Positions 1 to 64,000 of a stretch of 64,000 nt of DNA are shown here, one piece after another. The notes under the pieces were generated by a model. That model saw only the letters and a list, made by a program, of their open reading frames with translations, ran no database searches and was not told the DNA's origin. Source of the stretch: an uncultured Chloroflexia bacterium (GTDB lineage: Bacteria; Chloroflexota; Chloroflexia; DTKN01); NCBI GenBank assembly GCA_964592645.1, contig CAZQFV010000016.1, positions 2,282 through 66,281 on the forward strand, in the 5' to 3' direction. Both the position numbers and the translations under genes were made by a program. Each line of letters begins with the position of its first letter. Position 1 is the first letter of the stretch.

Positions 1-1
1 C

Positions 2-2071
2 GGGTTCCTTGAGGCCGATATCGTGCCCCGCTCCGGTCAATCCTACGAGGACATCATCCTGGAGCACTATTGGGGCGAGTTCTTCACCTTTGTTGCTTTT
101 CCGTGGGCGTTAGCTGGAGATCTGATCGACAGCCTGGACCCGCAGCGATGGGAAGCCAATCGCCGGCTACCCCTGGTCATGCAGGCCCTGGAGGCGCGAA
201 AGGCGCGCTGGCTAACGCAGACGACTCGCGAGCAGTGGCAACTCATCGACTCGCTATTCAAGGAGCCACAGGCCCTGAAAGAGCGGTTCGGGCGCTTCCG
301 GCTTGTGCGTGGGTACCCGCCTGCCCTTGGGCAAAGCGTGCTGGGCAAATGGTTCAATCTGCTCAAGTCGCTCAATGTGGACCCCACACCGGGCAGGCTG
401 ACAGGTCTGACCCTGGACGACACGGTGCAGGAGATCCGCTACTACCTGAACAACATCGCCCCCACGATTGGCAGCCGTTCGGATCTGGAAGCAGTCCTCA
501 GCCAGATGAGCGGTACGCTGATCGCGGAGTTCCAGTGGCTGCGTGAGCAGATCCAGGAAAAGGCATCCATACTGCAACTCACCCACGACCTCGTGAAACA
601 GATAGCGAACCGCTTCTGGCCCATTCGGGAGGAAATCAGCGCAGGATTGGATGCGCTCAGGAGTTTGATACCGCCGCCGTTTCCGCGCGACCCATCCGGT
701 AACACAACAATGGAGGACTGGCTCACCTGGGCCGTCGACGAATACCTGGACTATCGTTTCTGGTTGGAGGAAAATGACCGTTGGGATGACACGGTCGCAG
801 GCTATGCCGGGCAGTACGCCGACTGGTTCTATAGCAACTACATCCAGCTCAAGTATCAGCATCAGCACCGCTGGGTCTTTGATCTGCTGAACCAGGCAGG
901 ACTGGCCATCCAACAGGGGCACAAGGTTCTTTTCATCCTGGTCGACGGCCTCACTTTCAAGTATGTGCGCAGCCTGATAGCGCATTTCGCCAGCCAGGGC
1001 TTTCGACCTTTAGGCGGCGTCGAGCCTGTTTGGGCGGTCATCCCAACGACCACCGAGGTCTCAAAGCACTGCCTGATTGCCGGCAGGCCGGATCTTGGGG
1101 ACGTCCAGGGCCACAACTACGAGGAGATTCTGGAGAAAGACTGGCGAACGTATTTCCAGGGACGCTCAGTCCGCTACCTCTCGAAGCTGGCCGAGATCAA
1201 GGAACTACAGCAGTGCGATGCCCATCTCATCTTGCTGAACTATCGCCCCATTGACGAGGTCCAGCACAGGGACGAAGAGCAGATCGCGGCAACCCATACC
1301 GGGGAGATCGAGGGGTACATACGGTCCTTGGTCGAAACGACCTGTCAGTTTGCCCGCCGGGCAAAGGTCGAAGAGGAGCTTATGATCTTTATCGCTTCCG
1401 ACCATGGGGCCACGAAAATCCCGCCTGCCGTGGAGAACATGGTAGATGACGACTTTTACCGCAAACGGGCCAAAGACCCGCACCATCGCTACATAGCCGT
1501 GCCTGACGAGCGAGCGGCCAATCCCACCGACTATGACAAGACGCACTGCTACGTCCTGCCGGCCAAGGCGTATGGCACTCGCGAATCCTATCTCATTCCG
1601 AAAGGCTACGGCTGCTTTGTCAAAGTGAGCGGCAGCATCTACGTCCACGGCGGGCTGACGCCAGAAGAAACCATCGTCCCGTTTTGTCGGCTTGTGAGAT
1701 CGGAGGTACAGGTACTACAGCCGACAATCCGTCTGCCAAAGGGCGTCATCCGTTATTCGGTGAAGGCTATCCTGACTTTCATCGTCGGCAACCCGAACGA
1801 TGAGGCCGTGACGCAGGTGGAGTTGAACGTTGTCGAGTCCGACCTGCCGGGAGTAGTTGTTGGAAGCATCAGCGCCGGCAAAACGGTCGAGGTTGACATG
1901 CCCGTGCGCATCAAGCGACAGCCAGGTGGTCAATCTCTGGATGCCGTCACAATTCAGGGCGCATTCGAGTGCCGCGGTCAGCACTATACTATCAAATCGG
2001 TACGCCTACCGGTGGAGGCTCGCTCGCTCGAGGAGTCGAAAACCGAGCTAGACCTCGACCTGGATCTGTGA
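2..2071 (+). CDS. pglZ: BREX PglZ-domain (alkaline-phosphatase superfamily) protein, 5' partial (cut by window edge)
   Basis: The frame is open from nt 2 with no upstream stop. PglZ-like motifs FILVDGLTFKYV and IFIASDHGATK are present. brxL follows directly, as in type-1 BREX operons. Confidence 0.85.
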   Translation, partial: GFLEADIVPRSGQSYEDIILEHYWGEFFTFVAFPWALAGDLIDSLDPQRWEANRRLPLVMQALEARKARWLTQTTREQWQLIDSLFKEPQALKERFGRFRLVRGYPPALGQSVLGKWFNLLKSLNVDPTPGRLTGLTLDDTVQEIRYYLNNIAPTIGSRSDLEAVLSQMSGTLIAEFQWLREQIQEKASILQLTHDLVKQIANRFWPIREEISAGLDALRSLIPPPFPRDPSGNTTMEDWLTWAVDEYLDYRFWLEENDRWDDTVAGYAGQYADWFYSNYIQLKYQHQHRWVFDLLNQAGLAIQQGHKVLFILVDGLTFKYVRSLIAHFASQGFRPLGGVEPVWAVIPTTTEVSKHCLIAGRPDLGDVQGHNYEEILEKDWRTYFQGRSVRYLSKLAEIKELQQCDAHLILLNYRPIDEVQHRDEEQIAATHTGEIEGYIRSLVETTCQFARRAKVEEELMIFIASDHGATKIPPAVENMVDDDFYRKRAKDPHHRYIAVPDERAANPTDYDKTHCYVLPAKAYGTRESYLIPKGYGCFVKVSGSIYVHGGLTPEETIVPFCRLVRSEVQVLQPTIRLPKGVIRYSVKAILTFIVGNPNDEAVTQVELNVVESDLPGVVVGSISAGKTVEVDMPVRIKRQPGGQSLDAVTIQGAFECRGQHYTIKSVRLPVEARSLEESKTELDLDLDL

Positions 2072-2082
2072 GGAGCCTCGGG

Positions 2083-3501
2083 ATGTTGGAATCGTTTGAA
2101 CAAAAGGCGCTCGATTACTACGGCGATGTGATCATCAACAAACACCTCATTCACGAAGCGGGATTTGGTGCGCGGGCCATCCCTACCTATGTGGGGGAAT
2201 GGATCCTGTCCCGTTTCGTTCAGGATGGCCAACTTACAGAGGAAAGCCGCGGACGGATCGCCGCCTTTCTGAGCAAATACCTGCCTACGAAGGGCCAGAA
2301 GGACGAGATCAAGAACCGCCTGCTCAAAATGGAAACTGTGCAATTGCTCGACGATTTCAGCGTCACGGTCAACCTCAAGACAGGCCAGCGGCATCTACGT
2401 ATTCCCTTGCTGGACATCGGGGATGCCTTTGTCAGCGAGCAAATCGTGGACCAGAACGAATTGCTGGTCACCAGTGGGGTCTGGGGAATTGGCTCGCTCT
2501 TCTACGTGCCACCGGACGGGCCTGGTGAGAAGGGCCAAGTGTGGATGCGCGAGTTCAGGCCCTTTCAGATTAGCAGCATCGACTTCGAGTATTTCAAGCA
2601 ATGCCGGCAGTACTTTTCCTTCGAGGAATGGCTGGACCTCATGGTCTCCAGCATAGGCTTCAACCCACGGGCTCACAGTATGCGCCAGAAGATGATCCTG
2701 ATTACGCGCATCATCCCGCTGGCCGAACCGCGGGTCAACATCGTCGAGCTGGCGCCCAAAGGGACAGGCAAGTCCTTTGTGTACGACAACTTGTCCCGCT
2801 ACGCCCGGGTTGTTGCTGGTGGCAAGATCACACCAGCGGTTCTGTTTCATAACCTGGTTACCCACAGTCCTGGACTGATCACCCGCTACGATGTCATCGT
2901 CCTGGATGAGGTACAGAGCATCAGTGGGGACAGTGCGGGCGAACTCATCGCGGGGCTGAAGGTCTACCTCGAATCGGGCCGATACAGCCGGGGCAACACG
3001 ATGGGCACAGCCGAGGCTGGCTTCGTCATGCTTGGGAACATCACTCTGGACGAGCAGATGCAGCCCGTATATCAAGGTGAAGGGCTCTTCCGCGAAATCC
3101 CCAACTTCCTCCAGGAAACGGCGTTCGTCGACCGCATCCATGGCCTCATCTCGGGTTGGGAAATGCCCCGCGTGACGAAGGACACTCCATCGCACTCTTT
3201 GGGCTTCAAAGGAGATTTCTTCTCCGAGGTGCTACATGTCTTGCGCAGCGATGCCCTCTATGGCGAGTACGTGTCGCAGGAGATGCACCTGGTCAACTGC
3301 AACGACCTGCGGGACCGCAAAGCCATTTCACGCCTAGCCACGGGCTTTCTCAAGCTAGTCTTCCCCGACATGAAGCCGACCGCAGAGGAGTTCCGAGAGT
3401 TCTGCGTCCGGCCAGCGGTAGAACTCCGCCAACGAGTGCGAGATGAGCTGCACAAATTGGACCCTGAGTACGCACAGGTGTCGATTGGCATAGACAGCTG
3501 A
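2083..3501 (+). CDS. brxL: BREX Lon-like protein BrxL
   Basis: ATG at 2083 follows GAGGAG (2070-2075). The N-terminus MLESFEQKALDYYGDVIINKHLIHEAGFGARAIPTYVGEW and the P-loop LAPKGTGKSFVY match my recollection of BrxL. The longer track ORF from 1969 overlaps pglZ, so I trimmed it. Confidence 0.85.
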   Translation: MLESFEQKALDYYGDVIINKHLIHEAGFGARAIPTYVGEWILSRFVQDGQLTEESRGRIAAFLSKYLPTKGQKDEIKNRLLKMETVQLLDDFSVTVNLKTGQRHLRIPLLDIGDAFVSEQIVDQNELLVTSGVWGIGSLFYVPPDGPGEKGQVWMREFRPFQISSIDFEYFKQCRQYFSFEEWLDLMVSSIGFNPRAHSMRQKMILITRIIPLAEPRVNIVELAPKGTGKSFVYDNLSRYARVVAGGKITPAVLFHNLVTHSPGLITRYDVIVLDEVQSISGDSAGELIAGLKVYLESGRYSRGNTMGTAEAGFVMLGNITLDEQMQPVYQGEGLFREIPNFLQETAFVDRIHGLISGWEMPRVTKDTPSHSLGFKGDFFSEVLHVLRSDALYGEYVSQEMHLVNCNDLRDRKAISRLATGFLKLVFPDMKPTAEEFREFCVRPAVELRQRVRDELHKLDPEYAQVSIGIDS

Positions 3502-3720
3502 GGTGAAAAAGCAGGCCCCTGTGTCAGCCGCTGCCGGCCGGCTGTTCGGTAACATTGGCCCTGGCTTTTCTGGGCCTCCGTGGTCAGGTGTGATCTTGGG
3601 TCGAGTCTCCAGCGGCGGTGCATTCGGAACTCTTGAACGATTTGAGCGGAATATACATCGTGGCTTCTCCCGGCTAAAGCCGACACATTGGTGGAACTGG
3701 CCAGAACAGAGAGACAATCC

Positions 3721-4662
3721 ATGCCGATCTTTGAGCTGCCATCGGGACTGGTCGAGATCGCCCACTTTAATGTACCGGCCGTGCGGACCTGGGGCCACGC
3801 CGACGATGGTCGGTACAAGCAGCAGGTGCGCCAGGCGGCCGGCCTCGGTCCGGAGAGCCGCGAGGATTTCGAGTGGTTCGTCTTCAGCATCCGCTGCGTC
3901 GTGGGGGAGAGCCGCGGCCGGGTGCACCGCCAGGTCCCCGACGTGGAGAACATCCCCAAGCTGATCGTAGACGCCTTCTCCGGTATCCTTTACCCGGACG
4001 ACGACTTGCACCACGTGCGCGGCGTGCAGGTCGAGGCCGAGTGGGGACCGGATGAGCAAGAGCGGACCGAGGTGCGCATCTACGGCTGGACCCGGGAGGC
4101 GGCTGCCGAGGAAGAGTACCGCCGGCAGAGCCGCTGGGACGCGCAGCGGGCGCACTCCCGCCCTCTCTCGGAGATGCGGCGCATCGCACAGGAAGGGCTG
4201 GCCCTCCCCGATGACTACGAGGCCCTGTACCCCTACGCCGTGGCCCACGGCCTTACCGTGAACGAGGTCGTCTACTACGTGAACGCCTACGAGGCGGGCA
4301 AAGACGATGGTCTGCGGGCGCTGGTGGATCCGGACATCATCCCGGAGGATATCGCCCGCCGCGTCGTGCAGACGATCGACACCGCGCTGCGCGAGCGCTT
4401 TCCTGCCGGGGGCGCCCACCGCATCACCGACGAGGGAACGGCCATCGGCGTCTACCAGATTCAGCAGCGGTGGCAGACGAAGGAATCGTTCCTGTTCCCG
4501 GCCTGCCAGTTCCGCCTCACCGGGAACAAGTGGCACCTCTATTGGATGCGCAAGTTCGACGCCTGGTGGCCCTATCCCCCACCGGAACATGGGCACAAGT
4601 TCACCCTCCAGGCCCGCCTGCAGCAGCTCCTGGACGACGAGGATGGCTGTTTCTGGGGGTAG
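3721..4662 (+). CDS. RusA-like resolvase-fold domain fused to a DUF3024-like C-terminal domain
   Basis: ATG at 3721. The N-terminal core PDVENIPKLIVDAFSGILYPDDD resembles RusA DLDNLQKAAFDAL..DD. The C-terminus FRLTGNKWHLYWMRKFDAWWPY...LLDDEDGCFWG resembles DUF3024 (WxLYW...FWG). Both calls are from memory. Confidence 0.6.
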   Translation: MPIFELPSGLVEIAHFNVPAVRTWGHADDGRYKQQVRQAAGLGPESREDFEWFVFSIRCVVGESRGRVHRQVPDVENIPKLIVDAFSGILYPDDDLHHVRGVQVEAEWGPDEQERTEVRIYGWTREAAAEEEYRRQSRWDAQRAHSRPLSEMRRIAQEGLALPDDYEALYPYAVAHGLTVNEVVYYVNAYEAGKDDGLRALVDPDIIPEDIARRVVQTIDTALRERFPAGGAHRITDEGTAIGVYQIQQRWQTKESFLFPACQFRLTGNKWHLYWMRKFDAWWPYPPPEHGHKFTLQARLQQLLDDEDGCFWG

Positions 4663-4673
4663 GCCAGGGAGGC

Positions 4674-5444
4674 CTATCCCCGACGATATCGCCCGAGGAT
4701 GCTGCCGGCCCACAGAGCATCGGGGACCAGCTGGTCGTGATACTCCTGGAGGTATTCGAGCACGAGCGGCCCGCAGAAGTCGCTCCGGGCGATGGCCTCC
4801 AGTATCCGCCGAAAGTCCAGCTCTCCTGAAGGGTCACACAGCGGCAGGTGCTGCCGGGTGGGACCAGAACCCCGGTTGGACAGGTGATAGACGCGTATCT
4901 GCCGGCCGTACGCGGCAACGTCGGCCAGGAGCGCGGCCTGCCCCTTGTGCAGGTGCGAGGTGTCGTAGCAGGCGGCGTGGTGCGGCCGGCTCTGGCAGAA
5001 AGCCGCGATCCCCTCGATGCCGGCCAGGAAGCGGCGCTTCCCCTCGAACGTTTCCCAGCACAGCGTAATGCCGCTGTTGTCGAGGAGCGGCTGCAGGTAG
5101 GTCTCGATCTGCGGGGCCAGCTCCACGAGCCGGCCGGACGTGGGATGGGCCACGATGAGCGAGCACGCCACCTCCTGCGCCAGGGCAATAGTCTTGCGCA
5201 AGACGGCAGCGAAGGTGTGGATGTCGGCCGCCCGGGCCTGGGCCATGTGGATTGAGGTGGCGGCGAGGCCGACAGAGGCCAGGGGCGCAACCACATCCTC
5301 CAACCGCACCTGGTCCAGGAACAGGTCCGGCCGGTAGAAGGCGATCTCGACGTAGCCCACTGGCTGAAACCCGACCAACGACTGGGCCCAGTCATAGTTC
5401 CCCTGCTCGGGATAGGCGGCGCGAACGGCGACATGGATGGACAT
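4674..5444 (-). CDS. sugar phosphate isomerase/epimerase (xylose-isomerase-like TIM barrel)
   Basis: ATG at 5444 (MSIHVAV...) with AAGGA upstream. Motifs along the length include SIHMAQA, LIVAHPTSG, CWETFEG, CYDTSHLH and VYHLSN. The track's N-terminal extension to 5693 was discarded. Confidence 0.7.
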   Translation of the reverse strand: MSIHVAVRAAYPEQGNYDWAQSLVGFQPVGYVEIAFYRPDLFLDQVRLEDVVAPLASVGLAATSIHMAQARAADIHTFAAVLRKTIALAQEVACSLIVAHPTSGRLVELAPQIETYLQPLLDNSGITLCWETFEGKRRFLAGIEGIAAFCQSRPHHAACYDTSHLHKGQAALLADVAAYGRQIRVYHLSNRGSGPTRQHLPLCDPSGELDFRRILEAIARSDFCGPLVLEYLQEYHDQLVPDALWAGSILGRYRRG

Positions 5445-5486
5445 CGCAGCGATCCTTCGGGCGAAATGCGAACTCGTGCCGGGCGT

Positions 5487-5515
5487 ATGATAGCACGGTT
5501 CTGGGATGGTGTCGA
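5487..5515 (-). promoter_or_regulatory. sigma-70-like promoter TCGACA-N17-TATCAT for the isomerase gene
   Basis: On the minus strand the -35 TCGACA lies at 5515-5510 and the -10 TATCAT at 5492-5487, with a 17-nt spacer. It sits ~40 nt upstream of ATG 5444. Confidence 0.4.
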
Positions 5516-5550
5516 GCGCTCCCGCTGCCGTCTGCTGCATCTTCCGATCC

Positions 5551-5639
5551 ATGCCGACCACCGATTCCGGCGCATGCCGTCCACCCGTGCCGATGTATGC
5601 CGTCCATTTCAGACGACCGTCGGAATCGGTGGTCGGCAT
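5551..5639. repeat. perfect 19-bp inverted repeat (ATGCCGACCACCGATTCCG / CGGAATCGGTGGTCGGCAT) with a 51-nt spacer
   Basis: The arms are 5551-5569 and 5621-5639. The spacer carries two more ATGCCGTCCA copies (5574, 5596), and a related GTCGGATTCCG follows at ~5642. Confidence 0.9.
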
Positions 5640-5728
5640 CCGTCGGATTCCGCGGAAGGTATGCGCTGGAATCCTGGTGCCTGGTTGCAGCAAAGCAAGC
5701 AGCGCTGGCGATTCTCTCGCATCGCCAC

Positions 5729-5757
5729 TTGCATCTCCCGGCCAAATCTGCTATACT
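5729..5757 (+). promoter_or_regulatory. sigma-70-like promoter TTGCAT-N17-TATACT for the ATPase operon
   Basis: -35 at 5729-5734, 17-nt spacer, -10 at 5752-5757. The -10 overlaps the 22-bp palindrome. Confidence 0.5.
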
Positions 5758-5774
5758 AGTCATATGACTAGTAT
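5753..5774. promoter_or_regulatory. perfect 22-bp AT-rich palindrome ATACTAGTCAT|ATGACTAGTAT (candidate operator)
   Basis: I verified base by base that it is self-complementary. It covers the -10 to about +10 of the promoter and lies 24 nt upstream of the GTG at 5798. Confidence 0.6.
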
Positions 5775-5797
5775 GCTGAATGACTAGGAGGCCGGCC

Positions 5798-7486
5798 GTG
5801 CTGGACTATATCTACCCCGAGGAAGAGCAGCGTTTCTTCACCGACCGCGAGCAAACCCTGGCCCTGCTCGGCATGAGCCGCGATCTGCTGGCCCAGGGCG
5901 TGCGCAAGCACGTCGCCCTCAGCGGCTTCCGCCGCGTGGGCAAGACGGTCATCCTGAAAGAGTTTCTGCGCCGGCACCTGGTGCAGGAGAAAGAAGGCCC
6001 GGTAGCCGCCGCCTACATCGACCTGCCCCGCCTGGCCTTTACCCCCGAGGCCTTTGCCGTGCAGTACAGCGGCAGCCTGCTCTACTGGCTGGGCGGCGAT
6101 ACGGAAGCGCGCATCGAGCCCTATTTCGACCCGGCCTACCAACTGGCCGCGGCGGGGCGTTACGGCGCCAGGTCCCTTAGCGACCACCTGCTCACCCTGC
6201 AACAGGAGCTGCAGAAGGAGCGCCCCGATCAGCACCTGCTACTGGAGCTGGCCCTCAACCTGCCCGAGGTCTGGGCCCAGGCTACGGGACGGCGGGTGCT
6301 GCTCATCCTCGACGAGTTTCCCTCTCTCCTGGCCCTGAACAACTACCCACAGGTCCACGACGTCATCGCCCTCTTCCGCGCCGTGCTCCAGGCGCAGTCG
6401 CGCGTCTGCTACGTCGTGGCCGGCTCGGTGATCAGCCTGATGGAGCGCATCTTTCTCTCCGCCGAATCGCCCCTCTTTGTCCACTTTCAGCTGGAGACGG
6501 TGGGCCCGTTCGGCCGCGAGGACAGCGCCGAGCTGGCCCGCAAGCGCCTGGCCACCATCGGCGACGTTTCTCCGGACGTGCTGGCGGCCGTCTACCAGGT
6601 CACCCGTGGTCACCCCTTTTACATCTATGCCACCACCATGCGCGTGCTGGAGATGACCACCCTGCTACACCGGCCGGTCAACTCGCAGACGGTGCAGGAA
6701 GCCTTTGTCCTGGAAACGTTGGGCACAAACGGCCGTATCTACAACCTCTGCCGCTACCTCCTGGAAGAGTCGCTGCAGCGGGCCCGCGGGGAGACGATGC
6801 CCCAGGCGGTCCTGCAAGTGCTGGCCCGCGAGAGCGCCGGCCTGAGCCTCACCCAGTTGTCCCGCCGGCTGAAGCGGCCCACCGGGGCCATCCGCCAGGT
6901 GCTGAACTGGCTGATCGAGGTGGACCTGGTGCAGCAGCACGAGGACAAGACGTACGGCTTCCGCGACGCCGTGCTGCAGTTGTGGGTGGCCTACTACTAC
7001 TCCGGGCTGGAGCTGACCGGGATGCCCCGCCAGAAGGTGCTGGACCAGTTGGTGGCCGAGCTGATGGAAAAGTACCAGCGCGCCACCGAGGAGTTGGGCC
7101 TGGCCAAGGAAAGCCAGGTGCGCGAGCTGCTGGGGCAGTTCGCTGGCCAGGAGGTGGACGGGGCACTGTTGGGAGTCACCGGCCCGGTGCGCCTGCCAAC
7201 TTTCGACCGGGTGGCGCCCTACCGCTCCGCAGATGGCCAGGTCGAAGTGGATGCCCTGGCGGAGAATGGCGAGCGCTGGGCGGTGGAGATCAAGTGGCGC
7301 GGCCGGCTGGCCGGCCTGCAGGAGGTGCAGAAGATGGCCCGGGTAGCCCGTTCCCTCGCCGCGCGGGCCTGGTTCATCTCGCGGGCCGGGTTCACGCTGG
7401 AGGCGCTGGAGTACGCCCGGCGAGAGGGTATGATGACCTCTTCACGCAAAGAGATCGAAACGCTGGCCGGCCTGGTGCTACCGTAG
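5798..7486 (+). CDS. P-loop ATPase (archaeal-type ATPase family) with wHTH and a DUF234/PD-(D/E)xK-like C-terminal domain
   Basis: GTG at 5798 lies 6 nt after AGGAGG (5786-5791); the alternative ATG at 5780 has no SD. Walker A GFRRVGKT and Walker B VLLILDEFP are present. The C-terminus VEVDALAENGERWAVEIKWR is nuclease-like. Confidence 0.75.
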   Translation: MLDYIYPEEEQRFFTDREQTLALLGMSRDLLAQGVRKHVALSGFRRVGKTVILKEFLRRHLVQEKEGPVAAAYIDLPRLAFTPEAFAVQYSGSLLYWLGGDTEARIEPYFDPAYQLAAAGRYGARSLSDHLLTLQQELQKERPDQHLLLELALNLPEVWAQATGRRVLLILDEFPSLLALNNYPQVHDVIALFRAVLQAQSRVCYVVAGSVISLMERIFLSAESPLFVHFQLETVGPFGREDSAELARKRLATIGDVSPDVLAAVYQVTRGHPFYIYATTMRVLEMTTLLHRPVNSQTVQEAFVLETLGTNGRIYNLCRYLLEESLQRARGETMPQAVLQVLARESAGLSLTQLSRRLKRPTGAIRQVLNWLIEVDLVQQHEDKTYGFRDAVLQLWVAYYYSGLELTGMPRQKVLDQLVAELMEKYQRATEELGLAKESQVRELLGQFAGQEVDGALLGVTGPVRLPTFDRVAPYRSADGQVEVDALAENGERWAVEIKWRGRLAGLQEVQKMARVARSLAARAWFISRAGFTLEALEYARREGMMTSSRKEIETLAGLVLP

Positions 7487-7532
7487 GCGCTGTGCCGCAT
7501 CCTGTTGCAGAGGGATGCTTGCGGAGCGGACA

Positions 7533-8030
7533 ATGGGTCCGGCGATAGAACGAACGGTGACAATTCGGAAGACTGACCTCTCCCGGCATACCGGTCAGGT
7601 TGTGGGCCTCGCGCGCCGGGGGAACGTGTTGATCGTGGCCAGCCGAGGCGAGGAACTGGTTGCTGTCATAGACGCTCGTGACTATCGCCTCCTCCGAGCC
7701 GTGGTCGCCCATCACCTGCTTCCATTCCACCCCGCACCGGCGTCCGATCAGGCGCTGGTGCCGGCCGGCCTGGGAGAGGACGAGCTCGACCAGGCGGTAC
7801 GCGAGGCTGGTGAATCCCCACAAGCGCGCTGGAACCGCGTCGTGATCGCCTACCTGGATGGGCACATCAGCCTGGCCCGGGCAGCCACTCTGCTGGATAT
7901 TTCTTCCCTCGAACTGGCCGAACGCTTCCGCCGCCTGGAGGTGCCCCGGCGACAGGGGGCGGAGACGCTGGAAGAAGCGCAGAGCGACACGCGGACCGCC
8001 CTCTCTTGGCTTGGACCAGGAAGTAGGTAA
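7533..8030 (+). CDS. antitoxin-like protein (Phd/YefM-like N-terminus + UPF0175-like HTH C-terminus)
   Basis: The N-terminus TVTIRKTDLSRHTGQVVGLARRGNVLIVASRGEELVAVIDARDYRLL is Phd/YefM-like. The C-terminus AYLDGHISLARAATLLDISSLELAERF is UPF0175-like. The start could be ATG 7533 (GGAG upstream) or ATG 7515. Confidence 0.55.
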   Translation: MGPAIERTVTIRKTDLSRHTGQVVGLARRGNVLIVASRGEELVAVIDARDYRLLRAVVAHHLLPFHPAPASDQALVPAGLGEDELDQAVREAGESPQARWNRVVIAYLDGHISLARAATLLDISSLELAERFRRLEVPRRQGAETLEEAQSDTRTALSWLGPGSR

Positions 8031-8045
8031 TATCCGAAATGGGCA

Positions 8046-8077
8046 GTGGGGGAGACGGGCGCACCCGCCTCCCCCAC
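8046..8077. terminator. strong hairpin between convergent genes (candidate bidirectional terminator)
   Basis: GTGGGGGAGACGGG / CCCGCCTCCCCCAC forms a 14-bp stem with one mismatch around a CGCA loop. T-rich sequence follows on both strands. Confidence 0.5.
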
Positions 8078-8091
8078 CTTGTTGCCTTGCC

Positions 8092-9348
8092 CTACGCCGT
8101 GGCGACGACCGCGGGGACCGGCACCACCGCAGTAGCCACCGGGGCGACCGCGGCGGCCGGCCCGGCGGAGGGCACGGCGACCGCGCTCACGGCCGGCTGC
8201 TCCTCCACCACCGGCATCACCACAGCCAGCCAGCCGTCCTTGGCCCCCCGGATGGTCACCGGGCGGTTCACGACGGCCGGCCCACCGTTGCCGTTGCCCT
8301 GGCAGAGCAGCTCCACGGTGATCTCGCCGCTCGCGCCGGCCAGGGCCTCCCAGAGATAGCGGGCGTTCAAGCCCACAACCGCCCCCGGTCCCTGGTGCCG
8401 GACCGGGATGACCCCCTGGCCCTCGGCGTAGGCGCTGGAGCCGGCCTGCACGGTCACCTCGCCATTGTCGAGGGAGAGCCGCACCGGGTGGTGCGGCCGG
8501 TCCTCCTCGGCAAAGGGGGCCATGACTTTGAGCACGCGGCGCAGCTCCTCGGCGTTCACGGTGATCTGGACGTTGCTCTCCTTGGGGATGACCTGCTCGT
8601 AATCGGGGTAGCGCACCCCCCCGAGCAGGGTGATGGCCAGGTCCACCGACCCGGTCTGGAAGAGGGCCAGGTTGTACTGGCCGTCAGCGGCCGGCACTAG
8701 CACCAGGACCACCGTTTCATCCTCGCCACCCAGCACGTGGGCCAGCAGCTCCATGCCCCGCGCCGGGATGATCGCCTGCACGGCCTCTTCGAGCAGGTAC
8801 TCGACGGCGAGGTCCTGCACGGCCAGGCGGAAGCCGTCGGCCGCGGCCAACACGGCCTTGTTGCCGTCCAGTCGCAGGTACACGCCGGTCATCGCCGGGC
8901 GCGAACCGTCGCGGTCAGCTGCGGCGTACGCCACGCGGCCGATGGCCTTGCGCAGCAGCGCGGCGTTCACCCGGGCGACCACGTCGCCGTCCATCTCCGG
9001 GAGCGTCACCGGGTGCGCCGCGCCCTTGAGCGTGGCGCGGTGGCCGGCTGCCCGCAAGACCAGCTTGTCCTTTTCATCCAGCTCCAGCTTGATCTCTTGC
9101 GTGGGTTCCATCGCCCGGACGAAATCGCCCAGGAGATCGGCGCGCACGGTCACGGCCATCCCCACCTCGGACTCGTCGGCGGTGCAGGGCACGCGGGCGA
9201 CCACGGAGACGGTATAGTCCGTGGCCCGCAGGGTCAGCGTGCCGCTGCCGGCCTCGAGGTTCACCAGGAGCGCTTCACCCCGGACGGCCGGGTGCAGCCC
9301 GTTCAGGGCCGCGAGCCCTTCGGCCAGGTTCTTCTGTAACGCTTTCAT
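8092..9348 (-). CDS. dnaN: DNA polymerase III beta sliding-clamp-like protein with an Ala/Pro/Val-rich C-terminal tail
   Basis: ATG at 9348 follows AGGAGG. The length and pattern are DnaN-like (LTLRATDYTVS, MTGVYLRLDGNKAVLAAADGFRLA, YPDYEQVIP, LNARYL). The last ~45 aa are low-complexity A/P/V. Confidence 0.8.
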   Translation of the reverse strand: MKALQKNLAEGLAALNGLHPAVRGEALLVNLEAGSGTLTLRATDYTVSVVARVPCTADESEVGMAVTVRADLLGDFVRAMEPTQEIKLELDEKDKLVLRAAGHRATLKGAAHPVTLPEMDGDVVARVNAALLRKAIGRVAYAAADRDGSRPAMTGVYLRLDGNKAVLAAADGFRLAVQDLAVEYLLEEAVQAIIPARGMELLAHVLGGEDETVVLVLVPAADGQYNLALFQTGSVDLAITLLGGVRYPDYEQVIPKESNVQITVNAEELRRVLKVMAPFAEEDRPHHPVRLSLDNGEVTVQAGSSAYAEGQGVIPVRHQGPGAVVGLNARYLWEALAGASGEITVELLCQGNGNGGPAVVNRPVTIRGAKDGWLAVVMPVVEEQPAVSAVAVPSAGPAAAVAPVATAVVPVPAVVATA

Positions 9349-9370
9349 CGTGGTCCTCCTCGTTTGCGTT

Positions 9371-10120
9371 CTAGGCCCAGTTGTTGGGCAAGCCTCTTTC
9401 CCGCATCGAAACGAACGTGTTCCGGCCAATCACGAGGTGATCGACCAGCTCTACGGAGAGCATCTTGCCGACCGCGATCAGATCGCGAGTTATGGCCAGA
9501 TCTTCGGGCGAAGGCTCCGGACTGCCCGACGGGTGCGAATGGGCCAGGACGATGGCCGGGCAGTTGTCCCGTACCGCCTCGCGGTAGACCTCGGCCGGCC
9601 GCACCAGGGCGGTGTTCACGGAGCCCTGGTAGATAAGCACCTGGCGCAGTACCTGGTGTCGCGTGTTCAGGAGCAGGACGCGCAGCTGCTCCTGGTCCAG
9701 ATCGCCCATCTCCGGCAGCAGCAGCGCGGCCGCGTCGGCGGGCGACCGAATGGTGAGGCCCTCGACGGCGCTCTCCCGGACCGTGCGCCGGCCCATGTCG
9801 AGCGCCGCCTGGAGGACAACGGCCCGTTCCGGGCAGATGCCCGCACGGGCGATCTCGGCGAGGCTGGCCCGACGGAGGCCGCGCAGTCCGCCAAAAGCGG
9901 AGAGCAGCCGGCCGGCCTGGGCCAGGGCCACCTCGGGCTTGCCGCCGAGCACGAGCGCCAGGCACTCGCTGCTCGACAGCGCCGTTACCCCCAGGTCGCA
10001 CAGCCGCCGGGCCGGGACCTCGCCGGCGGGAAGCGGGTAACGCGGGACCGCTTCCGCCAGGTGGGGCTCGGCGCCGGCCGCCGGGAACCCGGGCAACTCC
10101 AGTTGCTTTAGCCGCTGCAT
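9371..10120 (-). CDS. radC: RadC-family JAB/MPN-domain protein
   Basis: ATG at 10120. The JAMM motif HSHPSGSPEPSPED and an N-terminal HhH-like region are present. The track's upstream extension was discarded. Confidence 0.85.
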   Translation of the reverse strand: MQRLKQLELPGFPAAGAEPHLAEAVPRYPLPAGEVPARRLCDLGVTALSSSECLALVLGGKPEVALAQAGRLLSAFGGLRGLRRASLAEIARAGICPERAVVLQAALDMGRRTVRESAVEGLTIRSPADAAALLLPEMGDLDQEQLRVLLLNTRHQVLRQVLIYQGSVNTALVRPAEVYREAVRDNCPAIVLAHSHPSGSPEPSPEDLAITRDLIAVGKMLSVELVDHLVIGRNTFVSMRERGLPNNWA

Positions 10121-11091
10121 CGTTTCACCCCCAGGCACAGCCCCAGCGCGCGGGCAAAGCGACAGCCAAAGGCGTAGCGGGCGTTGTGATACACGCAGCG
10201 CACCACCTTTTCGGCTTCGCGCACCCGGTCGCGCGGCGGGCTGCGAAACAGCGCGGCGGGGACCCCCTGAAACCAGTCTCCGGCCAGCAGCACGGCCTGC
10301 TCCTCCGGCATCCCGGCGGAGCGCATCCAGGAAGCGAGAAACAGCAGCACACGGTTGCTCTTGCCCAGGCCCTGCCAGTAGGCCCGCAACAGGCGCGCCA
10401 CGCACGGCGGCGCATAGCCGCCGCGGATGGCCACCGGGGCAGGATCCACCACGGAGGCCTGGCTTTGCCGCTGAGTTCGCAGGTAGCCGCGCAGCGTCTC
10501 GGCCGCAGCCGGAACCAGCTCTGGCTTGGGATACGGGAGCGGGGGGCGGGGCCGGCCGGCCAGCCGGCGCAGGTAGGCGGGGCCGCGCAGCAGCTCGCCG
10601 GGCGCCACCTCCACCTTGTAGCGGCCGGTTTGCGCGTGCCGGCTGCCCACCTGCCGCCACATGCGGCGGCAGGAGTACACACTCCGGTCGAGCGTGTCGA
10701 GTTCGAGCCGTTCGGCCAGCGCCCGGGCCCAGCGCCCGTAGGCGTAGGTCAGGTCGGGGGAGGGGGCGGTCACCCCCAGCGCTTCCTCCGCGACCTCGAC
10801 GTGCAGGCCCCGGTTGCCGGTGTAGTAGAGCCGCGTGGCCTCCGGCGGCAGGTCCAGGAAATCGGCCAGGTAGCCGACCAGCACGCGGACCTCGCCGATG
10901 ATCCGGCCCAGGTCGTCGCCGTCGAAATCAAAGTAGAGCGGGGCCAGGTGAGCCTCGCCGTCCTGGTGGCGGTCCAAAGGGAACCGCTGCACCGTCACGA
11001 AACTCTCCCCGCCGCGGTCAGGCGGCGGGATGCGGGCCTCGGGGAAGCGCCGCCACTGCTTCAGCCCGGGCTTCCACCAGTCACGGTACAT
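10108..11091 (-). CDS. archaeo-eukaryotic primase (AEP/PrimPol-like) with a PriCT-like C-terminus
   Basis: ATG at 11091 follows AAGGAGG. AEP motifs are YFDFDGDD (DxD), TGNRGLHVEV (sGxGxH) and DRSVYSCRRMWRQVGSRH. Confidence 0.7.
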   Translation of the reverse strand: MYRDWWKPGLKQWRRFPEARIPPPDRGGESFVTVQRFPLDRHQDGEAHLAPLYFDFDGDDLGRIIGEVRVLVGYLADFLDLPPEATRLYYTGNRGLHVEVAEEALGVTAPSPDLTYAYGRWARALAERLELDTLDRSVYSCRRMWRQVGSRHAQTGRYKVEVAPGELLRGPAYLRRLAGRPRPPLPYPKPELVPAAAETLRGYLRTQRQSQASVVDPAPVAIRGGYAPPCVARLLRAYWQGLGKSNRVLLFLASWMRSAGMPEEQAVLLAGDWFQGVPAALFRSPPRDRVREAEKVVRCVYHNARYAFGCRFARALGLCLGVKRCSG

Positions 11092-11344
11092 GGCTACCTC
11101 CTTTCTCTCCCCATGGGAGAGCGAGCTGCATCGTGGCCGGGGCAGCGTCACCGTGCTCCGCGCGCCACCTTTGCAAGATTTCCTGTCCCATTTCGGCCAC
11201 ATTGTCCGCCGCCTGCTGCGCCCCGACGCCGTGGTTGACCCCACCGCAGATGCACTTACAGACGGGTCCATGGGCCTCGTGGCAGCGGGCATCACAGCGG
11301 CCGACGCAGCCTTCCGACGTATGCACCGACAGCACCGTAGTCAT
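11081..11344 (-). CDS. small cysteine-rich protein (CDARCHEAHGPVCKCICGGVNHG motif)
   Basis: ATG at 11344 follows GGGAGG. It overlaps the primase start by 11 nt. I recall this Cys motif from small conserved proteins of actinophages and plasmids. Confidence 0.6.
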   Translation of the reverse strand: MTTVLSVHTSEGCVGRCDARCHEAHGPVCKCICGGVNHGVGAQQAADNVAEMGQEILQRWRAEHGDAAPATMQLALPWGEKGGSHVP

Positions 11345-11413
11345 CGAACACCTCCCATCCGCCGTGGGGAGCAGGATGCGTGCCCTGCCCCCCACGGGCG
11401 GGGTTCTCGGGGC

Positions 11414-11524
11414 TCACGCCGGCGGAGCGAATTCCTTGGCCGGCAGAGCCCAATCGGACCAGAAGCGGATCGCCGCCTCATCCTTGGCCTTTTGCGCTTC
11501 GGGGGAGAGCGCGCCCCAGCTCAC
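11414..11524 (-). CDS. possible 36-aa ORF (MSWGALSPEAQKAKDEAAIRFWSDWALPAKEFAPPA), below the track size cut-off
   Basis: GTG at 11524 overlaps the TGA of the upstream gene (GTGA) and lies 6 nt after GGGAGG. The composition looks protein-like rather than shadow-ORF-like. Confidence 0.35.
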   Translation of the reverse strand: MSWGALSPEAQKAKDEAAIRFWSDWALPAKEFAPPA

Positions 11525-12117
11525 GGGGCACCTCCCGCCGCCAACTGCTGCGCCCAGGCCAGCCGCTCGGGCGTGTAGCGGGCGTACCACAGCCGCTGCC
11601 GGACGCTCCAGCGAAAGCCGCGCTCCTTCAGCGCCGCGCGCACCTCTTCCGAGGGCTTGCTGCCGAACGTCACCTCGACGCCGTTCAACGCCTCGTTGCG
11701 GCGCACGGTGGTGGCCGCGCCGCCCTCCGGCGGGCTGCCGGCCGCGACCGCCTCCGCCTCCTCCGGCCAGGGCGGGGTATCCCCCTCCCAGGCGGCCGGG
11801 GCGAAATGGACGATGTACCAGGTGCTCCGCGGCCGGCCGGAGTGGTCCGGCGCCAGCGACGGCAAGGGCGCCTTGATGTAGTAGCCGCGGCCCATGCTCC
11901 ACTTTTCGCGGTGCTCCTCCCAGGGGAGGTTGCGCAGCGTTGGGAAGCGGCGGGCGGTGGCCAGGAGCAGGGAGATCAGGTCGCGCTGCTCGTCCGTGGG
12001 GGCGAGGATCCAGCGGCCCAACTCCTGCCGGCCAAAGTAGTCGGTCTGCGGGTCGCTGTCGTCGCGCTCCTTGGCGATGACGATGACCCGTTCCTGGTGG
12101 ACCTTGTCGGCGCGCAT
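11521..12117 (-). CDS. hypothetical protein; C-terminal NGVEVTFGSKPSEEVRAALKERGFRWSVRQRLWYA module
   Basis: ATG at 12117 follows AAAAGGAGGA. I recall seeing the C-terminal motif in polyvalent proteins of plasmids and phages; this is not verified. Confidence 0.6.
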   Translation of the reverse strand: MRADKVHQERVIVIAKERDDSDPQTDYFGRQELGRWILAPTDEQRDLISLLLATARRFPTLRNLPWEEHREKWSMGRGYYIKAPLPSLAPDHSGRPRSTWYIVHFAPAAWEGDTPPWPEEAEAVAAGSPPEGGAATTVRRNEALNGVEVTFGSKPSEEVRAALKERGFRWSVRQRLWYARYTPERLAWAQQLAAGGAP

Positions 12118-12217
12118 CGATTCCTCCTTTTGTCAACTGGGGCGGAAGGCGGCCGGCGGGACGATCGTTCATCCCGCCGGCACGCGCCCGCCATGCACGA
12201 TACCACCTCGCCTGGTG

Positions 12218-12643
12218 CTACTCGGGAGCAACCTCCTGGAACAGCGCTTCAGGCAGCCACGCCGTCTCCAGGCTGATGCTCGTGTTCTTCACGTACACTT
12301 TCCAGACCACGTCGCTCGCGGTCACGATCATGCGCATGGACTCGACCTCGACGACCTGGTCCGGGGCTACCTCCAGCGGCGCGTCCAGGACGACGAACTC
12401 GTGCTCGTCCACCTGCTCGGCCAGGGCCTCGTCCAGGGCGGCGCGCCCGACAAAGATGGGCCGCGTGTCCCAGTAGGCCAGGCTGTGCAGGGCGGGATCG
12501 GCCGCCCGCAGCGCTTGGGCCAGCGCGATGCGCTCCCGCACCTCCTGGGCCATCTCCGGTGTCAGCCGGACGAGGGCAAAGGAGGCCTCGTAGTAGTCGT
12601 CGTCCGAGAGCCACAGCTTCATAACCACCGTTTTCTCGCTCAT
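12218..12643 (-). CDS. hypothetical protein
   Basis: ATG at 12643 follows GAGAGGAGA. The composition is acidic and coding-like. Confidence 0.6.
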   Translation of the reverse strand: MSEKTVVMKLWLSDDDYYEASFALVRLTPEMAQEVRERIALAQALRAADPALHSLAYWDTRPIFVGRAALDEALAEQVDEHEFVVLDAPLEVAPDQVVEVESMRMIVTASDVVWKVYVKNTSISLETAWLPEALFQEVAPE

Positions 12644-12654
12644 GGGTTCTCCTC

Positions 12655-12834
12655 TCAACGGGGCTCGTAGCAGGCCGCGCCTGCGGCCCGCTCGGCCCGC
12701 TGCTCCTGGTAGGACCACCATTCACACTTGGGGCAATGGCCGCACCACGGGCAGCACGGCGCGCCGCAGACGGCGCAGCGGTGCGTCCATGGGTAGAGCC
12801 GCCCGCAGCGGGTGCACTCGATCATCTCTTGCAT
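12655..12834 (-). CDS. 59-aa zinc-ribbon protein missing from the ORF track (MQEMIECTRCGRLYPWTHRCAVCGAPCCPWCGHCPKCEWW...)
   Basis: Translated by hand. ATG at 12834 lies 3 nt after the helicase stop, and the TGA is at 12655-12657. It has nine Cys arranged as CxxC pairs. Confidence 0.55.
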   Translation of the reverse strand: MQEMIECTRCGRLYPWTHRCAVCGAPCCPWCGHCPKCEWWSYQEQRAERAAGAACYEPR

Positions 12835-12837
12835 CGT

Positions 12838-15800
12838 TCACCTTCTCCGGCGCGGCCGGTTTCCCCGGGCTTCCACCCAGGTAAAGGCGGCCTCGCTCGC
12901 GGTGTCGCCGAACAGCCCAAAGAAGGCGAGTTGCCCCACTCCCTCGGGCGGCGCGGGCACGACGATGGTCACCGCCGGCGCGGGCGCCTGTTCGGGCGCG
13001 GCCGGCGGCACCGTTTCCTCGGTCCAGACGGCGACCGAACCGTCGGTGGACATGGCCGCCAGCCACTCGGTGGCCTGGTTGGCCTGTTCGAACAGCTCGC
13101 TCAGGTCGGCGATGGGCGCCCCCTTGAGGATATCCTGGGCCAGCTCGTGCAGCAGGCTGCGGCCGGCCCCGGCCTGCTCGGCCAGGGCCGCGGCCGCCTC
13201 GTCCCCATAGACCAGGGAGGCCGCGGCGACCTTGCGCCCGATGTGCGAGATGGCGCGGTGCTCCATCGTCCCGCGGTAGGCGACCCAGTGGACCCGCACC
13301 GGCCGGGTCTGTCCCAGCCGCCAGGACCGCCGCGCCGCCTGCATCAGGGTGTAGAGCGAGTACTCGATCTCGTAGAAGATGATGGTGGGAAACTCGACCA
13401 GGTCCAGGCCGACCTCGACCAGCTTGGGGTTGCAGATGAGCGCGTCGCAGCGCGCGGCCTCGCGGTGGACCCACTCCTCGCGGCGCGACGAGTCGATGGA
13501 CTGGCGCAGCACGCGGACGCGCAGGCCGGCGTCCTCCAGGATGCGGGCCACGCGCGGTTGGATATCGCGGGTCGCCGTCTGCCGCAGGTAGACCAGCACC
13601 TTGCGGCCCTGGCGCGCCTCGGCCACGCAAGCGTCGCGGAGCCAGGCCTCCTTGGGGTAGAGAACGTCCTCGGGCAGGGCGTGGGCGACGTAGACGACCT
13701 TGCCTTTCGGGTCGGTCGCCGGGTCGTCCCGCCAGCACGAGTTCGGCCGGCCCAGGGTAGCCTGTAGCCATTCGGAGAGCATGCCCGGGTTCTGCATGAA
13801 CTCGGCCTTGAGCACCGCGTCCAGGGCAGAGTAATCCCGCGCCTGGACCGGGTCCATGTCGAGGAGGTGTGGGAGCTCGGTGTAGGGGGGCAACTGATAC
13901 CCCAGGTCCTGGAGCCGCATAAAGAGAGCGTCGCTGAGCAGGAAGGGGATCAGCGCCGGCGAGATGCCCGGGATTTCCTTGGTCCGCCGGCTGACCCGCC
14001 GGTTGGCCGTGAAGCGCCCGGAGCCGCGCGTCTCCTGCTCGATCGTGGTCTGCTGGACGCCATAGTTCTCGACCCAGCGTTTCTCGTCGCGCCAGGCGTA
14101 GCGCCGGCGCACCCGTGGGCTGATGCGGTGCCAGAGGTAGAACAGCGACGACGCCGTCCCGCCAAAGATCGTGCCGGTGAGGCAGACCGTGTGCCGGGCC
14201 GCCCGCACCAGGTCGCCAAAGGCGTAGCCTTGGTCGGTGCTCTGGGCCTTGGCCTGGTGGACCTCGTCGGCGATGAAGAGGTCCACGCGGCCGCGATAGC
14301 GCCGGGCCAGGAAATCGGCGATGGGCCAGCGCGGGTTGCCGTTGTCCTTCTCGAAGCGCCGACTGAACTGCCACAGCGCCCCGCCGCAGGCGAAACAGCG
14401 GCGCAGTTGCTGTTGCATGTAGTCGGGGTTGCGGATGGGGACGCCGTTGGCGTCCTCGACTTCGGCCCCGCAGTGGGGGCAGCGATAGCTCTCGCGGGGG
14501 ATCGCCCGGCCGCGCCGTTGGCCGGCGGACATGCCCTCCGGCCGCTGGCGGTGCTCGGCCAGGCGCTGGCGGATCCGCTCGGCCCGTTTCCCGGCCTCCC
14601 GGGGCGTGATCTCCTGCCACGCGCCGGCGTTCGGCCCGGAGGGGACCCAGACCTTCTTGCCGTCGCGGGGCAGGTTGGGGATGCTCCCCGCGGCCGCCCA
14701 ACGCACGGTATGGGCCGGCTCCCAGCCGGGGCCGAGCTTGGCCATCTCCTTGGAGACGACGGCCAGGTACGGCACGCCGGGCGAGGCCAGGGCCTGGCGG
14801 ACGAAGCGCGCCATCTGGGCGGACGAGGTCACGACCGCCGCCTGTACCCCCGGCCACACCTCCTCGGCCTCGCGTTTCCACTTGGCCGTGAGATGGGTAG
14901 GGCAGGTGATGACGACCAGGAAGGGGACCGGCCGGCCGGCGCGGGCCTGTTTGCGGGCGCACATCCCGGCGCCCACGGCCAGCGCCGCGGTCGTTTTGCC
15001 AACCCCCATTTCGCCCACCAGGACCGCCGCGCGGTCGCCCCGATGGAACTTTTCCAGAATGGCCGCCGCCGCGTGCGCCTGGGCCGGGAACAGGCCCGAC
15101 TCCTTGCGCCCGGGCAACGGCCGGTTGGGGGAAAGCCCGCAGAAGACCTGGCCCAGGTCCTCGGGGACCCGGAAGCCGTACAGCGGCTTGAACCGCGCCT
15201 GCACTTCCTGGGCCAACGGCTCGGCCCACTCCTCGAAAAAGGGGCGGAGTTTCCCCTCGCCCTCGAGGATGGTAATCTCGCCGCTGCCGGTGTCCAGCGT
15301 GCAGATGCGGCTGACCAGTCGCTCCGTCTCGGTGATCCGGCGGCCCTTGTCGGTCTTTTCCTCGACACGGTCCACCGCGCGAACGGTGCGGCCCTTGACC
15401 AGGATCTCGCGGCCGTCCCGCCGCAGTAGGATGTTGTTGGCCAGCCCCGCGCCTAGGAACATCGCCAGGTGGCCCATACGCAGCGGAAAGAGCGGCTGCA
15501 CCTCTTGCTCGATCGGCACCGGCGGCGCCGTGATCTCGGGAAAGTCCTGCGGCACCCGGCCGGCGATCTCTGCGATATCTGCCGGGTCGGGGACGCCGGG
15601 GTAAAAGTGGAACTTGACCCGGGCCGGCGCGGGCAGCGTGTACGGATCGACGCCGTCCTGCTCGCCCAGCGTCGGCAGCGCCTCGGGGATTTCCCAAGGG
15701 TCCAGCGTCGCCCGCCGCGCCCGCTGCACGCCGAGCACGACCACCTGTTTGAACCGGGCGTACTCGGCAGCGGGGAAGCGGAAGCAGACCAGTCGGTCAT

Positions 15801-16263
15801 ACCAGGCCGGCAGGTACTTCCGGACGTCATCGCGCCGGACGGTGGCCTCGGGCACGATCCAGACCAGCAGCCCGCCGGGCTGCAGCCAGCCCTTAGCATT
15901 GCAGGTACGCAGAAAGGTCACCTCCATGCGCCGGCGGTCCCCGTCATAGTCGTAGGGCGGGTTCAGCCAGAGCAGTTGAAAGGCGTTGATCGCCGTATGC
16001 AGGTCGGTGTAGCTGCCCTGCACGGCCCGCAAGACGCGCGGCCGGGCCGCGCGGGCCCGGTTGGTGTCCAGTTCGACGCCGTAGGTGTTGGGGCAGCCCA
16101 GCAGCTGCCCCAGTTGCGCCAGCGCCAGGCCCTCGCCGAGGCAAGGGTCGAGCAGGCGCGTTTCGGCGGGGAGCGGCACGTAGATGTACCGGGCGAGCAG
16201 CTCCACCACCGCTGCCGGGGTCGGAAAGTACTCCATGTTGATCTGGGCGTTGGGTCTAGCCAT
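12838..16263 (-). CDS. fusion of an N6-adenine-type DNA methyltransferase (NPPY) and an SNF2/DEAD-like helicase
   Basis: ATG at 16263 follows GAGGAGGAGGA. The MTase motif is WLNPPYDYD. Helicase motifs are GEMGVGKT (I), FIADEVHQAK (II) and QAARRSWRLGQTRPV (VI). Confidence 0.85.
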   Translation of the reverse strand: MARPNAQINMEYFPTPAAVVELLARYIYVPLPAETRLLDPCLGEGLALAQLGQLLGCPNTYGVELDTNRARAARPRVLRAVQGSYTDLHTAINAFQLLWLNPPYDYDGDRRRMEVTFLRTCNAKGWLQPGGLLVWIVPEATVRRDDVRKYLPAWYDRLVCFRFPAAEYARFKQVVVLGVQRARRATLDPWEIPEALPTLGEQDGVDPYTLPAPARVKFHFYPGVPDPADIAEIAGRVPQDFPEITAPPVPIEQEVQPLFPLRMGHLAMFLGAGLANNILLRRDGREILVKGRTVRAVDRVEEKTDKGRRITETERLVSRICTLDTGSGEITILEGEGKLRPFFEEWAEPLAQEVQARFKPLYGFRVPEDLGQVFCGLSPNRPLPGRKESGLFPAQAHAAAAILEKFHRGDRAAVLVGEMGVGKTTAALAVGAGMCARKQARAGRPVPFLVVITCPTHLTAKWKREAEEVWPGVQAAVVTSSAQMARFVRQALASPGVPYLAVVSKEMAKLGPGWEPAHTVRWAAAGSIPNLPRDGKKVWVPSGPNAGAWQEITPREAGKRAERIRQRLAEHRQRPEGMSAGQRRGRAIPRESYRCPHCGAEVEDANGVPIRNPDYMQQQLRRCFACGGALWQFSRRFEKDNGNPRWPIADFLARRYRGRVDLFIADEVHQAKAQSTDQGYAFGDLVRAARHTVCLTGTIFGGTASSLFYLWHRISPRVRRRYAWRDEKRWVENYGVQQTTIEQETRGSGRFTANRRVSRRTKEIPGISPALIPFLLSDALFMRLQDLGYQLPPYTELPHLLDMDPVQARDYSALDAVLKAEFMQNPGMLSEWLQATLGRPNSCWRDDPATDPKGKVVYVAHALPEDVLYPKEAWLRDACVAEARQGRKVLVYLRQTATRDIQPRVARILEDAGLRVRVLRQSIDSSRREEWVHREAARCDALICNPKLVEVGLDLVEFPTIIFYEIEYSLYTLMQAARRSWRLGQTRPVRVHWVAYRGTMEHRAISHIGRKVAAASLVYGDEAAAALAEQAGAGRSLLHELAQDILKGAPIADLSELFEQANQATEWLAAMSTDGSVAVWTEETVPPAAPEQAPAPAVTIVVPAPPEGVGQLAFFGLFGDTASEAAFTWVEARGNRPRRRR

Positions 16264-16957
16264 CGCCGTCCTCCTCCTCGTCGTCGCCATTGCGGACAAT
16301 CTGGCGCACGACCTCGTCCCAGCGGGGTTCGCCGGTCTCGACCACCCAGGCGGCCGCGCCAAAGCTGTTGGCCACCTTGACCATGGGACTCCACCGCGGC
16401 TGCTCGCAGCCGGCTCGCCACAACCGCTCCGCCCAGGTGGGCAGGAGCGGGGTGAGCATGGCGTGGTCCAGCCAGGCGAAGAAGCGCGCCAGGATTTCGG
16501 CCCGTGGCAGCTCCGGCGGCACCTCGCGCTGCCCGTTGGGTTGGTCCTTGATCGGCACCGGCGACCCGGTGGGGTCCACCAGGTAGACGTGCTTCATCTT
16601 TTCCAGAAGATCCACCGGATCGGCCCAGAGGGCCAGGGTGTAGAGGCCCTTTTCCTGGTCGCCCAGGATACGGCCCTGGTATTCCACGCCGCCGAGTTTC
16701 GCGACGCTGTAAACGTCAGGGACGTGCGGGGTGTAGCCGTAGGCCGAGTACGTGGGGTAGTCCCGCCGGACTGCCTGCACCTGCCCCCGCTCGGGGACCT
16801 CGATGCTGCGACCGGCGGCGACCGCCATGCGCAGGGCCTTGAGTGCCGTCAGGTGCCCAACCACCACCAGGTGATATAGGTGCCGCTGGTGATGGGAAAC
16901 GGCCACCAGCCGCGCCGAGACGCCCCCGTAGGTCACCACGGGGAACCGGTCTTCCAC
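16256..16957 (-). CDS. hypothetical protein
   Basis: GTG at 16957 follows AGGAGG. The acidic C-terminus is DDEEEDGDG. It overlaps the next gene by 8 nt. Confidence 0.55.
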   Translation of the reverse strand: MEDRFPVVTYGGVSARLVAVSHHQRHLYHLVVVGHLTALKALRMAVAAGRSIEVPERGQVQAVRRDYPTYSAYGYTPHVPDVYSVAKLGGVEYQGRILGDQEKGLYTLALWADPVDLLEKMKHVYLVDPTGSPVPIKDQPNGQREVPPELPRAEILARFFAWLDHAMLTPLLPTWAERLWRAGCEQPRWSPMVKVANSFGAAAWVVETGEPRWDEVVRQIVRNGDDEEEDGDG

Positions 16958-17042
16958 GATACACCTCCTGACAGAAAAAAGGGCTAGGATGTGTCGCACC
17001 CGAGGCCCTGGGGCCAGAAAATAGATTGGTAACGATGTCATG

Positions 17043-17330
17043 TCACGAGAAAACCGCCCAGGCCTCCCGTAGATGGCGAGCCCGCTCCGAGAGCATCCGG
17101 GCCAGGTCCGCGATCATCGCTCGGGTGGGCAGGCCTCGGTCCAACAGGCTCTCGTCCGGCTCGCCCGCGGCGATGCGTTGGCGGGCCTCTTGCACGCGAG
17201 CCGCCAGGCCGGCGGGATCGGCGATGCCGTCGCACAGCCGTGGCAGGTCGCGTTGGGAAAGGTAGATGGAGCCGGACCCCGCGGGCGCGGGGATGCGGGC
17301 ACCACCGGTCGAGTACAGTTTCTTGTTCAT
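17043..17330 (-). CDS. hypothetical protein
   Basis: ATG at 17330 follows GGGAGG. Confidence 0.5.
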   Translation of the reverse strand: MNKKLYSTGGARIPAPAGSGSIYLSQRDLPRLCDGIADPAGLAARVQEARQRIAAGEPDESLLDRGLPTRAMIADLARMLSERARHLREAWAVFS

Positions 17331-17352
17331 CGTCTCTGCCTCCCAGAAATGG

Positions 17353-17402
17353 GGGGCGGACGCACACGTCCCCGCCCGGGGGCGGAGTCGCGCGTCCGCC
17401 CC
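17353..17402 (-). terminator. hairpin downstream of ssb (weak terminator candidate)
   Basis: GGGGCGGACGC / GCGTCCGCCCC arms are followed by CCATTTCT on the minus strand. Confidence 0.35.
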
Positions 17403-17492
17403 AGGCGGATTCCTGCCGGCAGCAGCGTGGGGACGGCCTGAATGGAGACAGGTCACTCTCCTGGCGTTGCGTCCGGTGTCACAGTGGTGCGC

Positions 17493-17888
17493 TTAGAAGG
17501 GGAGTTCATCCCCCTCTTCTTCCTCGACCTTTTCCTCCTCAGCCGCGGGCGAGCGGTCGCCGCGGGGCAGCAGCACCAGGTCGGAGGCGATCACCTCCGA
17601 CACGTAGCGCACGTTGCCATCGTTGCCCTCGAAGGAGCGGGTCTCGAGGCGGCCCTCGATGTAGACCGGCGCGCCGCGCTCGAGGTACTGGTTGGCCAGC
17701 TCGGCCAGGCGATTCCAGCAAACGACCCGGAACCACTCGACGCGCTCTTGCAACTGTCCCTCGGCGTCGCGCCAGCGGCGGTTGACCGCTACCCGAAAGT
17801 TGGTGACGGCCTTTCCGGTCGGCGTAAACCGCATCTCGGGATCCGTACCCAGGTTGCCCATCAGCATGATCCTGTTGATGCCGCGCAT
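17493..17888 (-). CDS. ssb: single-stranded DNA-binding protein
   Basis: MRGINRIMLMGNLGTDPEMRFTPTGKAV...WFRVVCW...VYIEGRL is a classic SSB OB fold. It ends in an acidic tail with DELPF. Confidence 0.9.
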   Translation of the reverse strand: MRGINRIMLMGNLGTDPEMRFTPTGKAVTNFRVAVNRRWRDAEGQLQERVEWFRVVCWNRLAELANQYLERGAPVYIEGRLETRSFEGNDGNVRYVSEVIASDLVLLPRGDRSPAAEEEKVEEEEGDELPF

Positions 17889-17971
17889 TGCTTTACTCCT
17901 CGAAGAACAATAGCCCCCCTGGCCGGCCGTTCCGGCAGGGGGTTCACCTACACGTTGCGGTAAAGGGAAAC

Positions 17972-18433
17972 TCAGGCCGCTTCGGCCATACCCTTGAGCC
18001 GGGCGAGGACCAGGCTGGCCTGGAGCCGCGTCAGGCTTTCGGCCAGGGTCTGGGTGACCTCCTCGATCCCGGACTGGGGGGCAAAGGCGACCTCGACAGT
18101 CGTCACCTCCTGGACCAGGCGGGCCAGCCGGCTGCGGGACAACCGCAGCCGCCGGGCCAGGTCCACGATGTAACCAACCTGGCCGGGGGACGGCCGCTCA
18201 CCGCTGGGGCGAACGCCGGCCTCCTGCAACACCGCCTCTAGGTAGTCATGGACAATCGGTCGGGCCACCTCGTCGGCGGCCTGGAGCTGCTGGCGGACGA
18301 CCTCGGTCTGGACCTCGGGAGTGATGCCCGCGCCAACGGGGACGTTGACGGTGAGCCCCTCGGAGACCAAGAGGCCGTCGCGGCGCTCCCCGGCCAACTT
18401 CAGGGTGTACTGCGCCCAGATCGTCGTCTCCAT
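17972..18433 (-). CDS. hypothetical protein
   Basis: ATG at 18433 follows AAGAGGA. It is tightly packed behind the upstream gene. Confidence 0.55.
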   Translation of the reverse strand: METTIWAQYTLKLAGERRDGLLVSEGLTVNVPVGAGITPEVQTEVVRQQLQAADEVARPIVHDYLEAVLQEAGVRPSGERPSPGQVGYIVDLARRLRLSRSRLARLVQEVTTVEVAFAPQSGIEEVTQTLAESLTRLQASLVLARLKGMAEAA

Positions 18434-18436
18434 CGC

Positions 18437-19549
18437 CTAGATCCTCTTGAGCAGCATCCGCGCGGCCTGGGCGATGCCCGCCTTCTTCACGCGACAGGCG
18501 GTCTCCAGGGCCTTGCGGTCGTGGGCCAGTTCGCGGACGTCGGTGCCGCGGGGATAGTTGCCGGCCTCGCCCTCGATGGCAAAGGGGATGGCGAAATCCC
18601 CGTTGCGCGAGGTGGCGCTGGCGCGGACCTGGGCGGCCGGCCGCGCGGCAGCGGGCCGGGCCGGCGCGCTGGTGCGGGACGGCGTAGTCCGGGTTGAGGC
18701 CGCGGGACGGGCCGGAGTGAGCTCCTCCTCGAACAGCACTTCCTCGTCACCGGCGCCGGGCAATTCCTCGTCCAGGGTCGGGGGGACCGCATATTCCTCG
18801 GCCCAGGGGTCGCCGGAGCCGGCCGCGCTTTCGGCGTGGCCGTTCCCGCTGCCATTGCCCGTGCCCTGCTCCCAGGCTTCGACCTCATCCAGGTGCTCCT
18901 CGATGAACGCCTGGACCTCTTCCGGGATCAGCATCGTCTCAAAGAGGTCGACCGACAGGTCGGGGAGCTCGGCCACCAGCGGCGAGATCGTGGCCCCCTT
19001 GGGGGTACGCTCGGCCGGGCCGGCCGACAGGGGCAGCCAGAAGGCGTAGGTGGGCAGCGGCGCGCCGTAGGCCTTGCCGGCTTCGGTCAGAAAGGCGCGC
19101 AGTTGCTTCATGGCGTTGCGCATGTCGCGGCAGACGATGCCGCTGAGGGTCAGGATGGCGAAACCTTGGTAGCCCGCGCTCCACAGGCGGTCGGAGACGA
19201 CGAGCAGCCGCCAGCGGGAGCGATAGTCCTGCTCCCAGGGGCGCTGCAGGGTCCGGGGGGCGATCTCCCGGACGCCATCGCGGTAGCGTTCCCAGACCAT
19301 GTCCTTCCAGCCGGCGATAGCCAGGCCGAGGCTGGGGAAGAGCCAACCGGGCTCGTCGATCTCACCGTGGGCGATGTCCAATGGCGCGGGCAGGTCGAGG
19401 TCGTTGATCCCCAGGCTGACCAGGTGCCGCTGGGGGACCTCGAAGCCACCGTCGCGGGCGTCGTGGCGCCACTGGATCACGGGGTACTTCGGGCCGGAAT
19501 CGAACGACCGGCGGGGCTGCTGAAAGGTGCGACCGTGGAAGCCGCTCAT
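18437..19549 (-). CDS. hypothetical protein (370 aa)
   Basis: ATG at 19549 lies 5 nt after AAGGAGG. I recognised no family. Confidence 0.6.
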   Translation of the reverse strand: MSGFHGRTFQQPRRSFDSGPKYPVIQWRHDARDGGFEVPQRHLVSLGINDLDLPAPLDIAHGEIDEPGWLFPSLGLAIAGWKDMVWERYRDGVREIAPRTLQRPWEQDYRSRWRLLVVSDRLWSAGYQGFAILTLSGIVCRDMRNAMKQLRAFLTEAGKAYGAPLPTYAFWLPLSAGPAERTPKGATISPLVAELPDLSVDLFETMLIPEEVQAFIEEHLDEVEAWEQGTGNGSGNGHAESAAGSGDPWAEEYAVPPTLDEELPGAGDEEVLFEEELTPARPAASTRTTPSRTSAPARPAAARPAAQVRASATSRNGDFAIPFAIEGEAGNYPRGTDVRELAHDRKALETACRVKKAGIAQAARMLLKRI

Positions 19550-19891
19550 CACATCCTCCTTGCGCGTTTCAGTTGAGATCGGACAACAAGACGCGCCGGG
19601 TCTTCCAGGGGAGTCTTTGTAGCCTGGTTCCCGGCATCAGCCGTCGTGCCTGCTGCTTACCCCGGCGCCGGTTTCACCCGGGTAGGGGCTGGTGCGGTGC
19701 GCTTCGCGGGGGCAAAGCCGGCCGTGTCACGACCGGGGCCGCTCCCTGCTACTGGCGTGGGCCAACCCACGCGGACGGGGTCCCAAAGGTTGCCCCGTGG
19801 TTGTGGACTATTCAGTTGTAAGGTCTACGGGCACATACTGGCTTGCCTGAGCTTTACTACCTCCTGGGCCACGGTGAGGAGATCGTGGACT

Positions 19892-20128
19892 CTACGGCAC
19901 CGGCGTGGGGTAGAGCGTGTTGGGGAGGACTTCGCCGACGTGCCGTGCGGCGGCGGCAATCTCCGGTCCGAAGAGCACGAGCAGGACCACCACGACGACA
20001 AGGGCGAGAAAGATGGCCAGTCCAATCTGCATCTGCCCCCGGACCGTGAGGCTAAGGGAGAGCATGGCCCGGGCCAGGGCCTTCAGGCGGTTCAGGATCT
20101 TGCTGATGGTTCCGTACTGTTTGAACAT
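19892..20128 (-). CDS. small membrane protein, possibly a second Flp-like pilin
   Basis: ATG at 20128 follows AAGGAGG. VRG/QMQIGLAIFLALVVVVVLL...FGPEIAAAARHVGEVL loosely resembles a Flp prepilin, but there is no Glu at +5. Confidence 0.45.
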   Translation of the reverse strand: MFKQYGTISKILNRLKALARAMLSLSLTVRGQMQIGLAIFLALVVVVVLLVLFGPEIAAAARHVGEVLPNTLYPTPVP

Positions 20129-20379
20129 GCGCGCCTCCTTTTCGCGACCGGCGGGGAGACGCGCGGGCCGCAGTACCCCCTCGAGGGGCAGTGGCGCACC
20201 ACGTCCCCCCAACGGGGATCGGCCGGTGGTACCGGGTCGAGAAACACAAAAAGCCGGGTCAATCTCCAACGACGCATGGCGTCGTCGGCGTGGCGGACGA
20301 ATCCGCAGATCAACCCGGCTAGTTGCCGTTGAAAACAGCCTGGGCAAGGATCACCCGGGCCGGGAACAGGGAGGAAGGT

Positions 20380-20598
20380 CTATTCCTCCTCGAACCATTT
20401 GGTGTAGCAGCGTGGACAGACATGGACGCGGGGGAGCGACGGGCTCATGTAGATCGTGCGGCTGTCACGGCGATAAAGCCGGCGGCCGCACCGGCCACAG
20501 GAGACCAGGCGGTTCCCCTGCCTGGCCCGCCAGGCCAGGAAGATCGAAACGGCGGTGATCGGGAGCAGAGCGAGAACGACAGCGATGATGCCAGGCAC
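20380..20598 (-). CDS. small membrane-anchored zinc-ribbon protein
   Basis: GTG at 20598 follows AAGGAGGTG. It has one TM helix, then CGRCGRR...CPRC. Confidence 0.45.
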   Translation of the reverse strand: MPGIIAVVLALLPITAVSIFLAWRARQGNRLVSCGRCGRRLYRRDSRTIYMSPSLPRVHVCPRCYTKWFEEE

Positions 20599-21340
20599 AA
20601 CCCACCTCCTTGTTTGTGGCTTTCTGCAAACAAGAGAGGCGGGCACGGACATGGTCCGCCCTTGGACCGGAGGCGGAACGGCGTGCCCGCCTCGGCCGGC
20701 GGACGGGAACCCTCCAGGGGCAGCGGCAATCGAACCTTTCGGGAAGGAATGGGCGCAGCCATACGGTCTCATGTTGGTCCAGTGACCCATAGGGACCGCA
20801 AGGCCCTGCCCTCATTCCGGCGGCACGAACCGCTTGCCGGGAACGGAGGGACGGACAGCTCCCGCTATCCGTACAGCCCCATTGGGGCGCCCCTCGGATT
20901 GTCGTTGTGAAGCACAATGCCGAGGGTCATCAGGGCTGCTCGATGATGAGCAGTTTCCCCCTGGCGAACACTTGGCTCACAGCGATTATCCCACGAGGTG
21001 AGAGAATCACTGCGTTGGGCTGGGCGGGGGATATCCAGGCCGATCTCCAGAGAGGGAGAGCGGACAAGGAACAAGAGCAGCACTACCCAGGTGACCAAAG
21101 GGCAGTTCTCCGCATCCGTGGGCCGGCCAAGAGGCCGCCCACAGGGCCTACGGGTGCGCAGAACTGCTCTTTGGTTGTTAAAGTTCGGCTGCGCCAGGGG
21201 CAGCCCGGCATGGGACTGGGTGCCTGTGATTGCTTTGTGCACCGATCCGCCCCGGAGGGGCCGGCCGGCTGCGGCCTGGGCATGTATATCTTATCATGCC
21301 GAAGGCCCATGTTCAAGTGGCGATTTTTCCGGAAAGCAGA

Positions 21341-22069
21341 TTACTCTTCGCCCCAGGGGCCGCCTGCGGGCCAGGTTCGGTTGAACTCCGCTCTGTTCGC
21401 GATTACCGACAAGAGCGGCACGAGAAAGCCAGCCAGCTCTTCGATGATTTGACCGAACTCAACGCCACTGACATCCAATCTGTTGCGGCGGAGAAAGGCT
21501 TTCCACTGGGTGACCTTCGTGGGGTCTCGGGCGAACTCGGGGGTGAGCGCCGGCGGCGTGCCGGCCGGCACTTCGGTACGACGGCGCTCGAAGGTGGACT
21601 GGATCGCCTGGGCCAGTGTCGCCCCATCGAAGTCAAAGGCGCGGGAGATCATCCAGAGATCGTAAAAGTCTTTCATTCGGCTGTTCAGGAGGCCCAGCGA
21701 AACCATCGCCTGCAACTTCTCGGCGATGACGGCTTCTTTGGTGTAGGCTCGCAGCCGGGGGGCCGGAAAATCCAACAGGGTCGGGTACTCCACCTCTGGA
21801 GCGGCCGTCACGACGTCGCCAAAGCCAATGTCAATCTGCAGGTTGATGCGGGCCCTTTCCAGTCTGGCAGTCAACTGCACCCGCTGGCCCTGGTATTCCT
21901 GGTCCTCGCGAATGGCCGTTACCTGGATGCTGCCTGGATCAAAGGTGAGGCCGTCAGGTTCCACGTCGGGGTATTCCCGCGGTAGGCCATGCTCATCCAG
22001 GTCGCGTGGGCGGAGCGCGCCGGTCCGCCGCACGATTTCCAGGATACGCTGAGTTTGCGTCTGTTTCAT
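21341..22069 (-). pseudogene. AbiEi-N-terminus / AbiEii-C-terminus in-frame fusion remnant
   Basis: The first ~33 aa (MKQTQTQRILEIVRRTGALRPRDLDEHGLPREY) look like an AbiEi wHTH. The rest (RVQLTARLERARINLQIDIGFGDVV...MKDFYDLWMI) looks like the AbiEii C-terminal part without the NTase N-terminus. Confidence 0.5.
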
Positions 22070-22183
22070 CTTACCTGTGCCCAACGGATCGCTCCTGCCG
22101 TGTCACAAATGCTCGGAAGTTGTTATCAACTACCCTATGAATTGGAACACTTCAGGTGCCCGTCGTCAAGTAAGGTGCGAAGG

Positions 22184-22372
22184 CGGGATGCATGTTTCTG
22201 GATGGGCAGGCCAGCGGTCCCTGAGCGGAGCCGCTCGGAGCGAAGCGGAGAGCGGCGAAGTCGAAGGGCCGCTGGCCCCTAGAGGCGCGGCCGCCCTTCG
22301 ACTACGCAGCCTTGGGCCGCTCCGCTCAGGGATCGGCCGCGCCCCTTGCCCATCTAGAGACATGCATCCGCG
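22184..22372. repeat. ~190-nt long imperfect hairpin / palindromic element
   Basis: Hand-verified paired blocks are 22186-22195/22360-22369 (10 bp), 22201-22208/22347-22354 (8 bp), 22218-22231/22319-22332 (14 bp) and 22259-22269/22293-22303 (11 bp). Confidence 0.85.
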
Positions 22373-22527
22373 GAGGCGGAGAGCCACGCAGATCGGACAG
22401 CCGCTGGCGCAGGTCGTTGATACCGGGCGGCTGCTACCGTATACTATTGGCGAAAGTCGCATTGGTGGCGAGGACATAGCACAAGGCAGATCGCTGCTCT
22501 CACCAGAAGTCATCCGGAGGCGCGACC

Positions 22528-23154
22528 GTGGAAAGAGTTGCCTGGTCCGGCACGATCGTTTCGGTACAGCCCCGCATCCGCTTCACCCGCTCGTTCGATG
22601 AGCGGGGCCACAGCTACCTGGGATACAGCCTACGCATAGCCGGAATGGTCGGCGGTGAGCCCCGCGAGTTCTCTGTCGGCGTGGGCAAGGCGGCGCACGA
22701 GAAGCACAGGTTCCAGGTAGGAGACCAGGTACGCGGCGAATCACTCCCCGTCGCCGATGAGCGGTTGGAAGACGTGGAGCTCTACCGAACGACCAGAATA
22801 GCGGTCGTGGAGCGCTTCGCAGGGGAGTCCGCCAGCCCGCCCCCCTGGCACGGCGTTCCTCCGAGCCTGGATGAGTACCGTGCGCGGGGAGACCGGCGGC
22901 TGGCGGCACAGACCTACGCGCAAAAGTGCAGGACGTGCATCTGGGGCTGCCGCATGCCGGTAGTGATCATCGTGGACCAGTGGCGGCCGGAGCAGAAACG
23001 CTATCGGTTTGAGACGTTCTGTTACGGTCCCAAGTCGTGCCGTTTCTATGCTGCGGGACCTACGCGCAAAGTGCCCGGACGACGGGGGATGACCTGGGAA
23101 GAACCGGATTGGCTGTACGAGCAGGCTACTGCCCACCGGGGTCCGGACGAATAG
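22528..23154 (+). CDS. hypothetical protein with a C-terminal Cys cluster (CRTCIWGC...CYGPKSCRFY)
   Basis: GTG at 22528 lies 7 nt after GGAGG. The composition is coding-like. Confidence 0.6.
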   Translation: MERVAWSGTIVSVQPRIRFTRSFDERGHSYLGYSLRIAGMVGGEPREFSVGVGKAAHEKHRFQVGDQVRGESLPVADERLEDVELYRTTRIAVVERFAGESASPPPWHGVPPSLDEYRARGDRRLAAQTYAQKCRTCIWGCRMPVVIIVDQWRPEQKRYRFETFCYGPKSCRFYAAGPTRKVPGRRGMTWEEPDWLYEQATAHRGPDE

Positions 23155-23177
23155 CGGCGGCGAAAGGGACCAGGGCG

Positions 23178-23547
23178 TTATGCTGAAGCCGGCGGGAGCC
23201 AGCGCAATTGCCCGCGCATCTCCTCGACGCTGACCTGCTGCAACAGGATCAGTAGCCGACGAGCGGTTTCCCCGATCGCAGCCTGTTTGGCCACGACGAT
23301 GCCGGCATGCCCGTGTCCCTGCGACAGGTAGGAGAGGTGTAAAGGCACATAGTCAGAGGCGTTGAAACTAAAGAGCGTACGCCCCTGTTCGGCAGCAAAG
23401 GCCAACTGCTCGGCGTCGGTGAGCCCCCGCCGGCCGGCCCCGGCGAACCGTCAGCACGGCTATGACGTGCTGACGGTTCGCCGGGGCCACGCTTTCGTGA
23501 ACATCCTCGTCGATGTACAGGCGGATCCGCGAAGAGGGCTCATCCAT
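23178..23547 (-). pseudogene. DUF5615-like (PIN-like toxin partner of DUF433), frameshifted
   Basis: The span is 370 nt, not a multiple of 3. The N-terminal frame reads MDEPSSRIRLYIDEDVHESVA.... The C-terminal frame reads GLTDAEQLAFAAEQGRTLFSFNASDYVPLHL.... The two are offset by one nt in the G/C run at ~23420-23440. Confidence 0.6.
23436..23488. repeat. perfect 23-bp inverted repeat with a 7-nt spacer inside the DUF5615-like pseudogene
   Basis: The arms are 23436-23458 (GGCCCCGGCGAACCGTCAGCACG) and 23466-23488 (CGTGCTGACGGTTCGCCGGGGCC). The spacer is GCTATGA. Confidence 0.95.
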
Positions 23548-23556
23548 AGCGCCGCC

Positions 23557-23970
23557 TCACTCTTTGGGGCGCAGTACGCCACCGGCGCTCATCTCCAGAT
23601 GAAAGCGGTCCAGAACCGCCGGCAGCTCATCCCCTTCCATGTCGGCGTCGATCTCGGCCTGGTGGTCGTAGTAGTAGCTCAAGGCATCGTGCAATTGGGC
23701 GGGCGTCAGGTCGGGGAACCCGGCCAGTATTTCTGCCGGCGAGTACCCCATGCGGTTGTATCCGACCAACGTCTTGACCGGAATGCGGGTCCCCTGCACG
23801 ACCGGCCGGCCGCCGCAGACGCCGGGTGTGCGGGTAATGTGGGGGTGGCCGGTCAGAGCTTCCGGATCCAGGCTGATCTGCACGACCTGCCGCTCGGACA
23901 ACCCCAGCGGGCGGGCCGGCCGCAAGACGCCATTCTCGTAGGTCGCCTGGACAATGATAGGCTCGGCCAT
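23557..23970 (-). CDS. DUF433-domain protein with an N-terminal DUF104-like (AF2212-type) segment
   Basis: MAEPIIVQATYENGVLRPARPL is DUF104-like. ITRTPGVCGGRPVVQGTRIPVKTLVGY...SPAEILAGFPDLTPAQLHDALSYY is DUF433. Confidence 0.7.
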   Translation of the reverse strand: MAEPIIVQATYENGVLRPARPLGLSERQVVQISLDPEALTGHPHITRTPGVCGGRPVVQGTRIPVKTLVGYNRMGYSPAEILAGFPDLTPAQLHDALSYYYDHQAEIDADMEGDELPAVLDRFHLEMSAGGVLRPKE

Positions 23971-24076
23971 CGCTATCCTCCTCCCGGACGTAACTGGGCG
24001 CCGGGCATCCCACTGCTCTCAACAGGCCGGAACCTGCTAAAGCGATTATACCACACCGGCGAGGAGAAACGCCTAT

Positions 24077-24985
24077 CTACCGCGACCGGCCCTGGTCCGT
24101 CCTTTCCACCCGCTCCGCCAGTTCCTCCTCGCTCGGCTCGGTGTAGATCATCACCGTATCCAGGCTGGCGTGGCCCAGGAGCGCGGCCAGGCCGCGGAGG
24201 TCGCCGAGGTTGGCCTCCAGGTAGCGGGTGGCAAAGGTGTGGCGCAGGGTGTGCGGCGTGAGCTCCGGGATGCCGGCCCAGCGGGCGTACTTGTCCAGCA
24301 GCCGGTTGATCGCGCTGGGGTCGTGGATGGCGCCGCGGATGCCCTGCCAAAGAGGGTCGTCTGCTTCCAGCTGTGGTCGTACCTGGTCGAGGTAGGACTT
24401 GAGCGCAGCGCGGGCCTCGAAGCGCAATGGGACCTTGCGCGTCACGCCGCCCTTGCCGCGGCGCACGGTCAGCGTACCGGAGCGTTCGCGCAGTACAACA
24501 TCGCTCCTGTGGAGTGCCAGCAACTCCCCCACTCGTACGCCGGTGCCCAGCATCACTTCTACCATCGCGATATCGCGCCAGTTTTCGGTCTCGTGGACTG
24601 CCCGCAGCAGGCGATGCTCGTCTTTGGGGGTGAGCGCCCTGGGCCGGCGCGGGGGCAAGCGGACGGCGCGGGTCCCGGTCGTGGGGTCGCGGTGGGCCAG
24701 ATCCTGGCCGGCCGCCCACTTGAAGAAACGCGAGAGGGCGGCGATTCTCCGGTTGACCGTGCGCGGGGCGGCGGCACGGACGGTCTGCAGGTAGGCCTTG
24801 TAGTCCTCGATGTCGCGGGGCAAGATGGCGGCCGGCGCCATCTCCTCCCCAAAGGCGTCGCGGTACCACCGGGCGAAATCGCGCAGGTCGCGGCCGTAGC
24901 CCACCACGGTAGCCGCGGCCTTGCCCTGCTGCTCGAGGTGGACCAGCCACATGGCGATGGGGTCGGGATGATCAGGGTCAGGCAT
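24077..24985 (-). CDS. tyrosine site-specific recombinase/integrase (XerC/D-like)
   Basis: An N-terminal SAM-like domain is present. Catalytic region motifs are GTGVRVGELLAL, RHTFATRYL and LLGHASLDTVMIYTE. Confidence 0.9.
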   Translation of the reverse strand: MPDPDHPDPIAMWLVHLEQQGKAAATVVGYGRDLRDFARWYRDAFGEEMAPAAILPRDIEDYKAYLQTVRAAAPRTVNRRIAALSRFFKWAAGQDLAHRDPTTGTRAVRLPPRRPRALTPKDEHRLLRAVHETENWRDIAMVEVMLGTGVRVGELLALHRSDVVLRERSGTLTVRRGKGGVTRKVPLRFEARAALKSYLDQVRPQLEADDPLWQGIRGAIHDPSAINRLLDKYARWAGIPELTPHTLRHTFATRYLEANLGDLRGLAALLGHASLDTVMIYTEPSEEELAERVERTDQGRSR

Positions 24986-25167
24986 ACTGCGCCTCTCATT
25001 TGCAGAGCTGTACCTATGCCGAACCTTCAGGCGAAAAGGCCCGCAGATATTATCTTGACACGATTCCGCCTCTTATGGGGCGCCCGGAACGCTTTCAGGA
25101 TACCACCCGGCCGGCCTTCTGTCAAGTGAAGAGCAGTTCCATTGAATACTTCTCTTGCCATATTATC

Positions 25168-25196
25168 GTGACAACAGCATAGGAAGGTGTTAGAAT
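25168..25196 (+). promoter_or_regulatory. sigma-70-like promoter GTGACA-N17-TAGAAT
   Basis: -35 at 25168-25173 and -10 at 25191-25196, ~43 nt upstream of the GTG at 25239, in a lower-G+C patch. Confidence 0.4.
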
Positions 25197-25238
25197 GGAA
25201 GCCGGTGAACGAACAAGGACAGAGTTGGTGGGAGTGCG

Positions 25239-25562
25239 GTGAGTGCGATAGACTCGCAAAGCAGGGCCGCAGGAACAGTGCAGGAGAGACCGCCGAGGAT
25301 CTCGGCGCACGCCCGGCAGCGCATGGCCCAGCGTAACGTCCACCCGGATGACCTGGCCTACGTTCTGGCCCACGGCCGGCGGGCCTGGAGCGGCGACGGT
25401 GGCCAGTACGTGTTCTTGGGCCAGAAGGATATCCCTGGCGACGACCGGGCCGGCCGGCGGGCCAAGCTGGAAGGAACGACGGTCGTGCTCCAGGGGACCA
25501 CGGTGGTGACGATCTACCGCAATCGCCGGGCCGGCCGGCGAGTGAGGAGGAAAGAGCGCTGA
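25239..25562 (+). CDS. DUF4258-like small protein (putative toxin-like)
   Basis: GTG at 25239 follows GGGAG. ISAHARQRMAQRNVHPDDLAYVLAHG... resembles DUF4258 (from memory). Confidence 0.5.
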   Translation: MSAIDSQSRAAGTVQERPPRISAHARQRMAQRNVHPDDLAYVLAHGRRAWSGDGGQYVFLGQKDIPGDDRAGRRAKLEGTTVVLQGTTVVTIYRNRRAGRRVRRKER

Positions 25563-25565
25563 ATC
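25453..25565 (+). repeat. direct repeat copy A (3' end of the DUF4258-like gene)
   Basis: By manual alignment it matches 26532-26650 with 6 substitutions and one 6-nt insertion. Weaker similarity continues ~55 nt into a hairpin. Confidence 0.85.
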
Positions 25566-25746
25566 GGATTCTACAATTGACCAGAGGCCGGCCGGGGGAC
25601 AGTCTGTTGTGGCTGTCCCCAGCGATTCTCTGGCACTTGCTGACTTTGTCCCGGTTGGGGAATGTGGTATAATAGTTGTGGTTGGCAATGATGGCACCGT
25701 GTCGCCTTCGCTATGGTTGGACGAACACTGGGCCAGGAGTAGGCTG

Positions 25747-25998
25747 ATGGAAACCGCGATCAAGATCGAACTGCTGCCACAGCAGTACGAGGAGTTGGCC
25801 GCTGTAGCCCGCGACCGGAGCATGTCAGTTGAGGACGTCGCCCAAGCGGCGTTGGAAGAGTGGCTGCGCCAGCAGGCCAAGGTCGAACGCGCTCGCGCCC
25901 TGATGCGCGAACTGGGTCAGGGACTGGGCGAAGGCCGGCCTCCGCACGACGCTGCGCACCGTCATGACAAGTACCTCTATTCGCGGGAGCGCCCATGA
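25747..25998 (+). CDS. RHH/CopG-like antitoxin (VapB-type)
   Basis: ATG at 25747. KIELLPQQYEELAAVARDRSMSVEDVAQAALEEWL is RHH-like. It overlaps the vapC start (ATGA at 25995-25998). Confidence 0.6.
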   Translation: METAIKIELLPQQYEELAAVARDRSMSVEDVAQAALEEWLRQQAKVERARALMRELGQGLGEGRPPHDAAHRHDKYLYSRERP

Positions 25999-26411
25999 AC
26001 AAGGTCTTCGTAGACACCTGGGCGTGGTATGCGCTCACCGACGTGGCGGACGCGAGCCACGCTCTGGCTCAACAGACCAACGAGCGGTTGTTGGACGGCA
26101 AGTATACCTTTGTCACCACCAACTTTGTGCTGGACGAGGCAATCACACTCATCCGCTACAACATGCACCACGCCGCAGCCGTGCGCTTCTGGCAGATGCT
26201 GCGGTCGTTGATCGAAGACGGGCTGGTCGAGTTGGTGCGGGTGGACCAGGCCCACGAAGATGCTGCCTGGGAGGTCTTTGAACAGTATAGCGACCAGGAC
26301 TTCTCCTATACCGACTGCACCTCCTTCGCCGTCATGCGCCAGCTCGGCTTGACCAACGTCTTCACTGCTGATCACCACTTTGCGACGATGGGCTTCATCC
26401 TCCTGCCCTAA
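25995..26411 (+). CDS. vapC: PIN-domain toxin VapC
   Basis: VFVDTWAW, FVLDEAI, SYTDCTSF and FTADHHF give the four acidic PIN positions. Confidence 0.85.
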   Translation: MNKVFVDTWAWYALTDVADASHALAQQTNERLLDGKYTFVTTNFVLDEAITLIRYNMHHAAAVRFWQMLRSLIEDGLVELVRVDQAHEDAAWEVFEQYSDQDFSYTDCTSFAVMRQLGLTNVFTADHHFATMGFILLP

Positions 26412-26531
26412 CCTGACCGCCGCGATAGCTACTCCCATTTATGCCACCGGTTTCTCGGTGCCACAGAATTTGGTGGGCTAGAGAGCTGTGTATTGCGCTC
26501 AACCTTGAAGTGGTTCAGTAGCAGGTCTACT

Positions 26532-26641
26532 GCCGGCGGGCCAAGTTGGAAGGAACGACGGTCGTGCTCCAGCGAACCACGGTGGTGACCATCTACCGCA
26601 ATCGCCGGGCCGGCCGGCGAGTCAGGAGGAAAGAACGCTGA
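26532..26641 (+). pseudogene. 3' fragment of a second DUF4258-like gene (direct repeat copy B)
   Basis: It encodes ...RRAKLEGTTVVLQRTTVVTIYRNRRAGRRVRRKER* without any 5' part. It duplicates 25453-25562. Confidence 0.7.
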
Positions 26642-26859
26642 CGCTGAATCTCAAAACCGACCAGGGGCCGATCAGGGGGCATCCTTTGTCTGGTCGCCCC
26701 CCATCATTTCGGCAATTCAGTGCACTTTCACCCTACTGTGATCCCGAATCATCACTGACACAAAGCCTACTATGTGGTCGTATATTCACCAGTGAAGGTT
26801 TCTGGGGGCTTGATCAGTGTATGGGTTAGCGAAACTCCGAGGAAGTCGGGGAGGTTGCC

Positions 26860-27552
26860 ATGGCTTGGTTGGATATTCTAACAAACGTGGTTTCAGACAT
26901 CATCTTTGTCTTTCTGGTCACCCTTGTTCTGGGACTCGCAATCCTGATATTCAGCTATGGGCGACTGGGTAAGGCGCGGCGGTTCTTTGGCTTTGGCAGA
27001 GATGCGCGGATCAGTATCTACGTGTCGGGCTTCGAGCATCCGGGAGTCAAAACAAAGAGGGTAGTAAATGCGCTGGAATATGAGGTCGCCGTGGGACTGA
27101 GAGATGCCCTTCGGAGGGTATCTGGGCAGGGGTTCCTCCAAAGATTGACACAGTACTTGGCCGGGCTAATCGGGCAGGAAGTGAGATCTCCTGAAGCCAA
27201 CATCGAGGTCAGTCCGCTAGAGGTTACAGAAGTCCTCAGCTGCGATGGCGTTATCCTGGTTGGTGGCCCCGTGGGCAATCAACTCAGCAGATTTTACCTG
27301 CAGGGCTCGCCCCAGTTCAGGTTTGATGAGGGGAGGAGCGTGTATCAGCAGCGCGACGCCGATGGGTATCGGGACATGAGCCCCTCGGACGATGTCGCCA
27401 TCATCGAAAAACGGCTCTTCGGAGGGCAGGTCGTGCTTCTCATCCATGGGTTCGGCGAGGAGCAGACGCAGCGTGCTGCGGAGTATCTGATCAAGTACTG
27501 GGAGAGGCTATACAAGTTGCATAGGACGCGGGAATTTGCCATCCATGTCTAG
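26860..27552 (+). CDS. hypothetical membrane-anchored protein in a lower-G+C patch
   Basis: ATG at 26860 follows GGGGAGG. It has an N-terminal TM helix followed by an alpha/beta-looking domain (CDGVILVGGPVGN, VVLLIHGFGEEQ). I recognised no family. Confidence 0.6.
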   Translation: MAWLDILTNVVSDIIFVFLVTLVLGLAILIFSYGRLGKARRFFGFGRDARISIYVSGFEHPGVKTKRVVNALEYEVAVGLRDALRRVSGQGFLQRLTQYLAGLIGQEVRSPEANIEVSPLEVTEVLSCDGVILVGGPVGNQLSRFYLQGSPQFRFDEGRSVYQQRDADGYRDMSPSDDVAIIEKRLFGGQVVLLIHGFGEEQTQRAAEYLIKYWERLYKLHRTREFAIHV

Positions 27553-27567
27553 CGGGGTGATTACGTT

Positions 27568-28518
27568 TCACCTCCGCATCAACCTCTCCTCCAACTGCGC
27601 CAGCGCCTCCAGCAGCCCCTCCTTCGTTGCCCCTGGCGTGGTCACCACGGCCACGAACTGCTGCAGGTAGCCGCCCGGGTCCATATCCTCCGGCAGGCCG
27701 GCAAAGAGGCGCGTCCGCTCCCCGGCAAAATAGGCGTCGATCTCGCCCTTGAGCAACCGGCGCAGCGGCTGATCCACGGCCGGCAGGGCCCGCTCCAGCG
27801 CGCGCAGCACCTCCGGGCTGACCGTATAGACGCTGCGGAAGGCCCCCACCAGCCGGGCCACCTGCTCCGGCCGCACCCGCACGTGGCGGTCCACCTGCGG
27901 GATGCTGGGCGCGACCCCCGGCCGGCGCCCTCTGCGCCGGCGCCGCAGCAGCACCAGCCCAGTGATCCCGCCCAGCACAATAGCACCGCCGGCGATGGCC
28001 ACCGGGCCCACCGGCACCACGCCCGCAGCACTCCCCCGGCCGGGCGTCGGCGAAGGGATCACACTCGGGCGTACCTTGGGAGTGCCCGTGGCAATCGCCG
28101 TGGGCAGCACGGTGATCCGGCCCCCGCCGGCCGTCGCCCGGGGGCTCGGCCGCGGCGTCGCGGCTTTCGCGGGAATCGTGGTGGGCGGCACCGGAGCCAG
28201 CGTGAGTGTAGGGCCGGCCGGAGTTGGCGGGACCGGAGTGTCCGGTTTGGCCGTGGGATGCACTGGCTCCGTGGGTACCGGCGTGGGCGGAGCAGGCCCC
28301 TCGGTGGGTGAGGAGGTATCCGTGGGCCACGGCGTTTGGGTCGGCGGCACAGGAGGGACCGGCGTAGCGGTCGCCACGGGCTCCACCGGCGTTTTGGTCG
28401 GCACGAGCGGCGTCTTGGTGGGCGGGGATGGTGGGCCGGCCTGCGCCGGGCCGGCCCACCACCAGATCCCTGCCAGGAGCACCAGGAGGAGCAGCACCCA
28501 CCAACGTCTTGGCCTCAA
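27568..28518 (-). CDS. single-pass membrane protein with a Pro/Thr-rich ectodomain
   Basis: TTG at 28518 follows GGGAGGG. It has a signal-like N-terminus, ~170 aa of P/T-rich sequence, a TM helix (VAIAGGAIVLGGITGLVLL) and a cytoplasmic domain. Confidence 0.55.
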   Translation of the reverse strand: MRPRRWWVLLLLVLLAGIWWWAGPAQAGPPSPPTKTPLVPTKTPVEPVATATPVPPVPPTQTPWPTDTSSPTEGPAPPTPVPTEPVHPTAKPDTPVPPTPAGPTLTLAPVPPTTIPAKAATPRPSPRATAGGGRITVLPTAIATGTPKVRPSVIPSPTPGRGSAAGVVPVGPVAIAGGAIVLGGITGLVLLRRRRRGRRPGVAPSIPQVDRHVRVRPEQVARLVGAFRSVYTVSPEVLRALERALPAVDQPLRRLLKGEIDAYFAGERTRLFAGLPEDMDPGGYLQQFVAVVTTPGATKEGLLEALAQLEERLMRR

Positions 28519-28531
28519 GGTACCCTCCCGG

Positions 28532-31513
28532 TCACTGCTCGCTCGCCGTCAGCGTGTAGACGTTGTCGGTACCACCGGCCTCCGGCAGGTAATCGCGAAC
28601 TTTCAGGTAGTAGCGCCCGCTGGCCGGCGCGCTGATGGTCAGGCAGCTGGCCTTGGTGTACGGATCGCAGTCGTCGTTCTGGGCGAGCAGCGTCGTCCCA
28701 TCGGTATCGTACAGCTCTAGCACCGTGTCAGCGGTGCCGCCGAGGTCGCCAGTGGCAAAAAGGTAGGGCCGGCCAATGGCCAGGTCCACGTAGACCCAGT
28801 CCACGTCGCCCGCCGGGTTGAGGTTATGCTGCTGCACGCCGTCGATGGGTAGCGCTTGCGCCTGCGCCGGCGTACCGTCAGGCTCGTAGCCGTCCACCCA
28901 GAAGCCTCGCAGGACCAGCGGCAGGTAGACGCGATAGACCGGCACGGCCACGACGAGCGGGAACTCGTCCTGCGCCAACCCGCAGACGTTCAGCGCGGTC
29001 AGGGTGATCGTGTACACGCCGGGAGTGCCGTAGCTGTGCGGCACGACTGGGCCGCTCGTGGGCGGCGAGCCATCCCCAAACTCCCAGCTATAGTTGACCG
29101 GGTTGTCGCCGGAAGTCAGCGTCGCCGTAAAGGTCGCCGGCCGGCCGGCCAGCAGCGGCCGCGGGGTGTAGACGATCCCCAGGCCGGCAGGGGCGCGGCA
29201 GTAGGCCACCTCGACCGTCCGGCTGATCGCGTCCGCCCCACAGGCGTTGGTCCCCGTGAGAACGACGGTGTAATTGCCCGTGACCGCATAGGTGTGGAGG
29301 ACCAGCGGGCCGGCCGCCGTCGCCCCATCGCCCAGGTCCCAGGCGTACAAGATGGGGGCCAGCCCTTGGGCCATGCCGACAAAGGTGACCGGCCCACCGG
29401 GATCGGGGCTCGCCGGACTGTAGGTAAAGCTGATCTGCTGGACCGCGCTCAGGATCTCGACCGGGTGCGAGACCACGTCGGTATGAAAGACACTCGTCGC
29501 CGTGAGCGTGGCCGTGTACAGGCCGGCCAGCGCATAGGTGTGGGTGGGGTGCTCGGCCGTGGAAAAGGTGCCATCGCCCAGGTCCCAGTGGTAGGAAAGC
29601 GGGCCGAGACCGCCCTCGGAAGCGTTGGTAAAGACCACCTCGGCCCCCGCGCACACCGGGGAGTTGGTGGAAAAGGCCGCCCGTGGGAGATCGAGCACGG
29701 TGATCGTCCCACTGGCTATGCCCACCCCGCAGCCGGTCGTGCCGGTCAGGAGGATGTCGTACGCACCCGGGAGCGTGTAGGCGTGTGTGACGACCAGCCC
29801 CGTGTCGCGAAAGCCGTCGCCCAGGTCCCAGTCAAAGACGGCCGGCAGCGCCCCGCTGTAGACGGCCGTAAAGGTGACGGCGATCCCCACTTCGGGGGTA
29901 AGCGGCTCGCGGGCCATCCCGACAAGCGGGGCGCCGTGGGCGACGATCTCCTCGCTGTACAGGTCAAAGCCGCACCCGTTCTGCGCCAGCAGCACCACGT
30001 CGTAGAAGCCACCCACTGCCCACGTGTGCGTCGGGTTGGCCAACGGCGAGGACGTGCCGTCGTCAAAGTCCCACTGGTACGACACCGTCCCGCTGGCCAC
30101 CGTCGTGTTGGTGAACGACACCGGCGCCGCGGCACAGACGACCGGCGGGACGTAGGTATACCCGGCGGCCGGAGTGCCCCACACCGTGACCGTGTTGGTG
30201 AAGGTAGCGATGCCGCAGCCGGCCGTAACCGTGAGCATGGCCGTATAGATGCCAGGCTGGTCGTAGCTGTGCACGGGATCGTCCAGCGTGGAGGTCGCGC
30301 CATCGCCAAAGGACCACTGGTAGGAGAACGGCGCCGTTCCCGTGACCGTGCTGGTAAAGTGCACCGGCGTAAAGGCACAGGCCGGTTCGGGCGTGTGGGT
30401 GAACGTTGCCTGGAGGCAGGCCGAGGCATACTTGAGGTCCATGTTGGTGTCGTCGCGGTAACTGATGTGGGGCTGACCGGCACCATCCAGGGAGAGCGAG
30501 TTGTAGGCGCCCAGCGTGCTGCCCGGATCCACCGTCTGGCAGGCCCAGGCCCCCGTGCCGCAGTTTCCCTGTCCCGGGGCGGCATAAGTGGCATACCGCA
30601 GGCCGGCCGGCGACCAGTAGCTCACATGGGGCCGGCCGGCGCCATCTAGCGCCAGCGAGTTGTGGCCATAGGTGCCGATGTCGATCAGGTCATAGTACCA
30701 GGTCCCGCCATTGCGGTACGCGTACTTGAGGTTGGCTCCACCGAGAGAGGCATAGGCAATGTGCGGCCGGCCGCTTGCATCCAGCGCCAGGGACGTATAC
30801 TGTCCCTGATCCAGCCCTGCCTCTACCACCTGGACAATCCAGGATCCCTCGACTGGGTCAAACTCGGCATACTTCAGGCTGCCATTGGTCACGTCAAAGT
30901 AGCTGATGCACGGGCGGTTCGCCGCGCGCAGGGCCAGCGACGTATAGCGCCCCACATCGCCGGCAGAGTCTACCGTTTGGGTGCGCCATCCGCCAACACC
31001 GTAGTACGCGTACCGGAGATTGCCTTCCCCGGCATCATAGTAGCTGATGTGCGGAAAGCCCTGCCCGTCGAACGCCAGGCTGGTCCACTGGCCCGTGTCG
31101 CCGGTTGAATCCACAGTCATCCCGCCAAAGAGATCGGTATACTTCAGGTCACCGTTGGTCGAATCGTAGTAGCTGATGCCGATGTTGCCGGCGGCATAGT
31201 GGGCAATCGAGGTAAAGAGGCCCGTGTCGCCGGCCGCGTCCAACGTCTGGACGACCCAGGATGTGCCGTCGTGCTCGGCGTACTTGAGGTCACTGCTGCC
31301 ATAGTAGCTGACGTGGGGCCGGCCATTGGCATCCAGGACCAGGGCCGTGTACTGGCCAACGTTGCCGGTGGCATCCACCGTCTCGACGTGCCAGGTCCAC
31401 TCCCCGTGAACCGCGGCACCAGCCGGCGCACCATGGCCAACCGCGGGGACCGCTCCCGGCAGGGCCAGGAGCACCAGCAGGGCCACTGTGGTGAGCGCCC
31501 AGGGTACTTTCAT
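28532..31513 (-). CDS. secreted surface protein with ~8 beta-propeller-like repeats, multiple PKD-like domains and a C-terminal pre-peptidase (PPC)-like domain
   Basis: A signal peptide is present. GxYTSLALDxxGRPHISY...LKYA units repeat. PKD-like units match FxxxxxGxxPxxYxWDFGDG. The C-terminus has DVDWVYVDL...YYLKVRDY. Confidence 0.8.
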   Translation of the reverse strand: MKVPWALTTVALLVLLALPGAVPAVGHGAPAGAAVHGEWTWHVETVDATGNVGQYTALVLDANGRPHVSYYGSSDLKYAEHDGTSWVVQTLDAAGDTGLFTSIAHYAAGNIGISYYDSTNGDLKYTDLFGGMTVDSTGDTGQWTSLAFDGQGFPHISYYDAGEGNLRYAYYGVGGWRTQTVDSAGDVGRYTSLALRAANRPCISYFDVTNGSLKYAEFDPVEGSWIVQVVEAGLDQGQYTSLALDASGRPHIAYASLGGANLKYAYRNGGTWYYDLIDIGTYGHNSLALDGAGRPHVSYWSPAGLRYATYAAPGQGNCGTGAWACQTVDPGSTLGAYNSLSLDGAGQPHISYRDDTNMDLKYASACLQATFTHTPEPACAFTPVHFTSTVTGTAPFSYQWSFGDGATSTLDDPVHSYDQPGIYTAMLTVTAGCGIATFTNTVTVWGTPAAGYTYVPPVVCAAAPVSFTNTTVASGTVSYQWDFDDGTSSPLANPTHTWAVGGFYDVVLLAQNGCGFDLYSEEIVAHGAPLVGMAREPLTPEVGIAVTFTAVYSGALPAVFDWDLGDGFRDTGLVVTHAYTLPGAYDILLTGTTGCGVGIASGTITVLDLPRAAFSTNSPVCAGAEVVFTNASEGGLGPLSYHWDLGDGTFSTAEHPTHTYALAGLYTATLTATSVFHTDVVSHPVEILSAVQQISFTYSPASPDPGGPVTFVGMAQGLAPILYAWDLGDGATAAGPLVLHTYAVTGNYTVVLTGTNACGADAISRTVEVAYCRAPAGLGIVYTPRPLLAGRPATFTATLTSGDNPVNYSWEFGDGSPPTSGPVVPHSYGTPGVYTITLTALNVCGLAQDEFPLVVAVPVYRVYLPLVLRGFWVDGYEPDGTPAQAQALPIDGVQQHNLNPAGDVDWVYVDLAIGRPYLFATGDLGGTADTVLELYDTDGTTLLAQNDDCDPYTKASCLTISAPASGRYYLKVRDYLPEAGGTDNVYTLTASEQ

Positions 31514-31531
31514 CGTTGCACCTCCGTGATC

Positions 31532-31981
31532 TCAGGGATAAACCTCGTGCAATGCGCCGACCTCGGCCTCGGCGCTCACTTCGATCCAGACCGGACCGAT
31601 GCCGCCGAACAGATCCTCGGCATTGGCCCCCACGATGACCTCGACGACGTGGCGGTCGTGGTGCAGGTGGATGTGGGTGACCTGCGGGTAGACGCGGCGC
31701 CGGATCAGCCACCCCGCGTTCTGCAGCGCATAGCCCCAAGCCTCGTCGGCCGCATACGGGGCAAAACGCAGCTCCCCGGTCAGCCGATAATAGGCCATGT
31801 CCACGTCCTGGGCGGCGGCCAGCGCCGCCGCGTCGGCCGCGGCGGCAAGGGTGTTGCGCACGTGCAGGTAGCGGCCGATCCCCAAGGTCAGCAGCATCAG
31901 CGGCACCAGGACAAAGGCGGCAAAGTACAGCACGGCGGCGAGAGAGACGCCGCGCCGGCCGCGGCGCAGGACCTTGCTCAT
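31532..31981 (-). CDS. TadG-like (Tad_N) pilus-assembly protein
   Basis: ATG at 31981 lies 6 nt after GGAGGG and overlaps the upstream stop by 1 nt. GVSLAAVLYFAAFVLVPLMLL...LAAAADAAALAAAQD is TadG-like. Confidence 0.6.
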   Translation of the reverse strand: MSKVLRRGRRGVSLAAVLYFAAFVLVPLMLLTLGIGRYLHVRNTLAAAADAAALAAAQDVDMAYYRLTGELRFAPYAADEAWGYALQNAGWLIRRRVYPQVTHIHLHHDRHVVEVIVGANAEDLFGGIGPVWIEVSAEAEVGALHEVYP

Positions 31982-32379
31982 CACCACCCCTCCATCCGCA
32001 TCCGCGTCTGCCCGACCACATTGATGCTGGGCCAGATGAGCGGGACCAACGACGGGACCCGGTAGGACACCCGGCAGAGGAGAAAGCCGTTGCCCGCGCC
32101 GATAAAGACCTCGCGCTCGCCGGGGAGCAGGCCGTACCCCATGGCTTCCTGGCGGGCGGCCTGGCCCGGGTTGGGGCTGACCACTCCGACCCGGCAGCCG
32201 GACCGCGCCGCCTCCTGGACTACCTGGTTGGCGTACACGGTGTAGCCGCCGTTGACCAGGAGCACGACCAGCATAATCAGAATGGGCAGGCCCAGCAGCA
32301 GCTCATACATCTCCACGCCGCCGGAGCGTCCCTCCCGCAGCAGCGCCGGTCCCGGTGGCCGCCGTTTTCTCCTTGCCAT
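31981..32379 (-). CDS. TadE-like pseudopilin
   Basis: ATG at 32379 lies 7 nt after GGAGG. GGVEMYELLLGLPILIMLVVLL...QEAARSGCRVG is TadE-like. Confidence 0.6.
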   Translation of the reverse strand: MARRKRRPPGPALLREGRSGGVEMYELLLGLPILIMLVVLLVNGGYTVYANQVVQEAARSGCRVGVVSPNPGQAARQEAMGYGLLPGEREVFIGAGNGFLLCRVSYRVPSLVPLIWPSINVVGQTRMRMEGW

Positions 32380-32458
32380 TGCCATACCTCCTTCCGGCGG
32401 CCCGCCTGCCGGCGTTGCGTCGGCCTCGGGGCAGGCAGGCCGCCGGTTGCCCGGCGTT

Positions 32459-32665
32459 CTACCCCCAGGAAAAGAGGGTGCTGATGATCCGCCGGCCGAA
32501 ATCCAGGATCGCGCTCCCCAGGAGCCGGTAGACCACCGCCACGATGGCCCCCAGGAGCGCCAGCCCCAGCAGGATCTCGACCATGTCGAGGCCTTTGCGC
32601 CCGCGCAGCAGGCGCGGAACCAGGTTCTGCCACGTCAACTGCCGTCCAAACATTCTTGCCAGCAC
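32459..32665 (-). CDS. flp: Flp-family type IVb pilin
   Basis: GTG at 32665 follows GGAGGTG. The RGRKG/LDMVEILLGLALLGAIVAVV prepilin motif has Glu at +5. Confidence 0.65.
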   Translation of the reverse strand: MLARMFGRQLTWQNLVPRLLRGRKGLDMVEILLGLALLGAIVAVVYRLLGSAILDFGRRIISTLFSWG

Positions 32666-32715
32666 GCTACACCTCCATGCATTTGCTTATTCCTGCCGGA
32701 GCAGGGACCTTGCCG

Positions 32716-33585
32716 CTACATTCCACTGAACAGGGCCAGGACGTTGAGCAGGATCGGCCCCACCACCAGGGCCAGGAAGGGAAGGACGAAGAACACCAGC
32801 AGCACCGGCGTCATCTTGCCGCCCAGGCTGCGCACCCGCCCTTTGGCCGTGTTCAGGTAGGTCCGAAAGGTGTCCTGCGACAGCCCCAGCAGCCGCCGGC
32901 CGGCGTCCACCCCCTGACGCTCGATCTCGGCCAGCTTGACAAAGAGGGCCATCAGCTCGGCCAGGCCCGTTTCCTCGGCGCGGGGCCGCAGGACGTCCAG
33001 GAAGCGCCCACCTTTGGTCTCGGCCTCGCGCTGGGCCCGGCGCAGGAACTCGCCCAGCAGCCCGGGGTAGTCGCCGGCCACCGCCCGCAAGGCCGCTTCC
33101 ACCGTGGTGCCCCCGACGACCTCCAGGGCCAGCCGGTCACTCAGGTCGGGCAGGGAGCGCTGGATCTCGCGCAGGGCCTTCTCCGAGGCCTTGCGCAGCT
33201 GGTTGATCGGCAGGAGCGCGCCCAGGAGCCCAAAGACGAAGGCAAAGATCACGTCGCCCATCACGAGCAGGCCGAACAGCGCCCCGCCCCCGGCCAGGGC
33301 CACGATCAAGGCATAGACCATCGCCCCGGTCCAGCCCAGCCACTGCCCCTGGAAATGCGCCCAGAAGAGCCGGCGCTCCAGGTTGCCGAGCGTTGCGCCG
33401 GGCAGGACCTGGCGCAGCAGGCCGGCCAGCGGCAGCACCAGGGCCTGGCCGAGCGGGATCGTCTCTTCCTCCACGCCGGCCACCAGGCGCAGTTGCGCCT
33501 CCACGGGGGCCCGGCGCAGGGGCAGCAGCTCGTACCCCGCGACCAGCACGGCCAGGCCGAACAGCAGACCGATGATGAGTGGCAT
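32716..33585 (-). CDS. tadC: TadC-like type II secretion system F-family membrane protein
   Basis: ATG at 33585 follows AGGAGGTG. The topology and C-terminus (GKMTPVLLVFFVLPFLALVVGPILLN) are T2SSF-like. Confidence 0.75.
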   Translation of the reverse strand: MPLIIGLLFGLAVLVAGYELLPLRRAPVEAQLRLVAGVEEETIPLGQALVLPLAGLLRQVLPGATLGNLERRLFWAHFQGQWLGWTGAMVYALIVALAGGGALFGLLVMGDVIFAFVFGLLGALLPINQLRKASEKALREIQRSLPDLSDRLALEVVGGTTVEAALRAVAGDYPGLLGEFLRRAQREAETKGGRFLDVLRPRAEETGLAELMALFVKLAEIERQGVDAGRRLLGLSQDTFRTYLNTAKGRVRSLGGKMTPVLLVFFVLPFLALVVGPILLNVLALFSGM

Positions 33586-33594
33586 CTACACCTC

Positions 33595-33972
33595 CTATTT
33601 CCGCCGGCCCGCCCGGGACGGGCAGGGACCGCTATCCGCGCTCCCGGGCGCGGGGCTCACGGCAGGCGGCGGATCGCCGACGTAATAGTCCGGGGACCAG
33701 GACGAACCATTTGTGGTCGGCGTGCCATCGCCGGCGAACGGTTCTGGGCCCAGTTCCGCTGCCGCCAGGCCGCCTCCTGCACTGCCCGGGCAGGTCTCGA
33801 CGATTTGCAGGGCCTGGCACACCAGGCAGAGGGCAAAGCGGCGAAAGGCGATCCAGCCGTCCCGCGACTGGATGACCACATACTGGGTTGGGTCCAACGC
33901 GGGGGCCGGCCCGGTGCCGCCCATGCCCAGCAGGTCAGCCCGGTACTCGCCGCACACGGGGCGGATGCTCAT
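33595..33972 (-). CDS. hypothetical protein
   Basis: ATG at 33972 follows a strong AGGAGGA. Confidence 0.5.
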   Translation of the reverse strand: MSIRPVCGEYRADLLGMGGTGPAPALDPTQYVVIQSRDGWIAFRRFALCLVCQALQIVETCPGSAGGGLAAAELGPEPFAGDGTPTTNGSSWSPDYYVGDPPPAVSPAPGSADSGPCPSRAGRRK

Positions 33973-33982
33973 GGCAGTCCTC

Positions 33983-34165
33983 CTACTTGCCCGCCGCTTT
34001 GAGCTGCTTCCGCAGCAGCCAGAGCGCGACGACGCCCAGCACGGTCAGCACCCCGGCGCTGACGAGAGCAAAGGCGTCCTTGCCAGTCACAAACAAGATC
34101 ACGCCCAACAGGACCAGGATGAACCCACCAACGGCGTACAGTTGCTGCTTTCGCTTTGGTTCCAC
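33983..34165 (-). CDS. small two-TM membrane protein
   Basis: GTG at 34165 lies 5 nt after AAGGAGG. Confidence 0.45.
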   Translation of the reverse strand: MEPKRKQQLYAVGGFILVLLGVILFVTGKDAFALVSAGVLTVLGVVALWLLRKQLKAAGK

Positions 34166-34195
34166 GGCGACCTCCTTGTGTCTTTGCTCGGATCA

Positions 34196-34402
34196 CTATG
34201 GTACGGCATCCCAGGCCAGCGCCTGGGCGAGAACGTATCCCACGCTGATCGTGGATAGAATGATGGTCACATCCGTCAATACCAGCTCGAGCAGGCCGGC
34301 CGCGGTGGGCGCGTGCCGGTAGCGGCACAGCCGCACCCCCGCCACGATCAGCGGCAGCAGAACCGTAAAGTAGTAGATGCGGGTCCCATCTTGCCTGTTC
34401 AT
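34196..34402 (-). CDS. small membrane protein
   Basis: ATG at 34402 overlaps the tadB stop (ATGA). Confidence 0.45.
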   Translation of the reverse strand: MNRQDGTRIYYFTVLLPLIVAGVRLCRYRHAPTAAGLLELVLTDVTIILSTISVGYVLAQALAWDAVP

Positions 34403-35292
34403 GGTTCGGCATCCTGGATCATGCTATGGACAATCAGGTACCCCAGGCCCATCGCCCCGGCCACCAGCAGGATGAGGATCTGCCCGGCGGGGCTACTTTG
34501 AAACTGGTGGACCATCGGGTCGCTGCTCAGAAAGAAATAGGCCCCGACGGCCAGCAGCGGTGTGATCTTCATCAGGAAGCGCTGCTCGGACAGGCTGGTC
34601 TGGATCTCGGCGCGCATCTCCAGGTTCGCGCGCGTCTCGGCCGCCTTCGACGCCAGGATGTCGAGCATGTCCGGTCCAGCTCGTTGGAAGACGAGCAACG
34701 TTCCCGCCAGGCGCACCAGGTCCTGGTTGCGGGCCCGCTCCTGCAGGCGCTGCAGACCGACCTCGATCGCTCCGCCGGCCGCCTCGGTGTCCACCAGCAC
34801 CCGGTCGAACTCGCGCGCAAGCAGGCTGCCCGGATTGACCCGTTTGAGCGCCGCCGACACGTCCTGCAGGGCCGGCCGCACCGAGCGCTGCACCCGCAGC
34901 GCCCCGGCAATATCCTCCGACGCCCCGGGCAGTTCCTGGGCCAAGAGCTTGGCCTGGCGGTCGATCTCCCAGCCCAGCCACCATAGCGGCAGGAACGAGC
35001 CGACCACTCCCAGCACCAGAGCGAAGCCCACCGGCACCTGCGCCACCAGGGCCAGGATGAGCAGCACCACCCCCACCACCAGGCGGAGCAGGGCAAAGGT
35101 CGGCGCCGACATCCGGACGCCGATGGTGTTCAGCTTGTCCTCGACTCGCTGCCCCCGACGCGCCGGCCTGACCGCCTCCGGGAGCAGCGTGCCGGCCGGC
35201 GCCGGCACCGCCGCCGGGGCCCGTTCGACGATCAGCCAGCGGGCCAGCACGAATACCGCCGCGCCGGCGAGCAACGCAATCAGCAAGACCAC
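34399..35292 (-). CDS. tadB: TadB-like type II secretion system F-family membrane protein
   Basis: GTG at 35292 lies 5 nt after GGAGGTG. The organisation is T2SSF-like. Confidence 0.75.
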   Translation of the reverse strand: MVLLIALLAGAAVFVLARWLIVERAPAAVPAPAGTLLPEAVRPARRGQRVEDKLNTIGVRMSAPTFALLRLVVGVVLLILALVAQVPVGFALVLGVVGSFLPLWWLGWEIDRQAKLLAQELPGASEDIAGALRVQRSVRPALQDVSAALKRVNPGSLLAREFDRVLVDTEAAGGAIEVGLQRLQERARNQDLVRLAGTLLVFQRAGPDMLDILASKAAETRANLEMRAEIQTSLSEQRFLMKITPLLAVGAYFFLSSDPMVHQFQSSPAGQILILLVAGAMGLGYLIVHSMIQDAEP

Positions 35293-35305
35293 GGCATCAC
35301 CTCCG

Positions 35306-36679
35306 TCACTCTTCTGCCGCCGGCCCGAACTCCCAGGCCAGCCGGCCGATCCAGCGCGGGTCCTCCGCCTGGACCCAGGCTTCCTGCTCGGGGTCGAAGC
35401 GAAAGATATCCCGCAGGTACACGTCGCCCTTGCGCAGGTGCGGCTCGACCTCGCAGATGCGTGTGACCACCCGGCGGGACGTGCCCGGTAGAAAGCCGAT
35501 GTGCACCACCAGGCGGACGGCCATGGCGAAGCGTTCCTTGGCCGCTTCCTTGTTGCCGGAATAGTACCCGGCCCCCTGCGCCAGGTTGACGATCATCCGC
35601 GGGGTATCGTAGGCCGACTCGGTGTGCACGGTCGTCATGCCATAGTGCCCGGTGGAGAGCGCCCGCAGCGCCTGGTAGGCGGCCTCGCCGTCGCGGATTT
35701 CGCCGGGGATCAGCCACTGCGGGCTCTGCCGCAGGGCGTTGCGCACTAGCGTTCCCAGGCCGATCTCGCCCTTGCCCTCCAGGTTGGCCGGCCGCGCCTC
35801 CATCGCTACCCAGTTGTAGGCGGGGCCGAGCAGCAACTCGTGCGTGTCCTCGACGGTGACGACGCGCTCCCCGGGCGGGATAAAGGTGCAGAGGACGTTC
35901 AGAAAGGTCGTCTTGCCGGTCTTGGTGCCGCCGGCGACGACGATGTTGGTATGGCGGCGCACGGCGTCGGCCAGGAAATCGGCCATCTCCTGGTTGAGCG
36001 TCCGCCATTGCAGCAGGTCCGCCAGCGCGGGCAGCTCCTGCGTCCAGAAGCGGACGTTGATCGAAGGGTACTCGCCCACCGCGACCGGCGCAAGCGCCAC
36101 GTTGAAGCGCGCCCCCGAGGCAAAACCCCGGGTGCGCGGGATGCGGCCGTCCTCGATGGGGTGCATCTCGTTGGCCGTGCGGTTGACCAGCTCCAGAATG
36201 CGCGCCGCGGCATTGCGGGCCTGGTCCGGCGTGCATTGGAAAGAATGGTCCTCGCTCCAGCCGGGCTGGCCGCGGATGGACAGCCACAGCCGGCCGTCGG
36301 GATTGAGCGCCAGTTCCTCCAGGTCGGTGCGGTACGGCGGCATATAGTCCTGAAGGATGCCCAGGCCGATGACCCGATTGACCACCGCCCGCACCAACCG
36401 CTCTTCCTGCTGGCGGGTCAGGTGCAGGTCGCGCCGGGCGATGATCTGCGAGATCAGCCGGTAGGCTGCTTCCTCGAAGCGCTGGCGGTTCTCGGGGCTC
36501 TTGTCGCCGAACTCGCCGCTGGTGAACTGCTTCTTCAGGCCGGTGACGATCTCTTCGCTCACCTCGCGCAGCAGTTCCTCGGAGAGGGGGGCCGGCGCCG
36601 TTCCGGTTCCGTAGACCCCCATGCCCACTTGCAGGAACAGATCGCCCAGCGCTTCGCCGCTTTCCGGGTGTTCGCTCAT
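35306..36679 (-). CDS. cpaF: CpaF/TadA (VirB11/T2SS-E family) secretion ATPase
   Basis: Walker A VVAGGTKTGKTTFLN. Also VVTVEDTHEL, IPGEIRDGEA and a His box GHYGMTTVH. Confidence 0.9.
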   Translation of the reverse strand: MSEHPESGEALGDLFLQVGMGVYGTGTAPAPLSEELLREVSEEIVTGLKKQFTSGEFGDKSPENRQRFEEAAYRLISQIIARRDLHLTRQQEERLVRAVVNRVIGLGILQDYMPPYRTDLEELALNPDGRLWLSIRGQPGWSEDHSFQCTPDQARNAAARILELVNRTANEMHPIEDGRIPRTRGFASGARFNVALAPVAVGEYPSINVRFWTQELPALADLLQWRTLNQEMADFLADAVRRHTNIVVAGGTKTGKTTFLNVLCTFIPPGERVVTVEDTHELLLGPAYNWVAMEARPANLEGKGEIGLGTLVRNALRQSPQWLIPGEIRDGEAAYQALRALSTGHYGMTTVHTESAYDTPRMIVNLAQGAGYYSGNKEAAKERFAMAVRLVVHIGFLPGTSRRVVTRICEVEPHLRKGDVYLRDIFRFDPEQEAWVQAEDPRWIGRLAWEFGPAAEE

Positions 36680-36688
36680 CCGCTTCCC

Positions 36689-38047
36689 CTATCCCAGCAA
36701 CCGGGCAAGCAGGCCCTGTTTCTTCTGCTGCGGGGCGAGGGCCGGCAGCGCCGTCCCGGCAAAGATGCTGGCTACCACCGCCTGCACGCCCTCCATCAAG
36801 ACCCCGCCCCGCGCCGGGTTCCCCGGCTCCAGCAGGCGCACCGGCGTCGTCTTGGCCGGGTCGAAATAGTCCTGGAGCTCGCGCAGCGAGGGGTCGAAGC
36901 GGACCACCGCCAGGTTGGGCGGACACCAACTGGCAAAGGTCTCGGGGAAGATCCCCGAGGCAAAGGCCTGGGCCAGGTAGGTCGGGTTGACGAGGTCGCC
37001 CTCGCGGGCCATGTTCAGGATGGTAAAGATGCTCTCCCGCGGCACCAGTTCTTTGCCACCGTCGTTCAGCGTCAGGAGGGCGTGCGTCCCAAAGACCAGT
37101 TGGTCCACGTGGACGCGGGTCGGGCAGAGGACGGTCAGCACGACGTTGGCCCGGCGGAGCGGGTCGATGCTCCACGGTTCCTTGGTGTGCGGCAGGTCCA
37201 TCACGATGCAGGGGAAGCGCTCCCGGGCCTGGTAGACCAGGTCGCGCAGCAGCAGCTTGCTCTCGGCCATCGCGTTCATGGCCTCGATCTCGTTGCGCGG
37301 GGCCAGCATCACCGGCCAGTCGCCGAACTTTTGGATGCTGGACAGAAACCCTTCCAGGTTCGGCCGGCGCAGGTATTGCAGCATGTCGGCCGGCTCACCC
37401 AACCCCAGGTAGAAGCGCAGCGCATCCTGCCGGCAAAAGCCCATCAGGAGACAGGGCACGCCCATGGTGTTGATGACCTGCCACAGAGCCACGGCCAGGG
37501 TGCTCTTGCCCACCCCGCCCGACCAGGACATGAGGGCGATGACCTTCTGGTGGGGCATGGCGACCGGGGCGGCCGTCGTGCGCGGCCCCGGTTGCGCCGC
37601 CATCATGGGCGCCATCTCCACCACCTGCCGGCGCCGCTCAAAGCCCAGCTCGGCCGTCCGGGCCACCACCGCCTGGGCGTTGACCGGCCGGACCAGCACC
37701 TCGCGCACGCCCGGCAGCGCGGCGAAGCGGGGGCGCAGCTCCGCCTGGTCGGGGTCCAGCACGACCACGAATACGGTGTCCAGGCTGGCCTGCCGGATCG
37801 CTTCAAACTTTTCGAAACCGACGCCGCGCACGGCCAAACCCGGGCGGTCGCGGTTGTCCACCATGTTGCCGTCCAGGATGCAGGCCTCGGGCTTGGCCTC
37901 GCGCAGGAACCGCTCCAACTGATCGGGTGAGGTGCAGATCGAAGCCAGGGCCACGTCGGGGTAGGCCTGGGCCAGGCGCAGGAAATCGCCGAAATCGGCG
38001 CCCCCCGAGTTGGCCAGCATCAGGCTGATTGTCTTCGGTTTTTCCAT
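36689..38047 (-). CDS. cpaE: CpaE-like protein: receiver-like N-domain + MinD/ParA-type ATPase
   Basis: Deviant Walker A SWSGGVGKSTLAVAL. The ATG overlaps the cpaB stop by 1 nt. Confidence 0.75.
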   Translation of the reverse strand: MEKPKTISLMLANSGGADFGDFLRLAQAYPDVALASICTSPDQLERFLREAKPEACILDGNMVDNRDRPGLAVRGVGFEKFEAIRQASLDTVFVVVLDPDQAELRPRFAALPGVREVLVRPVNAQAVVARTAELGFERRRQVVEMAPMMAAQPGPRTTAAPVAMPHQKVIALMSWSGGVGKSTLAVALWQVINTMGVPCLLMGFCRQDALRFYLGLGEPADMLQYLRRPNLEGFLSSIQKFGDWPVMLAPRNEIEAMNAMAESKLLLRDLVYQARERFPCIVMDLPHTKEPWSIDPLRRANVVLTVLCPTRVHVDQLVFGTHALLTLNDGGKELVPRESIFTILNMAREGDLVNPTYLAQAFASGIFPETFASWCPPNLAVVRFDPSLRELQDYFDPAKTTPVRLLEPGNPARGGVLMEGVQAVVASIFAGTALPALAPQQKKQGLLARLLG

Positions 38048-38877
38048 CAGGGCCTCTCCGCCGGCGGCTTCAGGATAGCCAGGAGCGCCGCCAGGTCGAG
38101 CGGTGCGACGGCCACATCTTGGGCATCGGGCGGGCGCAGCACCAGATGCAGCGTGGCCTTGGCATTCAGCATGGCCAGCAGTTCTACCGGGCTCAACTCC
38201 TGTGGGGGCACAAACTGGCCGGTGAGGGTGTCGGTGTAGCCGGCCGTGATAGCCAACGGCGCCAGCAGCACGTCGAGCACGACCGTGTTCTGCTCGGACT
38301 GCCGGCTATCGGTCTGCCCCGCCGGGAGCACCCCTTCGAGGTTGTGCTCCGTGACCGGCGCTTCCTGGTAGCGAAAGGCCTGCGGCACTACCAGCACGCG
38401 TGCCCCGCGCACGACGACCGCCGTCACGGAGGATCCGGCCCCCACCCCGCCGCTGTCCACCGTGGCCACCACATCCACCAGGTCGCCGGCCCGTAGCACC
38501 CCCAGCACCCCTGTCGCCCGGGTCACGTCCACGGCGATGGCCCGGTGGTCGGGGGCCAGGCCGGCGGCGATGGCCGAGCCGCCGGTGTTGCCCACCATCT
38601 CGGCGGTGACCTGGTCGCCGACCACCCGCTGCACCTGGAGGATCTTACCCACCAGCGCGGCCGGGTCTTGCGCCGCGTTCGGCAGCACCGCAGAGGGGTG
38701 CACGTTCTTCACCTCCAGCACGTCCGCCGTGAGGACCGACCCGGCCTCCAGATAGGTCGTGCTCACCACTACCGGGACCTGTTTGTTCAGGCTGCTCAGG
38801 AAGAGCGCCGTCAGCACAAAGGCCACCACGGCCAGGCCGATGACCAGTAGAAATCGCGACGTTCCTTTCTTGCCCAT
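38047..38877 (-). CDS. cpaB: CpaB/RcpC-like Flp pilus assembly protein (SAF domain)
   Basis: ATG at 38877 follows GAGGAGGA. It has an N-terminal TM helix, then VPVVVSTTYLEAGSVLTADVLEVKNV (SAF-like). Confidence 0.7.
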   Translation of the reverse strand: MGKKGTSRFLLVIGLAVVAFVLTALFLSSLNKQVPVVVSTTYLEAGSVLTADVLEVKNVHPSAVLPNAAQDPAALVGKILQVQRVVGDQVTAEMVGNTGGSAIAAGLAPDHRAIAVDVTRATGVLGVLRAGDLVDVVATVDSGGVGAGSSVTAVVVRGARVLVVPQAFRYQEAPVTEHNLEGVLPAGQTDSRQSEQNTVVLDVLLAPLAITAGYTDTLTGQFVPPQELSPVELLAMLNAKATLHLVLRPPDAQDVAVAPLDLAALLAILKPPAERP

Positions 38878-38890
38878 GGACCGTTCCTCC

Positions 38891-41800
38891 TCAACTGTTT
38901 CCGACCGGATCGAACCCGGCCAGCTCTGTGTCTCCCGGCTCCGCACCGGCGAGCATGCGCGTGCGCACCAGGCTGGGCTCCAGCAGGACCTCGTCGGTCG
39001 AGCGCCCCAGGACTACCACGGCCTCGCCCACCGGCAGGCGGGAGAGGTGCATCAGGTACTCAGGAGCGACCAGGCCGGCCGAGACCTTGGCCATCGCCTC
39101 GACCAGGATCTGCCGGTCGGGGCCGACCTTGAGGCGGAAGACGTAAAAGTTCATACAACTGCTGACGATCTCGAGCGGAAAGGCCGAGGGCGACTGCCCC
39201 AGCCACATCAAGAAGATGCCGTACTTGCGGCTGTCGCGGGCCAGGCTGGAGAAGAGTTCCGATGTCGAGGCTGCCGCCCCCTGGTTGTTCTTCTGCGCCG
39301 GGTTGACGACGACCTTGTTGGCTTCCTCGATGGCCAGAATGAAGCAAGGGGCATCACGGCCGTTGCCCAGGCTGCGGCGGTAGCGCACCCGGCCGGCCTC
39401 ATAGATCTGGGCGATCATTAACCCAAACAGGATGGCCTTTTCCGTCTCGCCCATCGTGCCGCCCTCAAAGACGGCGATCCGGTCGGGAAACATCACCCGG
39501 GTGATGTCGAACGGCGCTTCGTCCTCTTCGAGCGCGGCGTACATCCGCGCCAGCCGGCCCTGGGCCAGCACGCCCAGGCGGTTGAGGATGCCCTGCAAGG
39601 CCTCGACGTCCCGGGCCTGCTTGCGGCCTTCTTTCGCTGCCAGCAGCCCGCGCAGCGCCCGGTACCAGCGGCCGAAATCGACCGGTCGGCTGCGCCGGCA
39701 GGCGACGCGATGGCGGACCCGCTCCGCGCAGTCCTGCAGATAGATGCGGCCGTCGGCCCGGGGGGCGGGTAGCGCGTACCCCTCCACTTCCAGGCGGGCC
39801 ACCTCGGTGGGACCCAGGCGCGAACGCTCCAGGCGCGCCGCGTGCTCCTCCTCCGCGTTCTGGCGGCGCCTGGCGCCGATCTCGGGTGGGGTGGGGTCCA
39901 GCTGCTCCACGTCAAAGGTCAGCGCGCCCTCGTCCAGGTACATCTGGCGCAGCGTGTCCCGCAGAAAGCCCTTCTGCCGCTCTCCCAGGCCGCCGGCGTT
40001 GCAGATCACGTCCACCGTCATGGCCATTTGCGCCTCGGGGTCCACGTCCAGGATGAACTGCAGCGGGTTCCAGCGCACCGGCCGTGGGCCGCCCGGGTAC
40101 AGGCTGTGGTAGACGAAGCGCTCCGGCGGAACGACCCGCACCATCTTGCGATAGTTCAGGCCCCAGTCAAAGACCACGGCCGGCATCGCCCAGCGCTGGT
40201 TCATCTCCTGCAGCAGGTGCATCGTCGCTTCGCTCTTGCCGTAGCCCGAGTCGCCAAAGATGCCGAAATGCCCCATGCGCTCGCGGGTCAGGAGATACGG
40301 CACGTCCAGCTCCTCGCCCGTCTCGTAGGAGATAAACTGCCCCAGGCTCACCACGTCCTGGCGCTCGCTCGCTATGCCCAGCAGGCCGGGACCGTAGACG
40401 GCGTAGGGCGGGATGGCCTCCTTGGTGGTCGTGGCCCGGCCGCCTTCAAAGACCGCCGGGGAGACCAGGGCGGCAAAGTGGAGCATGGGCAGCATGTTGC
40501 CAAAGCGCAGCCCCTCAAAGACCCCGAGGGAGCGTTCCTGGTGGGGAGGGGGCGAGAAGGAGAGCAGCCAAGGCCGGACGTTCTGGACTTCTTCGGAGGA
40601 AAGCACCAGCGCCCGCGCCGGCGTCACCACGTTGTCGGTCTGCCCGTGAAAGGCCAGGGCATAGAGGCCGGCCGCGGCCCGCAGCGCCTCGGCCGAGGGG
40701 AAGAACCAGAACGATTCCGACATGTACGCCCCGGTCAACATCATCTCGTCCAGGAGGCTCAGGCCGCGCTCAAAGAGGTTGGCCACGGCCTGGGCGGTGG
40801 CATCTTTCCACATGTACGACTTGACCAGCGAGAGGCCGGCCGACACCCCGGTGGACATGCCTCCGGCCTGCGTCACCACCCGCGCCAGGCCCGTCCCGAT
40901 GCTCGTGCCGTCGGCCACCCCTTGCGATGTCGTGTCGCCCACGCTCTTGCCTTCCTGGTGCGACCAGGCTTCGCTCTCGGTGTCGGTGACGCTGCGGCTC
41001 TCGGCGTGGCTCTCCGATGCGGTGTCGGAGACGCTGCGCTCGTGCGTGGCCCCGGAAGCCCACATCGTGGAAACGGCCAGCCCCTGCGAGGTGGAGGCTT
41101 CCCGCGAGACGGTGTCGCTCTCCGAGCGCGTGTCGGAGTGGGTCTCGCCGTCCGTCGTGCCGTGGGTGGAGGAGCTCATCGAGGCATGGGCGGTGGTTGT
41201 CTGGTCCACGATGACGCTCTCGGAGTGGGCGACGTTTGTCCCCGTCGTCTGGGATTGGGACGCGGTATCTTGGGTAGACGCGGTGTGTGTGTCGGAGCTG
41301 CCTGTCCCTCCCGAGAGGCCGAATGTACCCGATGCCTGGCGGCTGTCGGTGTGCTGGGTACCGCTCCCGACCGCGGTGGCCTCCCCCGTGGCCTCGGAAC
41401 GGTTCCAGGTGTGGTGGTAATCGGCCGTGGCCCCGACGCTGGCGATGCCGGGGACGCCTCCGCTGACCGAGACGCTGCCGCCGGCCGTGTCGGCGCTGCC
41501 CTCGGTGGAGGTGCGGCTGCTGGTGTGCTGGGTGGTGGCACTCTGCCCGTCCGCGCTGCCGTGGCCGACCGTGGCGCTGGCCTGCCAACCGCTCTGGCTG
41601 GATTCGCCGCGGGCGTCGGACGCCCCTTGCGCATGGCTCGTGCCCTGGGTGGTCGTGTGGATCTGCGTCACCCCGGTCGTCTCGGTGCGCCCGGTGGTGT
41701 GCGATTCGCTGGAGGAACCGCCGGAGGTGGAAGAGCGCGACACCGCGTGCTCCGTGCCGTCGGTGTGGGCCGTCCCCACGCTGTGGGCCGTGCCCTCTGC

Positions 41801-42928
41801 CTGCGCCGTGCCGGCCGACTCGGTGCGGCTGCCCCCGGCAGAGGACATGGTTCCGTGGGACTCGCCTTCGGTATGGGCCCGGCCCTGGGTGTCGGTGACC
41901 GTGGTCCCGACGGCGTGGGCCGTCCCGTGGGTGTAGCCGTCGGCGATGGAGGTGCCCTCGCTGTGCGCCGTGCCCGCGCTGATGACGTGCGAGCGACCCT
42001 CCTCGTAGGAGGTGCTGCGGCCGGCCGTGTCCATGCCGGAAAAGACGGTGGGGATGGCAAAGTTCAGGGCGACGCTCTTTTGCCCCTGCACGCGGCTGAG
42101 CCAGATGCTGGCCTCCTCCCGCCAGCGCTGCTGCAGGCGGAAGATGGCCTCGCGGGGAATGCCCCAGGCCAACGTCACGCAGGCAAAGTCCAGGAGCGCG
42201 CGCTGCAGGCCGCGAAAGATGAGCTCGTTCTGTTCCAGCGTCTCCTCGGCCCGTGCTTCTGCTTTGCCCCCGGCAGTTCTTTCCCCGATCGCCCGCGTGC
42301 CCTGCTCGCGCGGGTCGGGCTGGCCGATGGCCACAAAGGCGTGGGTGAACCCGGCCAGCGATCGGGCAACGAAATCCCGCTCTTCCTCGGCCATCGGCAC
42401 GAAGCGCGACTGCGGGATTGTGCGCAGGTTGGCCAGGAGCGCGGTAAAAGCCTCGCTGCCCCGCGCGATGGCCTCCTCCGCGGTCGCCGCCGTCCCCTGC
42501 GCGGCGTACACCTGCACCAGGCCCAGCGGGCGCTCGCCCAGTTGCCCAAACATCCCGGCCACGATCACCAGCAGGTTGACGTCGGCGTTGTACAGGCCCT
42601 TGAGCATCCGGGCGGAGCGCTGCAGCACGGTGGTCTGGTCGCGCATCTGGCGGGGGAGGTATTCCAGGACGGTGGGAAAGACGGCCTTGTACCAGGGCCG
42701 GCCGTCCGCGCCCAGGCCCAGCACCGGGTCCACGCCGGCGACCTGCAGCAAAAAGTAGCGCAGCCGGCCGCCGCCCCGTACCGAGTCGAGCACCGGGGTC
42801 ACCCCCAGCACGGCCGGCGCCGGGATGGCCGGCGCAACCTCGTCCCAGCCGAGGAGGGTAATCCCGGCCCGGACGATCTTGCTCTGCCGCGCGCCCTGGA
42901 CCAGCCGGTCCAGGAAGGTCACCGCCAT
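38891..42928 (-). CDS. 1345-aa FtsK/HerA/VirB4-class ATPase with an unknown N-domain and a ~400-aa low-complexity insert
   Basis: ATG at 42928 follows GAGAGGA. Walker A GIFGDSGYGKSE and Walker B CFILAIEEANK are present. The ARDSRKYGIFLMWLGQSP segment is typical of DUF87/VirB4/HerA-type NTPases. Confidence 0.8.
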   Translation of the reverse strand: MAVTFLDRLVQGARQSKIVRAGITLLGWDEVAPAIPAPAVLGVTPVLDSVRGGGRLRYFLLQVAGVDPVLGLGADGRPWYKAVFPTVLEYLPRQMRDQTTVLQRSARMLKGLYNADVNLLVIVAGMFGQLGERPLGLVQVYAAQGTAATAEEAIARGSEAFTALLANLRTIPQSRFVPMAEEERDFVARSLAGFTHAFVAIGQPDPREQGTRAIGERTAGGKAEARAEETLEQNELIFRGLQRALLDFACVTLAWGIPREAIFRLQQRWREEASIWLSRVQGQKSVALNFAIPTVFSGMDTAGRSTSYEEGRSHVISAGTAHSEGTSIADGYTHGTAHAVGTTVTDTQGRAHTEGESHGTMSSAGGSRTESAGTAQAEGTAHSVGTAHTDGTEHAVSRSSTSGGSSSESHTTGRTETTGVTQIHTTTQGTSHAQGASDARGESSQSGWQASATVGHGSADGQSATTQHTSSRTSTEGSADTAGGSVSVSGGVPGIASVGATADYHHTWNRSEATGEATAVGSGTQHTDSRQASGTFGLSGGTGSSDTHTASTQDTASQSQTTGTNVAHSESVIVDQTTTAHASMSSSTHGTTDGETHSDTRSESDTVSREASTSQGLAVSTMWASGATHERSVSDTASESHAESRSVTDTESEAWSHQEGKSVGDTTSQGVADGTSIGTGLARVVTQAGGMSTGVSAGLSLVKSYMWKDATAQAVANLFERGLSLLDEMMLTGAYMSESFWFFPSAEALRAAAGLYALAFHGQTDNVVTPARALVLSSEEVQNVRPWLLSFSPPPHQERSLGVFEGLRFGNMLPMLHFAALVSPAVFEGGRATTTKEAIPPYAVYGPGLLGIASERQDVVSLGQFISYETGEELDVPYLLTRERMGHFGIFGDSGYGKSEATMHLLQEMNQRWAMPAVVFDWGLNYRKMVRVVPPERFVYHSLYPGGPRPVRWNPLQFILDVDPEAQMAMTVDVICNAGGLGERQKGFLRDTLRQMYLDEGALTFDVEQLDPTPPEIGARRRQNAEEEHAARLERSRLGPTEVARLEVEGYALPAPRADGRIYLQDCAERVRHRVACRRSRPVDFGRWYRALRGLLAAKEGRKQARDVEALQGILNRLGVLAQGRLARMYAALEEDEAPFDITRVMFPDRIAVFEGGTMGETEKAILFGLMIAQIYEAGRVRYRRSLGNGRDAPCFILAIEEANKVVVNPAQKNNQGAAASTSELFSSLARDSRKYGIFLMWLGQSPSAFPLEIVSSCMNFYVFRLKVGPDRQILVEAMAKVSAGLVAPEYLMHLSRLPVGEAVVVLGRSTDEVLLEPSLVRTRMLAGAEPGDTELAGFDPVGNS
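40829..42031 (-). repeat. coding low-complexity region (Ser/Thr/Gly/His/Ala-rich degenerate repeats; residues ~300-700 of the ATPase)
   Basis: Recurrent units include GTAHSEGTS, GTAHAVGTT, GRAHTEGES and GTAHSVGTAHTDGTEHAV. By inspection there is no Lys or Cys between residues ~300 and ~660. Confidence 0.8.
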
Positions 42929-42940
42929 GGCCGTATCCTC

Positions 42941-43660
42941 TCAAAAGATGCCCCGCTGCCGGCGGCCGACCACGTCGAAGAGGATCTCTTCCAACGTGGC
43001 GAAGCGAAAGGCCGGGCTCTGCCGCAGCACGGTGAACTCTTTCCACACGTAGGTGACGAACCCGCCCGGCACGGCGAACAGGGCCAGGATCAGCAGTGCC
43101 AGGTTGACGTAGCCGGCGTTGCGGGCCAGGACCGAAGCGGCCCCTTCCGGCGAGAGGCCGGTCGAGGCGGCCCACTCGGAGATCGTCCCCAGGTTAAAGG
43201 CCCAGCCGGCCAGTCGCAATACCCAGAGCATGCCGACCTCGCCGAGCACAAAGGTGCGCGTGCGCGAGATCATGTCCGCCCGCTTCATTCGCAGGAGCGC
43301 CGAGGCGGTTCCACCGAGCAGCCACATCAACAGGAGGATCACATCTACGGTGCCGGGGAAGACCAGGGCCGTGACCAGCGCCGCGGCCAGCACCAGGAGC
43401 AGGCGGAGCGTGCGGCGGGCCAGGACCTGCCGGGGCCGGCTGAACGGGTTGGCCGGCCCCGGCCGCAGCCCGCTGATGGCATAGCCCTCCACCTCGGCCT
43501 GCGGCGCTTCCACCAGCCGCACCAGGACCAAAACCAGGGGGATCTGCAGCAGGGCCAGCAGGTTCTCCCAGCAGAAGTAGACCACCAGGAGCAACCCGTT
43601 CAGCAGCGCGATGCCGGCGGTGCGCAGCAGCTCAACTACCGTGTCCAACAGTGCCCCCAC
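42941..43660 (-). CDS. polytopic membrane protein (possible VirB6-like role; function unknown)
   Basis: It has several hydrophobic helices. The start is uncertain: GTG at 43660 lacks an SD, while the TTG four codons downstream has GGGGG upstream. Confidence 0.55.
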   Translation of the reverse strand: MGALLDTVVELLRTAGIALLNGLLLVVYFCWENLLALLQIPLVLVLVRLVEAPQAEVEGYAISGLRPGPANPFSRPRQVLARRTLRLLLVLAAALVTALVFPGTVDVILLLMWLLGGTASALLRMKRADMISRTRTFVLGEVGMLWVLRLAGWAFNLGTISEWAASTGLSPEGAASVLARNAGYVNLALLILALFAVPGGFVTYVWKEFTVLRQSPAFRFATLEEILFDVVGRRQRGIF

Positions 43661-43715
43661 ACGAGAAAGAGCGTCCCCCCATGCCCAGGTGCGGGCACGA
43701 AAACGGGGGACGCTC
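43661..43715 (-). terminator. intra-operon hairpin + U-tract (attenuator/terminator candidate)
   Basis: An 11-bp perfect stem (43670-43680 / 43705-43715) is followed on the minus strand by TTTCTCGTG. Confidence 0.4.
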
Positions 43716-43769
43716 AGGTCCGCGCGTATGCACTTGTCCCGGCGATGACCCCGGTGCCTGGGCCGGCGC

Positions 43770-44162
43770 CTACCACCGGGGAGTCAATTCCCTGATGCCC
43801 AGTATCTCCTGCACTCGATGCGCGTCCAGGGCCTTGCCGGTGGCCAGGTCCACGGGCCGGCCGTCGCAGACACCGACCCGCCATCCTGCCTCATCCAGCC
43901 CATCCTGGAAGAGCAGCGCGTGGTCCACCACCACCAGGCCGGCCGGCCGCCCATCCTGGAAGCGGATGTTGTAGGCCTCGGCCTGGCCCCCGGCGATGCT
44001 GCGGATCCACCGGGTTACCTGGCCCAGTTCGGCGGGTGAAGGCGTATCCAGGCTCACGGTCACGGCCACCAGCGCGGCGCCGCACCGTCCACAGCGCACC
44101 AGCCCATCCCGCACCAGCAGCTTGTTGCACGCCGGGCAGCGCCCCGGTTCCCAGGAGATCAC
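43770..44162 (-). CDS. zinc-ribbon protein
   Basis: GTG at 44162 lies 6 nt after GGAGG. The motif is CPACNKLLVRDGLVRCGRCG. Confidence 0.55.
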   Translation of the reverse strand: MISWEPGRCPACNKLLVRDGLVRCGRCGAALVAVTVSLDTPSPAELGQVTRWIRSIAGGQAEAYNIRFQDGRPAGLVVVDHALLFQDGLDEAGWRVGVCDGRPVDLATGKALDAHRVQEILGIRELTPRW

Positions 44163-44174
44163 GGCCAGCCTCCG

Positions 44175-45398
44175 TTACTTGATCAGCGTCACGCCAAAGG
44201 CCGTGACGCCGACGCGGGGCAGCGGGATGGGAAAGTGGCCGGCCACCCCATAGTCCGTCACCACCATCAGGTCCACCTGGTACCAGCCCGGGTCCTCGAC
44301 GGCGAGCTGGCCGCAGCCATAGGCCCGGTAGGTGAGGTTTTCCAGGGGGCCGACTACTTCCCAGGGCCACGCCGGGGCGGGCGGGACCTCCCAATCGGGG
44401 TGCTGGACGCGCACGCCGAACTTGGGGCCGAGGACAGCGCCGATCCAGTCCTTGCTCTCCTCGGTCAGCTTCATGAAGCCGCTCGTTTCACCCACGGCCG
44501 GCGGGTCCGGGCTACGCGTGACCTCGGTGTGCTCGACGATCGTGCCCTCGTAGCACTGGTTGGGCTGCCCCGGCGGATGCTGGCAGGTGTACCAGTGGTG
44601 GATGTGCTCGACCGGCCAGGTCGTGACGGTGAAGCAGAGCGTCACCCCCATCCCCGCAGGATCCTGCCCGACGATCACGGGGAAGGGCGGGTAGTACCCG
44701 AGCGAAAGGGCGGGCGGCGTGGTATGGTCCTCGTCCCAGGGGTCCGGCAGCGGGACGATGGGTCGCTCCGTGGCCGGCGGCCGGGTCGGGCGGTCGGGTG
44801 GATCGGTGGCCGGCGGCTGCGTAGGCACACCTGGGGTCTCATTGCCGCCTCCGCCCCCACCTCCACCGCCGGCATCGCGGCAGTTGCGGTCGTCCGGCCC
44901 AAAGTTGGAATAGTCGCCGGCCATACTGGTCCAGACCTCGCGCCAGATCTCCACCTGGCAGGGCGGGGCGCCACCACAGTCGCCATCGTTGTAGGAGATG
45001 TAGCGGTTGGTCAGCGTCCAACCGCCCTCCCAGGTGGAGTTGTGGTACCAGGTGCCGGCCGACCACTGCCCGTCGGCGCAGAGCAGCCGGTTCCAGCGGC
45101 CCACCGGGGGATAGGGTGGCGCATCGTCGCCGACGCCGTGCCCGAGGTTGACGCGGTCAGGGATCTTTTCAAAGATGGCCCGCTGGTCGGCGGGAGTCCA
45201 GTCCGTCCCGCAGTCGCCGCTGTTATTGCACCAGGTCGAATGGATGACGTACTGGATGTGCACCCAGCCGGGCGGGGCCGACTCCTCCCGGACGTAGAAC
45301 ACCCAGTAGTCCTCGGCCTGCGCCGGTGGGGTAGCCGCCAGCAGCCCCGGCACGAGAACGAGCAAGATGGCGACGATTCCAATACCGCGTTTCCACAT
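44175..45398 (-). CDS. secreted protein with poly-Gly and Pro/Thr linkers
   Basis: ATG at 45398 follows AAGGAGG. The signal peptide is MWKRGIGIVAILLVLVPGLLAATPPAQA. A GGGGGGGG run is present. Confidence 0.6.
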   Translation of the reverse strand: MWKRGIGIVAILLVLVPGLLAATPPAQAEDYWVFYVREESAPPGWVHIQYVIHSTWCNNSGDCGTDWTPADQRAIFEKIPDRVNLGHGVGDDAPPYPPVGRWNRLLCADGQWSAGTWYHNSTWEGGWTLTNRYISYNDGDCGGAPPCQVEIWREVWTSMAGDYSNFGPDDRNCRDAGGGGGGGGGNETPGVPTQPPATDPPDRPTRPPATERPIVPLPDPWDEDHTTPPALSLGYYPPFPVIVGQDPAGMGVTLCFTVTTWPVEHIHHWYTCQHPPGQPNQCYEGTIVEHTEVTRSPDPPAVGETSGFMKLTEESKDWIGAVLGPKFGVRVQHPDWEVPPAPAWPWEVVGPLENLTYRAYGCGQLAVEDPGWYQVDLMVVTDYGVAGHFPIPLPRVGVTAFGVTLIK

Positions 45399-45419
45399 GG
45401 CTGCCTCCTTGGAGCCTTC

Positions 45420-45926
45420 TCAACGCACCAGGTAGACGACGATCTCTTCGGCGATGCCATTGGCCGGGGCCGGCCGCAGGACGTATCCCAAACCCACCCC
45501 AGCGAGATCGGGGGATGTGATTAGAGGGAGGGCCGGCTGCTGCGGGTCCAGGACGGTGAACCAGCGGCGGTAGCAGGGGTCCTCGGGCGGCTCTTCCTCC
45601 GGAGTCACCCGCACGACCCCGCCGCCCAGGGCTTCGATCCGCTGCATGGCCTGCCACTCGTTGGCCGCGAATAGCTCGGCCAGCTCCTGGGCCTGGCGCA
45701 TCAGGCCGGGGTCCGGATCCAGCGGAGACCGGCCGGCCTGGGCCCGCAGGCAGTTCACGTGGGCCAGGATGGCCTCCTGCTGCGGGGTGAGCTGCGCGGC
45801 GCCGATGCTCAGCACAATCACCACCACGGCTCCCAGGACCAGGACGACGAGTCCGGCAATGGCGATCTGCCGCCAGGTGACGGCTTCGTAGTACCCGCGT
45901 TCGGGCGAGAACCTGCGCAACGGCAT
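45420..45926 (-). CDS. membrane-anchored CAP/SCP-like protein (tentative)
   Basis: ATG at 45926 follows GGAGGAAAGAG. A TM helix is followed by HVNCLRAQAGRSPLDPDPGLMRQAQELAELFA, which is CAP-like. Confidence 0.5.
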   Translation of the reverse strand: MPLRRFSPERGYYEAVTWRQIAIAGLVVLVLGAVVVIVLSIGAAQLTPQQEAILAHVNCLRAQAGRSPLDPDPGLMRQAQELAELFAANEWQAMQRIEALGGGVVRVTPEEEPPEDPCYRRWFTVLDPQQPALPLITSPDLAGVGLGYVLRPAPANGIAEEIVVYLVR

Positions 45927-45940
45927 CTCTTTCCTCCGGC

Positions 45941-46000
45941 CAAACAAAAAGCGATGCCTCCGCGGGCACGGCCGGAGCCGTTTACCCGCGCGGGCATCGC
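45941..46000 (-). terminator. rho-independent terminator-like hairpin + TTTTTGTTTG in the leader of the transfer operon
   Basis: The minus-strand stem is GCGATGCC..CGCGGG / CCCGCG..GGCATCGC (8 + 6 bp with a 2x2 internal loop). The U-tract lies at 45950-45941, only 14 nt before the CAP-gene ATG. Confidence 0.65.
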
Positions 46001-46127
46001 TTATGTCCGTGGCGCCAGTGGCGCCCCTGCTCGTAAAGGACCTATCCGGTCCCGCGATCCGAGCAGTCTATGGGCAAGGCCGAGAACTAGGGCCTTGGAT
46101 CAGCTTGTTTCCCCTTTCTGGCAGTGC

Positions 46128-46156
46128 AGTATAGCATGCCGCATTGCCGTTGTCAA
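46128..46156 (-). promoter_or_regulatory. consensus-like sigma-70 promoter TTGACA-N17-TATACT
   Basis: On the minus strand the -35 lies at 46156-46151 and the -10 at 46133-46128. The spacer is exactly 17 nt. Confidence 0.6.
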
Positions 46157-46173
46157 ATCGCGGTTTGGCGCCG

Positions 46174-46509
46174 TCATAGTACCGGCACCGGCTTCTGGCG
46201 GCGTTCCGCATCCAGAGCCTGCAGCCTGACGACAACCGGCGGCGGGGTTCGCTCCTGCTCCTCTCGCGCCTGCCGGCTATAGGCAAGCCAGTTCTCCAGG
46301 TAGGCCGCGACCTGTTCGCGGTTGCGGAGATAGTAGGTAATGGTGGCATACACCTGTTCCAGGGTCAGCGACGGGTAGCGTGCCGCAATCGCCTCCGGAG
46401 ATTGGCCGCGGTGGATGTAATCATACAGGATCGTTTCGATCCCGATGCGGGTTCCCTTGATCCGGATATCGTTGGCGGCCAGAAAGTCAAAGTAGTTTTC
46501 AAGTTCCAT
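46174..46509 (-). CDS. DUF433-domain protein
   Basis: ATG at 46509. The DUF433 signature is DIRIKGTRIGIETILYDYIHRGQSPEAIAARYPSLTLEQVYATITYY. Confidence 0.7.
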   Translation of the reverse strand: MELENYFDFLAANDIRIKGTRIGIETILYDYIHRGQSPEAIAARYPSLTLEQVYATITYYLRNREQVAAYLENWLAYSRQAREEQERTPPPVVVRLQALDAERRQKPVPVL

Positions 46510-46727
46510 TCGTAGCACCTCTCGACGATTCGCGCCGTCGTATCCTCGCCCTGCTCGTGCCGTATCGCGGTCTCCAGGGCGTTCAATTCCACATCCAGTT
46601 TACCCGAATTGCGCCCTTTGACAAGGTGAGCGGACTGAAAAAGCCCTCCCGACCCCGTGTCCCCAGAGGCCCCCTTATCCCAATCCGCCTTCGCCGACAA
46701 GCGCATCCCTCCTGCGGTCCACTACTT

Positions 46728-46759
46728 TAGGGCATTTGCCCTATAACGCAATTGCCCTA
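46728..46759. promoter_or_regulatory. three TAGGGCA/TGCCCTA half-sites (inverted pair + one further copy): candidate operator
   Basis: TAGGGCAttTGCCCTA lies at 46728-46743, and a third TGCCCTA at 46753-46759. The patch is AT-rich and overlaps the promoter below. Confidence 0.5.
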
Positions 46760-46768
46760 ATCTTGCAA
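46740..46768 (-). promoter_or_regulatory. sigma-70-like promoter TTGCAA-N17-TATAGG
   Basis: On the minus strand the -35 lies at 46768-46763 and the -10 at 46745-46740. Confidence 0.4.
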
Positions 46769-46795
46769 CCGTTCTGCCCGGAGGACTGGTGCCGC

Positions 46796-47845
46796 TCACT
46801 GGTATGTGCCGACAACGACCAGGGTGACGGAAGGGCCGCAGTCGCCGCTGTAGGGGCCGTAGACCCCAATGGCCATCCAGCGGAGTCGCGTATCCTGGGT
46901 CTCCCAGCGCGCATTGCGGTAGATGGTCGCCGGGTCGGTCGACTCGTACGGCACCAGGTTCCCGTTCTCGTCCATCGTGCGGCAGCCCACCGTGTTCTGC
47001 AGGGTCACGTTGTTAATCATATACCCGGCGATTGCCCCGTACGGTTGGAGGATCGCATCGATCTCCTCCTGGGACAGCGCGCGGTCCGTCTCGTAGAAAC
47101 GGCGGGCCAGCAGGTCGGCCGGCGGCTGCAGCCCCTCGGCGTACTGCACCGCGGCCACACCGTTCTGGGCGCGGAAGTGGTTGATCGTTTCCACCGCGCG
47201 GCGCGCCAGTTGGTAGAGGTCGGCCGGCGACCAGGTCCGCACCGTCGGGGCGGGGGCTGGCGTTGGCGCGTTAGGGTCGCGCGTCGGCGGGACCGGCGTG
47301 GGGGTAACGGCCCGTTCGTAGGCGGCGAGCTTCCAGACGTCGTCCCGGCGGACCAGGGCAAAGTACCCGGTGTCCTGCCAGGCGGAACGGCCAAAGTGGG
47401 GGTCGCAGACATAGTACCCCAGGGAATCCCACACCCGCGCCGTGGCCTCGGCCTGGGAGATCTCGACGACCCGCGGCTCGGTATGGAACGGCGCTTCGCG
47501 GCAGTTGCGGCCGTACATTGCTGCCAGGGCCGGGTCATCGGTCATCGCCTGGACATCGCCGCCGGCCGTGCTCCACGAGGCGATCCAGGTGCGGTAGCCG
47601 GCCAGGACCTCGTCCGCGGTGATAAGCACAACCGTCGGTGTGGCAGTAGTCGAGGGCCGTGGTGTCCGGGTTGGCGCGGAGGTCGGGGCCATAGTCGCAG
47701 TGGGGGTGGCCGTGGGTACGGACGAAGGGGATGGAGTTGGCGGTGGCCCGGCTGTAGGAGAGGACCCGGTTGGGACCGGCGCACCGCACAGGCTCATCGA
47801 GGCCAGGAGAACTGCTGCCAGGAACAATGCTGTCGGTTTGCTCAT
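46796..47845 (-). CDS. lipoprotein with a Pro/Thr-rich linker and a CAP/SCP-like C-terminal region (tentative)
   Basis: ATG at 47845 lies 6 nt after AAGAGG. A lipobox-like LASMSLCG is present. Confidence 0.6.
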   Translation of the reverse strand: MSKPTALFLAAVLLASMSLCGAPVPTGSSPTAGPPPTPSPSSVPTATPTATMAPTSAPTRTPRPSTTATPTVVLITADEVLAGYRTWIASWSTAGGDVQAMTDDPALAAMYGRNCREAPFHTEPRVVEISQAEATARVWDSLGYYVCDPHFGRSAWQDTGYFALVRRDDVWKLAAYERAVTPTPVPPTRDPNAPTPAPAPTVRTWSPADLYQLARRAVETINHFRAQNGVAAVQYAEGLQPPADLLARRFYETDRALSQEEIDAILQPYGAIAGYMINNVTLQNTVGCRTMDENGNLVPYESTDPATIYRNARWETQDTRLRWMAIGVYGPYSGDCGPSVTLVVVGTYQ

Positions 47846-47925
47846 CTTCACCCTCTTACAAACGACAATCGGCCCTGCCCTGAGCCAGTTGTAGCTGGAT
47901 CAGGGGCCAGAGGCCGACTGGGACA

Positions 47926-47954
47926 AATGTACAGCACTGGCTCCTGCTTGTCAA
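47926..47954 (-). promoter_or_regulatory. sigma-70-like promoter TTGACA-N17-TACATT
   Basis: On the minus strand the -35 lies at 47954-47949 and the -10 at 47931-47926. It shares the extended upstream sequence CGCGATTTGACAA with the 46128-46156 promoter. Confidence 0.5.
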
Positions 47955-47961
47955 ATCGCGC

Positions 47962-49869
47962 TCACCTCTGCCGCCACACCTCGAACCAGCGCTCGGCCAC
48001 CTCGACCCCCACCACCTCCAGAACGTCATCTGTCCACTCGTTCATCCAACGGCGATGCTCATAGCCGGCCTCGAGGATGCTCTGCTCAATGGGGTCCAGG
48101 ATCGGCAGGGCTTGCCCTGTCCACCGCCACCTTTTGGGCGGCTCGTCGCCGGTCCGGATTCGTTTCACGAGGATGGCTCGGCGCTGCGCGGGAGACAGCT
48201 TCTCCTGGTCGTCCAGGTACAGCATCCAGGCGCGCACGCGGGCCAGCGGGGTGCCGGCCGACAGTCGCCCCAGGGCCGGCTCGGCGATGCCATAGTCCTC
48301 CAGCCAGTCCCGCACCAGCTCCGCCTCCGACGCCCGGCCGGCCCAGGAGCCCCCGGATGGGGTGGTCTCCGAGGGCGCCTCCTTCACAGCTCCCAGTCCA
48401 CACTCATGACACGGGACAAACAGGTCGGATTCTGGGGGACCGTCCTGGTCAACGACGTACCGAAGCCCACCACAGACGGCACAGTCCGTCTCGGGTAGGA
48501 CCTCGTCATCCAGCGCGTCGGGCGGCCTTGGCACTTCCGACTCCGCGCCCGGGCCCGCACTGGGTTCCTCCTCCGGCCCGCCCCGGGCCCGTGCCGCCCG
48601 GACTACCCCCTCCCGCAAAAAGGCCACTGACACGAACGGCCGGCCGGCCGCCGCTGCTTGCTCCAGCATCGCCTGCACCGGCCCCACCCCGGCCTCCCGG
48701 CACAGCGTCAGGACACGCTCCAGCAGCAGCGGCCCCGGAGAAAAGCGGTTCAGGCAGACGAACAACCGCACTGCCTCGCGAAAACTGCCACCCGGCAGGG
48801 CCGCCCCCGCGCGCAGGACGCGCCGCAGCGTCTTGCGGTGCTCCGACGCCCCACGGACCTGCGGCCAGGCAAACGCCAGCCGCCGGCAGGGCGTTTCCCC
48901 CGATCTATCTAGGGCCCGGTCTATGGCCTGCGCCAGATCGACCGGCTCCTGGTCCCGCAGGCACCAGGCCAGGACCAAGAGTTCCTCGACCAGCTCGGCC
49001 GGCGCCTGGGCGACGGCGGCCGGGGAGACCTCGGGGGAGAGCAGGCCACGGGCGACCTCGTACCGCGCACGGGATGGAGGTTGGGCCTGGTCCGCCGGGG
49101 TTGGCCACCGTTCGGCGACACGGGATTCGAAATGGTCGAGGACAGTCAGCATGCCGGAGACAAGGTTGGGTTGAGCCTGTTCTGAATCTGTAGGGGAATC
49201 AACAACAAAAACCGCCGCGCCCGGTTGTTGTTTTCCTTCCCCTACTTTCCCTTTACCCCTTTCCATGGACGCGAACTGGGGTTCGCTACTGTCGCGAACT
49301 GTAGTTCGCATGCCCCCGAAACTTTCTTCAGGGGCACGTGAACTGGGGTTCGCATGCCCCTGAAGCTTCTTTCGCCCTGGCCGCACGCCCTCCCGGTAGA
49401 GCGTCCGCAGGTAGGCCAGCAGAGGATAGAAGTCGTACTGGTTCTCCTCCTTCTGTCCCCAGGAGGTGTGCCCGGGCAGGATCAGCAGGTAGCCATAGGG
49501 CGGGCCGGCCGCTTCCCGGTACGTCTGCGTGCAGTAAGCCGTGACTTCCTCCTGGACAAGGCCATTGACTTTGCTCACCCACGCCGGCGCGCCTGCCCCG
49601 GCCCGCGCCAACAGGTCGCATTCGCGCAGGGTATGGAGGACCTTTTGCAGCCCCCGCCGGGTCATGCCCATCCGCCCGGCGACGGCCGCCACGGTCGGGG
49701 GCTCTGCCCCAGACCACCATTCCATCCAGATCTGGACGATGGCGTTGACCTCGGCCGGCGCCAGGTACAGCAGGTCCTGGTAGGCGAGCAGGAGGTTGGG
49801 CACCGGGCAGAAGCCGGCCTCCAAGAGGTCTTCGCCAAAGCGCCCAACGATCTCCTCGCCGTGCGGCAT
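47962..49869 (-). CDS. putative replication organiser/initiator-like protein (N-terminal wHTH, internal Cys4 zinc ribbon)
   Basis: ATG at 49869 lies 3 nt after the upstream stop. The wHTH is VAAVAGRMGMTRRGLQKVLHTLRECDLL. The zinc ribbon is CAVCGG...CHECG. The track's 1046-aa version was trimmed. Confidence 0.5.
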   Translation of the reverse strand: MPHGEEIVGRFGEDLLEAGFCPVPNLLLAYQDLLYLAPAEVNAIVQIWMEWWSGAEPPTVAAVAGRMGMTRRGLQKVLHTLRECDLLARAGAGAPAWVSKVNGLVQEEVTAYCTQTYREAAGPPYGYLLILPGHTSWGQKEENQYDFYPLLAYLRTLYREGVRPGRKKLQGHANPSSRAPEESFGGMRTTVRDSSEPQFASMERGKGKVGEGKQQPGAAVFVVDSPTDSEQAQPNLVSGMLTVLDHFESRVAERWPTPADQAQPPSRARYEVARGLLSPEVSPAAVAQAPAELVEELLVLAWCLRDQEPVDLAQAIDRALDRSGETPCRRLAFAWPQVRGASEHRKTLRRVLRAGAALPGGSFREAVRLFVCLNRFSPGPLLLERVLTLCREAGVGPVQAMLEQAAAAGRPFVSVAFLREGVVRAARARGGPEEEPSAGPGAESEVPRPPDALDDEVLPETDCAVCGGLRYVVDQDGPPESDLFVPCHECGLGAVKEAPSETTPSGGSWAGRASEAELVRDWLEDYGIAEPALGRLSAGTPLARVRAWMLYLDDQEKLSPAQRRAILVKRIRTGDEPPKRWRWTGQALPILDPIEQSILEAGYEHRRWMNEWTDDVLEVVGVEVAERWFEVWRQR

Positions 49870-49871
49870 CG

Positions 49872-50174
49872 TCACCGCTCTCCGCAGGCTACCAGGAACT
49901 CGCCCAGGTCGTAGATGTTGGCCTCCTGCCGCTTGCCCACCTCGAGCACGGGGGTGATAGTGAGGAACCCTTTGCCCAGCAGGCTCGCGGCGAGTCCCTG
50001 CAGCCGGCGCTGGGTAATGCCCATCCGTCGCGCCAGCACCGCGCCCGGAACCTGGACTACGATACCGCCCATCTCCACCAGGTGCAGCAGGAGCAGCGCT
50101 TCTTGTGGCTGCACGCCCAGCGCCGCGTAGCGCCGCAGGATCAGCCGGATCAGCCGGTCGTTCGTCTCGGCCAT
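49872..50174 (-). CDS. small wHTH protein (DnaD/replisome-organiser-like N-domain, tentative)
   Basis: ATG at 50174 lies 5 nt after GGAGG. The wHTH is VLARRMGITQRRLQGLAASLLGKGFL. Confidence 0.5.
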   Translation of the reverse strand: MAETNDRLIRLILRRYAALGVQPQEALLLLHLVEMGGIVVQVPGAVLARRMGITQRRLQGLAASLLGKGFLTITPVLEVGKRQEANIYDLGEFLVACGER

Positions 50175-50201
50175 CGCCACCTCCGTCGGCCGCGGTCCGG
50201 G

Positions 50202-50951
50202 CTATTCCACCGCCGGTATTTCGGCCGGCGTGACCTGCTGCAGCAGCCGCTCCAGGATGGACCGCCCGCGGGCGCGCTCCTCCTGCTTCAGCGCTTCTTC
50301 CAGCACCGCCTGGCGCAGACCGTTGTCGTCCGGCAGCGCGGCGACCTCGGCCTCCAGTTCCGTGAGCGGCGTGTTGTGCAGCTTCTTGACCCAGGCGCTG
50401 AGCTGCGCATCGTCTCGACCCTCCGCCATCAGTTGGCTCAGCTGCGCCCCGCGCAGGGCAGCCTCTTTCTCCTGAGCCTCCTGGGCCATCCGCTGGAGGA
50501 TGTTGGGCACCTGATTGCGGGGCACGTCCTCCGGCTCCCGCCCCTCGAGGTACTCGCGCAGGCCGTCGGCATCCAGTCCCAGCCGGCCGGCCTGCCGGCG
50601 CAGTTCCTCCACCTGGGCCGGCGTTGGCCGCAGCCGCACCCGGCCGCGCTCGGCGGCGTCCTCGGCCTGGACCAGGGAGACGCGCCACACGTCCACCCCG
50701 AGTTGCCGCACCAGGTTGCCCGCGCCGGGTGTGCGCCAGTGGATGTTGGCCAGCCGGCCCTCCATCTCCACCTCGACGCCCTCGACCAGGCCCTCCGGCA
50801 GCGATTCCACCTTCAGCCGGCCGTAGACTACCGCCCGGATCACGTCGCGGACCTCCCGGTTGTACACCTCCAGGCTCACCTGTTGCACGCGCCGGCCTTC
50901 GCCCCCGCTCTGCCGTGACACCACTCTGCCTGACACCGTCACCTTGTTCAT
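50202..50951 (-). CDS. SSB-like OB-fold protein with a coiled-coil C-terminal half
   Basis: ATG at 50951 follows AAGGAGGA. MNKVTVSGRVV...IRAVVYGRL...VEVEMEGRLANIHW is an SSB-like pattern. Confidence 0.55.
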   Translation of the reverse strand: MNKVTVSGRVVSRQSGGEGRRVQQVSLEVYNREVRDVIRAVVYGRLKVESLPEGLVEGVEVEMEGRLANIHWRTPGAGNLVRQLGVDVWRVSLVQAEDAAERGRVRLRPTPAQVEELRRQAGRLGLDADGLREYLEGREPEDVPRNQVPNILQRMAQEAQEKEAALRGAQLSQLMAEGRDDAQLSAWVKKLHNTPLTELEAEVAALPDDNGLRQAVLEEALKQEERARGRSILERLLQQVTPAEIPAVE

Positions 50952-51265
50952 CGTTCCTCCTTGTGCTCTCTGGTTGTGTCTTTCTGCCAACCCGGCGCGG
51001 CACGTCGCCTGGCCGGGAGATTGCCAACCTGTGCCTGTCGCCGCCCGGCGGGGGAGGGTGGCAGGTGGTTCTTTTCATCTTCACCCGCCGCCAGTGCCCC
51101 ACCGGGACGGCACCCGATCACAAAAGAGACCGGACCGACTGTGCGGCAACACCCGGGTGTACCCGTCAGAAACGAGCATCTTTTTGCCACTATCAGGCAT
51201 TTCCGTCGTCGCTCCGGGCGCCTTTGGGTGTAGTCCGGGTGCCCATGCGGTGAACCCGCGCGCGC

Positions 51266-52615
51266 CTATGGGAGGTCCTTCTGCTCCCAATCCGGGCCAG
51301 GGTTCGCCACGTTGGTCGTGTACAGTGTGACCTTCCGGCCGGTCACCTGCTGCCACACCGCGATCTCGGCAATCATGCGGTCCTGCCGCTCCGGCGTCGG
51401 TAGGACCAGGTAGAGCCGGCCGGCATTGACCTCGTGAAAGATCTGCCACTTGCCGATCCGCTCGTCGTTGCGGGCATACACCGCCGCTTCGGACGGGACA
51501 GGGTGCACCTCCAGCTCCACGTAGAGCAGGTCCCCCTCGTCCGTCGTCGCCAGCAGGTCGGGCCGACACTGCCGGCGGGCCGCGGTGTGAAACGGGGCCG
51601 GCCACAGATCGGTGGTGTAGTCCCAGGCGCTGAGGATATCCCGCGCCCGCAGCGCCAGCAGCGCTTGCTGCAGTGACACGTGCCGGGAGAGCAGTTCCGG
51701 CAGCCCCAGCCGGGGCGTCTCCCCCAGGGCCTGGGCCAGTTCGCGGCCGCGGGCGGTCAGGTTGAGCAGGAGGGTCGGATTGCCCTGGGTCAGGCGCGCC
51801 TCATGCTCCTCGACCAGGCTGCCCTTGACCTCGACGAAGAGTCTCTGGGCCCGGCCGCCCCAGGACTGGCCCATTAGCTGGATCAACTGCTTGCGCCGGC
51901 ACTCGTCCCCCTGGGCCAGCACCCGGACCAGGCCGTCCACCATCTCTCGCGGCGAGTTCACCCAGTACCGCCCGAAACGGCGCTCGATTTCCTCCGGCGA
52001 CAGGCGCGGCCGGGGTGTCGGGGGCGGGTCCGGCGCGGCCGGCTCCGCTGGGGCAGAGTGGGCCAGGGATCGCACGACTGCCCGGGCGTCTTTTCCCTCT
52101 GCTGATGCTGCTGCTGCCGCCGGCGGTGTTTCCCGTGGGTGTACCTGGGCCGCCAAGCCCTGTGCCCGTTCCGCCGCTTCCTGCACCTGGCGCAAGGCTG
52201 CCGCGTGGGCCTGTTCGAGCCGGTCCTTTTCCTGGGCCAGCCGGCGGTTCTCTTCCTGCAACCGCTCCACTTCTTTGGCGGTACCCGTCGCCGCCGCTGC
52301 CTGGAGGCGGCGTACCGTCTTCAAGTGCTGGGTCATGAACCAGGAGGCCCACTCGTCCACCCCCCATTGGCCATCGACTTCGCGGCCCTGCTCGCGCCGC
52401 AGTTCGGTCAAGGCGGCCGGCTCAAAGGTCTCGCACGCGCCGACGATGTACTTGCGCAGCCGCGCTTCCAGGGCCCGGGCCTCCTCCAGCAGCTTGTGCG
52501 CTGCGGCGATCTCGCCGGCCCGGTAGTTATCCAGTGTCTGCAGGACCTGGTTCTCCGTGCGCAGCCGGCCCACTTCCTGGAGTAGTGCCTGTTCCTGCAG
52601 CGTCAGCGCGGGCAT
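51266..52615 (-). CDS. coiled-coil protein with a C-terminal wHTH + PD-(D/E)xK-like region (tentative)
   Basis: ATG at 52615. The N-half has long heptad-like stretches. The C-terminus PDLLATTDEGDLLYVELEV is nuclease-like. Confidence 0.5.
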   Translation of the reverse strand: MPALTLQEQALLQEVGRLRTENQVLQTLDNYRAGEIAAAHKLLEEARALEARLRKYIVGACETFEPAALTELRREQGREVDGQWGVDEWASWFMTQHLKTVRRLQAAAATGTAKEVERLQEENRRLAQEKDRLEQAHAAALRQVQEAAERAQGLAAQVHPRETPPAAAAASAEGKDARAVVRSLAHSAPAEPAAPDPPPTPRPRLSPEEIERRFGRYWVNSPREMVDGLVRVLAQGDECRRKQLIQLMGQSWGGRAQRLFVEVKGSLVEEHEARLTQGNPTLLLNLTARGRELAQALGETPRLGLPELLSRHVSLQQALLALRARDILSAWDYTTDLWPAPFHTAARRQCRPDLLATTDEGDLLYVELEVHPVPSEAAVYARNDERIGKWQIFHEVNAGRLYLVLPTPERQDRMIAEIAVWQQVTGRKVTLYTTNVANPGPDWEQKDLP

Positions 52616-52627
52616 CGGGCCGTCCTT

Positions 52628-53203
52628 TTATTCGTCGCCTCGTTTCCACACGGCCGGCAGGAAAGCGGCAAACAGCACGGCGCCGCTGCCGCCCTGTTCC
52701 GTCTCGCTGCCGGCCAGCGCGTCCTGCAGCCGCTCCAGTTCGGTGCGGATCCAGGCGAGCTTGCCCAGAAGTTCCGCCTTGGTTTCGGTGGCGGGCAGGG
52801 CCAGCAGCCGTTCTTCCAGGGTCATCGCTTCGCCCAAGGCCACCAGCACGTCGTTCAGGTGGGCGACGTGCCCGGCCAGGGCCGGCGGGGCGCTCATTTC
52901 CTGCAGCCGGCGGGCGATCCGCGTCAGGTCGGCGTCCACCGCTTCCAGGCGGCTGTTGGCCTCGACCAGCGTGGCCGGGGGCGAGACAGCCATGTCCTCC
53001 ATCTGTCGGTTGAGATCCAGGAGCGTCTCCACGTGGCCGCGCAGCTCCCCTGCCACTCGCTGCACCTGCCAGCCCGGGTAAGTGAGTACCTGGCTCCCAC
53101 CGGTGAGCCAGTAGCCGAGCGCACCGAGGCCGAGCAGGAGCAGGACAACCACCAGGGCCAACAGGCCCCACCTACTGGATCGCGAGCGCATAGACCTCGA
53201 CAT
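52628..53203 (-). CDS. membrane-anchored coiled-coil protein
   Basis: It has an N-terminal TM helix (WGLLALVVVLLLLGLGALGYWL). The start may be 53203 or 53191. It overlaps the upstream gene's 3' end. Confidence 0.5.
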   Translation of the reverse strand: MSRSMRSRSSRWGLLALVVVLLLLGLGALGYWLTGGSQVLTYPGWQVQRVAGELRGHVETLLDLNRQMEDMAVSPPATLVEANSRLEAVDADLTRIARRLQEMSAPPALAGHVAHLNDVLVALGEAMTLEERLLALPATETKAELLGKLAWIRTELERLQDALAGSETEQGGSGAVLFAAFLPAVWKRGDE

Positions 53204-53828
53204 TGTTCATTCCCCCGCGGCGCGAACGTAGCGCCCCGATGACCACGACCGGCGTTCCCACGACCAGGCGGGCGGATTCCTGGCGGACCGAGTTGCCCCA
53301 CCGGCAGACCTTGAAGTAGTTGGGCTGCGCGCACTTGGTCCAGGGCGGCATGGACACGGCGATCAGGAAGGTCATCCGCAGATGCCCATCCGCGGTCACC
53401 CGGAGCTGCGGCTCCTTGGCTACTGCCCCCAGCAGGCAGACGTGGTTCAAGCGGCGGATCGGGCCGGCGCCGGGATCCAGGGCCGGCAGCCGCCGCAGGT
53501 CGTCGGCCCGCCAGATGCCCTGCGCCTGCACCCAGATATTCACCGCTTGGCCATCGCTGGTCCGCTGCGAGCGGAGCGCCCCCGTCACCAGCACGGTGGC
53601 GCTCTCGGCCAGGGCCGGCCGGATGTCTACGGCCAGGTTGCCCTCCTTGACGATCGTCAGGAGGTTGTCCTGCGTGCCCGGGATTCCCGTGGGCGTCGGC
53701 ACGCGCACCGCCACGTTCAGGCGGAACGGCTTCTTCTCCAACCGCAGCCGCGGCTCCGATTCGACCACGCCCAGCAAGGCTACCTGGTTCAGGACCGCGT
53801 TGCTCATCAGCGCGTCTGCCGTTCTCAT
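53172..53828 (-). CDS. tandem SSB-like OB-fold protein
   Basis: ATG at 53828 overlaps the peptidase stop (ATGA). It has two halves, each starting LNxVxLLGxV..EPxLR. The second half ends VVVIGALRSRR...VEVYALAI. Confidence 0.5.
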   Translation of the reverse strand: MRTADALMSNAVLNQVALLGVVESEPRLRLEKKPFRLNVAVRVPTPTGIPGTQDNLLTIVKEGNLAVDIRPALAESATVLVTGALRSQRTSDGQAVNIWVQAQGIWRADDLRRLPALDPGAGPIRRLNHVCLLGAVAKEPQLRVTADGHLRMTFLIAVSMPPWTKCAQPNYFKVCRWGNSVRQESARLVVGTPVVVIGALRSRRGGMNNVEVYALAIQ

Positions 53829-54238
53829 CGCTGCACCAACCCCACACTCCACACGACCAAGGTCGCCCCGGCGATGAACGGCACCACCGGCACGGCCTGC
53901 CGTCGTCGCACTTTGCCGTATAGCCCGGCCGTGAGCGAGGCCAGGGCCACCACGTACACCGCCGCCCCGCCTAGCGCCAGGCCAACCAGCCCGTAGACCT
54001 GGGCATCCCCCAACCCGGCCCGTTCTTCCCCCCAGATAGCCGTGGGTATGGCCATCAGCCCGCCGACGACAGCCCCGGCCACGATGGGCCACCACTCACC
54101 CCGGACCACGCGGAACGTCAGGCTGCCCAGGAGGGCCGGCCAGATCAGGACGGCCGGGACAACCTGCCAGCGCGCGTCGCACACGGCGATGGCCAGCAGT
54201 ACTGCCCCAACAGCGCCCAGGAAGATCACCTCGGCCAC
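53825..54238 (-). CDS. A24-family prepilin peptidase (CpaA/TadV-like)
   Basis: The two Asp motifs are AVCDARWQVVP and GLGDAQVY. The start is uncertain: GTG at 54238 follows GAGAGG, and ATG at 54256 is an alternative. Confidence 0.6.
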   Translation of the reverse strand: MAEVIFLGAVGAVLLAIAVCDARWQVVPAVLIWPALLGSLTFRVVRGEWWPIVAGAVVGGLMAIPTAIWGEERAGLGDAQVYGLVGLALGGAAVYVVALASLTAGLYGKVRRRQAVPVVPFIAGATLVVWSVGLVQR

Positions 54239-54242
54239 CCGT

Positions 54243-55538
54243 CTACCTCTCGGCATCCACGAACCGGGCCGGCTGTTCCTCAAAGCGCAGCGGCGCGACG
54301 CCCGGCGGCCCGTTGCGGTTCTTGACCACGCAGGCCTCGGCTTCGTAGCCTCGGCCCTCGCGGAGCGCCCGGTGCAGCAGGATCACCGTGTCGGCGTCCT
54401 GCTCCAGTTCCGGCACTTCTTCGCCCAGGTCGGCCAGGAGCGGCGCGCTGTCGGCGCGATGCTCTACCAGCCGCGAGATCTGGGAAGTCACTACTACCGG
54501 CACCATCAGTTGCATCGCCAGGTCCTTCAACCCGCGCGAGTTCTCGGTCCGGTCGCCGCGGATGCGCTGGAAACCGTCCACGATGACCAGCCGCACCCCC
54601 CGCAGCGTCACCAGCCGCCGGGCCTGGCCGGCCAGCCCCGGCAGTGTCACCCGCGGCGCGCCGTCCACGATGAGCGGCGCGCCCGTCAGCGTCCCGCGGG
54701 CTTGTTCCAGCCATGTCAGCTCGTCGCGCACGCACCCGGCCATCAGCGTGGTGAGAGGGATGCCGGAGGCCACTGCCAGCAGCCGCTTCGCCAGTTGCGC
54801 GGTCGTCGTCTCGCCGGTGAACAGGAGCACCGGCTCCTTTTGGCGCACCGCCAGAAAGTGGGCCATGCCGGCCACAAAAGAGGTCTTGCCCACGGCCGGC
54901 CGGCCGCCGACCACGACCAGGTCCCCGCGTTGCATGGAAACCAGGCGGTCCACGCCGGCGTACCCGGTGCCCAGCCCTTGTGGCCGCACCCGCCCGGTGA
55001 CCTCGGCCAGCACTGCTTCCAGGATGCCCTCCAGGGAACGGGCGGTATCCGGGATGTGCGTCACCGAGAGCTGCCGGACCAGTTCCTCCGCCGCAAAGAT
55101 GACCTGCTCCGGCGCGGTCCCCGCGCGCGGGTCCTGCCGGCCGAGGGCGGCGACCTGCTGGCCGGCGGCGATACAGTCCCGCAGTACGGCGCAGAGCCGC
55201 ACGACCCGCGCCCGCTCCAGCAGGCGGTCTTGCACCACCTCGCCGCCAGCGGCCAGGGCCAGCGCCGCCAGCTTCTCGCGCCCCCCGACGGTTTCCAGGT
55301 GTCCCTGCCGGTCCAGCTCCTCGGCCACCGTCGCCGCGTCGGTCAGCCCCAGCCGCTCGTAGCAGGCCAGGACCGCCTCGTAGATGCGCCGGTGGCCCGG
55401 GACAAAGAACATGGCGGGATGGGCCAGTATTTCGGACACGGCCGCGACCACCCCCCACGCACTTCCCGTAGGGGAAAGGATCGCGGCCAGCACGTCGGAC
55501 TCGGCCTGGGCATCGTGGGGCAATGTCGGTTCGGTCAT
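54243..55538 (-). CDS. dnaB: replicative DNA helicase (DnaB family)
   Basis: ATG at 55538 follows GAGGAGG. The N-terminus PHDAQAESDVLAAIL is DnaB-like. Walker A is VVGGRPAVGKTS. Also IVDGFQRI. Confidence 0.85.
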   Translation of the reverse strand: MTEPTLPHDAQAESDVLAAILSPTGSAWGVVAAVSEILAHPAMFFVPGHRRIYEAVLACYERLGLTDAATVAEELDRQGHLETVGGREKLAALALAAGGEVVQDRLLERARVVRLCAVLRDCIAAGQQVAALGRQDPRAGTAPEQVIFAAEELVRQLSVTHIPDTARSLEGILEAVLAEVTGRVRPQGLGTGYAGVDRLVSMQRGDLVVVGGRPAVGKTSFVAGMAHFLAVRQKEPVLLFTGETTTAQLAKRLLAVASGIPLTTLMAGCVRDELTWLEQARGTLTGAPLIVDGAPRVTLPGLAGQARRLVTLRGVRLVIVDGFQRIRGDRTENSRGLKDLAMQLMVPVVVTSQISRLVEHRADSAPLLADLGEEVPELEQDADTVILLHRALREGRGYEAEACVVKNRNGPPGVAPLRFEEQPARFVDAER

Positions 55539-56131
55539 CGCTCTACATCCTCCTCGGCCTGGCGCATGATTTCGCTCACGCGCCGGCGCTCCTGCTCGTC
55601 ACGACGGTGCCAGCGCCGACGGTGCCGCTCCGAGCAGAACCGCCGGCCGGGGTGGCCGTACACCCACCACGTCTCGTGCTCGGTCCGCTGGTGGCGCAGC
55701 CATTCGGCGACGCACTCGGGACACTGGCGCTTCGCCGCCAGGATGCGCCCCAGCGGGATCGCCGCCTGCCGGGGATCGGTGCGGATGATCGGCGACCAGG
55801 GCGGCAAGGGTGCCGGGTCCTGCTGTAGAAACGTAGCCAGCCGTTCCAGGAACCGGCGGCTCGGCGGGCGCAGCGGGTGGGAAGGGTATTGTCCCTCGTA
55901 CAGCCGCACCGCGTGAGGGCCGCAGTAACCCAAGGTCAAGGCCAGCTCCTTTTCCGAGTAGCAGAGCTCTTTGCGGGCGGCCCGCAGCGCCCGCTGAAAG
56001 GCCCGGATGCGCCTCTCGGACCAGCGTCCGCTGGAATTACGCAGCGCGGCGGCGACCCCCTCCAAAAGGGCCTTTGCACAAGTTGAACAGGCCCTGGGAG
56101 CCTCGTTTTGCGGCCCCCGCGACATATCCAT
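55535..56131 (-). CDS. hypothetical DNA-binding/zinc-binding protein
   Basis: ATG at 56131 or 56125. It has an HTH-like ELALTLGYCGPHAVRLYEG and Cys/His pairs in the C-terminus. Confidence 0.45.
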   Translation of the reverse strand: MDMSRGPQNEAPRACSTCAKALLEGVAAALRNSSGRWSERRIRAFQRALRAARKELCYSEKELALTLGYCGPHAVRLYEGQYPSHPLRPPSRRFLERLATFLQQDPAPLPPWSPIIRTDPRQAAIPLGRILAAKRQCPECVAEWLRHQRTEHETWWVYGHPGRRFCSERHRRRWHRRDEQERRRVSEIMRQAEEDVER

Positions 56132-56210
56132 CGGCCCTGCTCCGACCTCGCGCTGGCGGGCTTCTAGGACGATTGGGGCCATTCTGAAGGTGGTGCCGGT
56201 GCCGGCCGCG

Positions 56211-56498
56211 CTACCCAGCATGTTGTCCCGCCCGCCGGGGCATCCGCGTGCCCGGCTCCTCGTGCCGGCCGGTCTCGGGACGGATCCGGCCGGAGATGAT
56301 CTCTACTACGGTTTCGTAAGCCCACGCCGGCGCGACCAGTTCCACGCTTTGGGTCTTCCACCCCTCTTCGTTGCGGGCGTAGAGCACGCGCAGCTCTTGC
56401 CAGTAGACCCAGCCGCGTACCCGACCCAGCACCTGGTCATCGGGGCCGGCCGTGAAACGGACGATAACATGGCCATCGCGGTGCACGATTGTCGCCAT
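56211..56498 (-). CDS. hypothetical protein
   Basis: ATG at 56498 follows GGAGAG. Confidence 0.45.
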   Translation of the reverse strand: MATIVHRDGHVIVRFTAGPDDQVLGRVRGWVYWQELRVLYARNEEGWKTQSVELVAPAWAYETVVEIISGRIRPETGRHEEPGTRMPRRAGQHAG

Positions 56499-56577
56499 CT
56501 CACTCTCCGGTGCCCTGGGGTGACCAATTGGTCACCCCGCCGAAAACGGCAATGTTTTCTCGTGCTTCGGCAAAGCG

Positions 56578-57816
56578 CTACCCCCGGTCACCCGGCCGGG
56601 ACAGGAGCTGCTCCACCCGCGCCCGCGCTTCCTGCGCGGCCCGCTCGACCTCGTCCAGCGTTCCCTTGAGCACCGCCAGGGCCGCGGCCGGGAGGCTGGT
56701 CAAATCCCGCCGGCGGACCAGGCCGACGATGGCCAGGGCGGTCCCGTGCCAGCGCTGCTGGCGGGCCGCGACCCACTTGGGATAGGGCATTGGCGCGAGC
56801 GCAGCCTGGTGCAGTTGGACCAGGGACCGGGTGACGAGGGCGGCGACCTCGGCCTCGCCCAGCGGCTGGACTTCGCCGGCCGGCGTCGTGCGGCCGCGGG
56901 CCACCCGCCGGGTCAGTTCGACCAAGGCCTCCGGCGCCAGGTCGCCGGCCGCCCGGACCAGGGGCCGCAGCGCCCACTCGGACAGGCCGGCCCGCGCCGC
57001 GATCTCTTGCGCTTCCTGGGGCAGTTGCAGCAGCGCCGTCAGCCGCTGGCGGTAGCGTTCCCCGACCTGGCAGCGGGACTCCACCGCGGCCCAGGGCACC
57101 TCGGCGCCGGCCTGCTCTTGCAGCACTTCCTTGAGTCGTCGCAGCCCCCAGGCCCGCTCCACCGCCGACAGCTCGGCCCGGTGGACGTTCTCCACCAACT
57201 GCTGCGCCACCCGCCCGGCGTCGGGGGCCGGCCCAACCAGCGCCTCGATTTCCTCCAGACCCACCAACTCCGCCGCCATGCGCCGGCGGTGCCCCACCAG
57301 GATGATGTACTGGCCGGGATGCTGGGGATCCTCGTAGACGCGGATGGGCTGCAACTGCCCGACGCCGGCCGGCGCGGGCTGCATGGAACGCCCCAGCGCT
57401 TCCAGGTCGGCCAGTATCCGGGCCGCGTGGGGCTCGCCGGCGGCTGCTGCCTGCTGCAACTGGGCGATTGGAGGCAAGAAACGGGGCTGCGCTGGGTCGG
57501 GGTGAACGGTAGCGAGCGGCAGGCGCACCACGCCCTGGCCCAATCGGGCCAGGAGCGCATCGCGTTCGCTACGGTAGCGTTCGGCTGCTTCTTGCGCCTC
57601 CCGCAGCGTTTCGCCATCGCCGGTGGCCAGGGCGGCCTCCAGTTCGGTGACACGGGCCTGCAGCCGTGCCAACGCGGCCGCGCCGTCCGGGTCCGGTGCG
57701 CCGCGCAGGTCGCGCAGCCAGTCCAACCCGGTGTCAAAGACCTCGGCGCCGGCCCGGTCGGGCCGGATACGTTTCTGTCCCTCGCGCCGGGCCGCCTGCC
57801 GCCGGTCATCCGGCAT
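56578..57816 (-). CDS. parB: ParB/Srx-domain partition protein
   Basis: ATG at 57816 follows GGGAGG. The ParB box is IRVYEDPQHPGQYIILVGHRRRMAA. Confidence 0.8.
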   Translation of the reverse strand: MPDDRRQAARREGQKRIRPDRAGAEVFDTGLDWLRDLRGAPDPDGAAALARLQARVTELEAALATGDGETLREAQEAAERYRSERDALLARLGQGVVRLPLATVHPDPAQPRFLPPIAQLQQAAAAGEPHAARILADLEALGRSMQPAPAGVGQLQPIRVYEDPQHPGQYIILVGHRRRMAAELVGLEEIEALVGPAPDAGRVAQQLVENVHRAELSAVERAWGLRRLKEVLQEQAGAEVPWAAVESRCQVGERYRQRLTALLQLPQEAQEIAARAGLSEWALRPLVRAAGDLAPEALVELTRRVARGRTTPAGEVQPLGEAEVAALVTRSLVQLHQAALAPMPYPKWVAARQQRWHGTALAIVGLVRRRDLTSLPAAALAVLKGTLDEVERAAQEARARVEQLLSRPGDRG

Positions 57817-58654
57817 GGTCGCCTCCCGCTTGCGCCGCCAGCCGTTCCAGGACTTCCCGCCCCAGTTGCTGAAAGGCCACGGCCCCGGGGGAGTTGGCCC
57901 GGTACGCGCCCACCGGCATCCCCGCCATTGTCGCGTCCGAGATCGTGGTGTTGGCTGGAATCGTCGTGCGCAGCGGCCAGCCGTACGGGCCGTAAGCGCG
58001 CACCGCTTCGGCCATCACTTCGCGGCTCTGGTGGGTACGCGGGTCCACCTTGTTGAAGAACAGGCCCAGCACGCGCAGCCGGGGGTTGACCCGCAGGCGG
58101 ACGATCTGGGCGATGGTCTGCAAGAGCAGGGTCATGCCAAAGAGGGCCAGGTGCTGCGCTTCCAGGGGCACGAGCACGTACGTGGAGGCGGTCAGCGCCG
58201 CGACGGTCAGGTTGCCCAGCGAGGGCAGGCAGTCCAGGAGGACCAGGTCGTACTCCTCCTGCACGCCCTCCAGCAGGTACCCCAGCAGTTTCTCTCGGCC
58301 CATCGCCGTGGGCAGTACCTGTTCCGCTTCGGAGAGGTCGAGCGTTGAGGGCAGCAGGTCGTAGGCCGCGCCGTTCCACTCCCGCCGGAGGAGGATATCC
58401 CGCGCCTCGGGCGCGCCGTCACGCATCTCGATGAAGCGGCCCTTGAGGCAGGCCCAGATCGTGCGGTTCCCCTGCGGGGAGAGGAGCGACTGCGGGGCGA
58501 TCCCCGAGGCCAACGTGGCATTGCCCTGGGAATCCAGGTCCACGAGCAGCACGCGCCGGCCCATCCCGGCCAGGACGTAGGCCAGGTTGACCGCGCTGAC
58601 CGTCTTGCCGGTGCCCCCCTTTTGCATGGCCAGGCTGATCACCGTCGCGGTCAC
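57806..58654 (-). CDS. parA: ParA-family partition ATPase
   Basis: Deviant Walker A MQKGGTGKTVSAVNLA. Also LLVDLDSQGNAT. Confidence 0.9.
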   Translation of the reverse strand: MTATVISLAMQKGGTGKTVSAVNLAYVLAGMGRRVLLVDLDSQGNATLASGIAPQSLLSPQGNRTIWACLKGRFIEMRDGAPEARDILLRREWNGAAYDLLPSTLDLSEAEQVLPTAMGREKLLGYLLEGVQEEYDLVLLDCLPSLGNLTVAALTASTYVLVPLEAQHLALFGMTLLLQTIAQIVRLRVNPRLRVLGLFFNKVDPRTHQSREVMAEAVRAYGPYGWPLRTTIPANTTISDATMAGMPVGAYRANSPGAVAFQQLGREVLERLAAQAGGDHAG

Positions 58655-58971
58655 GTTCTACCCCCGGGCCAGGATGGGCTGCGGCCGGCACCGGGCGCGC
58701 TTGCCGCGAGGTCATGTTCTCCGGCTTGCCCGGTCTCCCCCTCGATCACCATCCCGATGCAGTCGGCCGCGATGCTGGCCGACTCCACGATCTCGATATC
58801 CACGCCCGACAGACTGTCCCGGTGGCGGACCACCAGTGCCCGCGGCCGTTGCCCGGTGCGGGCCTGGAAGCGGGCCAGCGCTTCCGGCAGCCCTTCGGCG
58901 GGGGACTGGCCGGGCTTGCACTGCCAGCCCAGGTAGACCAGGCCGGCCACTCTTGTCCCCTTGTCGCTCAT
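58651..58971 (-). CDS. hypothetical protein
   Basis: ATG at 58971 follows GGAGGAGG. It overlaps the parA start by 4 nt. Confidence 0.5.
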   Translation of the reverse strand: MSDKGTRVAGLVYLGWQCKPGQSPAEGLPEALARFQARTGQRPRALVVRHRDSLSGVDIEIVESASIAADCIGMVIEGETGQAGEHDLAASAPGAGRSPSWPGGRT

Positions 58972-59143
58972 CGCGCCTCCTCCGCAAAACAAAAGCTTGC
59001 CCTGAGCGAAATCGAAGGGCCTGCTCCCGTGGTCCAACCGGATCACTCGGAGCAGGCCGCGCACTGCCAGGCGTCCCGCTGTCGGGCGGGCGCCGCGCCG
59101 ATACTTGTGTTGCGCCTCGGCGCGGGCGCTATGCGATTGTCTG

Positions 59144-59428
59144 CTACCTCAGGGCAGCGATGGCCGCCCTGAGATCCTTGTAGGTCGTCTCCCGCCGCAG
59201 AAAGCGCTCCACGGCGTCCCGCAGCTCTTCGCGTTCGGCGTACATCCGCAAGGCCAAGTGCAGGGGATCAAACTCGGCTCCGTCGCCGCCGTGAAAGCCG
59301 CAGGAGCAGGACCAGGCTGGGGCGGGCCCGGCCGGCCGGCACTCCAGCCGGTGGCCGGCGGCCTGGACGGTGTAGCCCTGGCCTTTCCTGCGCAGTTCCA
59401 CCTGCATCTCGCGGAGCCCGAGTGCCAT
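59144..59428 (-). CDS. hypothetical protein
   Basis: ATG at 59428 follows GAAAGGAAA. It is the first gene behind the 59482-59510 promoter. Confidence 0.5.
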   Translation of the reverse strand: MALGLREMQVELRRKGQGYTVQAAGHRLECRPAGPAPAWSCSCGFHGGDGAEFDPLHLALRMYAEREELRDAVERFLRRETTYKDLRAAIAALR

Positions 59429-59440
59429 GGGTGTTTCCTT

Positions 59441-59480
59441 TCGACAAAATGAAACCCCGCGGGGCGACGCCCCTGCGGGG
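59441..59480 (-). terminator. terminator hairpin + TTTCATTTTGT overlapping the start region of the adjacent promoter
   Basis: On the minus strand CCCCGCAGGGG-CGTCG-CCCCGCGGGG (one bulged A) is followed by a T-rich run at 59454-59441. Confidence 0.5.
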
Positions 59481-59481
59481 T

Positions 59482-59510
59482 AGTATAGCACAGTTGCTAC
59501 TTGTTGTCAA
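59482..59510 (-). promoter_or_regulatory. consensus-like sigma-70 promoter TTGACA-N17-TATACT
   Basis: On the minus strand the -35 lies at 59510-59505 and the -10 at 59487-59482. The spacer is exactly 17 nt. Confidence 0.6.
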
Positions 59511-59592
59511 TCCTGTAGCAAGTTGCGCAAGACAAACAGGTCCCATCGTTGGGGCCTGTCGCGGACAATGCACAGTCTTGGAGAAGCGATAC

Positions 59593-60162
59593 CTATGGGA
59601 ACAAGGCCCTGCCGCGCCTCCCTGCCAGCTTCGCGAGGACCGCCGCGAAGACTACGTCTGATTCGTCCAGGAACGTCTGGTATCCGTTGTTGCCCAGGAC
59701 ACGGATATGGCCTTTCTGGGCCCATCTCGATAGAGATGGGGATCGAAGTCCATACTTGCGTGAGGCCTCCCGTACAGAGATCTCTCGACCCTGCAAGTTT
59801 CTCCATTTGCCACGGTCGAGTTCTCGGGCAGCCTCAAGCAATTCCTCTTTGTCCACTAGTTCCTCAGAGGAGTCCGGCGGCGTCTTGGAGGCGATGATCC
59901 CATCCTTGACCAATTTGCGCAAGACGCTCTCATCGATCTCCGGAAAGAGGGCAATCGCCTCTGCCAGGGGGATCCAGCGGCCGTTCCCATTTCCGTTATG
60001 CGCCTGTCCTGCCACCATGGCCACGTCCTCATCCGGGATCAGATCTTGACCTTCAAGGTGCACCGTCCTGATTTTACCATCCCGGATGAGCGTCTGCAAC
60101 ATGGCCCGCGGCAGGCGGTAGCGCTGCGATGCTTCTGCGATGCTCAGCAGCGTGAGCGGCAC
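59593..60162 (-). CDS. protein with three tandem excisionase/MerR-type HTH modules
   Basis: GTG at 60162 lies 5 nt after AGGAGG. The three modules are LSIAEASQRYRLPRAMLQTLIRDGKIRTV, WIPLAEAIALFPEIDESVLRKLVKDGII and ISVREASRKYGLRSPSLSRWAQKGHIRV. G+C is visibly lower here. Confidence 0.6.
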   Translation of the reverse strand: MPLTLLSIAEASQRYRLPRAMLQTLIRDGKIRTVHLEGQDLIPDEDVAMVAGQAHNGNGNGRWIPLAEAIALFPEIDESVLRKLVKDGIIASKTPPDSSEELVDKEELLEAARELDRGKWRNLQGREISVREASRKYGLRSPSLSRWAQKGHIRVLGNNGYQTFLDESDVVFAAVLAKLAGRRGRALFP

Positions 60163-60255
60163 CTGGACCTCCTGGCGTTCCTTGCCGTTCCGGAAATACA
60201 GCGGCCAACCCGGTGGCCGGGTTGGCACGCATTCCGGCCCTATGCCGGGGCAAGA

Positions 60256-60328
60256 AGCGGGAGACGGGACTCGAACCCGCGACAGCCTGCTTGGGAAGCA
60301 GGAACTCTACCGACTGAGTTACTCCCGC
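60256..60328 (-). tRNA. tRNA-Gly (anticodon CCC)
   Basis: I folded the cloverleaf by hand. Acceptor GCGGGAG/CTCCCGC, D arm ACTC/GAGT, anticodon stem CCTGC/GCAGG with loop TTCCCAA, T arm GCGGG-TTCGAGT-CCCGT, discriminator T. CCA is not encoded. Confidence 0.95.
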
Positions 60329-60338
60329 ACGCGCCAAT

Positions 60339-60367
60339 ATTCTAGCATCCGCCATACGATTTGTCAA
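60339..60367 (-). promoter_or_regulatory. tRNA-Gly promoter TTGACA-N17-TAGAAT
   Basis: On the minus strand the -35 lies at 60367-60362 and the -10 at 60344-60339. The predicted start is a few nt before the tRNA 5' end (60328). Confidence 0.7.
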
Positions 60368-60442
60368 GTTGCGCGCACCTGTTGCCCCCTTCTCATCCCT
60401 GTGATAGAATACCGTCCAGCAGCACTCCCCTCGAGGTGGGCA

Positions 60443-61087
60443 ATGGCTCCGATCCGCCAGGCAAGAAGGGGCCGGAGAACAAGGTCACGCCCGCGGCCGC
60501 GGGACGGCCCGGGCCCGGCCGTGCTGTGGATCCTCGCCACCGCCCTGCTCGGCTTCTCGGCCCTCTACCTGTGGGTCAGGTGGCAGAGCGGGCAAGAGGA
60601 ACTCCAGCCGGCCGATGCCATCGTCGTCCTCGGCGCCGCCCAGTGGAACGGCCGGCCCTCCCCCGTCTTCCAGGCCCGCCTCGATCGGGCCATCGCCCTC
60701 TACCACGAGGGCTATGCCCCGCTCCTCGTCCTCACCGGCGGTTCCCTGCCGGCCGACGCCCCCTCCGAGGCGGCCGTCGGCCGGGAGTACGCTCTCTCCC
60801 AGGGCGTCCCCCCCCAGGCCATCCTGCTGGAAGATCACAGCCATACCACCGCCGAGAACCTGCGCGGCGCCTGGGAGCTCCTCGCCCCTCGCGGCGCCCG
60901 CACCATCCTCCTGGTCAGCGACCCCTTCCACATGGCGAGGGCCCGGCTGATCGCCGGGAACCTCGGCTTCACCACCTACCCCGCCCCCACCCACACCAGC
61001 CCCATCTCCAATCGCCCCCCCGAAGAGGCCTCGTACGTGCTGCGCGAGGCCCTGGCCCTGCTCGCCTACTGGGTCGCCGGGAAGTAA
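60443..61087 (+). CDS. DUF218 (YdcF/ElyC/SanA-like) protein
   Basis: ATG at 60443 follows GAGGTGGG. It has a TM helix, then AIVVLGAAQWNGRPSPVFQARLDRAIALYHEGYAPLLVLTGG. Confidence 0.8.
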   Translation: MAPIRQARRGRRTRSRPRPRDGPGPAVLWILATALLGFSALYLWVRWQSGQEELQPADAIVVLGAAQWNGRPSPVFQARLDRAIALYHEGYAPLLVLTGGSLPADAPSEAAVGREYALSQGVPPQAILLEDHSHTTAENLRGAWELLAPRGARTILLVSDPFHMARARLIAGNLGFTTYPAPTHTSPISNRPPEEASYVLREALALLAYWVAGK

Positions 61088-61273
61088 AACCATCTGACCA
61101 CGAAGACAAAGGCGCGAAGGACTGCCGTTCTTCCACGACGGCCGCAACTCCGTTGCGGCGGCAAAGACACCAGGAAATTAAGGACCTGTCTGTGTATCCG
61201 CGGCAGAGGAGATCGTCTCTTTGCGCCTTGGTGCCTTTGTGGCCGGCCCCAAGAGGTTCTGCGTCCTTGTGGT

Positions 61274-63352
61274 TCACGGCCCCCGGCACGCCGACAGCCC
61301 CGCCCGGGCGCCTTCCAGCCCCGGATCCACCGCCAGCGCCCGCTCGAAATACGGCACCGCCGCCGCACACCCCACCGTCGCCTGCAGGTGCAGCCCCCGC
61401 CATTGCCAGAAGCGCGCATACTTGGCTACCGCCTTCTGCGTCAACTCGTCGTGATAGCGCCCATCGCCCAGCGCCGGCTGCACCAGGACCTCCTCCCGCA
61501 CCTCCCCGGCCGGCCCCAGGCGCAGCGCCAACGCCTGCGGCACCCAGGCATACCCATCGCCAACCCCTCCCACCACCGGCAGCCGGGCCCCGGAGAACGA
61601 GGCCAGGTAGCGCTCGTCCACCGTCACCGGGTAGGCGTACTCCACATCGCCGGTCAGCAGGGCCGGCCGACCCTCCGCCATCGCCGCCTCCAACAGGGCC
61701 TGGCCCAGCGCCTCGAAACGGGCCTGGATCGCCGCCGGGTCGTAGGGCCGGCTCTCCTCGAACTTGACCAGCTCCACCCGGTAGCCCGCCAGCGCCCTCC
61801 CGGCCCCCGCCACCAGCCACGGGTGCCGTCGCGCCAGCGTCTCCAGGTACCAGCTCCGCCGCAGCAGCTCCTGGTCGACCAAGACGACATCGGGCCGCAC
61901 CCCCTCCACCTGTTGCAGGTAGTAGGCCGGGGCAAAGAGGTTCCAATCGCGCGTCAGGACAAAGGACTCCGGCGGCAGGTTGTCCAGCACATCGCGGGCG
62001 TAGGCTTCGGCATAGGTGTAGGCGCGGCGGTCGCACAGGGGCAGATGGGCCAGCAGCGGCCACAGAGACAGGAGCGCCAGCATGCCGGCCAGGGGTACGG
62101 TCAGCGGCGCGGACCACCGGCCCCCTTCCGGCCCGGCAACGCCTCGTTTCCTGGGCACCCGCGCCGGGCGCCTCCCGGCGGCCCACTCCACGACTTGGGC
62201 CATTCCATGCCCCATCCACACCGCCAGCACCAGGAACAGCAGCAGGTAGTAGGTCTCCTGGTCCTCGGCGATCTCGTAGCTCAAGGCGTAGGACAGGACC
62301 AACCCCGCCCCCACCAGACTGCCCCAGGCCAGCACCCGGCGCCGCCGGAAGAGCCGATAGAGCCCCACCGGGGCCAAGAGGAGCGGCAAGGGGGTGAACT
62401 CGGCCCACAGCCGCGGCAGGAAAAACCCCAACTGATCCATCCAGACCGCCGGCCCCGGGGCAAAGTTGACCTGGTATTGCTTTCCGCTGACGTGCCGCCA
62501 GAAGCGTACCGCCGTGGTGATCCCTCCCCAGTTGAGCGGCGGCAGGGCGGCGGCGCGCAGCGGCAGGTAGAGGTAGATGCTCAGACCGAGCAGGAAGAGG
62601 CCGGCCCACAGCAGCAGCCGTCCCCAGCGCCAGAAGGCGCGGCCCTCCTCCAGGAGGATCACCAGGAAAACCGCGGCGGCGATAAAGAGCAGCGTCAGGT
62701 GCCCGCCCAGGCCCAGGCCGGCCAGCAGCGCCGCGCCGGCAGCCAGGCGGCCTGCCTGCCGCCGATCGCCCCGCTCGCGGGCCCGCAGATACAGCGCCAG
62801 CAGCAGGAGCAGCGCCGCCGCCAGGGCCATGTTCAGGGCATAGACCTCGGTTTGGGTAGCCTGCTCCCAAAGGGTGCGCGAGGTCGCCAGCAGGCCGGCG
62901 CCGGCCAGGGACAGGAGAAAGGTGGCGACATGCGCCGCCGCGCCGCGCCCCCCCCGCCGTGCCGGCGCCAGTTCCAGGCCCAGCGCCAGCCCCGCCCCGA
63001 GCAGGCCCACCGCGGCCGCGCCACAGACGGCGGAGAAGGCATTCAGCCGCAGCACCACCCGGCCCACAGGCACGAGCAGCGTAAAGAGCTTGCCCAGCAG
63101 CAGGTAGAGCGGGAACCCCGGCGGATGGGCCACGTCCAGAAAGTGCACCGCCGCCGCCAGCTCGCCGGCGTCGGCAAAGGTCACCGTGGGCGCCAGGGTA
63201 CCCAGGTAGAGGGCCAACGCCAGCCCTCCGGCGAGCAGCCCCACGCCCAGGGGCAACCAGCGGTGTAGGCGCACCACCCTCTCCCGCGGCAGGACATCCG
63301 CCGGAAGGGGTCTCGAAAGGCGCCGTCGCGTGCGGCTGCGATTAGCCGGCAT
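61274..63352 (-). CDS. DUF2723-like polytopic membrane protein (glycosyltransferase-like) with a TPR-like C-terminus
   Basis: ATG at 63352. The motif AHPPGFPLYLLLGKLF is present, with many TM helices. The overlapping 626-aa and 633-aa track ORFs are shadows. Confidence 0.75.
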   Translation of the reverse strand: MPANRSRTRRRLSRPLPADVLPRERVVRLHRWLPLGVGLLAGGLALALYLGTLAPTVTFADAGELAAAVHFLDVAHPPGFPLYLLLGKLFTLLVPVGRVVLRLNAFSAVCGAAAVGLLGAGLALGLELAPARRGGRGAAAHVATFLLSLAGAGLLATSRTLWEQATQTEVYALNMALAAALLLLLALYLRARERGDRRQAGRLAAGAALLAGLGLGGHLTLLFIAAAVFLVILLEEGRAFWRWGRLLLWAGLFLLGLSIYLYLPLRAAALPPLNWGGITTAVRFWRHVSGKQYQVNFAPGPAVWMDQLGFFLPRLWAEFTPLPLLLAPVGLYRLFRRRRVLAWGSLVGAGLVLSYALSYEIAEDQETYYLLLFLVLAVWMGHGMAQVVEWAAGRRPARVPRKRGVAGPEGGRWSAPLTVPLAGMLALLSLWPLLAHLPLCDRRAYTYAEAYARDVLDNLPPESFVLTRDWNLFAPAYYLQQVEGVRPDVVLVDQELLRRSWYLETLARRHPWLVAGAGRALAGYRVELVKFEESRPYDPAAIQARFEALGQALLEAAMAEGRPALLTGDVEYAYPVTVDERYLASFSGARLPVVGGVGDGYAWVPQALALRLGPAGEVREEVLVQPALGDGRYHDELTQKAVAKYARFWQWRGLHLQATVGCAAAVPYFERALAVDPGLEGARAGLSACRGP

Positions 63353-63707
63353 TGGCCCTCCTGTCCCAATCCATCGTCATCGGCTTGCATTATACCACAC
63401 CCCATATAGGGAGGGGGCAACCGGCCGGCGGAGAACCGCGGTTCTCTCCGGGCCGGCCGCCGGGCAGCAGCGCCACCGGGCACACGGAAAAATCAGCCGC
63501 CCCCATCGGACGGCACGGGCCGGACTGGGCCTCTATGGCCGGCATGTTCCTGGCCTCGGGCAAGAACATGTGCTATAATAGAATCGGCCAAGCAGTTTCT
63601 GCGTATACTGCCGGGAACCATGTGCCCTGGATTACCGCCGCCGCAACGGCCGCGGCCTACAATATCATAGATGTCCCTCCTTTCCCTGGGGCATCAGGAG
63701 TAAACCT

Positions 63708-64000
63708 ATGTTGCGCTTTGACCGTTTGACCGAACAGGCCCAGGAAGCTCTGCAGATGGCCCAAGAGCTGATGCAGCAGTACCAGCACAACCAGCTCGAT
63801 GTCGAGCACGTCTTCCTGGCCCTCATCCGCCAGGAAGATGGCGTGACCCGCACCATCCTGGAGAAACTGGGCGCCAACCTGCTCAGCATGGAGGAGCGAC
63901 TGGAGATGGAGCTGGGCAATATGCCGCGCAGCTTTCGCCCACCGGCCTATAGCCCCCCCACCCAGGTCTACCTGACCCCGCGGGCCAAGTGGATCTTTGA
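63708..64000 (+). CDS. clpB: ATP-dependent chaperone ClpB, 5' partial (runs off the window)
   Basis: ATG at 63708 follows AGGAG. The Clp_N repeat is RFDRLTEQAQEALQMAQELMQQYQHNQLDVEHVFLALIRQEDG. Confidence 0.75.
   Translation, partial: MLRFDRLTEQAQEALQMAQELMQQYQHNQLDVEHVFLALIRQEDGVTRTILEKLGANLLSMEERLEMELGNMPRSFRPPAYSPPTQVYLTPRAKWIF

Follow-up and report, generated by a model that had tools for sequence, protein, structure and literature searches.

The window analyzed here is a stretch of 64,000 nucleotides. Positions 38891-42928 of its reverse strand form a single open reading frame for a protein of 1345 amino acids, without internal stops and with GC3 = 0.89. The protein scores 743.8 bits against the NCBIfam model NF033849 (cut-off 650), with residues 78-1337 covered, and on this profile evidence it is a full-length member of that family and a HerA/VirB4-class ATPase. 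RefSeq names the homologs 'serine-rich protein', because of a long tract of small and polar residues within them. The sequence-only reading of this DNA had left open that the tract might be a common, annotated domain. In a weak sense this is so; the family is curated and its name already annotates the insert, yet it is uncharacterized, and we found no paper, function or structure for NF033849 in the literature.

All parts of the protein are encoded on the reverse strand. The N-domain (residues 30-292, positions 42053-42841) has a predicted alpha/beta fold. In the AF2 model the pLDDT per 10-residue block is mostly 72-95, with dips at residues 91-100 (64), at 209-230 (~42) and in the last block (61). 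The best 13 Foldseek hits in the PDB for the model of residues 1-870 were all TrwK, the VirB4 of plasmid R388, with E from ~2e-3 to 9e-2 and probability 0.54-0.98, where the tool does not indicate which residues are matched. Profile searches, Pfam/NCBIfam models and hhalign gave no sequence-level support for a VirB4 identity of this domain; hhalign aligned 71 columns with TrwK at 5 % probability, in the Walker A region only. What had been called an unassigned domain may thus tentatively be described as VirB4-N-terminal-like by fold, a weak resemblance. A mid-domain (residues 698-870, positions 40319-40837) with a predicted alpha/beta fold precedes the P-loop domain, with pLDDT of 70-95 in the model of residues 1-870 and 55-80 in that of residues 690-1345.

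The C-terminal domain (residues 871-1337, positions 38918-40318) is a HerA-like P-loop ATPase. It matches Pfam DUF87/HerA with 26.7 bits (cut-off 23.2) and HerA chains in a PDB profile search, and is modeled with pLDDT mostly > 90. The Foldseek top 50 comprised 48 HerA-type chains plus DndH and TdpA, with a best E = 1.8e-14, and the model indicates that this domain has the HerA fold. Its motifs include Walker A, GDSGYGKS (40232-40255), Walker B, CFILAIEEA (39320-39346), RDSRKYG and GQSPS. The tract therefore does lie between an N-domain and a HerA/VirB4-class P-loop NTPase, as had been read from the sequence. Across the 1345 residues there is no 19-residue window with a mean Kyte-Doolittle value of at least 1.7, and thus no candidate membrane span or signal-peptide core, nor was a signal peptide or sorting signal found in the protein.

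The neighboring genes on the same strand are conserved in part. Upstream, a 239-aa polytopic membrane protein with ~5 hydrophobic segments (42941-43660) has tblastn matches at loci L006, L016, L017 and L023, and genes of like size occupy the same place in L024 and L026. Beyond it lies a 407-aa protein with an N-terminal hydrophobic segment (44175-45398), matched by tblastn in L006, L016 and L019; judged by its sequence it is probably secreted, and Pfam/NCBIfam-type profile searches gave no family match. Downstream are Tad/Flp pilus genes (31532-38946). Pfam and NCBIfam hits identify CpaB (38047-38946), a TadZ/CpaE-like protein (36689-38047), CpaF/TadA (35306-36679), TadC (32716-33585), TadE (31981-32385) and a TadG-like protein (31532-31987). 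TadB (34399-35292) gave no T2SSF hit and is assigned solely from its synteny and its four hydrophobic segments, and a candidate Flp pilin (32459-32665) was read from the sequence. No secretin gene was found in this operon. Other genes of the element encode ParA/ParB, DnaB, SSBs and an integrase, and VirB3, VirB6 and VirB8 were not recognized nearby. The ATPase gene stands at the head of a secretin-less Tad/Flp pilus operon, on a plasmid- or ICE-like element. A like arrangement is found on contigs of Chloroflexota MAGs and metagenomes and on two Clostridia megaplasmids; Tad genes adjoin the family gene in L015, L016, L017, L022, L023, L025 and L026 and on pRUMAL01 and pB6464. In our reading, NF033849 members are ring-type motor ATPases of the FtsK-HerA superfamily, with a HerA-like catalytic domain and an N-part similar to VirB4, borne by plasmids or integrative elements beside secretin-less Tad/Flp genes. 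Outside the operon, the window also holds an O-mannosyltransferase-like gene (61274-63352).

Residues 300-700, encoded exactly by positions 40829-42031, contain S 74 (18 %), T 72 (18 %), G 57 (14 %), A 46 (11 %), H 25 (6 %), E 24, V 24, D 19, Q 19, R 15, W 4, Y 3 and F 1, with no Cys, one Pro (P493) and one Lys (K661). The counts bear out the earlier description of a region rich in S, T, G, A and H with almost no Pro or aromatics, and free of Lys and Cys between residues 300 and 660, K661 lying beyond. The flanks are compositionally ordinary (L 11 %, R 9 %, P 5-6 %). The loose units quoted previously (GTAHSEGTS, GTAHAVGTT, GRAHTEGES and GTAHSVGTAHTDGTEHAV) are all found in the translation, and at the DNA level the repeats are degenerate as claimed: the only tandem array is weak (period 18, 2.6 copies, 68 % matches), and there are direct repeats of 65-80 % identity spaced 18 nt at 41738-41975, and no inverted repeats. 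On the opposite strand, the tract is overlapped by ORFs of high GC3. The comparison of homologs that had been proposed shows the insert in >100 of them. In the 116 full-length homologs analyzed it starts near residue 285, is 135-779 aa long (median 320) and averages S 23, G 16, T 14, K 0.9, P 0.5 and C 0 %. By sequence, then, the S/T/G/H-rich tract is the defining hallmark of the family.

Small (G/A/S) and polar residues alternate along the tract. The autocorrelation of G/A/S has z ~+5 at each even lag up to 12, and z ~-4 to -5 at nearly all odd lags over the same range (-3.0 at lag 7). Gly alone is above chance at lag 6 (z = 5.1). Family-wide, z for Gly exceeds 2 at lags 4-12 in 41-59 % of the members, and at odd lags in none.

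The tract is also symmetrical. An N-arm (residues 294-483, positions 41480-42049), with the alternation and with GTAHxx hexapeptide units at its base, leads to a tip (residues 484-504, GSVSVSGGVPGIASVGATADY, positions 41417-41479) that is Gly/aliphatic-rich, nearly uncharged and includes P493. A C-arm (residues 505-696, positions 40841-41416) follows, with similar alternation and equal length. Measured from P493 the arms are 199 and 203 residues, and in the Ruminococcus albus 7 homolog both are 297. Over 55 homologs with one inner Pro the arms range from 77 to 382 residues with 45 distinct lengths, yet the median |L1-L2| is 3 and the difference is <=5 residues in 51 of the 55. The two lengths correlate with r = 0.94 (p = 1e-26), a value that ignores kinship and so overstates the independence of homologs that share descent. 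The proteins P0004 and P0005 have 12-residue deletions in both arms, which compensate each other. The hydrophobic maximum falls at 0.500 of the insert in 123 members (IQR 0.490-0.509; shuffled controls 0.31-0.69), and in the present protein it is the tip, at 0.50. In the family profile around the Pro, tip positions alternate between Gly (30-46 %) and aliphatic residues (30-56 %); charged residues are mostly 2-11 %, with <=15 % at two positions, and aromatics are 0-7 % at almost all positions, with a lone 15 % peak at +15.

The AF2 model, at low confidence, pairs strands 312-321/666-675, 329-359/628-658 and 374-385/602-613, all with i+j = 987, which extend the domain hairpin 281-291/698-708. 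The mirrored small/large class agrees at 128 of 205 positions in the 1345-aa protein; when the mirrored register is counted from the tip, the family as a whole shows no significant signal (33 of 54 members, p = 0.13). Parity anchored at the base, though strong, could reflect plain homology. The alternation, the symmetry, the uncharged tip, the compensated indels and the AF2 pairing are all new observations.

We put the probability at about 60 % that the tract (residues 294-696) is a fold-back arm inserted into a HerA-like/VirB4-like motor ATPase linked to a pilus, rather than an interdomain spacer or an ordinary repeat array. The two halves of ~200 residues would leave and re-enter through a single beta-hairpin, located where the N-domain meets the mid-domain. 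Each would strictly alternate small residues (Gly/Ala/Ser) with larger polar ones (Thr/His/Glu/Asp/Arg/Gln/Val), and they would join at the uncharged Gly/aliphatic tip around the sole proline, P493. We infer that the halves may form a long antiparallel beta ribbon in which each residue of one is paired with a residue of the other. Gly and Ser do not readily adopt beta structure, and to our knowledge an isolated two-stranded ribbon of 200 residues has no structural precedent. The small-residue face would be buried against the arms of the other ring subunits, as a tube lining or a silk-like zipper. Given the standard dimensions of a beta strand, the result would be a rigid, hydrophilic stalk some 40-65 nm long whose end is greasy. 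More speculatively, the cytoplasmic motor might use such a stalk to reach, or dock with, the membrane, its conserved polytopic partner or the Tad machine while the mobile element undergoes a pilus-coupled transfer process. That process is probably DNA transfer, which is suggested from context only because no relaxase or coupling protein is recognized within the window.

The tract might instead be a disordered low-complexity polar spacer or entropic brush, where just bulk composition and rough length matter, and which, as FtsK's Pro/Gln-rich linker does, would hold the motor apart from its partners or tether it to them flexibly. Disorder typically shows as low pLDDT with a composition rich in S, T, G, Q, D and E. 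The pLDDT is 23-36 throughout residues 288-702, these residues dominate while hydrophobic ones are almost absent, and length varies five-fold among homologs. Yet a spacer offers no reason for halves that are equal within 3-4 residues over 45 lengths, and neither a conserved uncharged tip at the midpoint nor a strict two-residue register with indel compensation would be expected of it. Pro (0.5 %) and Lys (0.9 %) are nearly excluded though typical of disordered linkers. Moreover the tract is only slightly less conserved than the folded domains: its identity to four homologs is 90.8, 50.1, 46.2 and 43.5 %, against 52-98 % for the domains (51.5-65.3 % for the three more distant homologs). In the AF2 model both ends return to strands 281-291 and 698-708 of one hairpin, so the domains are not separated. 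We consider the extended linker of the sequence-only reading improbable. A continuous beta-barrel tube on the ring axis, built from the arms of six (or twelve) subunits with small residues lining the lumen, and forming a substrate conduit through the cell envelope, seems to us equally improbable. One face strictly G/A/S and the other polar or charged is what a narrow water-filled barrel would present, and the tip is uncharged. The hairpin is on the N-terminal side of the ring ATPase, and the N-part of this ATPase is similar in fold to the VirB4 domain that lies near the membrane; the Tad operon lacks a secretin gene; and by standard strand geometry arms of 77-382 residues would approximate the thickness of a monoderm envelope. 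But it is hard to see how 6 x 400 polar residues could cross a membrane with no signal peptide, membrane span or hydrophobic belt, the tip has no conserved aromatic girdle, and a 12-strand barrel would probably be too narrow for double-stranded DNA.

The remaining possibilities are less likely still. The many histidines had suggested metal binding, and 25 His in 401 residues, repeated near the N-arm base as part of G-T-A-H-x-x units, could make the tract a module for binding or storing metal. His is mildly enriched in N-arms (5.3 against 3.5 % in the family-wide comparison), but ranges from 0 to 10 % across homologous tracts with a mean of 4 %, which argues against metal binding as a family property. 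Histidines six apart on one strand face would be ~20 Å from each other, too far for joint chelation, and Cys and the classic HxH, HxxH and CxxC motifs are absent; we regard this function as quite unlikely. An exported and possibly O-glycosylated surface stalk with the N-domain outside the cell, as in serine-rich repeat (SRR) adhesins, is more doubtful again. The small-residue alternation does recall the SRR regions of Gram-positive adhesins, and there is the O-mannosyltransferase-like gene, but that gene is not part of the operon, in which SecA2/SecY2 and Gtf genes are not seen. The sequences on either side are parts of a cytoplasmic ATPase, the tract ends where it began, and the lack of any candidate membrane span, signal-peptide core or sorting signal makes export unlikely. 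Lastly, the odd composition and the overlapping antisense ORFs might raise the suspicion of a frameshift or mis-assembly that falsely joined two genes. This we judge hardly credible, in agreement with the sequence-only reading, because an independent protein (P0002) with 94 % identity has equal length and no indel in the tract, and >100 homologs carry a similar tract. The single-ORF architecture is repeated in independent assemblies and on closed plasmids of cultured strains.

The closest relatives are other NF033849 ('ser_rich_anae_1') proteins, such as WP_013483306.1 of Ruminococcus albus 7 pRUMAL01 and WP_212382473.1 of Alkaliphilus pB6464. They share the domain order, the position of the Ser/Gly/Thr-rich tract and the adjoining Tad genes, and nothing structural differs. 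Thr, Ala and His are unusually frequent in the window copy, whose host is high-GC, whereas clostridial copies are rich in Ser, Asn and Gln. With the HerA ring ATPases of Sulfolobus (PDB 4D2I) and Thermococcus (HerA-NurA, 9X1M), and the defense complexes Sir2-HerA and DUF4297-HerA (8WOD, 8SUB, 8ZIT), the protein has the catalytic fold in common (Foldseek E = 1.8e-14 to 1e-10). Walker A and B are present in both, RDSRKYG aligns with the GRKFG-type motif and QSPS with QRPS. HerA proteins have 500-600 aa with an N-terminal HAS barrel. The window protein instead has the 260-aa N-domain, the 400-aa fold-back tract and the 170-aa mid-domain; its partner genes encode a membrane protein and a Tad pilus in place of NurA, Sir2 or DUF4297, and curated HerA equivalogs score far below their cut-offs. 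VirB4/TrwK of R388 (7O42, 8RTB, 8RTD) similarly combines an N-terminal domain with a C-terminal FtsK-HerA-type ATPase, has 823 aa against ~935 aa for the window protein without its tract, is borne by a mobile element and has the NPL/NPF motif after Walker A. However, no VirB4 sequence model matches the window protein, its catalytic domain is closer to HerA and its partner machine is a Tad pilus.

Further parallels are Tad/Flp (type IVc) pilus systems and archaeal integrative-conjugative elements; according to Krupovic et al. 2019 (PMC6563490), the latter mix VirB4/VirD4 with TadC, FlaI/PilT, prepilin peptidase and pilins. In them, too, one mobile-element module combines an FtsK-HerA-class ATPase with a machine for type IV filaments, but their VirB4 and VirD4 are recognizable, and no Ser-rich fold-back insert is reported for any of them. 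Silk fibroin (Gly-X)n and Gram-positive SRR regions also have a small residue at every second position over long stretches, a pattern that favors extended, stalk-like or sheet-forming conformations. Those are secreted structural or adhesive proteins, with the SRR regions glycosylated, whereas this run lies inside a cytoplasmic enzyme, in two matched halves with a polar or charged other face. By analogy only, the tract resembles SMC and Rad50, where the chain leaves a globule, extends over hundreds of residues, turns at a conserved apex and returns in register, and the two halves change length together in evolution. SMC/Rad50 arms are alpha-helical coiled coils of ABC-type ATPases, with a hinge or zinc hook at the apex. 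The window arm is composed of G/S/T without heptads, has a two-residue register and strands in the AF2 model that suggest beta structure, and belongs to a HerA-class ring host with a Gly/aliphatic apex around one Pro. If the fold-back reading is correct, this arm would correspond, in beta-sheet form, to the antiparallel coiled coils that make up the arms of SMC and Rad50.

The protein under study is the 1345-residue translation product of an ORF on the minus strand at 38891-42928. The sequence-only reading had placed an unusual insert at 40829-42031, which corresponds to residues 300-700 of this protein. The skewed composition noted there was borne out (S 74, T 72, G 57, A 46 and H 25, with E 24, V 24, D 19, Q 19 and R 15), as was the scarcity of lysine, proline and cysteine: K661 is the sole lysine, P493 is the sole proline and there is no cysteine. 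This interval has eight aromatic residues, and the regions flanking the tract have an ordinary amino acid composition. The loose repeat units quoted by that reading are present, and take the form of G-T-A-H-x-x hexapeptides, each comprising three small/polar dipeptides. At the DNA level the repeats are indeed degenerate, with one weak 18-nt array and degenerate direct repeats spaced by 18 nt at 41738-41975. The tract also contains two long antisense ORFs on the plus strand (40722-41420 and 41427-41936; GC3 0.88-0.92). We rejected these as genes, as they look like a by-product of tract codons rich in GGC, ACC, AGC and GCC.

The protein matches the NCBIfam family NF033849 (ser_rich_anae_1, serine-rich protein) with 743.8 bits, above the curated cut-off of 650, and with 741.9 bits in the genome search. 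The alignment is almost full-length, with residues 78-1337 aligned to profile positions 19-1160 of 1163. Members of the family have a Ser/Gly/Thr-rich tract between the N-domain and the ATPase, and here this occupies residues 294-696. Since the match runs from end to end, the tract is the feature that gives its name to a curated, functionally blank family. The suggestion that the insert might prove to be already annotated is therefore correct in that a curated family covers the whole protein, but the family name is descriptive and carries no function. We found nothing in the literature on the family or its tract.

The C-terminal part has the features of an FtsK-HerA P-loop ATPase. Pfam gives just one short DUF87/HerA match around the Walker A motif (26.7 against a cut-off of 23.2), and the protein has Walker A (GDSGYGKS, residues 892-899), Walker B (ILAIEEA, within residues 1195-1203), and conserved arginine (RDSRKYG, 1231-1237) and glutamine (GQSPS, 1244-1248) motifs. 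A profile of six homologues matched only HerA chains among PDB entries, across both the Walker B region and the C-terminal portion. The AF2 model of residues 690-1345 has a mean pLDDT of 84.8, and its best 50 Foldseek matches comprise 48 HerA-type chains plus DndH and TdpA (E = 1.8e-14 to 2e-10), so that the catalytic domain has a HerA-type fold. Scores against the curated HerA equivalogs are only 19-38 bits, where the cut-offs are 800-970. Moreover, HerA has an N-terminal HAS barrel, whereas the region ahead of the P-loop is here alpha/beta and lacks a barrel. The AF2 model of residues 1-870 has two confident alpha/beta domains (30-290 and 700-830, pLDDT mostly 70-95), and its 13 best Foldseek matches are to TrwK, the VirB4 of plasmid R388, with E-values of about 2e-3 to 9e-2, probabilities of 0.54-0.98 and low TM-scores. 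No VirB4, TrbE or TraC model (Pfam CagE_TrbE_VirB and AAA_10; NCBIfam VirB4) matched at E ≤ 1, and hhalign of a 60-sequence family profile against TrwK aligned only 71 columns, around Walker A, with a probability of 5%, so that VirB4 was rejected on the basis of sequence. The lack of confirmation by sequence methods makes VirB4 a lead at the level of the fold. Given a HerA fold with a TrwK-like N-terminal part that lacks such confirmation, we call the protein a HerA-class ATPase with a putatively VirB4-like N-terminal part, and not a VirB4. Without the tract it would have about 935 aa, similar in size to VirB4.

Shortly after Walker A the family has an invariant RWNPLQ motif (residues 952-957; 40058-40075, minus strand), which aligns with GFNPF of TrwK/VirB4 within the one stretch that hhalign could align. 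A 1920-aa family member encoded outside the window carries a LAGLIDADG-type homing endonuclease domain (Pfam PF14528), which suggests that one of these ATPases contains an intein.

Residues 701-1345 were used in a full HMMER scan, which gave 456 cluster representatives, 180 of them with E ≤ 1e-10. Comparison of the homologues, which had been proposed earlier, showed that the insert is general: in nearly every full-length homologue (1000-1760 aa) an S/T/G-rich tract begins near residue 285. In 116 members its median length is 320 aa (range 135-779), with S 23, G 16 and T 14%. Relative to the rest of these proteins the tract is depleted in lysine (0.9 versus 3.3%), proline (0.5 versus 4.9%), leucine (2.3 versus 9.9%) and cysteine (0 versus 0.7%). 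The window tract is 90.8, 50.1, 46.2 and 43.5% identical to those of four homologues, slightly below the folded domains. The distribution of the family is patchy. NF033849 exceeds its cut-off in two of nine genomes of the same taxonomic family, with the gene in a third split across two contigs, and in six of 301 genomes of the phylum.

The tract has a strict two-residue register. G, A or S occupies every second position in the window protein, with D, E, H, R and Q in the other register. The autocorrelation of G/A/S gives z of about +5 at all even lags to lag 12, and about −4 to −5 at nearly all odd lags, with −3.0 at lag 7. In the family as a whole, the share of members with glycine autocorrelation above z = 2 is 41-59% at lags 4-12, and no member passes this value at an odd lag. 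The register was also examined from each end. Relative to the tip, odd offsets exceed even in 33 of 54 members, which is not significant (p = 0.13). Parity anchored at the base is very strong, in 96-99% of members, but homology of the arm bases can explain this, so it is not independent evidence.

The tract is also symmetrical. Its bounds were set by two conserved columns on either side, P293 and the column of residue 697. The 15-residue segment of highest hydrophobicity lies at 0.500 of the insert (interquartile range 0.490-0.509, n = 123 members), compared with 0.31-0.69 in shuffled controls. Where there is exactly one inner proline (55 members), it divides the insert into arms of 77-382 residues with 45 distinct lengths. 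The lengths of the two arms are correlated with r = 0.94, with a median difference of 3 residues and a difference of ≤5 in 51 of the 55. The arms on either side of P493 in the window protein have 199 and 203 residues, and those of the Ruminococcus albus 7 homologue have 297 and 297. A DNA-level cause of the symmetry was ruled out, as there are no inverted repeats in 40800-42100. From positions −9 to +11 about the proline, the tip has 30-46% glycine, with aliphatic residues at alternating positions and few charges. Aromatic residues make up 0-7% at almost every position and peak just once, reaching 15% at +15, and we dropped the idea of an aromatic girdle such as that of membrane beta-hairpins. 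Two homologues (P0004 and P0005) have indels that are compensated between the arms: each is missing 12 residues at 374-385 and another 12 at 593-604, about equally far from the tip. AF2 draws strands in the tract, pairing 312-321 with 666-675, 329-359 with 628-658 and 374-385 with 602-613, at a pLDDT of only 23-36. All three of these low-confidence pairs obey i + j = 987, and the strands prolong the confident domain strands 281-291 and 698-708. Charge complementarity across the strands was unsupported; the two arms are nearly identical in composition and acid/base pairs are few.

The analysis thus shows arms of equal length, an uncharged tip at the centre, a two-residue register and conservation across phyla. 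We infer strongly that the arms pair antiparallel to form a beta ribbon that has small residues on one face and polar residues on the other, and that this would extend the hairpin between the N-domain and the mid-domain (residues 698-870). From geometry, a ribbon with about 200 residues per arm would be roughly 40-65 nm long. The main rival explanation is that the tract is a disordered spacer. The composition and the low pLDDT agree with this, but a spacer would be at odds with arm lengths correlated at r = 0.94, a tip at the exact middle of the insert, the strict register, the near-exclusion of proline and lysine, and indels that are compensated between the arms. A disordered linker with no constraint on length or register beyond its composition fails on the matched arms, the central tip, the register and the compensated indels.

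The other explanations are poorly supported. Metal binding by the many histidines, which had been proposed, was rejected because it is not a property of the family. An exported, glycosylated stalk would need to leave the cell, and a Kyte-Doolittle scan of the window protein gave no candidate membrane span or signal-peptide core, nor is there an anchor. We likewise rejected a serine-rich repeat adhesin, as there is no signal peptide or LPXTG anchor, and SecA2, SecY2 and Gtf are not among the neighbors. An assembly artefact, already doubted in the sequence-only reading, is at odds with the presence of the family gene on closed plasmids of Clostridia, and the tract has no indel relative to that of a 94%-identical homologue. 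A role in defence was rejected because the neighbors are pilus genes; PADLOC gave partial matches to HerA models only, and none in the five upstream genes scanned.

A beta ribbon is our preferred reading. The gene lies within a long minus-strand operon next to a Tad/Flp pilus locus. Directly downstream, Pfam and NCBIfam identify CpaB, a TadZ/CpaE-like ATPase, CpaF/TadA, TadC, TadE and a TadG-like protein; the assignment of TadB comes only from synteny and the presence of four hydrophobic segments. No secretin was found in the locus. Between TadC and TadE a 68-aa ORF (32459-32665, minus strand; ...RKG/LDMVEILLGLALLGAIVAVV...) looks like a Flp-type prepilin, with a G-x4-E motif followed by a hydrophobic stretch. 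Directly upstream of the ATPase, a 239-aa polytopic protein (42941-43660, minus strand) has about five hydrophobic segments and matches no family. Several homologous loci retain it beside the ATPase, and it is likely the membrane partner of the latter. A 407-aa, probably secreted upstream protein is also conserved next to homologues. The surrounding element is plasmid- or ICE-like, with ParA/ParB, DnaB, several SSBs, a sliding-clamp homologue, an integrase and a 1174-aa protein (12838-16362, minus strand) in which a DUF6094 methyltransferase is fused to an SNF2-type helicase; its gene adjoins SSB and unknown genes. Such fusions are typical cargo of transmissible elements. A 1046-aa ORF at 47962-51102 (minus strand) begins with ~430 R/G/P/A-rich residues that look non-coding; its true start is probably near MPHGEEIV, and the protein has a weak DnaD_N-like match (E = 0.025). 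Pfam and NCBIfam revealed no VirB3-, VirB6- or VirB8-type protein in the window, and no relaxase or coupling protein was recognized there even at E ≤ 1, so that a role in DNA transfer rests on context.

This context recurs elsewhere. Homologues of ~30% identity adjoin CpaB, TadZ and CpaF in four metagenomic or MAG contigs, as do closer relatives in three other loci. An Armatimonadota contig ends about 1 kb downstream of the family gene. In the Anaerolineae MAG contig JALWZT010000343.1 there is no recognizable Tad gene within the available 4 kb downstream or within 10 kb upstream, and the genes nearby encode a C_GCAxxG_C_C protein and an 8xMP membrane protein. The linkage to Tad may therefore not be universal. 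Two closed megaplasmids of Clostridia, pRUMAL01 of R. albus 7 and pB6464 of Alkaliphilus sp. B6464, share the gene order SSB, two unknowns, a small protein, 'serine-rich protein', CpaB-like, AAA ATPase, CpaF, TadB, TadC, pilin, A24 peptidase and TadE, with the pilin annotated as Flp, and TadE, only on pB6464. Mobile elements of at least three phyla carry this module of membrane partner, ATPase and secretin-less Tad pilus, and its presence on closed megaplasmids of culturable Clostridia makes it testable at the bench. There is a published precedent in archaeal ICEs that combine VirB4/VirD4 with TadC, FlaI/PilT, prepilin peptidase and pilins (PMC6563490).

How the ribbon might act is more speculative. 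Its small face could be buried by association of arms within a ring, forming either the lumen of a tube or a silk-like zipper, and the greasy tip might contact the membrane, the conserved membrane partner or the Tad platform. In one form of this, to which we give a probability of about 0.12, the arms of six or twelve subunits would form a single beta-barrel tube lined with Gly, Ala and Ser and coaxial with the ATPase pore, i.e. an envelope-spanning conduit built by the motor itself. With the secretin-less Tad pilus and the membrane partner, this would constitute a new conjugative DNA-transfer machine of single-membrane bacteria (Chloroflexota, Armatimonadota and Clostridia). By standard strand geometry such a tube, if formed, would be roughly 15-125 nm in length among family members. 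For plasmid movement in Chloroflexota and similar single-membrane bacteria the module is a candidate for the missing piece, and it is also a candidate answer to how a substrate passes across a thick wall. MOB-suite typing in PLSDB lists the two megaplasmids as 'mobilizable' and 'non-mobilizable', a typing that would change if the module proves to be a mating apparatus.

Among ring ATPases of the FtsK-HerA/VirB4 class, which power DNA transfer, packaging and repair, we know of none with a fold-back arm of hundreds of residues. If the two halves truly form a paired beta ribbon, the arm would be a structural element of a new kind, one whose length evolution has tuned five-fold. As a concept, the coiled-coil arm of SMC and Rad50 proteins comes nearest, and the arm described here would be its beta-sheet equivalent, made of strands in place of a coiled coil.
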